From Chara braunii (lineage: Eukaryota; Plantae; Charophyceae): a stretch of 64,000 nt of DNA. The notes beneath the pieces were generated by a model. It did not search any database, was not told where the DNA came from, and worked only from the letters and a program-made list of their open reading frames with translations. A program made the position numbers and the translations under genes. The DNA is taken from positions 1,114,905 to 1,178,904 of the forward strand of contig BFEA01000044.1 in assembly GCA_003427395.1 (NCBI GenBank), in the 5' to 3' direction. Positions within the stretch are counted from its first letter, which is position 1. Each line of letters opens with the position of its first letter. Shown piece by piece: positions 1 to 64,000 of this stretch.

Positions 1-220
1 ATGACAAGGACGGCGCGGCGCAGCGACGAGGACGAGAGGCATGGTGATGATGACGTGGCGCAACGGCGGCGATCCCGTCGGTGACGATGATGACGGGGCA
101 CAATGACGACGATCGTGATGATGACGATGATGACGTGGCACGNCAACGACGATCTCGACGATGATGTTGATGATGGCCGTTGACGACATCGAAGGAGGGT
201 GGGTCGGGCGGATTCGAACC

Positions 221-232
221 GCTCCGATACCA
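221..232 (-). promoter_or_regulatory. Primer-binding site (tRNA-iMet type) of an LTR retrotransposon
   Basis: Minus strand reads TGGTATCGGAGC (canonical iMet PBS TGGTATCAGAGC, 1 mismatch), 1 nt after an LTR end ...CGTTACA; similarity continues as GGTTCGAATCC. Confidence 0.75.
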
Positions 233-233
233 G

Positions 234-2563
234 TGTAACGAGCGTGAGGCTGAGGGTGAGCCGAGGGAGAGGAGAGAGAGGGAGAGAGTGAGAGCACACA
301 CACACACACTCACTCACTTGACACGACGGACTCGGACTGAGGATCGGACGCAGACACAGTGGCAAGTCACACTGAGTACGAGTACAGCAGCCGAGAACTG
401 GTACGAGACTGGTCCCCGTACCGTACGGGGAGCCGGTATAAGTACCGATTACACGTACGGTACCAGGGGCATTTCTGCAAAGGCCCCGAGGGCAGAACTG
501 AAAAATGCAGTATTTGAAAGTGGCACCCGAATTGCAGCATGGCGCCAGTTGTCCAAAAGCCTACGGTACCAAAGGAGGGGTTTGGAAAAAGGGTGCCAGG
601 CCGAAAACGGGATGCAGCCGAAACAGCGAATGATAGACCAGGGATCGAGCCCTGGCGAAGTCCGTAACAGCGAAGATGACACGCAACGAATAATCTTGGA
701 GCCCGAGCGGTGGGAAACTTAAAATAATAACATGACGCGCAACATAACACTCTCACAAAGCAGAACAGACACAATGGACGCAGAACGCATCCGGAGACAA
801 CTGGACAGCCCTATGAGAGGCGAGTATTGGCGATGCCCGACATGTTTCGACTGGCACCGATGAAACCAATCATCCTCAGGGGCTATGCACGGACCAAGAT
901 GACATTCGTGACACATCCAAGAGCTTATATAGAAGGACAAAGCAGCGTTCCACATGCCGCGAGGTCATGTAACAGAGGGAGCACTTAGCTTGTAGGCCGA
1001 CCAAGTCGAGGCATAACCACAGAGCTCCTTGTGAGAATGGAACCGATCATCCATTGATATAATTCCCGAGTAAAGCTACGAGCCAAAGATCAGGGAAAGA
1101 CAAGTTCCATGCCCTGAAGTAACTCTGGAATGAGCATTGCAGAGGGCCTGACTGGAAGCAACGTACTGTGGGCAGGAATGAGTAGGGAGTTAGGGGAAGT
1201 GGAAGGAACAAGGAAAGGAAGTNNNNNNNNNNNNNNNNNNNNNNNNNNNNNNNNNNNNNNNNNNNNNNNNNNNNNNNNNNNNNNNNNNNNNNNNNNNNNN
1301 NNNNNNNNNNNNNNNNNNNNNNNNNNNNNNNNNNNNNNNNNNNNNNNNNNNNNNNNNNNNNNNNNNNNNNNNNNNNNNNNNNNNNNNNNNNNNNNNNNNN
1401 NNNNNNNNNNNNNNNNNNNNNNNNNNNGAAGTGGAAGGAACAAGGAAAGGAAGTGGTGAGACTGGTGGAGTTGGGTGGCGGAGAGAAGGGGAATAGTAAA
1501 TGATATAGGAATATTTTTTATGTACAGAGGACCGGGAATTCTCCCCAGGCATATAAGTACCCAGTGTGAACGTGTTTTCCTAAACAGCGGGAAAAAAATG
1601 GAGGGTACCGAGACGATCTACTGAAGGGGGCTGGGAAAGAAGCGGGTGCAGAGGACCACTGCCAGGAAAAAATGGGATACCCTAGAGTGGTTTCCCGTAT
1701 TCCGACCCGTCTTGATATGTCATCAGAACCATTCTGCCAAGTGTTTAGCAGACTTGAGCATCCGCGCGGCTTATCTATAGCGAACGAGGCTTCACAACGT
1801 GCCCGTCCCACCCAGACTTCAGTCCCTTTCCCTGATGGACAGCTTCACCCTCGCCGGTAGGCTCCGTCTTTCAAGGAGGGGGGAGGGGGGGGGGGGGGCA
1901 TTCCACGGATTCCACACAGGCACCACAAGGGCCGTCGGTTGGGTTAGGGGTTAGTAGGGTTCTAGGCTCCGCTTAGGACCACTGTTGTTTTGGCCCACTT
2001 TAGGACCCCTAGGATTCAGAGGCCAGATAGGCCTGTTTCGCTAGTAGGCCCAGTTAGGCCAGTTTTGGACCAGCGCTACTATCCAGGTTACGTCTAGGTG
2101 TCAGTCCAGATTTTGTGTAGGTGCCAGTCTCCTGTTGGGACCCAGTTTTTGTCTCGTTTTCGTTTTGGCGCCAGTACACATCCTGGCCCAGCAACGCAGC
2201 ACTATCCAGGTAGTTTGAGGCTGGACTTCGGAGAGCCCAGCGCTATATATAACTGGCCCTCCTCCAGTCCAGCCGGTAGTTTTTCGAGGTAGCACTGAGA
2301 CAGTTCCTCCGAAGTGTTCAGTAGTCGACGTGCTGGGCGCAGTAGCATTGGAGTAGAGAGTAGTTTTCCAGTGCTTGGTGCTGTGCTAAAGTAATCGAGC
2401 TTGGGCTGCAGCATGCTGCAGCGGGGACCAGGGACTTTAGGCTGGTGGAGGGCGGGGGACATACCTGACGACTTACATGTGATGCCGTCGCTCCAGCTTC
2501 GTCTTCAGCAGGTCCATACTGCATCAAGGCGCCACCTTTCTGCACGTCAATACCTGGATACAT

Positions 2564-2567
<4 letters not shown>
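234..2567 (-). mobile_element. 5' LTR (~2.3 kb, contains an N gap) of an LTR retrotransposon whose internal region runs off the left edge of the window
   Basis: Termini on the minus strand TGTGATG...CGTTACA (TG..CA with short inverted repeat); PBS adjacent at 221-232; TATA-like TTATATATAG near 2242-2252; abuts a (CA)/(AG)n tract. The 2567 boundary is inferred. Confidence 0.6.
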
Positions 2568-2657
<90 letters not shown>

Positions 2658-2732
2658 NNNNNNNNNNNNNNNNNNNNNNNNNNNNNNNNNNNNNNNNNNN
2701 NNNNNNNNNNNNNNNNNNNNNNNNNNNNNNNN

Positions 2733-2789
<57 letters not shown>

Positions 2790-3133
2790 TCCTTCTTTTT
2801 CTTCCTTTCTTTTCCTGTCCTCCATCGCCCCTCCTTTCCCTTTCTGAGCTCTTCTTCTTCTTCTTCTTCTGGTTCTGTTGCTGTCCATACTGAGTAAAAT
2901 CTTTATATTTCAGTCTTCCGCTGTGCTATTTTTGTATTGTATTTGCAGGGTCGGTTCTTGGTTCTGATAGATGCCAATTAGGCATGCGGCACAGACACTG
3001 GGCTGCTACAGACCTTTCTAACTTCTCAGAGAGTTTCTAATGCATACCGGATAGTGGCAATCCGTTTTGTACAAATACAAATACATCATGAATCCACTGC
3101 AACATGGCAAACCGGGGGAGGGGGGGAGGGGGG

Positions 3134-3177
<44 letters not shown>

Positions 3178-3538
3178 AAATGTGCCTAACCCGGCCATCC
3201 ATGCACTCACTTCAAGGACTCCATCGTGCACAGTCACCCACCACACATCTACGTTCTCATTCAGGGAATCGTCCGCAAGGGGCTTTTGATTACGAATAAC
3301 CTTTAAAACAATTCATTTTCACTTCATTAAAAGTGGGCAAAATGCATTAAAAGAAGACCAGGCACATTTGTCACAAGTCCAATCCTGAAGTTGCTTCGCA
3401 TAATTGAGGACGAGGGTAAACAAGACAAACATCTATACGCCCAGACTGTCCAAGTCAATGCTGTGTGTGCTGGCATTCCTCTTCCATTACCACATCATCT
3501 TCCCCATCGAGTAGTGGCAGGAATCGTGTAAGTCGGAA

Positions 3539-3800
3539 GTCTTGGGCCACATGACATAAGCCCTTCCCATCTACTGTCTCATCCATCCTCAATGGTTTCA
3601 CCAAGCAACGAAATGTCTGCAAATCAAGTTAATCAACACGAATGATGTGAATTAAATGGTTAATCTCAAAGTCTTGGGCCACTTGACATAAGCCCTTCAC
3701 ATCTTCTGTCTCATCCATCCTCAATGGTCTCACCAAGCAACGAACTGTCTACAAATCCAGTTAATCAACACTACTGATAAGCATTAAATGGTTAATCTCA
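3539..3800. repeat. Tandem duplication of ~131 bp
   Basis: GTCTTGGGCCAC.TGACATAAGCCCTT...ATTAAATGGTTAATCTCA occurs twice, at ~3539 and ~3671. Confidence 0.85.
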
Positions 3801-5247
3801 GAGAGCTATTTTACTTTTACACAGTTCTGGTACCATACATACCAGAAACAGATGAAAGAAAGAAACTTATATGAAGGAGGCTGCAACCTAGAGCAGCTCA
3901 TGCAATTGCAAACATGCTTTTTTGGCATGAAAAGTGTACAGAGTCTACAGACAACGATGCAGTCAAAGCACCTAAGCAAGTCAGCAGCACAAGATAGGCT
4001 CAAACCGGTGTATGTTATGAGCAGCTACCGATCTCAACATCGTCGTCAGTGGCAAAAGCAGCACGGGGAACAGCAGTAGAAATAAAAGAGCTATCACTTT
4101 TGGGTTAGAAGCAGCCACACCAGCAGGGCCATCAGCAACAGCAGGATCAGAGGCAGCGTGACCACCGGCAATTAAGCAGCAGGATCAGTTTCACCACCAG
4201 AATTGATATCAACAGCAGAATTCTTAGGAAGATGAGAATACTCACTGATTATGTCCCTGCGTTTTGTACACACTGCGCATCGCTCCTACTGATTTAATGG
4301 TCAAGTTTGTGAAAAAAAAGAAAAGAGCAACAAACAAAACGCAGCAGCAAGATCACTAGCATCATAAGAAGGAACATCAGAGTCCGCAAAGTGAGCAGCA
4401 CTCTGAGTTCAGAAGCATGAGCATCATGGGCAGCATTAGAAGCAGGAAGCAGCAGCATCACAGGCAGGATCGGAAGCAGGATAATACAAACAGCAAAACA
4501 CCTTTGAAGAAGCAGCAAGCAGTCGCAAGATAATCAGCAGCCTCATTCCCTCTTCAGAACCAGGATCGGCAGGGAAATCCTCTGCAGAATTAGAAGCGGG
4601 CCCAGTAGCATCAGAAACTGAAGAATCAGCAGCTGCCGCAGCAGCAACAGCAGAGGCCCCCGCTGCATCAGCAGAGGGGAATTCTCTGCAGAATTAGAAT
4701 CAGGGCCGGTAGCATCAGAAGCTGGAGCATAAGCAGCCACAGCAACGGCAACAGCAGAAGCACCAGCTGCGGCAGCATAACCAAGAGAGGGGTCACTAGA
4801 GGGTCACTAGAGTATAAAGACCATTCGCTAGAATTCCTAAGCCTTCAGTGACAAGATCAGCAGCAGCCTTCACAGCATTATCAAAATTACCTGCAAAAGC
4901 ATCAGCAGCCCCTGTTATATGAGAACTATGAGAACCACAGTCAGAACGTGTGAGTGACACTCAAATTGCGTCAATCACACTTCCAAGACCTCGGCATCGG
5001 CATGAGGGTCAGCATATTCCTTACCAGGACCATCTGCAGAGAGCTCAGTCACCACATCATCTTCACGAACAGCAGAAGCATATTAAGAAGAGTAAGCGGT
5101 AGAAACAGTATTGCACATATCTCTGTCTGCATGCACCTGTTCATGAATCACTGCCAGAGGCACGAGAGAGAAGTCTGTTAAGCATAAGAAGAAAGTGTCA
5201 GGCCGTATAAATGTGTAACACCACTAATGCAGTGTCGCAACCAGATT

Positions 5248-5427
5248 CTACTTTATCTTGAAGAATTCACTCGCCACAGGATGGATAGCGTTTCCTTGGG
5301 TAATGCAGCCGCTCTCGCTTGGCATAGCTGCAACATCATAGATTTCCCTCCATCGATCAGCCAGTCTTCTCACCAAAGGCTCATCAGCATGGTGTGCAAG
5401 AGGGTCGAAATCCCACGGCTTCAGTCC
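5248..5427 (-). CDS. GolS: Galactinol synthase-like GT8 glycosyltransferase, exon 4 (terminal)
   Basis: Acceptor ...aacatag then GLKPWDFDPLAHHADEPLVRRLADRWREIYD...FKIK-TAG; aligns with the GolS GSKPW...KKWWDIY segment; read by hand, not in the ORF track. Confidence 0.85.
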   Translation of the reverse strand, partial: GLKPWDFDPLAHHADEPLVRRLADRWREIYDVAAMPSESGCITQGNAIHPVASEFFKIK

Positions 5428-7798
5428 CTATGTTTAGCCAGTTCAGAAACACAAACGCAGATGCAACAAGCAAACAAGCCATCATTAGTCAACAAAAAAA
5501 TAAGAAAAAAGAAAAAAAACACCATCAGCCACAACAGCCAGCCTCTCTCCCACATGACTTCATTGTATTCTGATCGGCAACTTTGAGAATAAAAAAATTT
5601 GAAAATCATAACAAGCGACACACGTTTGGAAATCAGTAGATTGCCCCAAAGGTACAAATTGTCAGAGATAACAGCACCTCCCGAGTCCTCCACCTTCAAT
5701 GTAATTGGGCCATATGCCCCTGTCACAGGCTGAGATGCCAGGGTCACCGTTGACATACTCCAACAGTCCAACAGCTACTGACTAAATTGAGACATAAATT
5801 TACTGTGCAAAAAGGAGGCTGATGGGCAAGGAAGCTGGGGGGAAAGCTGTAGGCCAAGGGAGGGAGGGGGAGGAAGGACGAGACGGAGCATCCGGAACTT
5901 TATGAATTGGGAGATGAGCAGCGGGGTACAGGGAAGGAGTGTGGCATGCACATGCCTCCCACACAGGCCCTGGGGACACGTGGCTAACTCCATATCGGTC
6001 GTGAAAAAAATGAAAAAACAAAATTCCTGCTCTTCTTTTATCTATTTTCATTTTTTTCTTTTTAACCAAATATCGCTTTTCATTTTTTTTAAATCGTAAA
6101 TCAAGTGAAATTCGGGAAAAAACAATTATGAACCCTACAACCCATATATATATTTTTTTTTTTTTTTTTTTTTTTGTCCATTCCCCCCCCCCCCCCCCCC
6201 CCAAAAAAAAAAAAGGGGCCGCGAGGTACGCCTTGTTGGCGGCCGATTTGCGTGTGGCCTAGGCCGCGGGTGTCACGTAGCTCCACTCCGTTCGAAACAA
6301 AAAGATTTGGAAGTTTTTAGGTGTTTCCGTCCTAAAGCTCCCTTTGGGACTCCCTCCACAACTTTCAAATCAAACCGAATTTACAGAGATCATCAAGAGT
6401 TATCCACTACCGAAAAAAGACATTATGGGCATCCTCACAAGTCTGAAATGATTCTCCAATGACCCCATTAAACTTAGCAGTACCTCGCCCAGCAATTTCT
6501 TTCAGAAGCAGCTGTAAACGCGCCGCGGCTTTCGCAGGTCCGTGTCGACCTAACGGGGCAAAATGGCTGGTGGCACCAGCCAAATGAAGGCCTGTGCCAG
6601 TTCGTTTTTTTTTGGCGCGCAGGGCGTTTCCAGGCTCAGCAAGAGAACCACCGAAGGTACCTGGTGGTTTAAACTTCCTTGCTCCCGGGGCCTCGATCTT
6701 TGTGCTGCAGGCGGAGGAGTCTCCGGTTTTGGCGAGTCCTATCCATTGGCTTTCGATAAAAATGGCTTTTATCAGAAGTCTGATTTGGAGACTTGGTGGA
6801 GCGAGACCCTTCATTCTGCAATCAGACTCGTTCTCAAACACACTTTTCATGCATGTAAACAGCAACGCAGCATACTGGCGACATGCGCCCACTCAAAACT
6901 CAGAGATATGGCTTTCAGATACGAGTTCACTCTCAATTGGCTATGGCGACTTCAGCGCCCAAACATCTCACTGTTCACATACACTGGATCACCCTGGATA
7001 TCCCACACGCATCACTCTANNNNNNNNNNNNNNNNNNNNNNNNNNNNNNNNNNNNNNNNNNNNNNNNNNNNNNNNNNNNNNNNNNNNNNNNNNNNNNNNN
7101 NNNNNNNNNNNNNNNNNNNNNNNNNNNNNNNNNNNNNNNNNNNNNNNNNNNNNNNNNNNNNNNNNNNNNNNNNNNNNNNNNNNNNNNNNNNNNNNNNNNN
7201 NNNNNNNNNNNNNNNNNNNNNNNNNNNNNNNNNNNNNNNNNNNNNNNNNNNNNNNNNNNNNNNNNNNNNNNNNNNNNNNNNNNNNNNNNNNNNNNNNNNN
7301 NNNNNNNNNNNNNNNNNNNNNNNNNNNNNNNNNNNNNNNNNNNNNNNNNNNNNNNNNNNNNNNNNNNNNNNNNNNNNNNNNNNNAAGGTCTACAGCTAAG
7401 CTTCCAGAACTCCCTAAGACTCCTACGCTATAGACCTACAGATCGAACCCCTGCTGTCTATGGACCTACGACAGGTCTACCAACTGCCTACGAATACACA
7501 GGTCACAGGTTCAATTCTCAGGGTCTACACAGATACTGTACATGGGTACGGTGAGGTCTAGGGATCGAACCCTGTGTACTGCATCCGCTACTGCTAAAAG
7601 GTGAAAACCGTTTCAATTCAGTGGAGCCGAGCCTCATGGTTTGGAGAGTTGGTGGAGCGAGATCCTTCATTTCAGCATATTTGAAATTTCTCTTTTATCA
7701 TGTCCCCATTTTGGGTGTTCTGCCCTCCAACTGCTTCCCCTCACGCCGAACAAAGAAAACAAAATCTTAAGATTCAAAGGTCAGGGACAAAAACTTAC

Positions 7799-7933
7799 GG
7801 TGCCACAGAAGTGAACAATCTTCAGCTCCTCCTCTTCCACATTTTCAGGATGTCTCCAAATGAGGGCAAATACCAAGTTGTAGCAGTTGGGAATAGGCTT
7901 GAAAGTCTTTCTGAAATACATGTTCAGGAAGTC
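7799..7933 (-). CDS. GolS: Galactinol synthase-like gene, exon 3
   Basis: ttgcag|DFLNMYFRKTFKPIPNCYNLVFALIWRHPENVEEEELKIVHFCGT|gtaagt; 135 nt, phase 0 at both ends; matches GolS DFLNMYF...YNLV.A.LWRHPENV. Confidence 0.92.
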
Positions 7934-8134
7934 CTGCAACCAACGCGGACATTACATTTAAAAAAAAAATACGAAAAGACCGTTCAGAAATGCACAAAGT
8001 GCCACAAACGTTTCTTTAGTCTTTTGATTGCCCGTGTGTTCCCCTCCACACCCACCAAAAGCGAAAATCGACATAAGGATGGCACTGCCAGCACGAGTCA
8101 CGTTACCGAGTACGGGGAAGTCAAGAAGCCAGGA

Positions 8135-8230
8135 TTACCTTACTCGGCCTTTTGGCTAAGATCAAGTGCAGTATTTGTTCTGGTCAGTTTAAAATCTGAT
8201 CCGTAGTCCATCAGGCCACATTGATATTAG
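8135..8230 (+). pseudogene. U2: 3'-truncated U2 snRNA pseudogene in GolS intron 2 (antisense to the gene)
   Basis: TACCTTACTCGGCCTTTTGGCTAAGATCAAGTGCAGTATTTGTTCTGGTCAGTTTAAAATCTGAT matches the plant U2 5' end; branch-pairing GTAGTA is changed to GCAGTA; similarity ends before the Sm site. Confidence 0.88.
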
Positions 8231-9432
8231 ACCACCACTACCTCCGAACATGTTTTTGCCAAACCTGAATGTCACTGTGCATCAAATTTTGCCGAGCCTG
8301 GGTCCCATTTTATTTTCTGGTACTCACGGCAGTTGCATCCCAAAAACGAACAAGGGAAAAAACAAGAACAAAAAAGAAACTTCCCTAACGCTGTGATAGC
8401 ATCAGATACATTCTATGAGGTGCTAGTGAGCCTACTGTGACTGTGCACTCATTGAGGGCGTCTGTCCAATGAACAGCAGATGAAGAAGAAGAAAAAAAGC
8501 ATCCCTTATGATGTGACTGCGGTCCGATAGACGGCGCTGTGACTTCCACCTCAGTGAGGGCCTTCCCTGAGGTCGCTGCATTCAAAGTTCTTAGTTCCAT
8601 TTTGCTCAAAGCACTGGTGCAACTTCCACCTCAGTGAGGGCCTTCCCTGAGGTCGCTGGAAAGTTCTTAGTTCCCCCCGCCCCCCCTTCCCCCCCCTCTC
8701 ACCGCAGGTCCACAGGGTCCCAATCTTTTCCTTTTTTTTCCTTTCCTGCCGAGAGACTTTTCGGAGGAGGCTCTTGTCCCATTTTTCCGAACACTGGCAA
8801 AGGTTGTGGTGGTTTAAAGTAGGGGAAAAAAAGAGAAAAAAAAAGCGCCAGGATTACAACTCATGTGATCTATTGTATTTCAGCACCTATGGTTTCCATT
8901 TTGGAACCCACAAACTGCCCAGGTAACAGCACCATCTCTCTCCCATTTGCATCTGCAGATTGTGCACCAGTCGCCCAGTCACTCAACAAGTAAGGGCAGA
9001 CTTGCAGCAAGACTCTCCTGCAGGGTGTGGAGGAAATCACGGATGGAGAGGATAACTAAACTGTTAGACTAACCCCCTAAACAATCGGCGGAAAACACCA
9101 AAAACATGGCTTGGGCGACCGGTGGTGGTGAGCTAGCAAAGGGCGATGCTCTTTGCAATAGGAGGGTTTTCTGAGTTTAAACATTCACAAGTCCATGTCA
9201 GGGGACGGAATGGGTTATTGCTTTCTTTTTTTTTGGGGGGGGGGGGGGGTATTGCTGACCTGTATCCAATTAGGTTATATGGCATTTGCTTGTGGTATCT
9301 CCAATTATCCTGTGAGTTTTTGGATGAAAAATGCTCCTTTCAAAGCATTACTTCTTGAATTCAGGTTCTTCTATTCAGGAAACAAAGAGTGATTCAGGCT
9401 CGATAACGGAAAGAGAAAGATCTCTAATTTAC

Positions 9433-9753
9433 CTGCTCAGCAAATGGAGTCGGCACTGTTGTGCTCAGAACAGAGACCATGTCCACAAAGATTGCCCTGC
9501 TCGGCTCAAAGACAAACATTCCTGCGTTGAAGTATGGAGGGGGGAAGTCATCTTCCCTCCAAAAAGAAGGCACCTTGTGTGACCTCTGTTGGCAGTAGCC
9601 GTCCCGGTATTGCTTGGTGTGCTGCCACGAAGACTCGCAGAAGCAGTCCAAAGCCGCAGAGAGTGTTCCTGGCGGTTCATTGAACAGCTCATCCACATTC
9701 TTGACCACCATCATGTCTGCGTCCAGATACACCATCTTCGAGAAGTCCTCAAA
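9433..9753 (-). CDS. GolS: Galactinol synthase-like gene, exon 2
   Basis: ccacag|FEDFSKMVYLDAD...DCFCE..W...YCQQ...PPPYFNAGMFVFEPS...PTPFAEQ|gtaaat; DxD motif and GolS-type CFCE/YCQQ block; 321 nt. Confidence 0.93.
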
Positions 9754-11169
9754 CTGTGGCGAATTTGCATGAAAACCGCATAAATGTCAACGTCATCCTC
9801 CTCATTTCAGAGAAAAATCCCTTCTTCCTCTCCCCCTCTCCCAGTCCTACAACCATCGCTATTAAGGCCCTGACAATTTCAACAGCAAAGAACCACAAAG
9901 AAATTGGTTATCAGAGAAAATAAGATATAACGGCCATTTCGCTAAAACGGACATTATATGTTTTTGGAACCAAATTGAAACCGACTTATTTGGCCCAAAA
10001 AGTGTAGTCGGGTTTCCAATTTCGTTCAAAAAATGTAAAATGTCTATTTTAACGAAATCATGGCTGTTATACACAGTTTGGTCAACTGGGAAATATTATC
10101 ACAGAGCAATTAACTAAGAGGAGAACCCTTCAGACATCTGTTCGGAATCACGCCCAAAAAATTCAGTAAAAGAATTTCAAAACACTTTGTGCTCCGGAAT
10201 TTGCGATCAGGTACTGAGTACGATCCATTCAATATCATCGGCACAGAACAAATGACATACCCGCAGTGGCCAGGTATGGATCATGAACCTGGCAGTCCGG
10301 GCCATCCACATGCATTCTCACATATGCAATATCGTCGGCACAAAATGAATGGCATCCAGTTCCCTCTTCACGTACCTGAATGCCTTCACTGGCCACCTAT
10401 GGATCATGAACCTGGCAGTCCAGCCCATCCAGATGCATTCTCACAGGCAAGCGGCATTCTATTGGTCGTTACTTTCCCAGCGGCACCTTTTCATTTACCC
10501 CTTCCATTCTCATAATACAGTAAGTCTAAGAGCTGAGCAGGCTAGAGCAACCGCCAACTACACCTGCCTGGCAGTATCCTCAACCGAGGAAGCGGGGAAG
10601 ACAGGTGGAGCCAGGTAGGGCGCCGTTAAAGCGCCGCTCTATGTCCCCTACCCCCTCTCTAACCCCGTTCTACCCCTGTTCCCCTCACTCCAACTTCCGA
10701 AAAACGCACAGTGGGGGCCCTGGGGGGTTGCGGATGACGAGGCCTGAGCCCCGCCATCCATCATCCGAAAACGACAATAAAAGAAAACGAACCTCTACAC
10801 TCCTGCGCCCGTACTAACGTACGCATATGGGTCGTTTGAACGACCGTACGAACGGGCCCAAGGGGGCACGTACGTTCCGTACAACCGTACGGGGGAAAAG
10901 GAGGAGTTTGGGGGGGGGGGGGGTTGAGCGCTTTGAGGCCAAGGGGGGGTGACGCATGTCGGGGGTCATCCCCCAGACCAAAAAAAAAAACTTGTTTTTT
11001 TTTTTCTTTGGTCAGGGGGAAAAAAAGAAAAAAACAAGATTGATTGATTGATTGTGAAAATGGGGAAAAAAAATCGGGTTGGAAATTTCTTTTTTTTTCT
11101 ACTGATTCAATTTGATTGACTGATGGATTGAATGGTGGTGGGGGGGGGTTGCCCCCCGACCCCACTGCA

Positions 11170-11211
<42 letters not shown>

Positions 11212-11685
11212 CACACACGCGCGCGCGCGCATGCACACACACAGATGCAACACACGCACACACACACACACACGCACGAGCGAGCACACAGACACACACG
11301 CACAAACACACACTCGCACACACACATGCACACACACACACGCACACACACGAACACACGCAGACACTCACGCACACACACAAATCCGTCGCCGGTCGGT
11401 TGAGACCAACTGAGCAGTCATCGCACAAACACACACGTGCACACGCACACGAACACAAGAACACACACACACAGCACACACACACAAAGCACCCAGACAC
11501 ACACATCCTCTCTCTCTCGCACGCCGGCGCGTGTGGCCGCGGACGTGCAGGGAGGGATGAAGAGACAGAGCGAGCGTGCGCTCCCTCCAAAGTGTTTATT
11601 TTTTATTAACTTGAATTTGAATGAATCAATCAACCAACCAACCAACCAACCAACCATCAATCAACCAACCAAATTTTATTTCTTT

Positions 11686-12238
11686 GGGTCTCATTAGACA
11701 CTCCTAAAAGAATCCAAAAAATTTTAATAGTCCTGAAGGATTTTTAGGATTTTGTGCGGTGTTGTTACACGCAATCCTAAAAATCATCTTTTAGGATTCG
11801 TCCCAAAAGGTCTCCCACGGCCGGTTTTCATATGCGCATACGCAGCCGCGTCGCCAAATTGAATGTCCGTCCATTCCTGCCAATGTCCATCCAATCCCCA
11901 CCAACGGCTTCCGTTCGCGACCGTTGCCCGCGTCGACCCGCAGAAAACCTCCGATGTCCGACCACTGACCCGACGGACCGCTTCTGCACCAGCAACTCCG
12001 TGTCGACGGTGCCATGCGCGCGACGCAACGAGTCCGTGAAACACGGGAATCCTAAATTTTTCAGTAGGTCGGGGGCTACTGGAAAATTTAGGACGATTTT
12101 GCCTGGGGAATCCTAAATCCTTTAGGACTCGTCCTAACGCCGTTTTCACATTTTCGATCTCAAAATTGGAATAGGAATTGCATGCAACCAAGACGCAATC
12201 CTAAAAACAGGCACTTTTAAGAGCGTCTAACGAGACCC
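11686..12238. mobile_element. PIF/Harbinger-like MITE
   Basis: 25-bp TIR GGGTCTCATTAGACACTCCTAAAAG / CTTTTAAGAGCGTCTAACGAGACCC (3 mismatches), 3-bp TTT on both flanks, internal AATCCTAAA/TTTAGGATT motifs. Confidence 0.75.
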
Positions 12239-12580
12239 TTTGTCTTGTTTTTTTTACCCGTTTTGTATTTTTTAGATCTTAAAAATATAAAAATAGACCC
12301 CCCCCCCCCAAAAAAAAAAAAGATGGGGCTGTAGAGCACAAAACGCTCTACAGCACCCTTGTTTTTTTTTCCTGTTTTGTATTTTCTTAGTTTTTTTAAA
12401 TATAAACACAGACCCCCCCCCCCCAAAAAAAAAGGGGCTGTAGAGCACAAAACGCTCTACAGCACCATTTTGTTTCTTTTTCTATTTTTTTTTGGGGGGG
12501 GGGTTGGCACTTCCTACCGGCCAGTATGAACGGCCGTACGACAGAACTCCCGTACGACGTACAGGGGTCAACACAGCACA

Positions 12581-12649
<69 letters not shown>

Positions 12650-14195
12650 ACACACACACACAGAGTGCCTGCCCTCCAGCAGTGAGCACTCCCGAATAGA
12701 ATGGAAGTGCTCCCGTTGGGAGCGCCCAACTTATCAGGCAGGCGACGGTAGGTAAGCGTTTCCCTCTAGCCGTCGCTTCCCCGACAGGGTCTGACGGCTG
12801 GCCCACCATTTTGTACCCCCGTGTTTTGTTTTGTTTTTTCGTAAAAAAAGAAAATGGCAGCGCGGGCGGGTCTCCGACTGCTGGGGCCAGTGACCCACGC
12901 CACCGAACGGGGTTACCCACCCCGTGGTGCCCTTCGGTGGGGGCCGGTGTACCCCGTTTGAAAGACATTCCACAATGCAGACCCCAAATTCGAATTTCAG
13001 GGTCAGGGTCAAGGTCCCAGGCCAAGGGAGGCCAATCGGTCAGTTTCAGAAAAGTCACAGTCGGGTACCTTAGGAGTCAAGTTCAACAGGCACCCGGTAA
13101 ACAGTCACATCCCAAAGGCAAAAGTTGCATTCTGGAAGCAAAAGTCACGTCTCATATTGAAAAGTCATGTCCCACAGGCAAAGGACAATTCTCCAGGCAA
13201 AAGTCGTGTCCCAGAGGCAAGAGTCACATCCCACAGTCAAAAGCCATGTTCCACAGGTGACCCAAGCAGCAGCACACCAATGAAAATTCGGGAAAAGTAC
13301 CAGACCTTGACATTCAGAAGCAAGCAGGCCGTGGGCATGTGGTACCGGGTCCAAGTCAAGCCAAAGGAAGCAGAGGCTGGGACGAGTTGAGGCTCAATCC
13401 AAGTGTGGAATTGTTGCTGCATTTCAGGGCGATTGCTCATTCGTGAGAAGTGTGGAATTGTTGCTGACGCGCTAGTGCGCTGTCGGTTAGTTGNNNNNNN
13501 NNNNNNNNNNNNNNNNNNNNNNNNNNNNNNNNNNNNNNNNNNNNNNNNNNNNNNNNNNNNNNNNNNNNNNNNNNNNNNNNNNNNNNNNNNNNNNNNNNNN
13601 NNNNNNNNNNNNNNNNNNNNNNNNNNNNNNNNNNNNNNNNNNNNNNNNNNNNNNNNNNNNNNNNNNNNNNNNNNNNNNNNNNNNNNNNNNNNNNNNNNNN
13701 NNNNNNNNNNNNNNNNNNNNNNNNNNNNNNNNNNNNNNNNNNNNNNNNNNNNNNNNNNNNNNNNNNNNNNNNNNNNNNNNNNNNNNNNNNNNNNNNNNNN
13801 NNNNNNNNNNNNNNNNNNNNNNNNNNNNNNNNNNNNNNNNNNNNNNNNNNNNNNNNNNNNNNNNNNNNNNNNNNNNNNNNNNNNNNNNNNNNNNNNNNNN
13901 NNNNNNNNNNNNNNNNNNNNNNNNNNNNNNNNNNNNNNNNNNNNNNNNNNNNNNNNNNNNNNNNNNNNNNNNNNNNNNNNNNNNNNNNNNNNNNNNNNNN
14001 NNNNNNNNNNNNNNNNNNNNNNNNNNNNNNNNNNNNNNNNNNNNNNNNNNNNNNNNNNNNNNNNNNNNNNNNNNNNNNNNNNNNNNNNNNNNNNNNNNNN
14101 NNNNNNNNNNNNNNNNNNNNNNNNNNNNNNNNNNNNNNNNNNNNNNNNNNNNNNNNNNNNNNNNNNNNNNNNNNNNNNNNNNNNNNNNNNNNNNN

Positions 14196-14289
<94 letters not shown>

Positions 14290-15447
14290 GAAGAAGAAGA
14301 AGAAGATGAAGGGGAAAAAAAATAAAACAGCAAGGAAGAAGAAGGGGAAAAAAAAAAACAGCAAGGAAGAAGAAGGTTCTCCCTGTGCAAAATTTTTACG
14401 ACTAACTCCATATCATTCATAAAAAATGGGGAAAAAAAAATACTGCTTTTCTTTTATTCATTTTTATTCTTTTTATTTTTAGCCGATTTTAGTTTTTCAT
14501 TTTTTTAAATCCGTAAATGAAGTCAGTTTCAAAGGAAAAAAAATGGGGGTTGTATATATCTTTTTTCACGTATTTTTTAACCCTAAAAAAAATCTCTAAA
14601 AAAACAGGCCACAAACTGGGCCTCCTTGCTGTGGTCCGTCGCTGTGGCCATGTTGCCCGCGGCCGCGGGTGTCATGTGGGGCGAGTACCCCGCGGCCCTC
14701 CATGCAGGTCGCCACCTCTCTCTCTCTCTCTCTCTCTTTTCCGAAAATGAGTGAATCTTCCTCTAACATGCAAAGATATACGAACTTATGTATTGTCTTT
14801 TGTGCATGTCAATAGTAACCGTTTTTTTCCCCCTTTTTTCCATGTGTTTTAGAGTAAATCCCGTTTTTCTCTCGTTGCCTTTTGCATTTTGTGTTTTTTT
14901 TTTTTTTTTTTGCTCTTTATTCCGTGTTCTTCTCCAAGCGCGTTTGGGAAGTTAAGGCTCGAACTTGATAGCTGGGCCAAGTACTGGTGGTTTAACCTAT
15001 TCTTTATCACCCTTTCCCTGGCGGATTGACATGCGTTCCAACTCCGGTCTTTACCCGAGTAGAACGTGCGGTCATCATGACTCTATCTAAACTGAAAGTT
15101 ACCCATATGCCGCTGTATACTGACCGTCCGTTGTTTTCGGTGAATCTCGGCAACATGTGTTGCGTTCGCATTCTTTTTTTCTTTTATTTATTCAGGCTAA
15201 ACATCTGGTCCTGAGCTGTTCTATTCCGAGCATTTCTTTATTTATTCAGGCTAACCATCTGGCCCCCGCGGCTCTTGGTCTGGGGCTGGTCGTCGTTTTG
15301 TTCTGGACTCGCACGCAAAGTATTCCATCTTTCGTGGACATTACTTTTGGATGGTCAAAACAGGTGAGGATGGAATGGTGGTCTAATCTTTCATTGGCAT
15401 TCTATCCCCCTTCTTCCTCGCGGCATACTACGTATGTACGACACCTA

Positions 15448-15554
15448 CCGTCTTCACCCGCACAGAACGCACGGTCGTCATAGCCGCGTATGTGGTACTA
15501 TTTTCAGTCCAGATACAGTTAAAATAACCGGGCGTTCTATTCGGGTGAAGACGA
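15448..15554. mobile_element. Short pogo/Tc1-mariner-like MITE
   Basis: TA|CCGTCTTCACCCG...CGGGTGAAGACGA|TA; ~28-bp TIR, TA flanks. Confidence 0.7.
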
Positions 15555-15786
15555 TAGGGCGAGATCCCACTGTAGCAAAGACGACTGGATTTCGAGCCTA
15601 TATCTGAAGTGTGTTTGTGGAGGGGTGCAGACAATCGGGATTCATCTGCGGTTCTGCATCTCTGCTTAGAACCTGCCCAGATTCAGGCAGTTTATCAAAT
15701 CCTCTATGTGGCAACCGGCGGTATGGAGTCGCCTTGGCGAGCCAGTCCGCTGGTGCACCGCAGTTGGTATTATTGGGCCTCACTTA

Positions 15787-15908
15787 GGGCATCGCCACAC
15801 CACTCTCGAAACGTGCAAAATGAGAATGAACTTTTCGCTAGAACATGCCCAGATGTGCCCGCCACATTTTTGTTGTTTTCACATTTCGACAGTGGTGAGG
15901 CGAGGCCC
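15787..15908. mobile_element. Tourist-like (Harbinger) MITE
   Basis: GGGCATCGCCACACCACT...AGTGGTGAGGCGAGGCCC; same family as 16917-17038. Confidence 0.65.
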
Positions 15909-16179
15909 TTGCTGCTCACCATTTGCCCAAAAGACGAAAAATATGGCGGTGTACCTTTGCACGTTCAAGCAGAGAATTCATTCGCCTTCTGCACATTTGA
16001 TGAGTGGTGGAGCTAGACCCATTCTCGGGCGTTGACAGTTTTGAGCGCTTTTCGGTAATTTCAAGAACGGCCAAACAACGCCCGACAGAGAAACGTTTTT
16101 GGTAAATTAACGCTCGATAACATTCGGTCGCAGTGCTTAACTGTATAAAATCTAACGAACTGAGGGCGTACTCGCACTG

Positions 16180-16284
16180 CCGTCTTCCCCCGAACACAAC
16201 GCACCCTCATTTTGACTGTATCTGGCCGGAAATATAGCTCGTATACATTCATTTTTAGGGTGCGTTATGTTCGGGGGAAGACGG
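16180..16284. mobile_element. Short pogo/Tc1-mariner-like MITE
   Basis: 28-bp TIR CCGTCTTCCCCCGAACACAACGCACCCT / AGGGTGCGTTATGTTCGGGGGAAGACGG (1 mismatch), followed by TA. Confidence 0.8.
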
Positions 16285-16916
16285 TAGCACTCTCTTAAAT
16301 GTATGTGACCGCATTTACGGCCCAGCCTGCATGCATCTGGCTGCTATTCCGTCCAAAATTAAGTGAAAAAGTGCCAATGTGAGTATGCCCTGAGATGATT
16401 AGATCATAGACAAAAGGACGATTGCAACGCAACATGCCGGGGACAATCCGAGAACCCAAGAAAAAAGGACTCGCGCGCGTCAAGTATACTCCTCAAGAAA
16501 AAAGGACTCTCGCGCGTCAAGAAAGACCGCCTACATAACCAACGTCGTTCAGGCTAAGGAGTAGCCACAGCGGGCCTCGAACGCATCGCCTACCACATTC
16601 TACCACGTCCACGTGAGCTGCTGTAGCTCTTCTTGTGTCTTTTCCATTTCCATTTTCTTTTTGTGATACATGAGCGAAGCTCTTTCAAGTTGGCTTTTGG
16701 GGAGAAAAAGGTACTGTTCCCAAAAAAAAAAAAAAAAAAAAAAAAGGTACTGTCAGGTGCAGGGGTGGTCTGAAATTCCATCCACATCTCACACACAACC
16801 CCATCTATTCTTGTGTGTGTGGNGGNGGGGGGGGGGGGGGGGGGGGGGGGGGGGGAGATTGAAATTCCACCATACCAGGATTCCAGGAACCTAACTACAC
16901 GTCTTTTCGAAAGTAA

Positions 16917-17038
16917 GGGCCTCGCTGCACTACTCTCCACATGCACAAAAGACAAAAAAGACGGCGATGTACCTTTCCATGTTCTAGGGGTGGATTCAGT
17001 TCCATTTTGCACATTTGGAGCGTAGTGCAGCGAGGCCC
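16917..17038. mobile_element. Tourist-like (PIF/Harbinger) MITE
   Basis: Perfect 17-bp TIR GGGCCTCGCTGCACTAC / GTAGTGCAGCGAGGCCC with TAA target-site duplication. Confidence 0.88.
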
Positions 17039-17092
17039 TAAGAGAGCCCTGCGTGCCCTCGCACGTCAGCCGCTTCTTCCCTGGAAAAGTAA

Positions 17093-17201
17093 CCGTCTTC
17101 ACCCGCATAGAACGCCCGGTCATTATCCCATGTATGTAGACTGAGAGTCGCCCCAAAAAATGCACCTATACTAACCAAGCGTTCAATTCGAATGAAGACC
17201 G
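17093..17201. mobile_element. Short pogo-like MITE (degenerate)
   Basis: CCGTCTTCACCCGCATAGAACGCCCGGT...GCGTTCAATTCGAATGAAGACCG. Confidence 0.6.
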
Positions 17202-17784
17202 TCGTTCGTTCTGATGTCGAAAAGCACATATAAAAAAGAAGGGCGACTAACAGGAACCTTGAACCTCGTCCGTGGTGCCACTTGGGACCGTGGTCCATGG
17301 TCCCACCACTTACCCGGATTTTCCACCCCTGACTGTCGATTAGAAAAATCAACGACCACGAAACGAGGGCTTGGGGCAATGGGAACCTCGCCCGGCGAAC
17401 CCGATCTATAAGAGCGCAGAGACTTACTGTATGTGCTGCCGGTGGACCAGTCGGCGGGAGAGTACCTCGACCAGGAGGGAGAGCAGTATTGGGAGAGGAA
17501 AACGGAGAAAGACGAGACGAGTTTAATGCTCTGTAAAGCGGCAAAATCTTCGAACACACGAACAGTCCGATACATACACACATCAAACTCAAAGCAACAA
17601 CTCGAAACTCAATTCGCCTTCCGAGTTTCGACTGTCGACAAAAGCAGCGCTACGGAAGCTTGGAATAATTTAAAACACCTCAATCAAATTCAACTGTCTG
17701 TCAGACTGCCTCTACTTTGCAACAAGGTGGTCTATTATCTATAATGTCAGTGGGAGAAAAACTTCGCTGGGCGTTCGGTGTGTA

Positions 17785-17891
17785 CCGTTTTCACCCGATA
17801 GAACGTCCGGTGATTATCGCGGCATCTGACTGTCAGTGAGTGAAAGTTGGCCCAATTAACCAGCGGGCCTAGCTAATAAGTTGGTACGCCC

Positions 17892-17922
<31 letters not shown>

Positions 17923-18061
17923 GGTACGCCCATGAACTTTTGAAATACACACCCAGGCTCGAATCCACTGCAGACCAGGAGGTAAGGAAGAAGGAAGGGA
18001 AACAGAACGGTTGCCACAAATACAGTTATAATCACTGGGCATTCTACTTGGGTGAAGATGG
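17785..18061. mobile_element. Pogo-like MITE, longer copy, 42 bp from the GolS exon 1 donor
   Basis: TA|CCGTTTTCACCCGATAGAACGTCCGG...GGGCATTCTACTTGGGTGAAGATGG|TA. Confidence 0.65.
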
Positions 18062-18103
18062 TAGTAAGGACTGGAGATTCCGTGATTCCGTGAGGGACCT
18101 TAC

Positions 18104-18613
18104 CTCCCATATGTGAAGCTTGGAATAATTGAGAACATAGTATGCGTGGGAGAACTTGACACGGCTTACGTCTGGAGGACAGAGGGGTTGAATCTCTCTG
18201 ACGCTGCATCCTCGCTGCTCAAGAATTTTCCGATGACTCACGGGAACGTCGGGCAACACTGCCACCACCAGCGGATAAGTTGACTTGACCAATCGAAGGC
18301 TCGTCGCCAAAGCCACCACCCCCTTCACGTAGTTTCCGTCTCCTGCCAAGAAAGTCACGTACGCATTGCGCGCCGTCTTAAAAACTGAGGAGGAGGAGGA
18401 GGAGGAGGAGTGGGAGAAAGCCCCATTTTCAATGCAGCTCTTGCTGTCATTGGGCGCCGTCTTCAAAATTGAGGAGGAGGAGGAGGAGGAAGAGGAGGAC
18501 GAGGACGAGGAGTGGGAGAAAGACCCATTTTCACTGCAACTCTTGCTATCATTCCCTCCGCCAGACGCAGCGGTGTTAGGAGACGCACCGTTCTCTCCTA
18601 AGAACCTACCCAT
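18104..18613 (-). CDS. GolS: Galactinol synthase-like gene, exon 1
   Basis: ATG at 18613; AYVTFLAGDGNYVKGVVALATSLRLVKSTYPLVVAVLPDVP..HRKILEQRGC.VREIQPL...AYYVLNYSKLHIWE|gtaagg is the classic GolS N-terminal block. Confidence 0.93.
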
Positions 18614-18762
18614 GCTGCTCTTCCTTCTGACAGCCTTGCCGTTGCCTTCACAAGGTCACAGAGGGACAGACAGACAGACAGACAGGCAGAGAGGGACTCG
18701 CTGACTTCAGCCTAGGCAACAACGGTTACATCCGCACTAGCTGCGTTCAGAAGGCCAGACAG

Positions 18763-18830
<68 letters not shown>

Positions 18831-19388
18831 TCACTGACTTCAGCCTACTAGCCTAGCCAACATCGCTTATGCCCTCCGTCTCCCTCCTGTGCACATAGCT
18901 TGATGCGGAGCGCATCCGGAGAAAGAACGAAGGCGATAGTTTCAAATACCCGCGCATTCCCCTTAGGAGGAGGACATCTCCGCTACACGCAGAGGCGGGA
19001 ACAATCCCAAAAGCAAAACATGGAAGCGCCCGATTGGGGCAACGACTACGACTACCGCACTTGGCGTCGACGGTGGCGGCTGAGAGGGCAGGCGCCACTC
19101 AAACCGACGACCGTCGCTGTGGATATCCTGCCGGTGGCGGCTGAGAAGGCGCCACTCAAACCGACGACCGTCGCTGTGGATATCCTGCAAATCTGCACCG
19201 TAGTTACTACAGACATCTTAGGTAGACCGTCATTGTGTTTTGGTGGACTTGACTTTGTGGAGACTGCAAGGTTCGAGCCTGCAAGGGAATCCCGCACACA
19301 CCTCACTCCCCCAGTGTTCCCGCAGTGGATAACACTTCGAGGCCATCGTACCACTACCACGGGCAACATTCCATTACCGTTTCCATTA

Positions 19389-19484
19389 CCATGTATACCC
19401 GAATAGCATTATAGCTGTATCTGGGCCAACGTTCATACTGAATGCAGTGCTCATGACCGGGCATTCTATTCGGGTGCACACCGG
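19389..19484. mobile_element. Short pogo-like MITE (degenerate) upstream of GolS
   Basis: TA|CCATGTATACCCGAATAG...CTATTCGGGTGCACACCGG|TA. Confidence 0.55.
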
Positions 19485-20845
19485 TAGCATACGGTCAGCG
19501 AAGCGATTCGTCGACCTGGAATCCCCTGTTGAAAACCAACAACCGAAAATGAGGGAGCGACCCATGCAGCCACTACCATAGCGGTAGGGCTATAGCGCTG
19601 CAGTAGCGGCGGCGGTAGGAAATCGCAAAGTGGCGACCCGTGCCTCTCAGGCACGCGTCTCCACCAACGCGGTGGTGGGTAGGCTGAACGCTTCTTCGTC
19701 GTCGGTGCTCCCAAGGCTGTAGCTATCGACTGGAGGACGAAGAGGTCGGGCATGAAGTCAGCGGAGAGGTGACCAACGTGGATTCCCACCTATGGCAAGG
19801 TTAAGGTGGCCGGCTGCCGTTCCGACAACTTGACCCTCCAACGTCTACCTGCTGCTCCTCGGCTTATGTACCTCCTGGTCCTCCTCCATGAAGCATCACC
19901 TTTCCGTGGTCAGAGGTATAGCGCTCGAAGTTTTGACGAGGGGCGGCGGATGAACGGGATCGAGGGTGGGGGAGTGTGCAGAGGGGTGCGCATACCCAAA
20001 TGTTCACAGAGCGCCACCCAACGTGGGTGTGCGCCCCAGGGGCTGGGCACACGGGCGGCGTTGATGAGTATCTGGGACGTGTGCCATCCGATAAAAGGGT
20101 GGCCTTTTTTTCTCTTTTGTTTTTGTTTCTGCCTCTTTCCTTCTGTTTTTGTTTCTTGGGTGTCGTTTTGCTTTGTTTTTTTTATTCCATTTTCTTGCGC
20201 GCCTTTTGCTGTTCGCGCGCTGTTGTCGTTTTCGTTTTTGCACGCGCGACTTTTCCTTTTCGTAGCCGTCTCAGTCAGCGAAGGATTTTTTTTTTCCCCC
20301 TGTTTCCTTTTGTGGCTTTCCGCGCTGTCGTTTCAGTACCCGTGGTGTGCGTGTACCCGCTTTCCGTGCATGTTGTTGTTTCAGTACCCGTGATGCGCGT
20401 GTACCTGTGACACTCAAGAAAACATGCTCAGGAAAAAGACAAAAAGAAAAAGAAAAGCCAAGTTGTAGATGTAACCCACTCACACTCACACACACACCCA
20501 ATAATATTAAATCTTGAAATTCAGTGCTGATTGTTGTAGTTGGGGTTTGAACCCATGTACTGATTTCATAAATCTAACTGCTTGATGAGATAACTGTTGA
20601 GGCAGATTAGGTGCCTCTGTGATTTTGGGGACCGTTTTTCTTTTTAAGTGCATCCCATGTCAGACAGCTGCCACGTGAGGATCTGTCTGTGTGTCCAAAC
20701 CCTGACCTTGCAGAGTGGAAAAACCGGCCGAATGGCAGAAATGGAAAATGTGTCAAATCGCCGCCATAATGCATTTTGCAACCGAAGATCACAATGAAAT
20801 CTATGGACTCCAAATTTTTCATATTTTTTCTTATATTCTTTTGAG

Positions 20846-21597
20846 CAAGGTTGCCAGGCCGAACGTACGGAGGCCCCTAACTGACCCCCGAACGTTCGGG
20901 CGTTCGGATCCCCGTACAGGGCCCGAACCTGAAGGGGTTCGGACCCCGCAAAAAATGATTTTGACACCTAAATATTATTAGTTTTTTCTGATTTTGTTTT
21001 TGCGCATTCTTTGTAATTTAAGGTGTCTCCCTCTTAATTTTGAAGCCATTCTGTTCAGCCAAACAAAAATGAAAAATAGGCAAAAATGGTGGTGTCAAAA
21101 CTTGCTTTCCCACTCACCAATTTGCTTTTTTCTCTCTTTTCACTTTTCGTTTTTCCTTTATTTCGGGGCATGAAAAAAAATATTATTTTTTTAAACTTTA
21201 TTTGTAGATTCTCTATTATGTAAGATAAACATATATAAATTTTCATGGCATTTGTCACAGCCAAAAAAAAAATGAAAAATCACCAAAGATGGCGGTGTCA
21301 AAAACGTGCTCGCCCACTCAATAATTTCATTCTCGTTTTATTGTTTCTAATTTTCATTATTCTTATTTATTTTTAGTATTTGATTTTTATTTCAAATTTG
21401 GGAAAGACTTTGGATGTGACGTTGAGGCAAATGTTCTTCAGTTCATTCTTCTGCATAACATTTTTTTTTCAGGTTTTTTGGAATTCGTTTTTTTTTTTTT
21501 TTTTTTTTTTTTGGTCCATTTGGCCGAACGCGTCGAGAGCGGGTGCCGAACGTTCTGACGTTCGGGCGTTCAGCCCGTTCTGAACGCCGCAACCCTG
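20846..21597. mobile_element. Non-autonomous hAT element
   Basis: TIR CAAGGTTGC/GCAACCCTG; 8-bp TSD CTTTTGAG/CTTCTGAG; subterminal CCGAAC motifs. Confidence 0.75.
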
Positions 21598-21632
21598 CTT
21601 CTGAGCTCAAAAAATCACAGAAGATGCAGGAC

Positions 21633-21999
21633 CTGTGTAGCATCGTATTCGGGTTCGGTGACCGAACCCGACCGTTTTGGACCGAATGCGAATGAGCGCC
21701 GAAACTCTCCGAACGCGAACATAAAAATATTTAAAAAATAATAATAATATATTCTCCAAAAAATCTGAAAACAATATATGTTATGTAAAATAATAATACA
21801 AACAACATTTGTCGTGGAGGTATGCTCAAATTCGTAATACAGCTCGAGTTAAAAATAAAAAACCATAAAAAATAATTTTATTTATTTATTTGTTTTTTTG
21901 AATATGTTCGGCCAAACACATTCGGGTGGCGTTTGGCCGAACACCCAAACATGTTCTGATGTTCGGAAAAGCTCCGAACATGTTCGGTGTGCTACACAG
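21633..21999. mobile_element. hAT MITE (CTGTGTAGCA family)
   Basis: TIR CTGTGTAGCA/TGCTACACAG with perfect 8-bp TSD TGCAGGAC; many CCGAAC/GTTCGG subterminal motifs. Confidence 0.9.
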
Positions 22000-22821
22000 T
22001 GCAGGACTTTTCTGTTGGCCGAAACATGGCATAACAGCGAAAATGGAAAAATTGACGAATTTGCGCGGTGGTTATTTGACAGTCGAAATGATTTTTTAAG
22101 TTTTTAAAAGTATTTTTATTGGAACGATCACGACTTGATCTACAGACCCTCCAATTTTCACAATATTTAACACATTCTCTTAACCGTGAAATATCACTGA
22201 AGTTGGGGTACATTTTACATCGACTCACACGTCGAAGAGTGACAAAAATGAAAAATGCACCGAATCGACGCGGCGGCCATTTCAGCATAAAAAAGATATA
22301 TTTTTAGTTTTTTCAGATGTTTTTCGTAGGAAGCTCGGGACCTAATCTACGGATGCTTAAATTTCCAGGATTTTCAACGGATTTTTCTGAGCTAAAAAAA
22401 TCACCGAAGTTAGGGTACTTTTTTTAGTGGCCAACACGTCACGGATTGGCAAAAATGGAGAATGAACCGAATCGACGCGGAAGCTATTTCAAGGTCGGAC
22501 ATATTTTTCTTTGTTTTTTTTATATTTTTTCTAGAAAGATAACGATTTAATCTACAGGTTCCTAAAATTTCGGATTTTTTAATTATTAGTTTCAGAGCAA
22601 AAAATCATCAAAGTTATGGTACTTTTTAGTTGTGGGACTGGACCCGCCGGTAAGTTGCAGTAACCAACAGTCGCTGCCCTTCCAAAAAACCTTGCCTAAC
22701 TCACCGGAAGCAGGTTTTTGGGTTTAGGGGCCTGGTGGTTTAATGAGTAGGGGAGTAAGGTCCACTGTCTCCACGGGAGTTGAGGCTGGCTAAGGGCCCC
22801 CCGGGAGTTGAAGCTGGCTAA

Positions 22822-23047
22822 GGGCATCACGACACCACTCTCTTTTGTTTGTTTGTTTTTTCGACAAAATGCTTCAATCTATTCAATGCATATGGGAAGC
22901 CGCACGTGTTGTCAACCTGTACATTTTCATCACCACACCACTCTCAAAATGTGAAAAAGATAAAAGTGCGGTGGGTGCATCTGTTCATGTTTTAGCGAAA
23001 AGTTCATTGTACATTTTGTGCATTTTTCAAGAGGTGTGGCGATGCCC
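22822..23047. mobile_element. Tourist-like (Harbinger) MITE
   Basis: TAA|GGGCATCACGACACC...GGTGTGGCGATGCCC|TAA. Confidence 0.75.
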
Positions 23048-23075
23048 TAATGGGCCCACAAAGTCTCTGTCTCTC

Positions 23076-23117
<42 letters not shown>

Positions 23118-23312
23118 CGCCCCCTTTTTTTTTTTTTTTTTTTTTNCCCCCTTTTTTTTTTTTTTTTTTTGTCGACTTTGCAATAACATGTTTGAAGTTT
23201 CGCAAAAAAAAAATGTACATCCTGTCAGTGCTCACACGTAACACACACACACACACGCATAGGTCTGTTCTGCATGTTAAAAAAATAAGGAAAAAAAATC
23301 AACTATGCTACT

Positions 23313-23669
23313 CTGTGTAGCATCGTGTTCCGGTTTGGTGACCGAACTCGAACGTTCGGAACCGAACGCGAACGAGCGCCGAAACTCTCTGAACGCGAAC
23401 ATAAAAATATTAAAAAATAATAATAATAAAGTTCTTCAAAAAATCTGAAAAACATATATGTTATGTAAAATAATAATACAAACAACTTTTACTTGGAGGT
23501 ATGCTCAAATTGGTAACCAAACTCGAGTTAAAAATAAATAATAAAAAAATATATTATTATCTTATTTTTTAATATGTTCGGCCGAACACATTCGGGTAGC
23601 GTTCGGCCGAACACCCGAACATGTTCGGACGTTTGGAAAAGCTCCGAACATGTTCGGTGTGCTACACAG
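23313..23669. mobile_element. hAT MITE, second copy of the CTGTGTAGCA family
   Basis: Same TIRs; TSD ATGCTACT/GTGCTACT; colinear with 21633-21999. Confidence 0.88.
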
Positions 23670-23839
23670 GTGCTACTGAGCACTCTACATGTGCGTGGAC
23701 TGTTCTCTAGACCAAATGCATCCAGAACGATGGAAAATTTTGGATGCATCTAGATCATTACCAGATCCAGTTAGATTTTTCTTTTTTTTCCCTCAGATCC
23801 TCTTCACTCTGTTACGGGTTCCACTACACCCCCTGCCCC

Positions 23840-24170
23840 TCCGCTCTACTCTACACTTCCTTACTCCGCTTCACTCTACTTTACTCCATTGTACTCCACT
23901 CTACTCCACTTCACTCTACTCTACTCTACTCTACTCTCCTCCACTCCTCTCTGCTTCACTCCACTCTTTTGCATACTACTCCACTCCACTCCACTTCACT
24001 CAAGTCTACTCACCTCCACTCTCCTTCACTCCACTCTACTCCACTCTACTCAACTCTACTCCACGCCACTCCACTCCACTCCACTCTATTCCACTCGACT
24101 CGACTCTACTCGCCACTTTACTCCACTCCACTTCACTCCACTTTACACCATTTGACTCGACGCTACTCCG
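23840..24170. repeat. Degenerate pentanucleotide (CTCCA/CTCTA)n tract
   Basis: Direct reading. Confidence 0.9.
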
Positions 24171-24255
24171 CTCCTATGAATCCCCCCTTAGGCGGCCACA
24201 CGCAGCCATGAAAAAAAAAGAAAAATTCTAGGAAAAAAATATATTATGAAAAAAA

Positions 24256-24540
24256 CCGTGTAGCACACCGAGCATGTTCGGAGCTTTTCCGAACGTCCAA
24301 ACATATTCGGGTGTTCGGCCAAACGCCACCCGAACGTGTTCGGCCGAACATATTAAAAAAAAAAAAAAAAAAAATTCTTTTTGGTTTTTGATTTTTAACT
24401 TGAGTTTGGTTACGAATTTAAGCAGACCTCCAAGGCAAATGTTGTTTGTATTATTATTTCGCATCACATATATTTTTTCAGATTTTTTGAAGAACTGTTT
24501 TTTTTAATTATTATTATTATTACTATTTTTTTTTAATAAA
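24256..24540 (-). mobile_element. Truncated, inverted third copy of the CTGTGTAGCA hAT MITE
   Basis: CCGTGTAGCACACCGAGCATGTTCGGAGCTTTTCCGAAC... is the reverse complement of the right end of the other copies. Confidence 0.75.
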
Positions 24541-25429
24541 ACTCCCTTTTGGATGTTAGAGGCGCTGATACGAGCAGACACCTCTAACACCATAGGGGGA
24601 CTCCATCTGTTGGTGGGGAGTGTCACCTGCTGAAAACCGGGTCCAGCGTCCCACATTTAAAAAATAATTGTGACCGAAAAACATGGAATATAGGCTGATG
24701 TGTTACTAGGAGGCTACTGCCTGCCAACATTGATTACCCTAGGTGTCCAGGGGATTGACTGAGCAAGCGTACTAAGATAAATGTTAATTATTGCTTGTCA
24801 GTTGCTGCCTATCTCCTCAGTCCAGTTGGAATCCTTCTTTCTTCACTGAGGATATTCCTGCCAGTGTTGATTGTCAGCATTGATTACTGTAGCCTCTGGA
24901 GGAGAAAAAGTATGGAGAAAACCTCTTCGCTCTGTGCCAGGCGCCAGATGCCTGCTGATGAGATCCTATTTTCTCCTTGTTTATTGACAGTTGTCAATGT
25001 TGCCAATCTGCTCTCATCTGAAGTCTTTTGTTATTCATGTGTTTCTCCGTTCGGGTTGCCAATTAACTGTTGTAAGCTTCTGTGTCCTGGGTCCACCATT
25101 CGTGAAGCCTGCTTATGGCAGATTCACTTGTCATTTTGCTTCTACCGTTGCCCCCTGATCCATTTCTTGATCCCCCCCCCTTCACTTATTCCAGCCCGAA
25201 CCATTGCCTATCAACCAGAGAGAGGGGGGGGGGAATGGGTCGGGGAATTCAGAAGGGGGGCGCATTGGGATTGAGGGGTCGACTTCTGTCTAGTTGTTAA
25301 AGATGATCTTGTAGTCTCTTTTAAGCCGCTCCTGAGCCCCCTCGCTCCCCTGAGTCCCCTCCCCTGCCCATCCCACCCTTGCAACCCAACCCCCACCGTC
25401 CCCCCCCAGCGAGTTGTTACAAAACTGTT

Positions 25430-26075
25430 TTATTTTTGTTGTAATTTTCTGCTTAGTATGCAAAAATCATGAAAAATGCAATCTTGTTTTTAGTATTTTC
25501 CCATCGTTCTCTCAGATCTGTTTATATTTGTTACTTGATGAGTTATGTGAATTCTGACCCTTCAATCCTTGCCCCTTCCATTTCCAGTGTGCACTTATGT
25601 CTTCAAATAACCCATAATACTGCCCTCCTTCCTAACTCAAACAGGTTCGACGTGAATGGGTCTAGAGGGGCGGCGCGCCAAGCCCCACATAGTATGGTTT
25701 TCCAGTCCCGTGACCACTGTGCCTTTGTGCCCATCTGCTGCTAGATGCGGTTCCACCATCGCCAGGCCCACACTGCACCTCGGCACTTCATGAAAACGTG
25801 CTCGATAGTTTCAAGGATTTTCTTGGCAGGGAAATTGCCCACACACCTTTTGCACCATGGGACAGCCAGACCACGTTGTTTTAGACTGGTTCTGTCTATA
25901 AGCCAGTCGTTTGTGGGGAGATACATGTGGGCTATTTGCCATTGCAGGGAGACTATCTTTGCGGGGCTAACCCTGGTTCCTGCGAACCATCGAATGCGTC
26001 GCATATATTTTTGGTGGATGTTTAAACGGAGCGACAAACGATTTCTGACTTGCTCTCTCATATTGCATGCGATGA
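25430..26075 (-). mobile_element. 3' fragment of an L1-like LINE (C-terminal zinc-binding zf-RVT region)
   Basis: ORF 25741-26061 (-): W..AH..LPT...PWCKRC....ETIEHVFMKC..A...W is the CCHC motif following LINE RT; boundaries approximate. Confidence 0.75.
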
Positions 26076-26273
26076 TCTGAAATGGGGCTGAAGATGAGGT
26101 CCTCCTGACTGATCAGTCGCTTTGCTCGTTCGCCTAAGACATTGAAATAGGTTCAGAGATGAGGTCCTCTCACTGATCTGGTCGCTTTGCTCGTTTGCCT
26201 AAGACATTGAAATGAGGCTGGAGATGAGGTATTTCTGATTGATAGGGTCCCTTTGCTCATTTGCCTAAGACAT

Positions 26274-26471
26274 CTATGTTACCGCGCGCTCATTAAACGC
26301 GCGTTCCGCGTTCAGTTTATGAACGCAGTGAACGCGCGTTCAGTGAACGCCCCTGAACGCGATTGACGCGTTTGCGCAGGGGGGTGGGCGGGGTGGGGTG
26401 GTGCTTTGGGCAGTGTGGGAAGCAGCAGCGGTGCTTGGGGGGACTTTGGGCATTGTGTGTATGTGAATTTA

Positions 26472-26502
<31 letters not shown>

Positions 26503-27764
26503 GTAAGGTCCTTTTTTTTTCCGAGGGGGTGGGGGAATCCCCCTAACACAGCTCAGATAGCCCATGCAGGCTATCTGAAGGGTCCGCGCAGACATGTAGC
26601 GCAGACCCCCCCACCAAAATCGAGGCAGGCAGTGAATATGAAATAGAGCACGAGCTGGCCCGATATATACTCAAGATTCAATTTCAGGTTTGTGTTTCAG
26701 CAGTTATGGGTTGCTCACGTAGCTAGGGCCTGTTGGTCATTGCACGTGAGTCTTAGGGCTTGGCTGCACTACTCACGAAATGTGCTAAGTTAGAATGTAT
26801 CTTCTGCAGAACGTGGAATTGTGCATTTGGTGAGCAAAGGCCCTTAGGGCCACTGCACGTATTCCTAAGAAAAAAAAAACGAGAAAAAAAGAACAAAAAG
26901 AAAAATAAGAAATTAGAAAAATGAAAAACAAGAAAAGACAAAACATATGGTGGCGTATTATTCCACGTTCTGCAGAAGATTCATTCTAACTTAGTAAAGG
27001 CCCTTAGGTCCACTGCACGTATTCCTATGAAAAGAAAAACAAGAANNNNNNNNNNNNNNNNNNNNNNNNNNNNNNNNNNNNNNNNNNNNNNNNNNNNNNN
27101 NNNNNNNNNNNNNNNCAAGAAAACTAAAAAATGAGAAAAAAGAAAAACAAGAAAAAATTAAAACGATGGCGTATTATTCCACGTTCTGCAGAAGATTCAT
27201 TCTAACTTAGCACACACTGAGTAGTGCAGCCAAGCCCTAAGAGTCACGTGCAGTGACCAATAGGCCCTAGCTACGTGAGCAACCCATAACTGCCGAAACA
27301 CTTCAAACACAGACTTGAATTCGAATCTTGAGTATATATTGGGTCAGCTCATGCTCTTTATTTCAGATTCACTGCCTGCCTCGATTTTGGTGGGGGGGTC
27401 TGCGCTACATGTCTGCGCGGACCCTTCAGATAGCCTGCATAGGCTAACTGAGCTGTGTTAGGGGGACTCCCCCACCCACTCAAAAAAAAAAAAAAAAAAG
27501 GAATTTTCACACATGGCGGGGGCGATGCGGTAGGGGGGGGTAGGCCTCTGTTTTTTTTTTGTTTTGGCAGTTTTGGGGTTCTTAGAACGAGGTCCACCAC
27601 CTCGTAGTCCGTAATGCGCCCGTGTGCCCCCCGGGGTCGCGTTCAGTTTTTTCGCCCCACGTGGTGCGCAGCGCGTTTGAACGCGAATGAACGCGGTCCT
27701 CGGGGGTATGAACGCGCGCGTTTGAACGTGAACGCGCGTTCAGCGCGTTCACCCGGTTACATAG
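26274..27764. mobile_element. Non-autonomous hAT element containing a long foldback
   Basis: TIR CTATGTTACCG/CGGTTACATAG; perfect 8-bp TSD TAAGACAT; subterminal GAACGCG motifs. Confidence 0.85.
26505..27510. repeat. Long inverted repeat (foldback, arms >300 bp) nested in the hAT element
   Basis: ~26524-26825 is the reverse complement of ~27172-27480 (e.g. CAGGCTATCTGAAGGGTCCGCGCAGACATGTAGCGCAGACCCC / GGGGTCTGCGCTACATGTCTGCGCGGACCCTTCAGATAGCCTG); N gap in the centre. Confidence 0.85.
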
Positions 27765-30700
27765 TAAGACATTGAAATAGGGTTGGAGATGAGTTCCTCC
27801 TGACTGATCCAGTCGCTTTACTCGTTTGCCTAAGACATTGAAATGAGGTTGCAGATGAGGTCCTCTTGACTGATCCGGTTGCTTTGCTCGTTTGCCTAAG
27901 ATATTGACATGGGCTTGGGGATAAGGTCCTTTTGATTGATCCGATCACTTTCCTCATTTGCCTAAGACATTGAAATGGGGTTGAAGATGAGGTCGCCTTG
28001 ACTGATCCGGCCGCTTTGCTCGTTTGTCTAAGACATTGAAATGAGTCTGGAGATAAGGTCCTCCTGACTGATCCGGTCGCTTTGCTCGTTTGTCTAAGAC
28101 ATTGAAATGGGTCTGGAGATAAGGTCCTCCTGACTGATCCGGTTGCTTTGCTCGTTTGCCTAAGACATTGAAATGGGGCAGGAGATGAGTTCCTCCTGAC
28201 TGATCCGGTCAGTTTGCTCATTTGCCTAAGACATTGAAATGAGGCCGGAGACGAGGTCTTCTTGATTGATCATGTCACTTTGTTCGTTTGCCTAAGACAT
28301 TGAAATTGGGTTGGAGATTAGGCCCTCCTGACTGTTCCGGCCGCTTTGCTTAGTCAGTGAGTTTTGCTTATTGACAAATGTCTGACTCTTCTCCTTGTGA
28401 GAATAGTCTAGGCTAGTATGTTAGTGATTGCAATAGATTTTGACTGAGAAGAACTTGGAAAGATAATAATTTAACTAAGTAAGATCTAGGCCTTATGTTT
28501 TGTGATCAGGAGAAGCAAAAGATGAAAACTTTGGATGAATGAACCCTTCGTTTGAAATCGTTGGACGCGTTATTAACATAACATGCTTGCTGGCAATGAC
28601 TTGTCTTTTGCTCAAGCTTTGTTTGTTTTCTATTTTAAGTAGGGTAGTCTGTTAATGCTCGTCTTATGCTTCAGCGATAGACAGATAGATGCTCACTTTT
28701 GTTATCACATTTGTCTCTCCATGCATGATTGTTTTCGTAGGACATTGGCCAGCCTATGAGTTAGAAGGAGTTTTGGGAGCCTCTTTTCCTTAGGGGAGGT
28801 GCTGCTAAAATTTCTGCCAAATACTCAAAGTTAGTCAAGATTCAAAGATGTCAATACTCGTTTAATATCGGGAAGGAGGGACTCTTCACGATATTTCGTT
28901 TTCGACACTTGAGTGTCGTACGCAACCCCTAAACCCATGAGAGGTTACGCATGAAGCGTCGCCATGATAGCAGATCAAGTGAGTACACATAATTGAGCAT
29001 TATGGTTTCCTTAGCGGTTGCATTCTTTTTATGCGACTCTGCACGGGCCTCGGTCAGACGCTTTAGCCAATATAAGTTATGGGTAAGAACGTATGAAAAA
29101 GGGATTAGGCTAATTTGTTTGTTTTAGTTTTTTTTTTGTTGCGTATTGCGTAGTTGAGTTATGAATCTTAGGATGTCCTAGTCGACCGACGTTGAATCAC
29201 ACTTGGGAGATCAGCGCTCCAAAGTGACGGTTCTCGTACGGGTCCGAGCTAGGCGTGAACCGGGCGTACCCCCTGTGTTACAACATACGAGAAATGCCCT
29301 CGATTGGGCCACCTCTTGGATTGAACATAAAAGCATCCGCGCGTGGTTTAGTAGGTCGACGAGGATACGCCCACCCAAGGGATGGTGACAATTCCTGTGA
29401 GTGGAGGTAAGTTGTACCTCGCGGGGCCCTATCCTGTCGTAGGGACTTGATAGAGGTATGACTGTCGCACTCGGCCGGAACGGCTCTGCCGCTTCCTCTT
29501 TCGTGAAGCGACTCGCGAATCTGCCAATCCTGCGTGACGCGACCAGAATTATGCGCTGTCACACTTTTTCAGTTAGGTCACTTCGGGCGACCAGAAAGCC
29601 AATAGGCTGTCACACAGGATTTTGTGGATGACTCCAATCAATAAATAAATTAAATACAGCATATCCTTTCCTGTTGTATGCGTCCGACTTCAAGCGAGAC
29701 CCTTCAATTGCGGTATTTGTCGGTCCGCGGTTTTAGGAATGTTTTATTTTGATTCGGAAAAGCAAAGATTATGTAATTACTAATCATAAATTTTGGTGTG
29801 CCATGCATCTATCGATTTTACCAATTTGCTAGCTTTGAGAACTGTGACAGGATCACTAGAGAACACAATCATCAAGCAGAGTCTATGCAAATAAGAAAGA
29901 CCGACTAACTTAAGTTAGAGACAATAATTAAATGAGGGAACTTGAAGAATGATAAGTAAAAATAATCTCAGAAAGCACATATGAAAGGGCTCGGGTGACA
30001 CTGGTCATGAGTCCTCACTCATCCCTCTAGGCAACATGCGTAATCTCTCATTTGACTCTGTATTTCATGTGCATTGAGCCATGTCCTTGTACTCTCTGAG
30101 GTTGTGGCCTCTGAATATATAGCCACCTAAAACCTGCAAGCTCTAAACATTTTCATCCAAGTCCCATGATACGAAAATCAACCATAGCACAAAACTCCTC
30201 CCACAATGTAGGGAGATATGGTTGAGGAAAACCCTCATGCCCGAGATGTCGAAACTCAGATGGCTTGGTCACTGTCTAGTAATCAATCACTGCAGGGGAA
30301 ATATACCTCTTAGCTAAGTCAACAAAGTCACCCCAACATGTATCGTCTGTGAGAGGAAAAAGGACAGCAGGTCTGCGTTAATTAGTGTAGAGCTTCGCCC
30401 AAAAGTTGAGGGTCACCTTGACACTACTCTCATCAAGCTCCCTCTCTTTCACCTGTAGGTATTTGGCTGTGAGATCCAGACTGAATCGAAATGTTCATTA
30501 GTCTATTTGTCTTTCTTTACATAGGGTCTTAGGTCGTGGATGGTACCCTCTGCAAACTCGGAGTGAACCATAAAGACGGACAGGTCTCCCTGGTTGAAGT
30601 CAACCGCACTGACATACCACTACCGGAAAGCATTTTTAGATGCGACTCTATTGAGCTTGGCCAAAACCGACCCCTCGATTGGAAACGACTGAAACGTACT

Positions 30701-32249
30701 CATGTGAGAGGTGACTGTTGAAGTTTATTCAAAGTTTTGGATGGTAGCACTGTCCAGTTGATACTGGTCTCTGATGCAAATAGCAATAACCGAATGATGT
30801 TTGCGTTTTGGCTTAAATTCTCTGGCAAAAATAGTTGAGTATCGTTGAAATAGCAAGTCATTGAATGTTGGTTAGTATTGGAACCCTGAGATAACCGCAG
30901 ATTGAAGATTGACACTTTCTAACGGATCTTAACTCAACGGAAAATCTAGTACCTTTGCGTTTATCTGAACCTATTCCAGCCGTGTTCCACCGTCTCTAGG
31001 AACGAGCCCGTGCTGTGCAACTTGCCATTACGATCATAGAAGTAAATTACATACTCAATAAACTTATTTTCACTCGTCATCATGACTGCACGTTCTCTAT
31101 GAGTTTGCTTATGAGACTCCATGTCCAGACATGCCTCCTCTTCCTATCCTTTTTTTTTCCCCTATATAACCCGTACTTCAACACTAAAACCTCCTCTTCT
31201 CTCATGTTTCCTCCCACACTCCAGCCAATCAGAGACTAGGGTAGGCCGCCGGTAGCCTTGGTGAGTTCCACACTTAGAGCGGAAAACTGTTCTCAAATTT
31301 GGGATCGTTGAGGTTAGTTTGGGCGTCTAATAGCTACCGAGTACTTTCTTCACGGGGTTTGGGACACTACTTGTTAACGTCGGAGCGAAGTCTAATCTAC
31401 AAGGTGGCAACTAACACGAACAGGCAGTGGCTACTAACTCTTTAGCAACGCTTCGATATTGATATTGGGACAACTCTTAATGTCAAGTAAAGCACAGTCC
31501 GATAAGGTCAGTTTTCAAAAAAAACTTACTCAGGGTCAGTGAAGCGGTTGTCCTTTACTGTTTCATTTGCACCGACGAACAGAATAGATTAATAGGAATC
31601 GAGTTCATGCCTTAGCTTCCCCGAATCTGCTGATGATTACTCTCGTTATGCCTTTGTCTGCAGAGTGCACAGATTAGTTTATTATTTGCAGACCTTATCT
31701 GCCCTGATGGGGTGGTAATGAATCAAGGTAGGACCAAACTAAACCCTTTCTACTGTCGTTTTTCTAGTGGGAATCGCATGCTTGATCAGTCAGCACTCGG
31801 GTAAACATTAGGAGAGTTTTTCCCACTCAAACGTTGTGCTAGCATAAACAGATTACGGTCTCATCTCGAGACGGCATTGCAGCGTAGCACTGGTATTGAG
31901 TCCAACCCAAAGAAGCTTATGAAGCATCATAGAGACGAGAACCCAAAGACAACCAAGGTTCTGCTGAAAACTGAGTCTCGCTCAAATTGCAGTGAGGTAT
32001 ATAATTGGCAGCAAGCCCAGTCCAGTTAATGAATAGGATTGATCACTACTATCATTTTGCGTGTGACACTAAGTGGTGTCGATCTTCATCCCTGCTCATT
32101 CTCGGTACGGGGAGTTTCAGTTTCTACTTGTGCCTGCATAGGAATTCGTTGACCTCAGATCCCTTTAATGTCCCTCGTAAAGTACCATCTATTACAGCCT
32201 CGTTTGCCGCAGTCTTAGAGAGAAGGTTAACAACAGCCGTATTTTTCAT

Positions 32250-32510
32250 CACCACTTCAAGACACCCTTCACCACTTCAGAATGCAGTCTGCCTAAACAT
32301 GTGGTTTTCAGGGTCTTCGGGTTTTTCACCACTTCAGGATGCAGTCTGCCTAAACAAGTGGTTTTCAGGGTCTTCGGACCTTTCACTACTTCAGGACCAT
32401 GCATGATTTTTAGACTGCCCAAAACTCTCACGTCACCACTTTAGGATGCGGCCTGCCTAAACAGGTGGTTTTTAGGGTCTTCAGACCTTTCACCACTTCA
32501 GGACCATTCG
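32250..32510. repeat. 57-bp tandem repeat (~4 partial units)
   Basis: ACCACTTCAGGATGCAGTCTGCCTAAACAAGTGGTTTTCAGGGTCTTCGG recurs at 32271, 32328 and ~32435. Confidence 0.8.
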
Positions 32511-35500
32511 GGATTTTCAAACTGCTCAAAACGCTCACTTCAGAATTTTCATTCACGAATTTTCAGCTACCCGTTAACCGCTTGTGCAGTCTTAGCGGTC
32601 ACTTGAACACTATGTCCGGTTCTACTTTGTTATCGCACACGAGAGACATGTCCCATTCGTGTTTTCCGGTCGATTTTCCGTGCAAGACAATCCCCGAGAC
32701 CTCTCCCAATCAGAGTATTACACAAGGTAGTACTTATGAAGACACCCACTTAAGTAGGAAAATAACAGACTTGTATCACAAGGGTATCTTTTAAAACAAA
32801 CACCCTCAACCCATACAGCCACTCATGATAACTTTGGCATCGAATACAGGGCAGGGATTTTGCTCTCCAGCACCCAAGCCCAGAAGTTTGACGATGTACC
32901 ACTCCTAGAAACAGTGATTACTGAGTGCAGCGAGCAAGGGTAGGGTGCATTGATAAATTCGACGCTGAGCGTTGGCATGTCGCAAAAACTCGGTAGCCAG
33001 TTATTTTGCACAATGCGGATGACTGTGGTTTACACCATACGTTTAAGGGTCAGACGACACAGGCAGAGTTATCGTCTTCTCACAGAACACCTTACTTTAC
33101 TCCTCCTCCGGGTTTGTATAAGATGATCGACTTACAGGTATTGGTTCACAGAAAAGGTAACCCGTCGTAAGTCAGGTTATATCCAAATCAGAGACACTTG
33201 AGCTCTCAGCTCTCTCTCCCGTCAAACCCATCAAGAGGGGGTGATGTTAGTCTCCGTCAAGCAGAAATTTAGCTAGTAAGAAAGTTATTTTTCTTAGGAT
33301 TTCTTCTCTCCTGCCCATTTAACTGGGTTCTCACGATGACTTACCTCTCCAGTTCCAGTCTAGCAATCAGTCAATCAGAGTAACGCTTACTCCCTTCTTT
33401 GAGAGGGGAGAAAATTCGTACACGGTTTGCTGTACTCCGATCCAATCATAAGAGTAAAAATAAAAATAAAAAACATGCAACTTGTGACCAAATACTTATT
33501 TCCATGATACACAAGTCAACAACATGTCAGTGATGTCACTCATAGTTGCACCACCGCCCTGGAAACCACTACACTGATTATCTCTCATGCAAGGATTGTA
33601 TGTGACTTCAATTATTAGGCTATCTCATGAGCTCACAAGGATTGGCCCCAGCTGACATGACGCTCCCCCCCCCCTTTAACATCAGTACTGGTACTTGCGA
33701 TTATACTTTGAGTGAAGGATTGGCCTCAGAGTGTATGGGTCGACTTTGTTATCCCGTGAGCTTGAGGGACACGTAGCCCTCACAGCGAACTCAGTCACTT
33801 GCGATTATACTGGACAACTTCAAGGGAATCTTTCCCCGTTAGCAACTCACTTCAGAACCCCTTACCTGAGCAATTAGTTCGCTACCATCTGACCAGAACT
33901 CCTTAATACAGCCGCAGGTCCCCACAAAACCAAGTTAACGAGAAGTGAAGGAGGAGATAGTTTGTTCGGTAGTGGCGGTCAACTTCTCTTCGACATTGAA
34001 GCAGTAGAAATGCTATCGGTGGCGAGTTTTCGCGCCTCTGTCTCGACAGTTTTATTCCTTTGTGTCTGGCTATTGTTAATGTCTCGCTCAAAGTTTTCAA
34101 CTTGGGTACCTTCTCAGCTGGTATAAATCGATGTCCAGACCGGGACTGATAGCTATTGACATCAACGAAAAAAAAGTTAAAATGACCCGTCTACAGAGCC
34201 TACCTCCCCTATAATGTGAAGACACCGTGTTAGATCGGCACACTTAAGGTCAAGACCGCGAGTGATCAAATTATTTTCTTCTACAACTAGTAGCAGTCGC
34301 GCAGACTTTACTCACAAAACAGCAAATACCATTACAGAGAATGGTATCCAACGAGTCGTCAACCTCTCATCGCATGCATTCGTATCCCCTCACTTGCTCG
34401 CATACAGCTATACACCTTGTTCGAGCCCCTCAAATCATCAAGACTGGCCCCACTCTAGTATGCTTTTGTACTTCTTTTCTCGTGCTCCGAATGCCTTAAC
34501 TGGTTATTTGCATTTCCCCTACCGCCAACGACGTGGTGTTAACCTTGGAGAATAATGCAGCCTATATGGAGGCTACAATAGCATTATCAACGAGAAGAGA
34601 CACCGTTCTCTCCCATGCACTTGTTTTCACTGCGCGTCTTCTCTTTCTTCTTTCTCCATCGCAACCGAGAGCCAAAAGAAGCAAGCCATTAACAAGTGGT
34701 GCTCGAGGCGGAGAAGTGCCACAGCATTACAACCCTGCGAAGTATATGGAAGACCTCTTACAAATTGACCCTTATTAGCAGCGTGATTGCCAAAATCAGG
34801 AGGTTGACATCAGTCGACTCTTCTCTACATGGATCGTCAAGCCGCCCGTCCCCCGAAAGTGACCAACTGCCAGAGTGAGCTCCCCTCTTGCATGATCGCA
34901 CCGCTCTAATCAGCGTACGCCGCCTGAACGGATGGTCAGCCCCCTCTCACTTCTCGCTCACTTCGTACTCACCCACAACCATAGCGTGGCTTGCTCCTCA
35001 ATATTCATTGTCACGGGCTTGACCCATCCAGATACTGTTGACACCAGTGACTGCTTCTGAGTGCTCTCATTGCAGGCATTGTCTTGATCCCACTTTTTTG
35101 AAGTAATGGTTTCCTACGACATGCACACCTCCTCGTTGTTCCTGCATCGGCAATTGCCAATCCAGTATCACGCTAATCATACATAGACAACACAAGGCAC
35201 ACACGTCGAGTCCCTATCCGCTCATTCTAAGAAGACTACAATGATCACAATCGGTCTATGCACAACAACAGAAAAATTGTGGGCATTTTTTTTGGCGGTT
35301 TATCAAATGTGGCCCCCCCTTTTAAACTGTTGGTTTCGTGTTAATAAACAGTTTAACGGGGGTAGTGTCATGTGTTCCACCAAAAGTGAAGGAACTCAAC
35401 GTTGATAACATATGTCATAAACATGCGACACTGTGTTCAACACTTGTTCAGTAGTTGAAAAGTTGTTGACAAGTTGTTGACAAGTTGTTGAAATGTTGTT

Positions 35501-35547
35501 GATCAACTGTTGAACATTTCAGATATTGTTGGGAATATCTGAAATTT

Positions 35548-35599
<52 letters not shown>

Positions 35600-35739
35600 T
35601 CTTCCCTCCCAAACTGATGATGTCAGAGAACTGGCCCTGTTGCTATTTATCACCTTCATCTTACCTTGTGTAGCTCCTTTGAACCTTGAATGCAGCGCCA
35701 TAGGCAAATGCCTGATGGATGTGAACGAAATGTCTGATA

Positions 35740-35809
35740 GTTGGCTACCGGGTGTCAATTTCCAACATCATGCCCCTGCATGACAAGAACATGGCACGCA
35801 GTAGTCAAT
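35740..35809. promoter_or_regulatory. 70-bp bipartite site A (18-bp arm, 34-nt spacer, inverted 18-bp arm)
   Basis: GTTGGCTACCGGGTGTCA-N34-TGGCACGCAGTAGTCAAT; function unknown. Confidence 0.7.
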
Positions 35810-36199
35810 CAGTCGTGTACTTCTCGCCCAACATTAAAATGAACATGTTTTCTAGTGTCTGCCCAATACTACTTTGTGATATTATATTCAACATATTTGG
35901 AAGTGCGTAATCCGTTTTCTGCTCATTTTTATCAAACATGATTCATGTTCTTGCAAAATCGTACGTTGACATATTTTGGCCCACATTACACATGACGCAT
36001 TGCGTATCCTTGCAAGACAGACAACAATGTGTACAATAAATTGATAGTGAGTATTGTGAGATGCGAAACGTAAATGCTACGTGATGGTCGAAACACATCC
36101 ACGACAGGTCATGTACAAAACCATTTATTAAATAACACATGTTTGCTTATTGTACACTCAACCCAGAGGGTTCTCCAGAGTCTTTTTTTTTTAAATAAT

Positions 36200-36252
<53 letters not shown>

Positions 36253-36297
36253 NNNNNNNNNNNNNNNNNNNNNNNNNNNNNNNNNNNNNNNNNNNNN

Positions 36298-36338
<41 letters not shown>

Positions 36339-36498
36339 TTTTACACTTTGGTCCTCATTGGCAATGTGTCATGGCACGGACTGTCAGTGGAGGTGCAGCT
36401 CATGTCCCCTCTAACACCATTGCCCTCCTCCCTCCCCACCCTGACATTTTCCATCCCCAACCCCCCTCGATCCACTTCGGGACCCCTTCTTCTCCTTT

Positions 36499-38461
36499 TC
36501 ACGGCCTTGCGGACAAACTTTCTTCGTCTCTCTCTCTGCCCGCACATTTGTCCACGGTGTGCGCAATGAACTCAAGGTCAAAATCATCATCTGTTGTAGT
36601 CATGTTATTGGCGTCTCCCCTCTGCACAGCAGGCAACCCAGCTCTGTACAATGCGACGGCCTTGTCTGCAACAGAAACAGCACGGTCGAGCTTGAAGATA
36701 GAAAAACTTAAGACTGTGTCTCGGGAGCGGACCGATGCAGCTATCTCTTTCTTGATAGTTGCAAGTTTCTGTATTTGTTCCGCTGCTTTACTGGTCTTTG
36801 TCGTCTGCTCGACTTCACTTTTGAGTACCAGCTCCGCAAATGCTAGTTGCTGCAATGTTACGCCAAGGTTGATTCCATCTCTTCTCATTTGAAAAACTTT
36901 TGTTAGTACTGTCTTGAAAGGAGGAGCGCCCCACGGATCATTGCCGCTCCTTCTCCATGTTGTGTTTCCCTTCATCTTTGCCCGCATCCTGTTGCGAGTC
37001 GGAAGCTGGTGATCCGTTTGAGCTGATCGGACCAGCGACAGACCTTTTTCGGCCCAAAACGAATGCTTCAATTGCCATGATATCTCGCTTCGGACCATTG
37101 TCATAATCCGATTGCATTCCCCGATCACAGCTCGGATTCCGTTCGTTGCCACGTGCAACCGTAGTCCTTCCTCCGCATGTTCTCCTATCAATTTGGCAGT
37201 TGTTTGCAGTGCCGTAAAAAAATTGTCCTCCGATGGGTATAGTGTCGCATCCTTTGCTGCTGAAAAAGCAAAGACCTTCGCCACTGAACGAAACAGTCTG
37301 TCTTTCATTTTCTTTGTAAAACCCCCGGTTTGTTGCTCTGTTGGTTCGCCAGCATCACCTCCACCTATGCTGCTTCGTCTTTGCAAATTAGTGCAATCTG
37401 GGGGGAAAAAAAAAAGACCAACAGATTGATTATTTAGTAATAAGAAGACCCTCCGCGATATGCGTTTTATGTATTGCATTCAGAAACGAACATAAGACCG
37501 CCACTCCCCCTTCCCGATCCACCCCCGGACACACTTCGTAACCCCCTACCACCCCCAACCCCTTGCCCCCGGCCCCCTCCCCTTCCCCTCCCCCCCCCTT
37601 CCTCCCGCTCAGTGAACCTGGTCGTTTCTGCAGCACTGAAAACGACTGTGCTGAGCACACATAGTGGTGTCTTTATAAGGCGCCCTTCATCTTACCCTGT
37701 AGCGGTACATTCTCCCTCTACACAATTTGTTTGTCATTCGATGAAGTCTCTAGTGCGCCTGCCTTTTTTTCATCAGTTCCGCATTTTGCACTGTTTTTCA
37801 GCAGATGTAATCTCTCTTTCTTCGTCTTCACTGTTGCCTTCCTCTTCCTCTTCGCCCTCCTCGGATCTGTCCGTGTTGTCGCCGGTGCTATCTCCCTCCG
37901 GATTGCTCTCCTCTGCATCGACATCATGGTCAGCGTCACTGTCGTCACCTTCTCCTCGTTCTTGCATTCTCTCATGTTCTACTTCTTCTGACATTTCTTC
38001 GCCGGAGTCTTCTTGTTTGCCTTCCTCCTGAGCGGTGGTTCGTAAATCGTATGACCCTCTGAGGTGGATTGCTTCAGCAGTCCTGTCTTTTCTGTAAATT
38101 ATTTTCTTCTTTTTCCTCTGTTGTTGCAGCTGTGGTTTTTCATCTCGTCTTTTCTTCTCTGGCGCTCTTGGGGGTTGCCTCTCACTGTCGCCGTGTCTCT
38201 TCTGCCGCGGGGGACTCACGACAGGTGATTTGTTATGTTCAACCAGTTTCCCCCTCTGCTTTTTCCGCGGCGGGCAGAGAGCACTGCTTCTGTCCTGCGG
38301 CCTGTGTTGGTCTCCTGTCTCTTGAATTGGGGAATATCCCTTATGCTATGTCTTTGTTTGATTGTCTTCTTCTCTTCCTTTGCTGCCCTCTCCCCCTTCT
38401 CTCTCCTCCCTGTGGACTTCAAGGACTTGCACAGATCCTCGTACCTTGGCTTCGAAGTCAT
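36499..38461 (-). pseudogene. Transposon cargo gene of unknown function: basic/acidic low-complexity N-terminus, Gly/Arg-rich linker, globular C-terminal domain
   Basis: Colinear ORF pieces 38216-38461, 37773-38219, 37467-37658 and 36499-37479; polypyrimidine acceptor (ttttcccccag) near 37400 before the ~300-aa last exon; stops and frameshifts upstream. Confidence 0.6.
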
Positions 38462-38591
38462 TCTCTTCAGCCTTATGAAAAGTTTCTGACATGCACGAAT
38501 TCACAAACACTCACGTTAGACATGGAATGATTTCGGCACATGCAACAACCATTTGTCATCCGCCACCGTATGCGAGATTTTCACACGCAGG

Positions 38592-38637
<46 letters not shown>

Positions 38638-38707
38638 ATGTGACATGAAATACGACATTTTTTTTCTATGATACATCACACATTCATCCATCAAGTAACA
38701 TGCACAA

Positions 38708-38777
38708 GTTGGCTACTGCGTGCCGATTGGCTTCTCTACGACATGTGAGTTTTGTATAATTGCACGCGGTTGTCGAC
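38708..38777. promoter_or_regulatory. 70-bp bipartite site B
   Basis: GTTGGCTACTGCGTGCCG-N34-TTGCACGCGGTTGTCGAC. Confidence 0.7.
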
Positions 38778-38816
38778 TTCGTGTTTCGATGTCGGGTATA
38801 TATCATGCCCTTGTAA

Positions 38817-40033
38817 TTACGAAGTTCCACTCCGTGTTCCGTCTATGAGATCTCCGAAGACATTTTCTATGTCACACGTTGCTGCGGTGTTATATCCTTT
38901 TGTCATTGCAGCACACTGCGCAAAGCGTTGTACCATTGACTGACGAAATTTCTCGACCGTTCGTTCGTTGACCTCCATCGCAGTAACAACTTCTGTTATA
39001 TATTTTGCGATTATGTTCGTTCCCTCAGTCACGTTTGCTAGCTTTCGCATCAATTCAGTTGCCAAGCAACAAACATAAACACCACAGTCCGACGTATTAG
39101 TCTGTTGCGAACATTCCGCATATACTATTTTAGATCCAAGTAGATCTCTGCATGTCACCCACGACGTGTCCACGGTCTCAGGAGTCAATACCCCTGCTTT
39201 GTCTGCCTCGTTGAGGTATTCATACCACAAAAATGTGCGTAATGCCTTCCATTCCTGTCGGACGCTCTGTTGAAAGGAATCCATGACGATCGCAACAGGT
39301 CGTTTCTGCCCATCATTGTCCTCCGTGACTGCCAAAAACCGACCGATATTCAGTAACAAGAGCGATTTCCAATGTTTTTTGTGATTCACAGGGATGAGAA
39401 CAACAGTTATCGTTCGCAGTTCATTGCTTATTCGACGCAGCTTTGCAGGTGTACTCTTGATCCGCGCATGCCATCCTGCTTTCGATGTCTGCGATGACTG
39501 CGGGATGCTAGAAAGTTGTGCAAACATGAAGTGTCATGTTGTCCTCTATAGGGAAATGTTCTTCATAGACGGACTGTAAGTATATATCGATCACGTCATC
39601 GTTCAGCCACTACTTCCCACCCAATCGCAATACATCCTATTTCGTTATCGCTATGGCGTGTCATCTTGATTTTCACGTGAACGGGAACATGGTTCCTCGT
39701 CCACCCTCTCAGGCCTCTTTCCAGCCTCTGCAGCCGTACCTCTCAGCCGATTGCCCCCTGCAATACTGAACAAAGGTTCATGCACCATCTGAGGATATTG
39801 GACGTCATCTGGTACATTTCCGCATACCACGGGTCCTCCAGTATCCTCTTCCATCGCTTCACTGATCTCTCGCTGCTCAACGGGAGCAACGGTTCGGTGA
39901 CACTTGGTCCACATGACTGTTCGTCATTCCTTGCTATTTCTGAACTGTCCTTCGCTTTTGAGCCCATCATACAACCCTTGCCATCTACCCCCTCGTTCAT
40001 TTTGTAAGATTCACTCATCTGAACACCCCTCAT
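38817..40033 (-). pseudogene. Ulp1/C48 SUMO protease-like cargo gene, disrupted
   Basis: WLNDDVIDIY (~39580-39610), LIPVNHKKHW (His), IVMDS (Asp), QQTNTSDCGVYV (Gln, Cys); in-frame TAG stops and frameshifts at ~39510-39650; start position uncertain. Confidence 0.85.
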
Positions 40034-40273
40034 TCTCTGTCATACAACAGATGTCACGGATGATGGACAAATAGTGCAGTGTCAGTCTAAATCGACTTCT
40101 CCACAATTCCTAAAAACGTTTTTTTTTTTTCACTTGCTGTCTTGCCACTTCTCCCACTGTAGACTGTCGTTCTGGCGTTACCTCGACCTCAACATTTCCT
40201 GTCCACATGGCAGTCACATGGCCATGAAGCACATCTTATCAATTACTCGGCTTTAGTGGTAAGTCTTTCGACA

Positions 40274-40332
<59 letters not shown>

Positions 40333-40400
40333 TACTGCGAGGCAGCATGACGGTTTCCTGTGACGTCATGACCTTTTATCGCACGCAAGTATAGACATAG

Positions 40401-40470
40401 GTTGGCTAGTGCGTGCCACCTGCCACTTCTTAAGTCCACGTTCACCATACATGTGCACGCAGTAGTCAAC
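40401..40470. promoter_or_regulatory. 70-bp bipartite site C
   Basis: GTTGGCTAGTGCGTGCCA-N34-GTGCACGCAGTAGTCAAC. Confidence 0.75.
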
Positions 40471-40708
40471 TCTGAAGTTACCTTCGTCATACACACTGCT
40501 TTGATGTACCTTTGTCAAAATTGTTGTGTAAGATGATATAAAAGTTATGCAACGCTATAACACAACCTTGTCCGTGCGAAAAAAACAGTCTCACAACCAT
40601 GTTGTTCCATCTCGCACGATCGTGCCGGTCTGAAATATAGTCCCGCCGCTTTAAAAATCTACCGATATTTGAACTCCATCTTTACAAAATTATTATTGTC
40701 GTTCAAAC

Positions 40709-40772
<64 letters not shown>

Positions 40773-40966
40773 GAAATACAAAAGTTGAATTGATGATGTA
40801 CTATGAAATTGCGACTGCGCCCACCACAGATTATTCTCGGAAAAACGTTCAGCCTTTGAATTTTTTTATTTTTTTTTTCTCTCTAATTCCATGTACACTT
40901 CTAGACTATATATTTATTCAACAAAAAACTCTCTTCCTTCTCTTTTGCATGCTTTTTCGAGCCCCA

Positions 40967-43615
40967 CTATGGTTTAAAAAAATAAGGAACAATGTGAACG
41001 GTCTCGATGATGGTGTCAATCATTATGACGCTACTGTGTTGATGTCCGTTTGCCTTCTCCCATTGCAACTTCTTACAACCTGTTGTGTGTTTCCTTTCGC
41101 TATCCACCTCTTTGTACCATTGCACAAAACAATACCTGTGCATCTCTGCAACACCCCCTGTGCAAGTGTTCATAACGAAAAACATGGCTACTGATGCATA
41201 CCATATGTTGTCATTCCCACCTCTCACTGTAACATCGCTGTGCACGGCTCTCCCGTGGAACTGTGGTGAAGCTCTTGCCGTTTGAATGTCTGCGCCCCTG
41301 TGCGTCCCGTCGTATGTGCAGGTGATAGTCAAGTGTGTTCGAGTGTGTATCACTTGGTCATCAGATGGAGGTTGACAGTCGTTCTCGCTCATGAACGTCG
41401 TGAGCGCAGCTCGAAAATCCTCTCTACAGGGAAGCTCGTTAAGTATTCTCAACGCCGCGTTGCTTATACCCTCCACCTCCGGCAAATACACACCGTCCAT
41501 CTGAAACCACCGGAGTTGTAGAGTTGCGGTGTCGCGCGCTGTGAGGGTATTAATTCCAGTGGTCATGCAGTCTGTCACCGATGACCAATTTTCTGTCGAC
41601 CTTTTTCTTCGTTTTCTCACAATCTCCATCTCATCCTGCAAAGCCAATGAGCGTCGGACACGATTCACCATCTGGGAAGCAGCCATGCGCTTGTTCGATG
41701 CCAGATATGGCTGTTTGCAGAACCTCTGATGATGATGCTCCCACACATCAGCTGCGAAGGTGTCGAGGACACCGGATCGCTCTATGCATGTTCTCAGATG
41801 CATAAGGTCGTGCAACTTCGAAATTTTCCAATTCGAGGTTTGATATTTTCCCATCTTCGTTTTTATACTCGTTATGAAATCACCTATCAATGCGTCACAT
41901 ACATCGAGAGAAGTCGCAGTGTGGGTCGACTTACGAAACACATGTATGTACATTTCCATGAGTTTGATGAAACAAGCGGAAATGGATTTGTCTGTCGCAC
42001 GCGGGATGATATCACAAATAATAAACACGCAAACTGTCATAACAGACCGATTTTGCTTTGCTTCAAATCATCCTTCCCTTGAAAAGAAATCACAACCTAT
42101 GGCCACGGGCAACACGAGCTGCAGGTATGTCCTCACACATCTCTCTTTGATGCTCTGCAACCTCGCATCCATCTCGTGCAATATCTCACTTTGCGTGATA
42201 TCCGGCAACTTCTCATAAGCTGCTGCCTTGAATGCATCTATCATATGCAAGAAAATGTCGTGTTCAATGGTGTGCATACGGTCCGGTTGCAAAGCGAGAT
42301 GGTAATCTAGTTGAGGATCATCACCATGTGGATCCCTGTAGAATCCCCAAAGGTCGTTCTCATGAACATGCTTATGCATGTTCAATTCTGACATTCGTGC
42401 CTCTGCGGCACGACGAATATCGTTGTCCCCATTGTTCAAGCAGTTCGCATCAAGTTGCGTGTCTAGCGTCTGCGATCTCCTGCAGTTGGCGAAATAGGCG
42501 ATGACATCGAAATCGTCTTTGGACACTGTGCATGTTGGACAAACACCGAATTTCACAGTTGCAAGGGCACACCTTTGAGGATAGCCCTGTATATGGTTCA
42601 TGATGAAAGGGTAGACTGTTATCTCGTCGAACTGCTCCGTTGTAACTATCATGCCGCCATGGGATGCCTCCTTTGCGGACCGCAATACTATTGATAACGC
42701 TTTATACAATATCACAGCTTTCCGTTTTCTAAACGCGGTGGAGTGCAGACCCCAACCCTTGTCACGTGGCCGGTGTTGAAGCAAAGGAAGATACGCAAGG
42801 AGTGTGGCGTCCGATGCGCGATCGGCTACTGACATCATCAGAGGATATGCTGACTGCTTTTGATGACCGTCTATATGAATCTTGTCTGAATACAGAGACA
42901 GAGGGATGACATAACGTGTTTTATCATTCGTGTCCACACCCTTGTCCGCTCTGATAACAGTTTGGACATGGTGACTCAACTGGCCCGTGCGAGAGCCACA
43001 TATGTTGATCCCCTCCCCGAGAGGTTCTATTTCGAGGCAAGAAACCGTTTCAACATTGTGAAGTGCAACACATACAAGTTTAGCGAACGTTGTACGCCAG
43101 TCGCGGTACCACAAAATGGCGTGCGCTTCTTCTGGCCAATCATCACTGCGTAGATTATTCTCTTGCCACCCTGCAGCCTCTGCCTGGCGGTTTGCCCATG
43201 TCAGACACTCACGACTGTTACGAAATGCGATATTTTTTGGGTCGAATCTAGGATTCTTGAGGAGTGACAACAGATAGTCAACGTCAGTTTGGGACATGCC
43301 CACACCGCCAATACATGAGAAAATCAACGCCGCAAGTTTGCGGGAGCTGTCGAATGCCTCTGTGTGTTGTTCTTGCTGTTCTTCGGATGCACAGTCTGCT
43401 TCTACATCGAGAGGGGGCTCAACCTCCTCGCTTTCCCCACTGACCAGATTAATGGGATCACTATTTGACGGTCCACCGATAACCTCCCAAACTATCTCTT
43501 GTGTCGTGCTCCCGTCTTCCACAGCGGATGGACATGCCCGCGCTCGGTGTGAGTTCATCGTCCGTAATGACATGAAAAGCCGCCCACAATCACACACGTG
43601 ACTCGCGCCATCCAT
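40967..43615 (-). pseudogene. Plavaka-family transposase, frameshifted near 42070
   Basis: N-terminal zinc finger CDCGRLF...NSH; motifs LWYRD, PLSLYSDK, AYPLMMS, LLAYLP, YPFIMNHIQGYPQ (family DYPE), CPTC, QPDRMH, MDARL, KLHDLMH...IERSG, EHHHQRFCKQPY..SN, RASPQFHG, FVQWY; two frames joined. Confidence 0.88.
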
Positions 43616-43916
43616 TGCAACTACGTGCGAGAAATACAAAGTGATGTCACTTAAGACCTATCGCAGATGGAGCATGCGCGTTCGGTGTGAAATTCATGAG
43701 TTCCTTTCACACTTCCCCCACCCCCGTCCCCCCTTTCCCTCCCGTCGACTCAACACCGCTGTTGTGCACTGCTGACAGATTCCAAGACAACGACAACATT
43801 CCAAGCGGTATTAACATCAAGAATTGTGGTGAATGTTTCGCCTCTTTTTTTTTTTTTTTTTTTTTATTTCGAGGCATGCCACATTTTCTTTCAAAGTGTC
43901 ACATCCTCCTTTCCTG

Positions 43917-43963
<47 letters not shown>

Positions 43964-44310
43964 CATTTAAAAAAGAAAACCATTTATTAAAGTGCGGATT
44001 TGTTGGAACATTTATAAAATAAAAATATTTATAAAATAATAAGTGCGGATTTGTTGGAACATTTATAAAAGAAAAACATTTTTCTGTTGTCATTGAAAAA
44101 AACAGTAATAAAAGATCTTTAACAACACACGCACACACACACTGTATACTTTGAGCAATAGCAAACTTGAACAAGCATTCCACATCATCAACATGAAAGT
44201 CAAAAAGTCATGACCTCCAACCAAAAGTAGAATTGCAACTCGAATCACCCCTTGGGACCCCCACATTTATGCCTGGAAGTCTGTTGGGGCTCATTGCAGG
44301 CTGTAGCCTC

Positions 44311-44351
<41 letters not shown>

Positions 44352-44464
44352 ATGTACACCGTTGTCGAGCACTCGAACACCTAAAATATTGCACATACTC
44401 CGTGCAATGATGGATGTGCAGAATTAATCATGATATGCATAGTCTGTGCATCGAACAACTGCAT

Positions 44465-45907
44465 TCAACGTTGTCCACTACCAATGTCTGTATCACCGCT
44501 GTCCAGCATGGTTTCTGGTGCGCATTCAAGCCATGTGTGAGCACGAAGTATTTCCTCTCCTGTTGATAGTGTCGGGTGCAATGTAGCACCAGAACCGCTG
44601 GCTACAGCCCCGTGTAGGAGGCAACTAAGGTCCAGGCCCCACGTAAGTGATGTTGCGAGGACATCCTCTCTGTTGACCAAGAAAAATCATGACTTCCCCA
44701 TATGTGACCATCTTCTTCCGTTCGAGCATGATCTCATAATGGTCATCAGTGCTGCATACTGGAGTGCGCCCTCAGGTGTTGCCTCCTTCAGCACGACACG
44801 CAACAGTAAATGGGGATTAGAGAATACACGTGTCAACCTAAGAATCGCATGTGCCCACCCTTTTGACGCTTGTCCCCCCCCTGCTTCCATATCCCAGTAG
44901 GCATCATATTCCTCACCCTCCTTGTCACTGCTCACCCTCGACACTTTAGAATAGCGGAAAACACTCGAGTAGCAGGTAGGTCGGTACCTCACTAAGTAGA
45001 GGTAGATGCAACGGGTACTTGACTCGGAGGCCGAGTAGAGAAAGACAAAGACCGAAATTTTTAGTAACCCTAGTACTGGAAGGAAGACAGGCACCGGACC
45101 AAGTCTCAGTGCGTGTCATAGTCCTACCTGACACAATCATCAGTCCAACTGACCCTTCGACCTCTTCCGTTGAGGGGCATTACTATCGATCCTAATCACC
45201 ACGCGCGCGTTATAGTAACGCGTGCACACACTTAACGAAATTTTCTCACCGATTTTTTTTTGCCCCGGCCTCAGTGGCCGAGGAATTTTTGCTCCCAGTG
45301 TCACGCCAAGCGTGCACACCCCTCTTGTTTCCAGACAGGCTACGTNATGGTAGCTGATGTCGTCATCGTGTCGAATGCAACGACATGGCAAAATACCCTT
45401 GTAAGGGTATTTTGTCCAACAACGCCATGTTCTTTTCTTTGGGGCAGGAACAGCAACCCACTGATCAGCAACCTTGAAAGCAAAGCAATGCACACCTCCA
45501 ACGATACCTGGCTGAACACGACCTGGCAGCCAATTCACATCGTACGGGTATGTATCTCCTGCCATTGTCTTTGTCATATTTGCATCAGTGACAATGCATC
45601 CACTGTGAGAACCCTCGCTGCCAACATCTTCCTCGTTTCTCTCTCCACCCACCTTCTCTATCTCACCACTATTCCCTCGTGCGCCGCTATCGTTGTCATC
45701 CACGTCAGCAAGCATCTGCTCAGTTTCCATATGAATTGTTGCGAACACCTCTTCGCATGCAGCACTGGCTGTGCCCCCGCCACTAGTCTGCTGATGAGCT
45801 GTGGTTTCGTTGACCTCACTTGCAGGGGAAAGACCACTTAGAATGGCTTCTGTTTCCATGACGTTGGTATCTCCAGCATTGGCGGTTGTTGCAATTGCGG
45901 GTTCCAT
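44465..45907 (-). pseudogene. Transposon cargo gene of unknown function, frameshifted
   Basis: Colinear ORF pieces 45140-45907, 44687-45094 and 44465-44680; acidic N-terminus then protein-like segments (YPYDVNWLPGRVQPG..HCFAFKV..W; ILRLTRVF.NP.LLLRV). Confidence 0.5.
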
Positions 45908-46350
45908 CTAAATATTTGCACACCATATAAGGTCATGAGTCGACATCGCTGACAAAATGTTTCCANNNNNNNNNNNNNNNNNNNNNNNNNNNNNNNNNNN
46001 NNNNNNNNNNNNNNNNNNNNNNNNNNNNNNNNNNNNNNNNNNNNNNNNNNNNNNNNNNNNNNNNNNNNNNNNNNNNNNNNNNNNNNNNNNNNNNNNNNNN
46101 NNNNNNNNNNNNNNNNNNNNNNNNNNNNNNNNNNNNNNNNNNNNNNNNNNNNNNNNNNNNNNNNNNNNNNNNNNNNNNNNNNNNNNNNNNNNNNNNNNNN
46201 NNNNNNNNNNNNNNNNNNNNNNNNNNNNNNNNNNNNNNNNNNNNNNNNNNNNNNNNNNNNNNNNNNNNNNNNNNNNNNNNNNNNNNNNNNNNNNNNNNNN
46301 NNNNNNNNNNNNNNNNNNNNNNNNNNNNNNNNNNNNNNNNNNNNNNNNNN

Positions 46351-46413
<63 letters not shown>

Positions 46414-46415
<2 letters not shown>

Positions 46416-46747
46416 TGGCTACTGCGGGCCAGAACGACGTTATTGAGTAATGTTTAACCGTAATATGGCACGCAGTAGTCAACCGACTCATTCGTAGGCC
46501 AGAACATAATGACATTGAAGCAGACACTTCATACATGTATACATATATGCATATGTGAGAGAGAGAGAGAGAGGTTGGCTACTGCGGGTCAGAATGACGA
46601 TATAGAGTAACTTTTAACCGTATTATGGCACACAGTAGTCAACCGACTCATTCATAGGCTTAGACAGGGGTTGAATAGGCAAACCTGGCGACAATAACAT
46701 AATGACATTAAAGCAGACACTTCATGCATGTATACATATATGCATAT

Positions 46748-46792
<45 letters not shown>

Positions 46793-47420
46793 TGGCTACT
46801 GCGGGCCAGAACGACGTTATTGAGTAACGTTTAACTGTATTATGGCACGCAGTAGTCAACCGACTCATTCGTAGGCTGAGACAGGGGTTGAATAGGCGAA
46901 CCTGGCGACAAGAACATAATGACATTAAAGCAGACACTTCATACATGTATACATATATGCATATGAGAGAGAGAGAGAGAGAGAGAGAGGNAGAACATAA
47001 TGACATTAAAGCAGACACTTCATACATGTATACATATATGCATATGAGAGAGAGAGAGAGAGAGAGAGAGGTTGGCTACTGCGGGTCAGAACGACGTTAT
47101 TGAGTAACGTTTAACCGTAATATGGCACGTAGTAGTCAACCGACTCATTCGTAGGCCAGAACATAATGACATTAAAGCAGACACTTCATACATGTATACA
47201 TATATGCATATGAGAGAGAGAGAGAGAGGTTGGCTACCGCGGGCCAGAACGACGTTATAAAGTAACGTTTAACCGTATTATGGCACGCAGTAGTCAACCG
47301 ACTCATTTATAGGCTGAGACAGGGGTTGAATAGGTGAACCTGGCGACAAGAACATAATGACATTAAAGCAGACACTTCCCCCATGTATACATATGTGCAT
47401 ATGAGAGAGAGAGAGAGAGA
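46414..47420. repeat. Tandem array of ~160-280-bp units, each holding a 70-bp bipartite site (D1-D5) and an (AG)n tract
   Basis: Sites at 46414-46483, 46574-46643, 46791-46860, 47071-47140 and 47229-47298; all 18+34+18. Confidence 0.9.
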
Positions 47421-47426
47421 GGTACA

Positions 47427-48330
47427 TCAAACTTCTTTAACGAGACATTCAGCCACGATTTTACACCTCTTATAGAGTGTCCTTAGCCGGTCGTTGATGT
47501 GGAGTCCTTTCTTGCAATGCTGACAATCGATCACCTGCGCACGACGATCTGCGTTTGCTACGACCTTCGACATTATCTCTTTTGCAAAAGAAATGACAGT
47601 CCGCCACGAGCCTTGCCATTTGTCGTTTATTCGCACTTGACACGAACTGTTCAAATATTTCTGTGGTCATAGGTACTGCTGACTCATCATTGCTTGTCAA
47701 CAGTGCTTTGCTAGCGAGGACGCAAGGGAAATTGTGTCGAATTTTATGAGATTGAAAGGATTTGATATCGTTGCAGTCTAGCAGCAAGTATGTCGCTGGC
47801 TCACAGACACTTCGACCTGTGTTGCAATCGCACATCCGCATAGTGAGATCATCTTCCCGGCTTGCATTCGCAACTTGCGCATTGTATGTTTTCATGGTTT
47901 GTACGGGGTTCGGCGTTACAGACAATTGTCCCGATGCCAGACGATCTCTGGTGTACTGAAGAGAACATACAATATCGGCGCAGCTGTTGAGCAGAGACTT
48001 CAAGTTCCCATTAAGGCCATCGCATCCCATATGTGCACCATAGGTCTGGAGGCGATGGTTAAGAGTGTAGTGGTCTATGGTCTTTGTGCAATGACGGATG
48101 CAGTCATCGGCAAAAGACAAGAGGTCTACAAGACTTTTCGACAAGGCTGTCAGCGGACCGCTGTTCAGATCCTCACTATCGTAAGACGCCCACCCATCCC
48201 TGACCACACATTTGTCTGCAGAGGAACAACATGTGACATCCCGTTCACAAGCGTTTTGTGCTCTGGCACCGAATGCAGTGTCCGTGTGAAGAAGAAGTTT
48301 TTTCCGATAGCATTTAACCTCAGCAACCAT
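47427..48330 (-). pseudogene. Cys-rich transposon cargo ORF of unknown function (5' part in the N gap, frameshift near the 3' end)
   Basis: 286-aa open frame 47470-48330 plus overlapping 47427-47654 with DCQHC; same strand as the other cargo genes. Confidence 0.5.
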
Positions 48331-48797
48331 ATTCTGGTACNNNNNNNNNNNNNNNNNNNNNNNNNNNNNNNNNNNNNNNNNNNNNNNNNNNNNNNNNNNN
48401 NNNNNNNNNNNNNNNNNNNNNNNNNNNNNNNNNNNNNNNNNNNNNNNNNNNNNNNNNNNNNNNNNNNNNNNNNNNNNNNNNNNNNNNNNNNNNNNNNNNN
48501 NNNNNNNNNNNNNNNNNNNNNNNNNNNNNNNNNNNNNNNNNNNNNNNNNNNNNNNNNNNNNNNNNNNNNNNNNNNNNNNNNNNNNNNNNNNNNNNNNNNN
48601 NNNNNNNNNNNNNNNNNNNNNNNNNNNNNNNNNNNNNNNNNNNNNNNNNNNNNNNNNNNNNNNNNNNNNNNNNNNNNNNNNNNNNNNNNNNNNNNNNAAG
48701 AAAAAAATGAAGAAGGAAGGGGGAGGGGAGGGGTTGGTAAGTCAACGAATCAAATACCTTTAGAAGTTCCACTCCAGCTCCCCGCAACAACTTTGTC

Positions 48798-48870
<73 letters not shown>

Positions 48871-49109
48871 GCCCAGGCTTTTGCAGATGCTTAAGCGTTG
48901 GAGAACGTCACACACACGTGGACAGCACAAGGACAAGGAGGTGTTGATGGGGACACGAAGCACGAAGGAGAAGGTGAAAACAGAGAGGGTGAAGATGAAG
49001 ACAACGAAAAACACCAACCAACGTCAACAAAAATGAGGTGAAACTAGTGTATAGACAACTAGGTACCGGTAGGGAAAATAAAAAAAGCAGGCTCAGCCCA
49101 GGGCAACGA

Positions 49110-50090
49110 AGAGCAGGCCTTGGAAAAAAAGTACCTATGGTAAACAAGGCAAACGAAACAGTAGTACTGGCACAAAAGGTCAAAATGTTGTACTAAGAAA
49201 ATAGAAAGCCAAAATGGAGAGGCAACGTGGTGGCACCGCACAAAAAAAAAAAAAAAAGGAACCGGTCCACACCGCAAGGGGGCAGAAGAGAGAGAGAGTT
49301 ACGGAGGGTCTAGTGTCGTGACAAAAAAATAAATGGCCTCGACACAAAAACAGAGAAAACGGATACAACACATCCCCACCTAGGCCTTGCAAAAAAGTAC
49401 CTGTGGTATACAGGGCAAACAAAACGGTACTACTGGCACGATGCCGTGAAAAAATGTTTTAGTATGAAAAAGGAAGGCGAAAATGGAGATCACCAGGAGA
49501 TGCACCGTGGTGGCACCGAACGAAAAAAAAAAAAAAAAAAAAAACCGGTCCACGCCGCAAGGGGGCACAAGAAAGAGAGTTGCGGAGGGTCCTGCATCGT
49601 GACCAAAAAATTAACGGCCTCGACACAAAAACAGAGAAAACGGACCTGTGGGAAAAAAAAAAAGGGGGCTCGGCCTACGCCAACCAAGCGCGGGCCTTCG
49701 AAATAAAAGGCACCGTAGCCGATGCCACCATAGGTCACACGGGACCTTGATAAAAAAGGCTAAACCGGAGACGCGCCGTAGCCGATGCCACCATAGGTCG
49801 CACAGGACCTTGACAAAAAAGGCAAAACTGGAGACGCGCCATTTCCAATGCCACCATAGGTCGAGACACCAACGAAAAACGTAGGGCCAGAATGAAGAGG
49901 CTCGTCGTACACGTGCCAGGGCGAAATTGGAGACGCGCCGTACTCGCACGGGACCTTGGCAACAAAAAGGAACCACGCCGCAAGGGGGCACAATACATGA
50001 CTTACGCAGGGTCTAGCGTCATGACAAAAAAAAAAAAAAAAAGGCCTCGACACTAAAACAGAGAAAACGGACATGCGGGGAAAATAAAAA
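49110..50090. repeat. Subterminal repeats of the Plavaka element (~270-300-bp duplication and 63-bp tandem units)
   Basis: GGCCTCGACAC.AAAACAGAGAAAACGGA three times; CGTAGCCGATGCCACCATAGGTC at 49714 and 49777. Confidence 0.75.
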
Positions 50091-50239
50091 AAAGACATCC
50101 GACAAAATATATCAGATTCAGGAAGGATATATGTGTTTTATTTTTTTTTTGCCTTTTCGGGTCTCTAAAGTTAACCCCCCATTTCTTTTTTTTTCAGCCT
50201 GCGCATCCGCAACATCAAGCCTTCCTGATAAACATCAAC

Positions 50240-50309
50240 GTTGACTACTGCGGGCCACCCCGGCACAAGCGGCCGCCATTTGCAACATCATTTCCACGCA
50301 CTTGTCAAC
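50240..50309. promoter_or_regulatory. 70-bp bipartite site E
   Basis: GTTGACTACTGCGGGCCA-N34-TTCCACGCACTTGTCAAC. Confidence 0.7.
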
Positions 50310-51225
50310 TCCCAGATCCGGTGAAGTTAAAAAAATAAAAATTCTCCAACATGGACGTGTTGGAATCATGTTGAACATATATTGATCAACAGTTGAAAAC
50401 ATATAGCCCGCATGTTGACAAACGGTTCAAAACATCCAAACGGCCCGTCAAAACGATTGGGCCAACCATTCCACCCTCTTCATATGTTGGTCCCAACTTG
50501 TGTCGAAGTTGGAACCATGATGAAAATTTGCCACAATTTTTCTGTTGAAGTGCTTAATATGTCCCTGGTTGTGATCGTGCGAGGCGTATTATCCCAAGAC
50601 ATGGACAAGACAAACATTTGGCAATCGTCCCTAAGAGCACGTCTGACTTTCGTGTGTGTCCCTCTTCTCCCCTCACTCTGGACCCTTGTAACCACTTAGC
50701 GGCCTCAGTCTCGTCGTCGTTGTGAGCTGGCCTCCTAACCGTCTGCCTGTGGTTCTGCAGATGGGTGGCCCCGACGCCCTTGGTCCAGCCCGTGCCAGGA
50801 CTGGGTATCGGCCTCCAAGTCGCTCGCATCGCCCTCTGCTTCCGTATCACAATCTAGGTGTCGTTGTTCCCTTTCTGCTGTATCTGTGGACGTCTCTCCT
50901 TCGAGGTACGAAACCGTCACTTTTATTTCGTCTGTGACCCCGTCTCTCTTGCACCTCCTCTCAGCCTAATCCTTGGCCTCCGTGATGGCGGCCTTCAATC
51001 CCTGGTCCGCTCTCATTTCTTCTTCTTTTCGCCCTTCTACGTTTACCTTCAGTCTTGCCTCCTGATTACAGTGGCGGTAATCCAAGATGGTCGTCACCAC
51101 AGATACCTACCTACCTGTGTCGGTTTGAGGTACAGGCACCCACTTATTATTAGTCTTTCGAGCTTTTCTTGGAAGCATGGCATGGATTACTTCAGTGCCG
51201 TAGCACCTAGTACTAGGATGTTAGC

Positions 51226-51367
51226 AGTCCAGACACCTCACCGGACCATTCAATCGTAGGAGCGACGGCGGTGTATACAAAGCTCAGGGACGTAATCAAT
51301 GCCAGCTGATGACTCGCGCTTACTAGGCATTCCTCGTTGAAGATCGATAATTACAACAATCTCTCCC
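51226..51367 (-). pseudogene. Diverged fragment of 18S rRNA (3' region)
   Basis: Minus strand ...TCTTCAACGAGGAATGCCTAGTAAGCGCGAGTCATCAGCT...TACGTCCCTGAGCTTTGTATACACCGCCGTCGCTCCTACGATTGAATGGTCCGGTGA; changes in the universal GTACACACCGCCCGTC motif. Confidence 0.88.
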
Positions 51368-54109
51368 GTCGCGTTGAATCCCCTTCCTTTCTCTTTCTTC
51401 TCCTACTCTCTCCTCCTCCACCTTCCCCTTCTTCTACTTGTCGTCGCGCTTGTCTGACTGCACGCGCTTCTTCCTCGCGCTACCTCTCCGCGTGAGTCTC
51501 GCTCTTCTCCTACTCTCCCGAAGTGTCCAGGATGCTCCCCCGGTTTCTGAGCTCCGTGATCATCTAGCGTCGATGTCCAGGCCGCCCGTCACTCACGATC
51601 TCGGCAAGTTCGTTGGCTGTGTTACAAAACTGCATCCGCCCTGTTTTCCGCGGTAGATTCGTAAAAANGAATCCACCAAGAAGATCACGAGACGAAATTC
51701 TAAAGAAAGAAAATTAATAAACGGAAAACGAAATCTAACCAATAAACATAAAAGAAAAGAAATAAAAGAAAACAAAGAATCTAACCACTAACCACCTTTG
51801 CCTTGCCAAGTGGCATGCCCCGTTGTTGTTTTTTTTTTTGTTTTTNNNNNNNNNNNNNNNNNNNNNNNNNNNNNNNNNNNNNNNNNNNNNNNNNNNNNNN
51901 NNNNNNNNNNNNNNNNNNNNNNNNNNNNNNNNNNNNNNNNNNNNNNNNNNNNNNNNNNNNNNNNNNNNNNNNNNNNNNNNNNNNNNNNNNNNNNNNNNNN
52001 NNNNNNNNNNNNNNNNNNNNNNNNNNNNNNNNNNNNNNNNNNNNNNNNNNNNNNNNNNNTGTAATCTACTGAATCTACCTGACTCGGATCTATAGGTCGC
52101 GGGTTCGAGCCCCGGCTAACTCAACCGATCGAAGACTAAAATAAAGCTCCTTGTAAAAAGGGAGCTAGCTTTGGTGGTTGGGCAAATTCGATCCCCGAGT
52201 CTGTCGCGTGATAGCTTTGCACCAATACCTACTAAGCTAGCTCCCACTTCGGAAGTAAGGGAGCAGCTCTAGTATCTATAGAGCTCCGGCTCAGCCCAAT
52301 CTAGCGGCATGAGCTTATTTCTAAGTTCGTGCGTGTGCAGTGCGCCGGTCCGCACGCCTGTCGGTTTGAATATGTGTGTGTGTGGCCTGCAAGGGTACTT
52401 GGCTGCTTGGGAGGCCCCGCAGACTAGTACTACATTCACTCCCACCTCCAGAGGAACTAGAGGTACCTTGGCCTATAACCATACAGCCCACTGCTGCGCA
52501 CCATGGTCGACAACGAACAGTATACACCACCTGTCCAACGACTCCGAGATAGTCCAGACTTAACGCTCGACACATACACAATGCCATACAGACAGTTTGT
52601 CGCACGCTCACCACGCATCTCAACCCTCTCCCCTTAGTTCGCCAACACTTGGAGTAGCGAGGTTGCTCATGCCCAAGTAACCAAAGGCCAACTCCCATTT
52701 TCCTTTATGGGGTCGTCACATACCGCGACCCCTGTGTTCCGAACAAGGAACTCAAACAGATCTCAAAGTTTAATTCAGAAAATAACAAAATAAAATAAGT
52801 TAAAACAAAATAAAGTAAAATGGGATGAAGAGAACGAGAGGCCGATCCTCAACGGTCGTAGCGCCAGCAGGGCTTTCCACTGTTTACCACTAGAAGCTTC
52901 ACGCCCTGCTGTAAAGCGACCACAGGTTAGACTCGGTGGTCCCATAACGGGATACCGATGGACGTCGTTTTCCCTTTTAAACATGTCGTCGGGCTACTCC
53001 TGACGGGTACTCGCCTCCGATGGCAAGGAGGGGGCATATGACCCTCTGTGAAAGGTGATAAGCCTCCTACAAATGTGGGCGCGGGTTGCCCCTCTTTTGG
53101 GGTCCTGCGCCAGGAACGAAGTAAATACAAAGGACCAAACCATTATAGGTCACCAGTCCTTAGTCAGGGTTCGAAAGTGAACCGTCCGTTTCCCCGCGAA
53201 GTGACGGAAAGGAAAATTAAATAAAGAAACAGGTAATACTAATAGTTATAATAGCAGAGGGGGGGAAACGACGTTTCAAAATTCTCTTGCGACACTACAT
53301 CCCTAAAGCCATCAGACCCCGAGACACAAAAGCATCGATCTAGGTCTAGGCACGGATGTAAGGTTCCACGTTCACTTTTCTTTTTCCATTTCTCTGTATT
53401 TTTTTTTTACTGGCAGCGACTTTCGTCACTATACCTACCTCATAACCCAACTACAGGGGTTCGATACGTAGTTCAGAGTGATTGCTCCATACTTTCACTA
53501 TCTCATCCCTGAGCGGACCCGACGGTTGTCATGGCAACAAGCTAGTTGCGCTCAGCTGCACAACTGGGCACCGAACCTGTGTGGAGCGGCGTTACCAGTG
53601 ACGCCGAACGGACCAGTTTCGCAGCGAAATATAACCCAAAGGACCTGGTACACCACTGTAGTTCTTTGAGTTTATCCGGTACGTAGCGGAGGGTCGGGAC
53701 ACCACGCCCTCCGACAGCGCTCGACAGTGGTCACTCCATTCACCTCTGAATCCGCACCAGACGTAGATTTTGCTCAATGCCTCTACCCTTTTTTGGAAAG
53801 CAATTCAAACACATGAGCTTAAAAGAAAGTCATAAGTGGATAATTAAACTTAAAAACCTCATATAAATCATTGCAAACTGATAAGTTCAAATAGGTACTT
53901 CCGATAAGCAGCCCATGTGAATAACCCCGAAAAGGATGACCATTCAACAAAATGGTATCAAGTACATAGCCTTACGTAAATAAATACTAGATAGACTTAT
54001 TCAAAAATTTGCATACATGGATGAGTCCAACACATAACCCAAGAAAATAGTTTTTTAGAACAATAGTCTCAAATCCTCATCATTCCAATCCCCCTCCTCC
54101 CACTAAGAA

Positions 54110-54760
54110 AATTCCGGCAGCGGTTCTCGTAGAAAAATTGTTCAAGAATTTATTATCGCTCGAATATGAAAACTGAAATGACTTTTAACTCCAGAAAGTC
54201 AAATTTTGTCAAACTCCCTGAATTAGTAAAGGTTTGGGCAGCATCTCCTTTAGAGAATTAGACTTCCCGAATTTTTACCAAGCCAGATAAGAACTCAAAG
54301 TAAGACTTGAGTTTCTACTATGATAAAATTTAACTAACTCCTTAGATTTGTAGAAACTTCGGCAACGTTTTCCATAGAAAAAGTAGTTTTTCAAAATTTT
54401 TACAAGGCGAAGTACAGAATCTGAAACGATTCTGACTTCCCAAAACCTAATTTTGTCTAACTCTCCGAATTAGCAAGATTTCGGGCAGCACTTCTCCTAG
54501 AAAGGAAGGTTTTTCAGATTTCTATTAAGTCATATATATAACTTAGACAAAGTTGAACTTTGAAGAGTCAAAATTTGACTAACTCCTTGGTTTTGTACAA
54601 ATTTCGGCGTGGGTTCCCGTAGGGAAAGTAGCTTTCCAAAATTTATACACAGCCAAATGAAATAAATGATCTAAAAAAATGGGAGAAATTGACTTAAGTA
54701 AAAAAAGTTAACTCAGAAAATGCAGGAATTGAACTAACTCCTATAGCTGTAGCAAGTGAC
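54110..54760. repeat. Diverged ~122-bp tandem repeat (~5 units)
   Basis: AACTCC...TT.GGCA.C....TAGAAA...ATTT.TAC pattern at ~54113, 54233, 54357, 54480 and 54602. Confidence 0.65.
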
Positions 54761-54942
54761 GAGCAACTAAAATAACTACTTATCAAATTAAAACTCATAC
54801 TAAATACATTTTTCACTCAGCCACATGCAAATCCATACCACAATAGTAAGTACTCTCACTCACTCCCAATGTTAAACCTTATTAATAATAGTCAATGATC
54901 TCTCAACGATTTATCTCATATACCCAGCTTACATAAGGCGTA

Positions 54943-55637
54943 AAGCTAGACCATTCAACTTAGAAACAAAGTCTAGCTTAGCCATTGAATATACACAAAC
55001 ATATGACACTACTAATTTTCTCTTCTTTGGGAATGTGACTAGGTCATTCAACTTAGAAACAAAACCTATTCGCACTGAACTGTTTAAGTAGTCAAGTTAT
55101 ATATATTTTTTTGCTCTTAGTCTTTTAAGATAACATAGCACTGAACCATTTAACTTAGAAACAAAGTTCATCCTACCCAGCTTACCACCAATTAATATTT
55201 TTAATTAGTACTCTCTATATTTTGATAAGTTATAGTCATACCATTCAACTTAGAAAAAAGTTTGACTAGCCTGTTCATAAGTAAAATAATAATAAAGTAT
55301 AAGTCTATTTTTTCCTTGGTTCCAACTAGTGTGTGACTCCTGACCAAACCATTCAACTTAGAGACTAAGTCTGACTGATTCCCTCAGGAAAAAAAAAAAA
55401 AAAAAAGTTTGAGTTATCCTACTTAGAAACAAAGTTCACTCTCACTTAGAAAACCCAAAATTAACCAAAGTGACCAAACCATTCAACTTAAAACAAAACT
55501 TGGTTACTGAAAATGCATTCTCAAGCAGCCATCGCAATAGAGAGCAACCAGACCATCCAACTTAGGAACAAAGTCTGGTCCACTAGGCAATTAAAACAAA
55601 CATAGCACTGGGTCATTCAACTTAGAAACAAAGCCCA
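54943..55637. other. Array of nine stem-loops with conserved loop CATTCAACTTAGAAACAAA and variable, self-complementary stems
   Basis: Loops start at 54952, 55045, 55147, 55242, 55350, 55415, 55480, 55554 and 55614; flanks pair within each copy but differ between copies. Confidence 0.85.
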
Positions 55638-58600
55638 ACCTTTGGTTGACCCCGACAATCTCAAGCAAAACCACCTTCCTCCCGCCTTCCCCCAATTCAT
55701 AATCTCTTTTTAATTTGAATTCAAGCAAGCAACAAGAGGGTTGCGTCTAGATAGAGCATACCCCCGTGCTCTATTCGAAGTGCAGCTTTAGCAGCGGAAC
55801 ACAGTAGGATATAGCCCATCCAGCGGTTGTGCGCAATCAGGAAATAGCAATGCACCAGTGTGCAACTAAATACAGCGGCCCGCACTATAATAACACAAGT
55901 AACGTTTTAAGCTCAACCAACTCTAAGCGAATTCAAAGTAAGACAAAACGCAAAGCGAAAAACACAGTCATCGGCAGCGGCTACTAGCAGCAATACTCAA
56001 TGAAAGACACAATAACATTGTGTCCAACAGAACAATAGCATCCTATTACAAAATTCAACAGCAGCAACTGTGAGCAACAACTTTGTTTATCACCGTCATC
56101 AGAAAAATAACAAATACTTAGGCAACAACTATGGTCATGCACGGGAAGGTGTATTCGCAACTCATATCAAATGGGTTACCTTCATGCAGATACATCATTT
56201 CAATCCGGCTTCCCATCTATCTTTTGTCTTTACATCTAAGTCCAATAAGTGTTTTGTGCGTGAGTATTGCTGCACGCCCCCACCACATACGCTTTACCCC
56301 ACGTTTACGTGGGAAAGCGAATGTCGAAGGTGCATGATACCACCACCATGGTTGAGCACCGCCGGACTCTTAGAAGTGACTCTTCCACTAGAATCTGGGA
56401 AACACACTTGTTACCACGGTCTTCTACCGCCCTTGCTTGCAGCCGATGGAGTGAGCACACACTCTCCGTATGTGATCTGCCCCTCTCGCTATCCAATACA
56501 CCTGGCCGACACCTTGGCCATGATCATACGCTTTACCACACGTTTACGTGGGAAAGCGAATGTCGAAGGCGCATGATACCACCACCGTGGCTGAGCACCC
56601 CGAACTCTCAGCTAACGATCGTGGCTGAGAAAGAGTTTGTGGATTATGAGCACGATGTCGACGATGATCACTATGGCAGACATGGTGTCGATGGCGATGA
56701 GCAACGCCTGAAAAGCACAATCGGGTATGTGAGCAGCCTGGATGGGGGTCGCGACTGAGATTATTATGAAAAAGACAGTGGCGACGAATCACTAGTTGAG
56801 GAATGTGAGGTCGAGCAACATGAGGATGATGGCGACTCGGTTCATGATGGTGACCAGCGGGAAATGACAAAGTCGATCCCAATAGAACAATCTTCACGAT
56901 TGCAGTAACGGGGCGCCTCACACGTGCCACATAATAATAAACTTTGTACGGAAATGTAGATTGCTCCACAAACCACGCACGCAGCGAGATTAGAAGGGGC
57001 TACTTCCATCAATAGGATGCATAAAATTGGAATGAATTTTTCGCCATAAAACGAAAGTATACACGACTTACAAGACGCTCTTCCTGCGCGCAGCCCATGA
57101 CTCGCACAACCCTAAAACTGCATTTTTTTCACAGAGTCCGAGCCCGCCATTGAACTCGCAGCTTCCCAAAACCACCGTTCAGGACCTTTCCCTGCCCAAT
57201 TCCGTTGTGGAACGGGTTAGATACACATTTTTCACTCCCGTTTTCTCCTTCCCAGATACTCTTTGCGCATCCTTTTTCTCACTAACCTCTCGTTTTACTA
57301 ATCTAGCACTAAAACAAACTTCAGCACTTCACACGGACCATGCCAAAACCCCTATCGACTATCTTCCCTCACTCATTTTCATCAAGAAATGAGCGAGGCA
57401 CGCACTTTCGACCTCTGTCATAGCCATCCTCCCTCGTCTTAACCTTCGAATGCATCCTGACGCAATCCCCATCCAGATTTATCCACCCTCTTGGCTGGCT
57501 GCTGCCTCCGCACTCCACCCTTTCTGCCTTCATAGTCGTACTCGTCATCTTGAGACTAGCGTTGCGCCGAGTTCCACCGATCATCTCATCGTTAACACAG
57601 CACCCGTCAGCGATCGGTACTGCCCGATGTGCACAACCGGTCTGGCTGTTCTACGTGAGATTTTCTCAAAAGACCAGCTACTAGACGGTTCGATTAGACT
57701 TTCGCCCCATGTACCCAAGTCCAACAAATGATTCGCCCACAATATTGTTGCAAGACCCTTCACGACCTCCTTGGATTGCTCTGCTCAGGCATAGCTTTCC
57801 ACCTTTTGAGTCCCCAACGGGCAGCTCACACTCAGATGGTAGGCCCCGGACCCGAGGGTACGAGCCTGCTGCATGGCTGTTTGCATGCGCCTTGGTCAAC
57901 AAGTCCCGGTATCTGGCCTTCGGCCTCAGAGGTTGAGCCCGGTCCACAACGCACTCACAACCCGCCCTCCCCCCCTTTTTTTTCCCAACTCTCTCTTGAA
58001 CCCGGTGTCGAGTCCCGAATCAAATCTTTGTTCCTAAGAGACAATATATGGCTAAAGTGTGTATGGCAGAGAAATCAGGAGGCCAGAGAAATAGAAAGGA
58101 TGAAGGACTAAGGCAAGAGTGTCGACGCCTAGTGGCCTGGAGGGTGCCCAAGGTTGCCGAAACCATTGGGCCAGGAATAGACCAACAGAGTGACGAGCGG
58201 CAAACGTGCTAGAAGGAATCAGTAAAGGCGGCCCCCCTGCTCAAAGGAAGACCACGGAGAATTTCATACCCTGAGAGCAGGGTGCCGCAAGTAGAAGGGG
58301 GCCAACGACGTCGAGAAAAATAGTGTTGTGACGCCGGCACCTGAAGAGGGTAGCATGTGGCTGAGAAGGCCACCTGAATTCAGCATGAGAAGAACCGAAG
58401 GGCCATGAACCAAGCAAGGGGATGTGACGGACCACAAGGGAATACTGAGACCATGAGAAGGAGGGTCTTGATGACCACAAGACGCTAGAAAAGAAAGGGC
58501 CCTAGCATGGGGGTCGTTCGCGGCAACTGTCGGTAACCACTAGATTAGAGATCTCGCGGCCGAGAAGGTCGGCACGCTTGGGACCGGGAAAGAGATAAGA

Positions 58601-58699
58601 AAACGGGGTCACCGAGGAATGGGGAGCACCAAGAGAAACCGGGACATCATGGGGACATGTGTCGGGGCCCACATGGGACTAAGTGAAAATAAAGGCACC

Positions 58700-58822
58700 G
58701 ACGGGACATGTACCGGCGGGACCACCGGTGGGACAAGTACCGGCGAGACCACCGGTGGGACAAGTGTCAGCGGGTCCAGCGGTGGGACAAGTGTTGGGAA
58801 CTAGTGCGGAACAAGTGTCAGG
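58700..58822. repeat. ~24-27-bp GC-rich tandem repeat
   Basis: GGGACAAGT.CCGGCG.GACCACCGGT units. Confidence 0.75.
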
Positions 58823-61800
58823 GACTTGTGATGTCCCAAGGAGGAGTTGTGGAGGACCATGAGAAAGAAATATCCAAGAGCAAGAGTCGTCATCAAGACT
58901 AAGATTAACATCACTAATGGAAGCAAGCGGGAGGACCAAAAAGAAAAAGGAAAGCAAAGGAATGTGAGGGAAGAGGCATTGCAGCCATGCAAAATATATC
59001 GGATCAACCACCTTGAAGAAAATAAATCCTAAAGAGGCTTCATTTCAAAATAGACCTCCAACAGAAAATCGGAGTAGGAGAGGCCACAATTTGGAGAAAA
59101 TTGAGGCAAAATGGAGCTCCCATGAGCATGGGGGAGCCACAGTTGCAGTCCAAGAAAGAACGGACTGAACCTTAGGCAAGGGAAGGACCAAACCAAGAGG
59201 TAAGGCCTCGAAAGAGCCTCAACAGCTAGTTGACACTTGAGATGCTACAAAAAGAAAGGAAAATAAAAGAAAAAGGAGAGAAAAAAAAGGGGGGAAAAAA
59301 TAAAAGAGGTGAGTAGGCCGTAAGTAGGAACTGGCACAAGTAGGGACTGGCATGTCCCTACTGTTTGGAATTTGGGGGCGGGGGGGGGGGGGGGGAGGAA
59401 GAAAAGAAAAAAAAAAGCAAAAGGGCACTAACGGTCACCGGTTGGAAATGCGCATTATAGCATGAGGTTGCGGGTTCAAAACTCCGCAGCCTTGCGCATG
59501 GACACCAACAGGGCGTTAGAATGAAGCACGGCTGGACATACTCCCCCTTGGGATGCCGCAGGTAAGTTATTACAGAAACTGCATGCGCACTTCCCAAGGG
59601 GTAGTCCATAGTTGTTGTATGTGGGGACTGGGCGATGGTGGGTATCCTGATATTCTTGGTCTACAAGGTTGTCATGAGACTGTTGGGTGACTCGCATAGT
59701 CCGGTTTACTCGAGCCTAGCAGAGCACAGTTACAGACTATTTCACAATGTAGGTGAATAGGTTAGGTTATTTGCACGATTCACATAAGGTGTTGTGTTCA
59801 ATACCAGACTGTAACTTAGGGTTGGTCATCCTCTTAGTACGTGGTCAAAGGATTGAGGTTGGCATAGCAGTTCCTTAGTACGGGATGTCTGGGGTGTCAT
59901 GGCCGGAATGGGCTCCAGGGACATACGAGGGAACGGAGGATACTAAACTATCTATCATCACCACACAACTAAGCTAGATGGGAGTCATTGTGCACCCTCA
60001 TGAAGACCTCTAGTAGCATATTCATACCTATCTCTCAAAGTCCCCGTGCAATCAGGCTTGCACGGCGTCTGCTTCAACCGGGGCTAAGTAAGGGGTAGGC
60101 ATCTTTGCTTAGCCCCGGTACCTGCAGCCGCTGTCTGGTCTGGTCACCCCGCCAAGATGGCAATGGGTGATGGTCCTGGGTGTTTAACACTAGGGTAGGA
60201 GAAAGAGGGTGGGGGTGCGTCAGGGCAAAAGATGAGAGGAAGGGTTGGTGGGGTCTTCAGAGGGGTTCATCTGGACAACCGAGTGGCCGAGTACTGTGGG
60301 TAACTGCCATCCATCTCGTATTCCACCTCTACAACAACCTCGGCTTAAAAAAAAATAATAATAAAAAAATAAAATCACTTGAGAGATACATCCATGACGA
60401 TTGTCCAGATGCATCCTGAGATGTATCGGTTATAAAGTATCTTGATTTTCTTTAGATTTTACTGAGAAAATAAAACAAAATCAAGGCCTCATAAGACCGA
60501 GATAGAATGGATTGCATGAGGAAGGGAAAACACATGTTTTAGATACATCCGAAGCCACCATTGAGCCCTGATGCACTTGGAAATGAGCGGCTTCATTTTC
60601 TTTCAGTTTGGGGCAAGTTGTGGGGCTGCGAGGCCAGAAAAATGACCACTGCTGTAGTCAAAGAAATAACGGACTGCATAGGAGTACCTAGGCCAAAGAA
60701 AAAGGGGCCTTGGCACGCCCAAGACACTAAAAAGGAGTGTCTCCAACTCGAGGCAAATGAAGACGGTAAATGGTAGCCACGAGATGATGGATCTCACCAC
60801 CGAGAATAATCAAGGCACTTGAGGCACATAGAAAGAAGAGATTGAAGTTGTCGGGGACTAGGAAGTCCCAAATAAAAATGAGACGTCGGCGGGAACGATG
60901 TCAGGGACTGAATGAGCCCAAAAGTTGAAGATTAGGACAAGTGTTGCCGAGATTGTCGGCGGGGCTAAAAAATGAGACTAGCCCGGGTTAAATGGTGGAG
61001 ACTTGCGTGTCCCACTCGGAACAGTGGACTGTCCATATAGGATGGAGGCGCGAAACAAGTGGCACCGTCAACATCAAGATCTTGACGGTGGAGAATATTA
61101 ACTACTATTGATGCAAGGAGCAAATTGGTCAAAGAAAAAGGAGTTAGAAGGTAAAAGGGGAAGGGAAATGGTGATGGGAGGACTGATCAGAAGTCCGAGA
61201 TGTCTTGGACCAACAGATCTTGAGAAAATAAATCCCCAAGGGGCTCAATGCAGAAAATAAGCTGCCAAAGAAAAATAAGAGCAAAGGGGGCCGAACATTT
61301 AGACCAACGAAGACAAAATGGAGCCTCCGTGAGTATGGGGGCTTCATTATTGTAACCCGAGATATAACGATCAACTGCTGGGTCTGAATCTGACCATAGA
61401 TGAACATCCATGACCTACAAAAAGAGTCCACAGCTGATTGACATTTGTCACAAAAAAAATAAAAGAAAAAAAAAATGAGAGAAAAAAAAGCGGAAATGAG
61501 ATAAAGGGGAGAAAAGAGTGGAGGAGGATGAGTTGGCCAGTTAGGACTGGCAGGTCCTTACTGTGACCTCATCACTCTAGATTTAGTGGAGGGCAATCCG
61601 GTGCAAAGATAAGATCCTTGGGGCATTATCTTAGCAATATATGAATTAAAAATGAAAAAAAAAAAAAAAAAAAACCGCTACTCCCCCGACCCCCCCGCTG
61701 CTCCCCCGACAGCCTCCCGCCGCTCCCCCGACTTCCCTCCGCTGCTCCCCTGACTTCCCCCCGCTGCTTACCTGTTTCTCCCCAACCCACTCCCCGCTTC

Positions 61801-64000
61801 CGCCCTTCTCTCACTGCTCCACCGACTCTTTTTTCCTCATTTGCCCCCCAAGCAACTTCGCATACGTGCGAGCAAAGACATTGGCGGAAGCAGCATACCT
61901 GCTATAAGATTACGTAAGTGTCCTAAAATGAGTTCAACGAGAACATAAATCTCTTGAGGAGCAAAAGACAAACTGAGTGCATGCTCTCCCAGGGGCACGG
62001 TCGTACACCGGGGTCCACCGCTCAGCTCCGGACCTGGGGAGCCACCTGCAAGGGTGCCCACTGGATGCTGACAACCCAACCATACTTCTTGGGTCCCCAT
62101 AACGGTTGAGCGTGTGCCTCCCCTTGGGGTTGTTGAGGCCATGGGGGGGAAGTGGCTCCGGGAGGGGCAGGCTCAATTGGAGCATGCGGGAAGAGTGAGG
62201 GGGTCACCCCTCGCCTAGCAGGGTCTGACGCGTCTCTGCGGCACCACAGTTCCCGGATGTGGAGCCACAGGGAGGTGAAGCCCTGAGTGGGTGTTGGGTG
62301 ACCCCCGACCCAGCGGCCTGGTAGCGCCGGTCTGAGCTGATACTCCTGGGTGGGTAGCGAGGTTTGTGAGCTCTCTCCTTGACGGATCACTGGGTAAGTG
62401 GGTGGGCCCGCTACACCGTCAGTAGGGCTGACCCCGGCGCGGAAAGCCCTCTGACGGACATCCTCCCCGGGTCATAATCCCCGACACCTCTACAACCCTT
62501 TACAAAAAAGAAAAAAACAATCTGTGAGAGTGTGGCCTATCGACCCTTTACCGTTTCAGGACTTGAAGCCAAACGTGTCAGAAAGGTTACCACAAGGATC
62601 ACCGGTCCGTGGTCATCATCATCACCATCATTATCGCCACGACTGGACATCGTCCGTACACGCATTCTATCCAGCGAGTTGGTCATTCCATCGGGGGAAC
62701 GATCGAGAAGACCCTTTACGGGTTCATCGAAGACCTCCCTCTATTAGGAGGAAGCACATTTATTGCTCCTAGCCGACCGGGAGCGAGGTATTGTCCATCT
62801 TTCCTTCTCTTACTAATTTCGTCCCTTCCTCTCGCCGATCTCAATCAAAGATTTTTTTTTTTTTTTTCTTCATCTACCTCCCCTCCATCCTCCCTCCTCT
62901 TCTCTACCTTCCCATCTAATTGGTTGCATCATATAAAATTTCTGACGCGCATGATGCATATTTTCTCTTTTAGCGCTTGTCTAATAATGTCGTTCATTCT
63001 GTCGTTTGGAATTTCGATCTAATTCGATAGGATTAATCCTCATTTCCCTTTCTCCCAACACCATGATCGAAATTAATTTCAGTATTTTTGTTCAAAACTT
63101 ACGTAAAATTCTATATTATATTATATTTTTTCGTAAATTAATTTAAATTTTGATTTCAATTAAAATATTTGTGAAATAAATTTCATAATTTACTATATTT
63201 TTTTTTTTTATGTCGACTCTACGTCTACTTTCTACCCTTCCTAAAATTTTAAAATTCTGGAATTCTTTTTTAAATGTTTTTAGAATTCGTTTGAAATTTT
63301 TTGAAAATTCCTCTTACATTTGCAACATGTTGATAAAAATTTTTAAATTAACCTAAATAATTTCAAAATCAATCTTAAATTATTTTAACTGCCTGTCATT
63401 AATTCCTTATGTCATTTTATCTATAATTCTTAATTTCATAATTAATTTTTTATTATTTTTATTTCAAATTGCCTTTGAAGTTATTTCAATTCCGAAAATA
63501 CGCCAAAGAGTTTTCCATCCTCTAGACTCATCTCTACCTTTTCTACCACCCCCAACTTTTGGAAATTTTTACGAATATTTTTTTAATTCATTGAATTTGT
63601 TTAATTTTTCCTTAAATTTTGAGTTTACGTTCAAATAATATCGGAATTTAAGTTTGACTTTGTGATTGTCTTATGCCTGCCTTCCTCTCTACTCCACACC
63701 AGTCTTTGAAAATTTCTCTCATCTTCTCACCAAAATTTATAAAATTTTCCCTTCTCCCTTCATCCGATTCTGAATTTTCTTGACTTAGTTCCAGAAGTTC
63801 GCTAGATCTCATTTATACACGACTTCTTATTTTGGCCCCGTTTCCACGTGCCAATCTGGCTCCCTGTGACAACCAGCAGCTCGTACTCCAAAATCTCACC
63901 CGAGACTTCCGTCCCGCTCACCAACTCGCTTGCTTTGACACGCTGATCATTCTCACTGAGCGTTCCCCCCACCCATTCTCCCTCTTCACCGTCTTCACCT

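Follow-up and report, generated by a model that had tools for sequence, protein, structure and literature searches.

A 70-bp two-armed site of fixed spacing in the intergenic regions of Chara braunii Plavaka elements, a candidate protein-binding site

Every intergenic region of a Plavaka/CACTA element family of Chara braunii holds one to 16 copies of a 70-bp site, in which two 18-bp arms face each other across a spacer that keeps its length while its sequence changes. We think it probable, if only just, that this unit is a composite dyad-symmetric protein-binding site on double-stranded DNA, specific to this family. The sites were recognized in one element copy within the window, i.e. the whole 64,000-nt stretch of DNA analysed, and were then followed through related copies.

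The host element in the window is an internally deleted Plavaka/CACTA copy of 15.3 kb, with all its genes on the minus strand. It is bounded by the TIR CACnnCAACAGAAAAATTGTGG at 35261 (35261-35285, plus strand; the 3' end in gene sense) and an inverted copy at 50552 (50528-50552, minus strand; the 5' end). The ends begin with CAC, and the same TIR ends bound the related copies L002, L007 and L012. GTTG-rich subterminal repeats extend from the 3' TIR to about 35550, followed by an (AG)n microsatellite (35551-35596) 144 nt from site A, which in gene sense reads as (CT)n and directly follows that site. The bases flanking the window copy (...TATG / CTTA...), the one copy checked for this, show no matching 3-bp duplication.

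The ORF at 42068-43639 matches the Plavaka-family DDE transposase (PF18759, E = 1.1e-18, Pfam), and the transposase has 23 relatives within Chara braunii. Together with the ORF at 40967-42040, its C-terminal part, which runs on unbroken from the first ORF in L012, it makes up the transposase gene (40967-43639, minus strand); a conserved upstream exon lies at 44539-44935 (minus strand), and the internal deletion starts just past that exon. Accessory genes of the Chara element are Ulp1, a histone-H3-like gene, X and Y, three of which are found in the window, all on the minus strand: the Ulp1/SENP-type protease ORF (Peptidase_C48; 38817-39527), gene Y (ORFs 36499-37479 and 37773-38219, spanning 36499-38219) and gene X (47470-48330), the N-terminus of which enters an assembly gap at 48341-48697. 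Neither X nor Y has a known domain; Y is kept in all subfamilies, with relatives confined to Chara. Pfam found nothing in the element ORFs beyond Plavaka, Peptidase_C48 and Histone, and no recognizable DNA-binding domain was detected in X, Y, ORF328 or the transposase N-terminus by Pfam, PDB sequence search or ESM Atlas, the predicted structures of X and Y (pLDDT 38) being too poor for a fold search.

A first-pass annotation made from the window alone had described nine 70-bp sites, and all are present, at 35740, 38708, 40401, 46414, 46574, 46791, 47071, 47229 and 50240. The spacer is exactly 34 nt at each, as it had stated, and the five spacer sequences that it quoted, one for each of the loci A to E, are correct. 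Its arm pattern is matched exactly at only two of the nine; the others carry one to four mismatches per arm, and site E, the most degenerate, pairs at just 13 of 18 arm positions. In the window, 15 arm matches were found against 0.03 expected from shuffles, which yield an expectation of zero whole sites. The claim that no site lies beyond the TIRs also holds, with none outside 35261 and 50552 in the window.

Site A (35740-35809) lies between the last gene, Y, and the TIR, and its spacer type recurs at the same position in L002, L003 and L007. Site B (38708-38777) begins 39 nt past the Ulp1 stop codon; in L008 and L011, from distant subfamilies, a site whose spacer differs follows the Ulp1 stop by 36-56 nt, and at such a distance from a stop codon site B is probably transcribed. 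Site C (40401-40470) falls in the interval from the transposase gene end to Ulp1, and (GA)n/(TG)n tracts at 40275-40332 flank it. The five D sites form an array (46351-47428) of 158-217 bp units, each composed of a (GA)n run, the site and a linker. Site E (50240-50309) is 243 nt inward of the 5' TIR, a distance and a spacer type that L002 shares. In L010, of a distant subfamily, a site whose spacer differs lies 250 nt inward of the TIR, placing the sites at this end at 243-250 nt. Both subterminal regions hold sites.

Three assembly gaps bear on these counts. The gap at 36253-36297 sits within a (CT)n run and is crossed collinearly by L007 (window 36763-35266 = L007 22280-23763), with no extra site there. 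The gaps at 45966-46350 and 48341-48697 flank the D array and gene X, and because of the gap at the array edge, the five D copies are a lower bound. L004 and L007 are likewise gapped at the edge of the D array, and upstream of X they have about 450 nt and one further D-type site absent from the window sequence.

Twelve related copies contributed 63 further sites, bringing the total to 72 in 13 copies; these family counts rest on the 13 sampled element loci plus about 90 kb of flanks. All 72 are intergenic and within elements, while the ~90 kb of flanking DNA has zero. The sites are syntenic between genes across subfamilies whose transposases are merely 65% identical. The stretch from the transposase to the next ORF upstream is free of sites, as first reported, in the window copy but not in fuller copies, which have one to seven there. 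The window copy has lost about 6.8 kb at this place (window 45422|44935 = L004 4319|11099), a stretch that in fuller copies holds the histone-H3-like gene together with those sites. In L004, L007, L005 and L012 the last F-type site precedes the transposase ATG by 131-154 nt; depending on the copy, there are 1, 3 or 7 sites of this type. The D array has at least five sites in the window, four to five in L004, at least three in L007 and some 15 in L012; arrays of at least five and of about 15 sites precede the ORF328/histone-like genes. Such differences in array copy number between relatives are consistent with tandem duplication.

The half-site consensus is GTTGRCTACTGCGKGCCA, present as two 18-bp copies facing each other with their centres 52 bp apart, or five helical turns. 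Spacer length is 34 nt in 66 of the 72 sites, 33 nt in three and 35 nt in three, so the broad length distribution that was named at the outset as speaking against a fixed geometry is not seen in the 13 copies. At least 17 position-specific spacer types can be told apart. Comparison of one type with another gives 80% identity in the arms and 28% in the spacers (26% for random sequence); at orthologous positions in subfamilies at 65% transposase identity, arm identity is 69-86% and spacer identity 21-38%, and the flanks of these sites do not align. The half-site consensus is unchanged between subfamilies whose noncoding DNA has stopped aligning. Within types, the gap fraction is 0.002 in spacers versus 0.02-0.14 in flanks. 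Conservation of arms and spacer length alongside changing spacer letters, over 72 sites in 13 copies, bears out the earlier proposal of selection for a geometry.

The spacer is not free in sequence, contrary to what had been supposed. Its position-specific types are conserved among close copies; 13 of 17 types have A at spacer position 12, and 12 of 17 have T at the mirror position, 23. Its A/T content is periodic at 10 bp (family-wise P <=0.004, also after related types were collapsed), and the A/T profile folded about the dyad has maxima at about 5.5, 15.5 and 25.5 bp from it.

From the conservation, geometry, phasing, position and family restriction of the sites we infer that a protein binds them, and likewise what kind of protein and to what effect. 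Both arms and the minor grooves of the spacer would lie on one face of the helix, so that a dimeric or higher-order protein could grip both arms with the spacer bent or wrapped against it. The sites may be landing pads for an element-encoded factor that recognizes its own family and switches on or protects the transcription units of the element, like VANC of VANDAL or TnpA of Spm; the same factor may also help assemble the element ends for transposition. A bipartite HTH domain of the Spm TnpA/transposase kind could read the 18-bp half-site. The 52 bp from centre to centre of the 18-bp half-sites is unusually wide for a simple dimer, a point against the binding reading. Of the three options raised by the first-pass annotation, a binding site fits best, and a hairpin and a cassette or recombination boundary are unsupported: the absence of arm covariation, the conserved mismatches, the dyad A/T pair and the 10-bp periodicity favour a bound, DNA-bending protein over these two and over a MITE.

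An unlikely alternative, though the most serious, is that the site acts as a one-strand hairpin, in RNA or in transiently single-stranded DNA, with the 18-bp stem functional and the 34 nt as its loop; it might give rise to small RNAs, signal transcript processing or a 3' end, or form a structure that a nuclease or recombinase reads. Plus-strand RNA of sites A-D folds with z-scores of -3.5 to -6.1, for B and C far ahead of the minus strand, and several spacers contain small internal stems. The gene-antisense (plus) strand folds clearly better than the sense strand because arm pair 5 is G.U there in 29 sites, versus three reversed. The probable transcription of site B would also suit a hairpin, as would a switch of pair 4 from G-C to C-G in a distant array type and a slight excess over shuffle in within-site arm matching, the arms of one site resembling each other slightly more than arms across types (P = 0.025). 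Against this, the paired share of arm cells is 85.5% both in the sites and on average in shuffles, covariation scores 0.113 versus 0.116 in the shuffle comparison, and just two pairs have changed on both sides. Arm mismatches are kept across copies and subfamilies in types A, C and E, as is that at pair 14 of the D type in both subfamilies. With pairing at shuffle level and mismatches conserved, the compensatory change typical of a structured RNA or miRNA-like hairpin is lacking. Moreover, the strand that folds better is antisense to every gene, and the exact length, the mirror-symmetric A/T pair and the 10-bp A/T phasing have no reason in a loop. Rfam has no family matching the sites, and three poly(A) RNA-seq runs, nearly empty here, gave 6-21 reads over 5.9 kb and zero on a site. 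The fold polarity itself is left unexplained by the binding model.

It is very improbable that the sites are attC- or RSS-like junctions where a site-specific recombinase adds, removes or shuffles genes. In attC, strand-marking bases and a conserved asymmetry mark one strand, and the central regions differ in length; the spacer of V(D)J recombination signal sequences has a set length of whole helical turns. The Chara sites share with both the conserved end motifs around a sequence-variable centre, with RSS the fixed spacer length, and with attC an asymmetry, here with conserved mismatches recalling the strand-marking bases, and the occurrence of a site after each gene: within 36-56 nt of Ulp1 in two subfamilies and within 44-172 nt of X. 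The L005/L012 subfamily, which lacks Ulp1, has two adjacent sites where it would be. The likeness is in logic only. Spacer length is fixed, unlike attC centres, gene-free arrays of 5-16 sites fit cassette logic poorly, and no recombinase domain was found in any ORF searched. Shuffling at the sites, which the first-pass annotation had suggested looking for, is not seen: gene order is identical in all element copies compared, and the mapped breakpoints are in microsatellites or genes. Those of the window deletion (45422 and 44935) are not at sites, and those of a duplication in L007 (window 39163, 38093, 37757, 36763, 36298 and 40769) are mostly in (TC)n runs. An integron attC-like site is therefore unsupported, there being no recombinase domain and both sets of breakpoints lying away from the sites.

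Least probable of all is a tiny selfish palindromic element or inert remnant, spread inside the transposon and functionless for it: boundaries sharp at 70 bp with unrelated flanks, 18-bp inverted ends and tandem amplification would fit, but target-site duplications are lacking at all five window loci, no copy lies outside Plavaka elements in the roughly 90 kb sampled, syntenic positions across subfamilies mark the sites as old residents and not repeated insertions, unrelated interiors of kept length are unobtainable by copying one source element, and the half-site consensus is constant where noncoding DNA is unalignable. A MITE is likewise unsupported, with no duplications at those five loci, syntenic positions and no copy outside elements in the DNA sampled.

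Returning to a bound protein, precedents exist in other transposons. VANC binds arrays of a 9-bp motif, all copies pointing the same way, in the noncoding DNA of the VANDAL family to which it belongs; VANC and its motifs diversify quickly (PMC5735166). As in Arabidopsis VANDAL, a family-specific motif is concentrated upstream of and between the genes of a multi-gene DNA transposon, frequently as tandem arrays that vary in copy number among related copies; the VANDAL motif is rare elsewhere in the genome, and the Chara sites are absent from the ~90 kb of flanks at the 13 loci sampled. In contrast, the Chara unit is a dyad of 70 bp whose 34-bp spacer is fixed and helically phased, its arms are unchanged across subfamilies, and its host is CACTA/Plavaka and not Mutator. 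Pfam detected no VANC-like protein among the ORFs of the Chara element.

Within the CACTA superfamily itself, maize En/Spm TnpA recognizes a 12-bp motif, with tail-to-tail dimers. Its motifs, like the Chara arms, occur as inverted pairs of short motifs; they lie near the ends and overlap the promoter, and the element-encoded regulator that binds them thereby switches the element on and demethylates it. At 10-12 bp and restricted to the termini, TnpA motifs differ from the Chara half-sites, which are 18 bp, 52 bp apart and found throughout the element. Both Spm TnpA and transposases bind clustered motifs and carry a DNA-binding domain of the bipartite HTH type, and TnpA-like proteins appear restricted to flowering plants (10.64898/2026.08.24.746577); none was found in the Chara element.

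The first-pass annotation knew of no such site in Plavaka/CACTA elements, which needs amending: a preprint describes, in giant red-algal Plavaka, tandem inverted-repeat arrays beside a ParB-like accessory gene, PAG3, and proposes them as self-binding sites (10.1101/2025.02.11.637652). As far as those arrays are described there, both are giant multi-gene algal elements with tandem inverted-repeat units adjoining an accessory gene, arm and spacer lengths lying outside the comparison. The Chara element has no ParB, 2OG-oxygenase or SET match, and the array neighbours X, ORF328 and the histone-like gene have no ParB match. Unlike the red-algal arrays in that description, the Chara sites also occur singly, dispersed through every intergenic region.

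The element is a Plavaka transposon whose transposase is an ORF on the minus strand (42068-43639; PF18759); the 23 transposase relatives found are all Chara braunii proteins. Inverted repeats of the CAC... type lie at 35261 and 50552, the subterminal repeats are GTTG-rich, and the minus strand carries all element genes. In the gene sense the window copy runs: terminal inverted repeat (TIR), site E (50240), X, the D array (47229, 47071, 46791, 46574 and 46414), transposase, site C (40401), the Ulp1 protease (Peptidase_C48), site B (38708), Y, site A (35740) and TIR. X and Y are genes without a known domain; each site is a 70-bp unit of two inverted 18-bp arms around a spacer, lettered by spacer type. 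All nine sites of the first-pass annotation were recovered, each with a spacer of 34 nt. Its exact arm pattern fits two of them; in the others each arm has 1-4 mismatches, decay being greatest in site E. Arm matches numbered 15, against 0.03 expected from shuffled sequence, and shuffles yielded no whole site. Scanning the 64-kb window revealed none outside 35261-50552, as had been noted at first reading. An inner palindrome within one arm, TTGGC-N8-GCCAA, was dropped because it hinges on a non-conserved base. Between site E and X there is an A-rich stretch of nested repeats (49100-50100), which include a ~280-bp pair (49216-49650) and 2.4 copies of a 63-bp unit (49713-49863).

Relative to the related copy L004 (4319-11099), and also to L007, the window copy has an internal loss of ~6.8 kb at 44935-45422. 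This took the gene pair ORF328 (no known domain) and histone-H3-like, along with a site of type F, and the window copy is thus non-autonomous or degraded. The same loss explains the earlier remark that no site lies between the transposase and the ORF upstream of it, which is true of the window copy but not of L004 and L007, where the F-type site occupies the missing stretch.

Twelve loci were fetched from the same assembly by way of transposase relatives and compared with the window copy. The close subfamily shows 85-93% DNA identity; in distant subfamilies (~70%) only coding DNA can be aligned, and the transposase is 65% identical. A degenerate half-site scan found 72 sites in the 13 copies. 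Rather than being broadly spread, spacer length among them is 34 nt in 66, 33 nt in three and 35 nt in three. There are at least 17 spacer types, each tied to one element position and recurring there in close copies. Identity between types is 80% for arms and 28% for spacers (26% for random sequence). At the position following Ulp1, for example, the window and L011 agree at 28 of 36 arm positions and at just 9 of 34 in the spacer, with the site 39 nt (window) or 36 nt (L011) from the Ulp1 stop codon. The transposase start codon lies 131-154 nt downstream of the last F-type site at four loci from two subfamilies. The D type is recognizable across subfamilies (19-20 of 34 spacer bases, no indels), and within types gaps are almost absent from spacers and reach 2-14% in the flanks. 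Wherever TIRs could be located, all sites fall inside them, and the ~90 kb of flanking DNA scanned contained none. The sites are thus conserved across subfamilies whose noncoding DNA is unalignable; they are present in every intergenic region, with arrays beside the histone-like gene. We infer that they form a family-specific address of the element, placed in each intergenic region and near both ends.

The full pattern is carried by the best-assembled copy, L012: one site near the 5' end, X, an array of ~15 sites, seven F-type sites, the transposase, two sites, Y, three sites and a TIR. Its array (2477-4201) extends from 44 nt past X to 187 nt short of the annotated histone-like gene and keeps strictly to a period of 110-111 bp. 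Two spacer types alternate along it, the linkers measure 40-41 nt, and one linker type bears a decayed extra half-site. An LTR-retrotransposon pol gene (RVT_1, RNase H, integrase) adjoins this Plavaka copy at 24478-27129.

In the window, one assembly gap (36253-36297) falls within a (CT)n run, and a single collinear L007 alignment across it reveals no hidden site. Two others (45966-46350 and 48341-48697) adjoin the D array and X. L004 and L007 have gaps likewise at the array edge, and upstream of X they include ~450 nt and an additional site of type D. Given this pattern, array continuity is not demonstrable and the five D copies are a minimum. Gaps at nearly all related loci coincide with regions of sites plus microsatellites (N runs in L001, L003, L004, L006-L009 and L011), making all our site counts lower bounds. 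Chara braunii gaps systematically hit the intergenic site regions of this family; site arrays are therefore under-assembled genome-wide, and their true extent is underestimated.

The spacer had been described as free in sequence. This holds between types, which are unrelated, but not for a pair of dyad-symmetric positions (12 is A in 13 of 17 types, its mirror 23 is T in 12 of 17) nor for A/T content, which has a 10-bp period. Family-wise permutation gave P < 0.0002 for this period with 16-17 types, 0.008 with 12, and 0.004 with 10 after collapsing anything 45% alike. When the profile is folded about the dyad, A/T maxima fall ~5.5, 15.5 and 25.5 bp from it, and the arm centres are 52 bp apart, or five turns. 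We give about an even chance to the site being a composite binding site, at which a protein complex would grip and read two long half-sites, with the 34 bp between them bent. We infer, rather than observed, the binding, the protein's identity and its effect. Pfam searches of 20 ORFs and proteins, and PDB sequence searches, recognized no DNA-binding domain in element proteins. The ESM Atlas returned nothing for the transposase N-terminus, homology searches with Y and X found relatives in Chara only, and AlphaFold2 models of both were unusable (pLDDT 38).

A more specific and improbable proposal is that the 70-bp dyad acts as a sequence address at which a histone-fold particle is positioned; this particle, a tetrasome or sub-nucleosome for instance, would contain the H3-like protein that intact copies of the family encode. 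Rotational positions in nucleosomes at which the minor groove faces the histones lie ~5.5, 15.5 and 25.5 bp from the dyad, and the (H3-H4)2 tetramer organizes roughly 70-80 bp; the A/T maxima and the unit length fit this proposal. Immediately upstream of the histone-like gene are the largest arrays, whose period is 110 bp or 158-217 bp. If true, the transposon would carry a private histone together with a DNA code placing it, a self-made chromatin domain that can be likened to the CENP-A/CENP-B-box system, here on a mobile element.

A hairpin presenting the spacer as a loop was another early suggestion. The plus strand, antisense to the genes, does fold (z = -3.5 to -6.1 for A-D; the sense strand folds worse), and type consensuses show a small pairing excess (256 paired cells vs 248 ± 3.7, P = 0.025), mainly from a single G-C to C-G switch in a distant array type. 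The sites are also polar: in the gene sense, the base at position 5 differs between the arms, A upstream and G downstream in 29 sites (reversed in three), so that a G.U pair is retained there on the antisense strand. In an alignment of 42 sites, however, the proportion of arm cells that pair is 85.5%, against 85.5 ± 0.5 with shuffled partners, and only two pairs changed on both sides. Several arm mismatches are conserved among copies, some even among subfamilies, which argues that pairing is not what is kept. A loop has no need of phased A/T, fixed length, the dyad pair or the five-turn arm spacing, all of which are required of duplex DNA bent, along one face of the helix, against a protein. 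At neither gathering nor permissive thresholds did Rfam place a family at the sites; its few matches are microsatellite noise. Three poly(A) RNA-seq runs of Chara braunii gave just 6-21 mapped reads each over 35300-41200, none on sites and with unusable ends. One chimeric read, common to all three runs, joins 40129 to 37579 (37579-37596 and 40112-40129, with CCCCCTC between); it has loose ends on both sides, and its likely source is another copy, or else an unrelated transcript that shares short matches.

Cassette or recombination junctions, also raised at first reading, would predict shuffling at the sites. Gene order is otherwise constant among copies, no mapped breakpoint falls at a site, and both the window deletion and the L007 duplication break away from them; Pfam found no recombinase domain in the ORFs searched. 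The L007 event (12109-21487) is a segmental duplication covering site C to Ulp1, with parts of Y interspersed and edges that lie mostly in (TC)n runs. A free-standing 70-bp MITE is contradicted by the absence of target-site duplications at the five window loci, by syntenic positions and by the lack of copies outside elements in the ~90 kb of flanking DNA scanned. The (GA)n/(TC)n runs, considered as part of the unit or as a mollusc-type satellite, are neighbours only, since such microsatellites are common genome-wide, differ in type from copy to copy (L005 and L012 have (CA)n) and are missing from the L012 array.

Large multi-gene DNA transposons need several genes expressed despite host silencing, and to our knowledge only two such systems are understood, VANC of VANDAL and TnpA of Spm, both from flowering plants and both using short words. 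As composite binding sites, the Chara sites have these as their closest working analogues. VANC acts on its own VANDAL family, binding motif arrays in the noncoding DNA and removing silencing (PMC5735166); Spm TnpA and transposases bind clustered motifs through a bipartite HTH domain, activating the element (10.64898/2026.08.24.746577). On this reading the Chara sites are a variant of this known kind, transposon self-recognition motifs. They are distinguished by the 18-N34-18 dyad, phased spacer, depth of conservation and link with a transposon-borne histone-like gene, and as a streptophyte-alga cis-element, a dyad of 70 bp whose spacer is helically phased is far more elaborate than the VANC and TnpA words. 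The first-pass annotation knew of no such site in Plavaka elements. The array idea does have a precedent, in inverted-repeat arrays adjoining a ParB-like accessory gene of red-algal giant Plavaka elements (10.1101/2025.02.11.637652); the Chara geometry is new, that of the red-algal unit being unstated in the parts of that report drawn on here. Finding the partner protein would provide (i) a third independent case of transposon self-recognition, (ii) a defined pairing of protein and DNA in which the half-sites are long and look programmable, and (iii) a way to ask directly if the element's own chromatin is the target of its family's histone-like and SUMO-protease genes.

Elsewhere in the window, Tandem Repeats Finder detected no tandem array at 54700-55900, outside the element. 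A U2 spliceosomal RNA match lies on the plus strand at 8135-8240 (78 bits; gathering score 46), probably a shortened copy or pseudogene, with the whole 192-position model squeezed into 106 nt.
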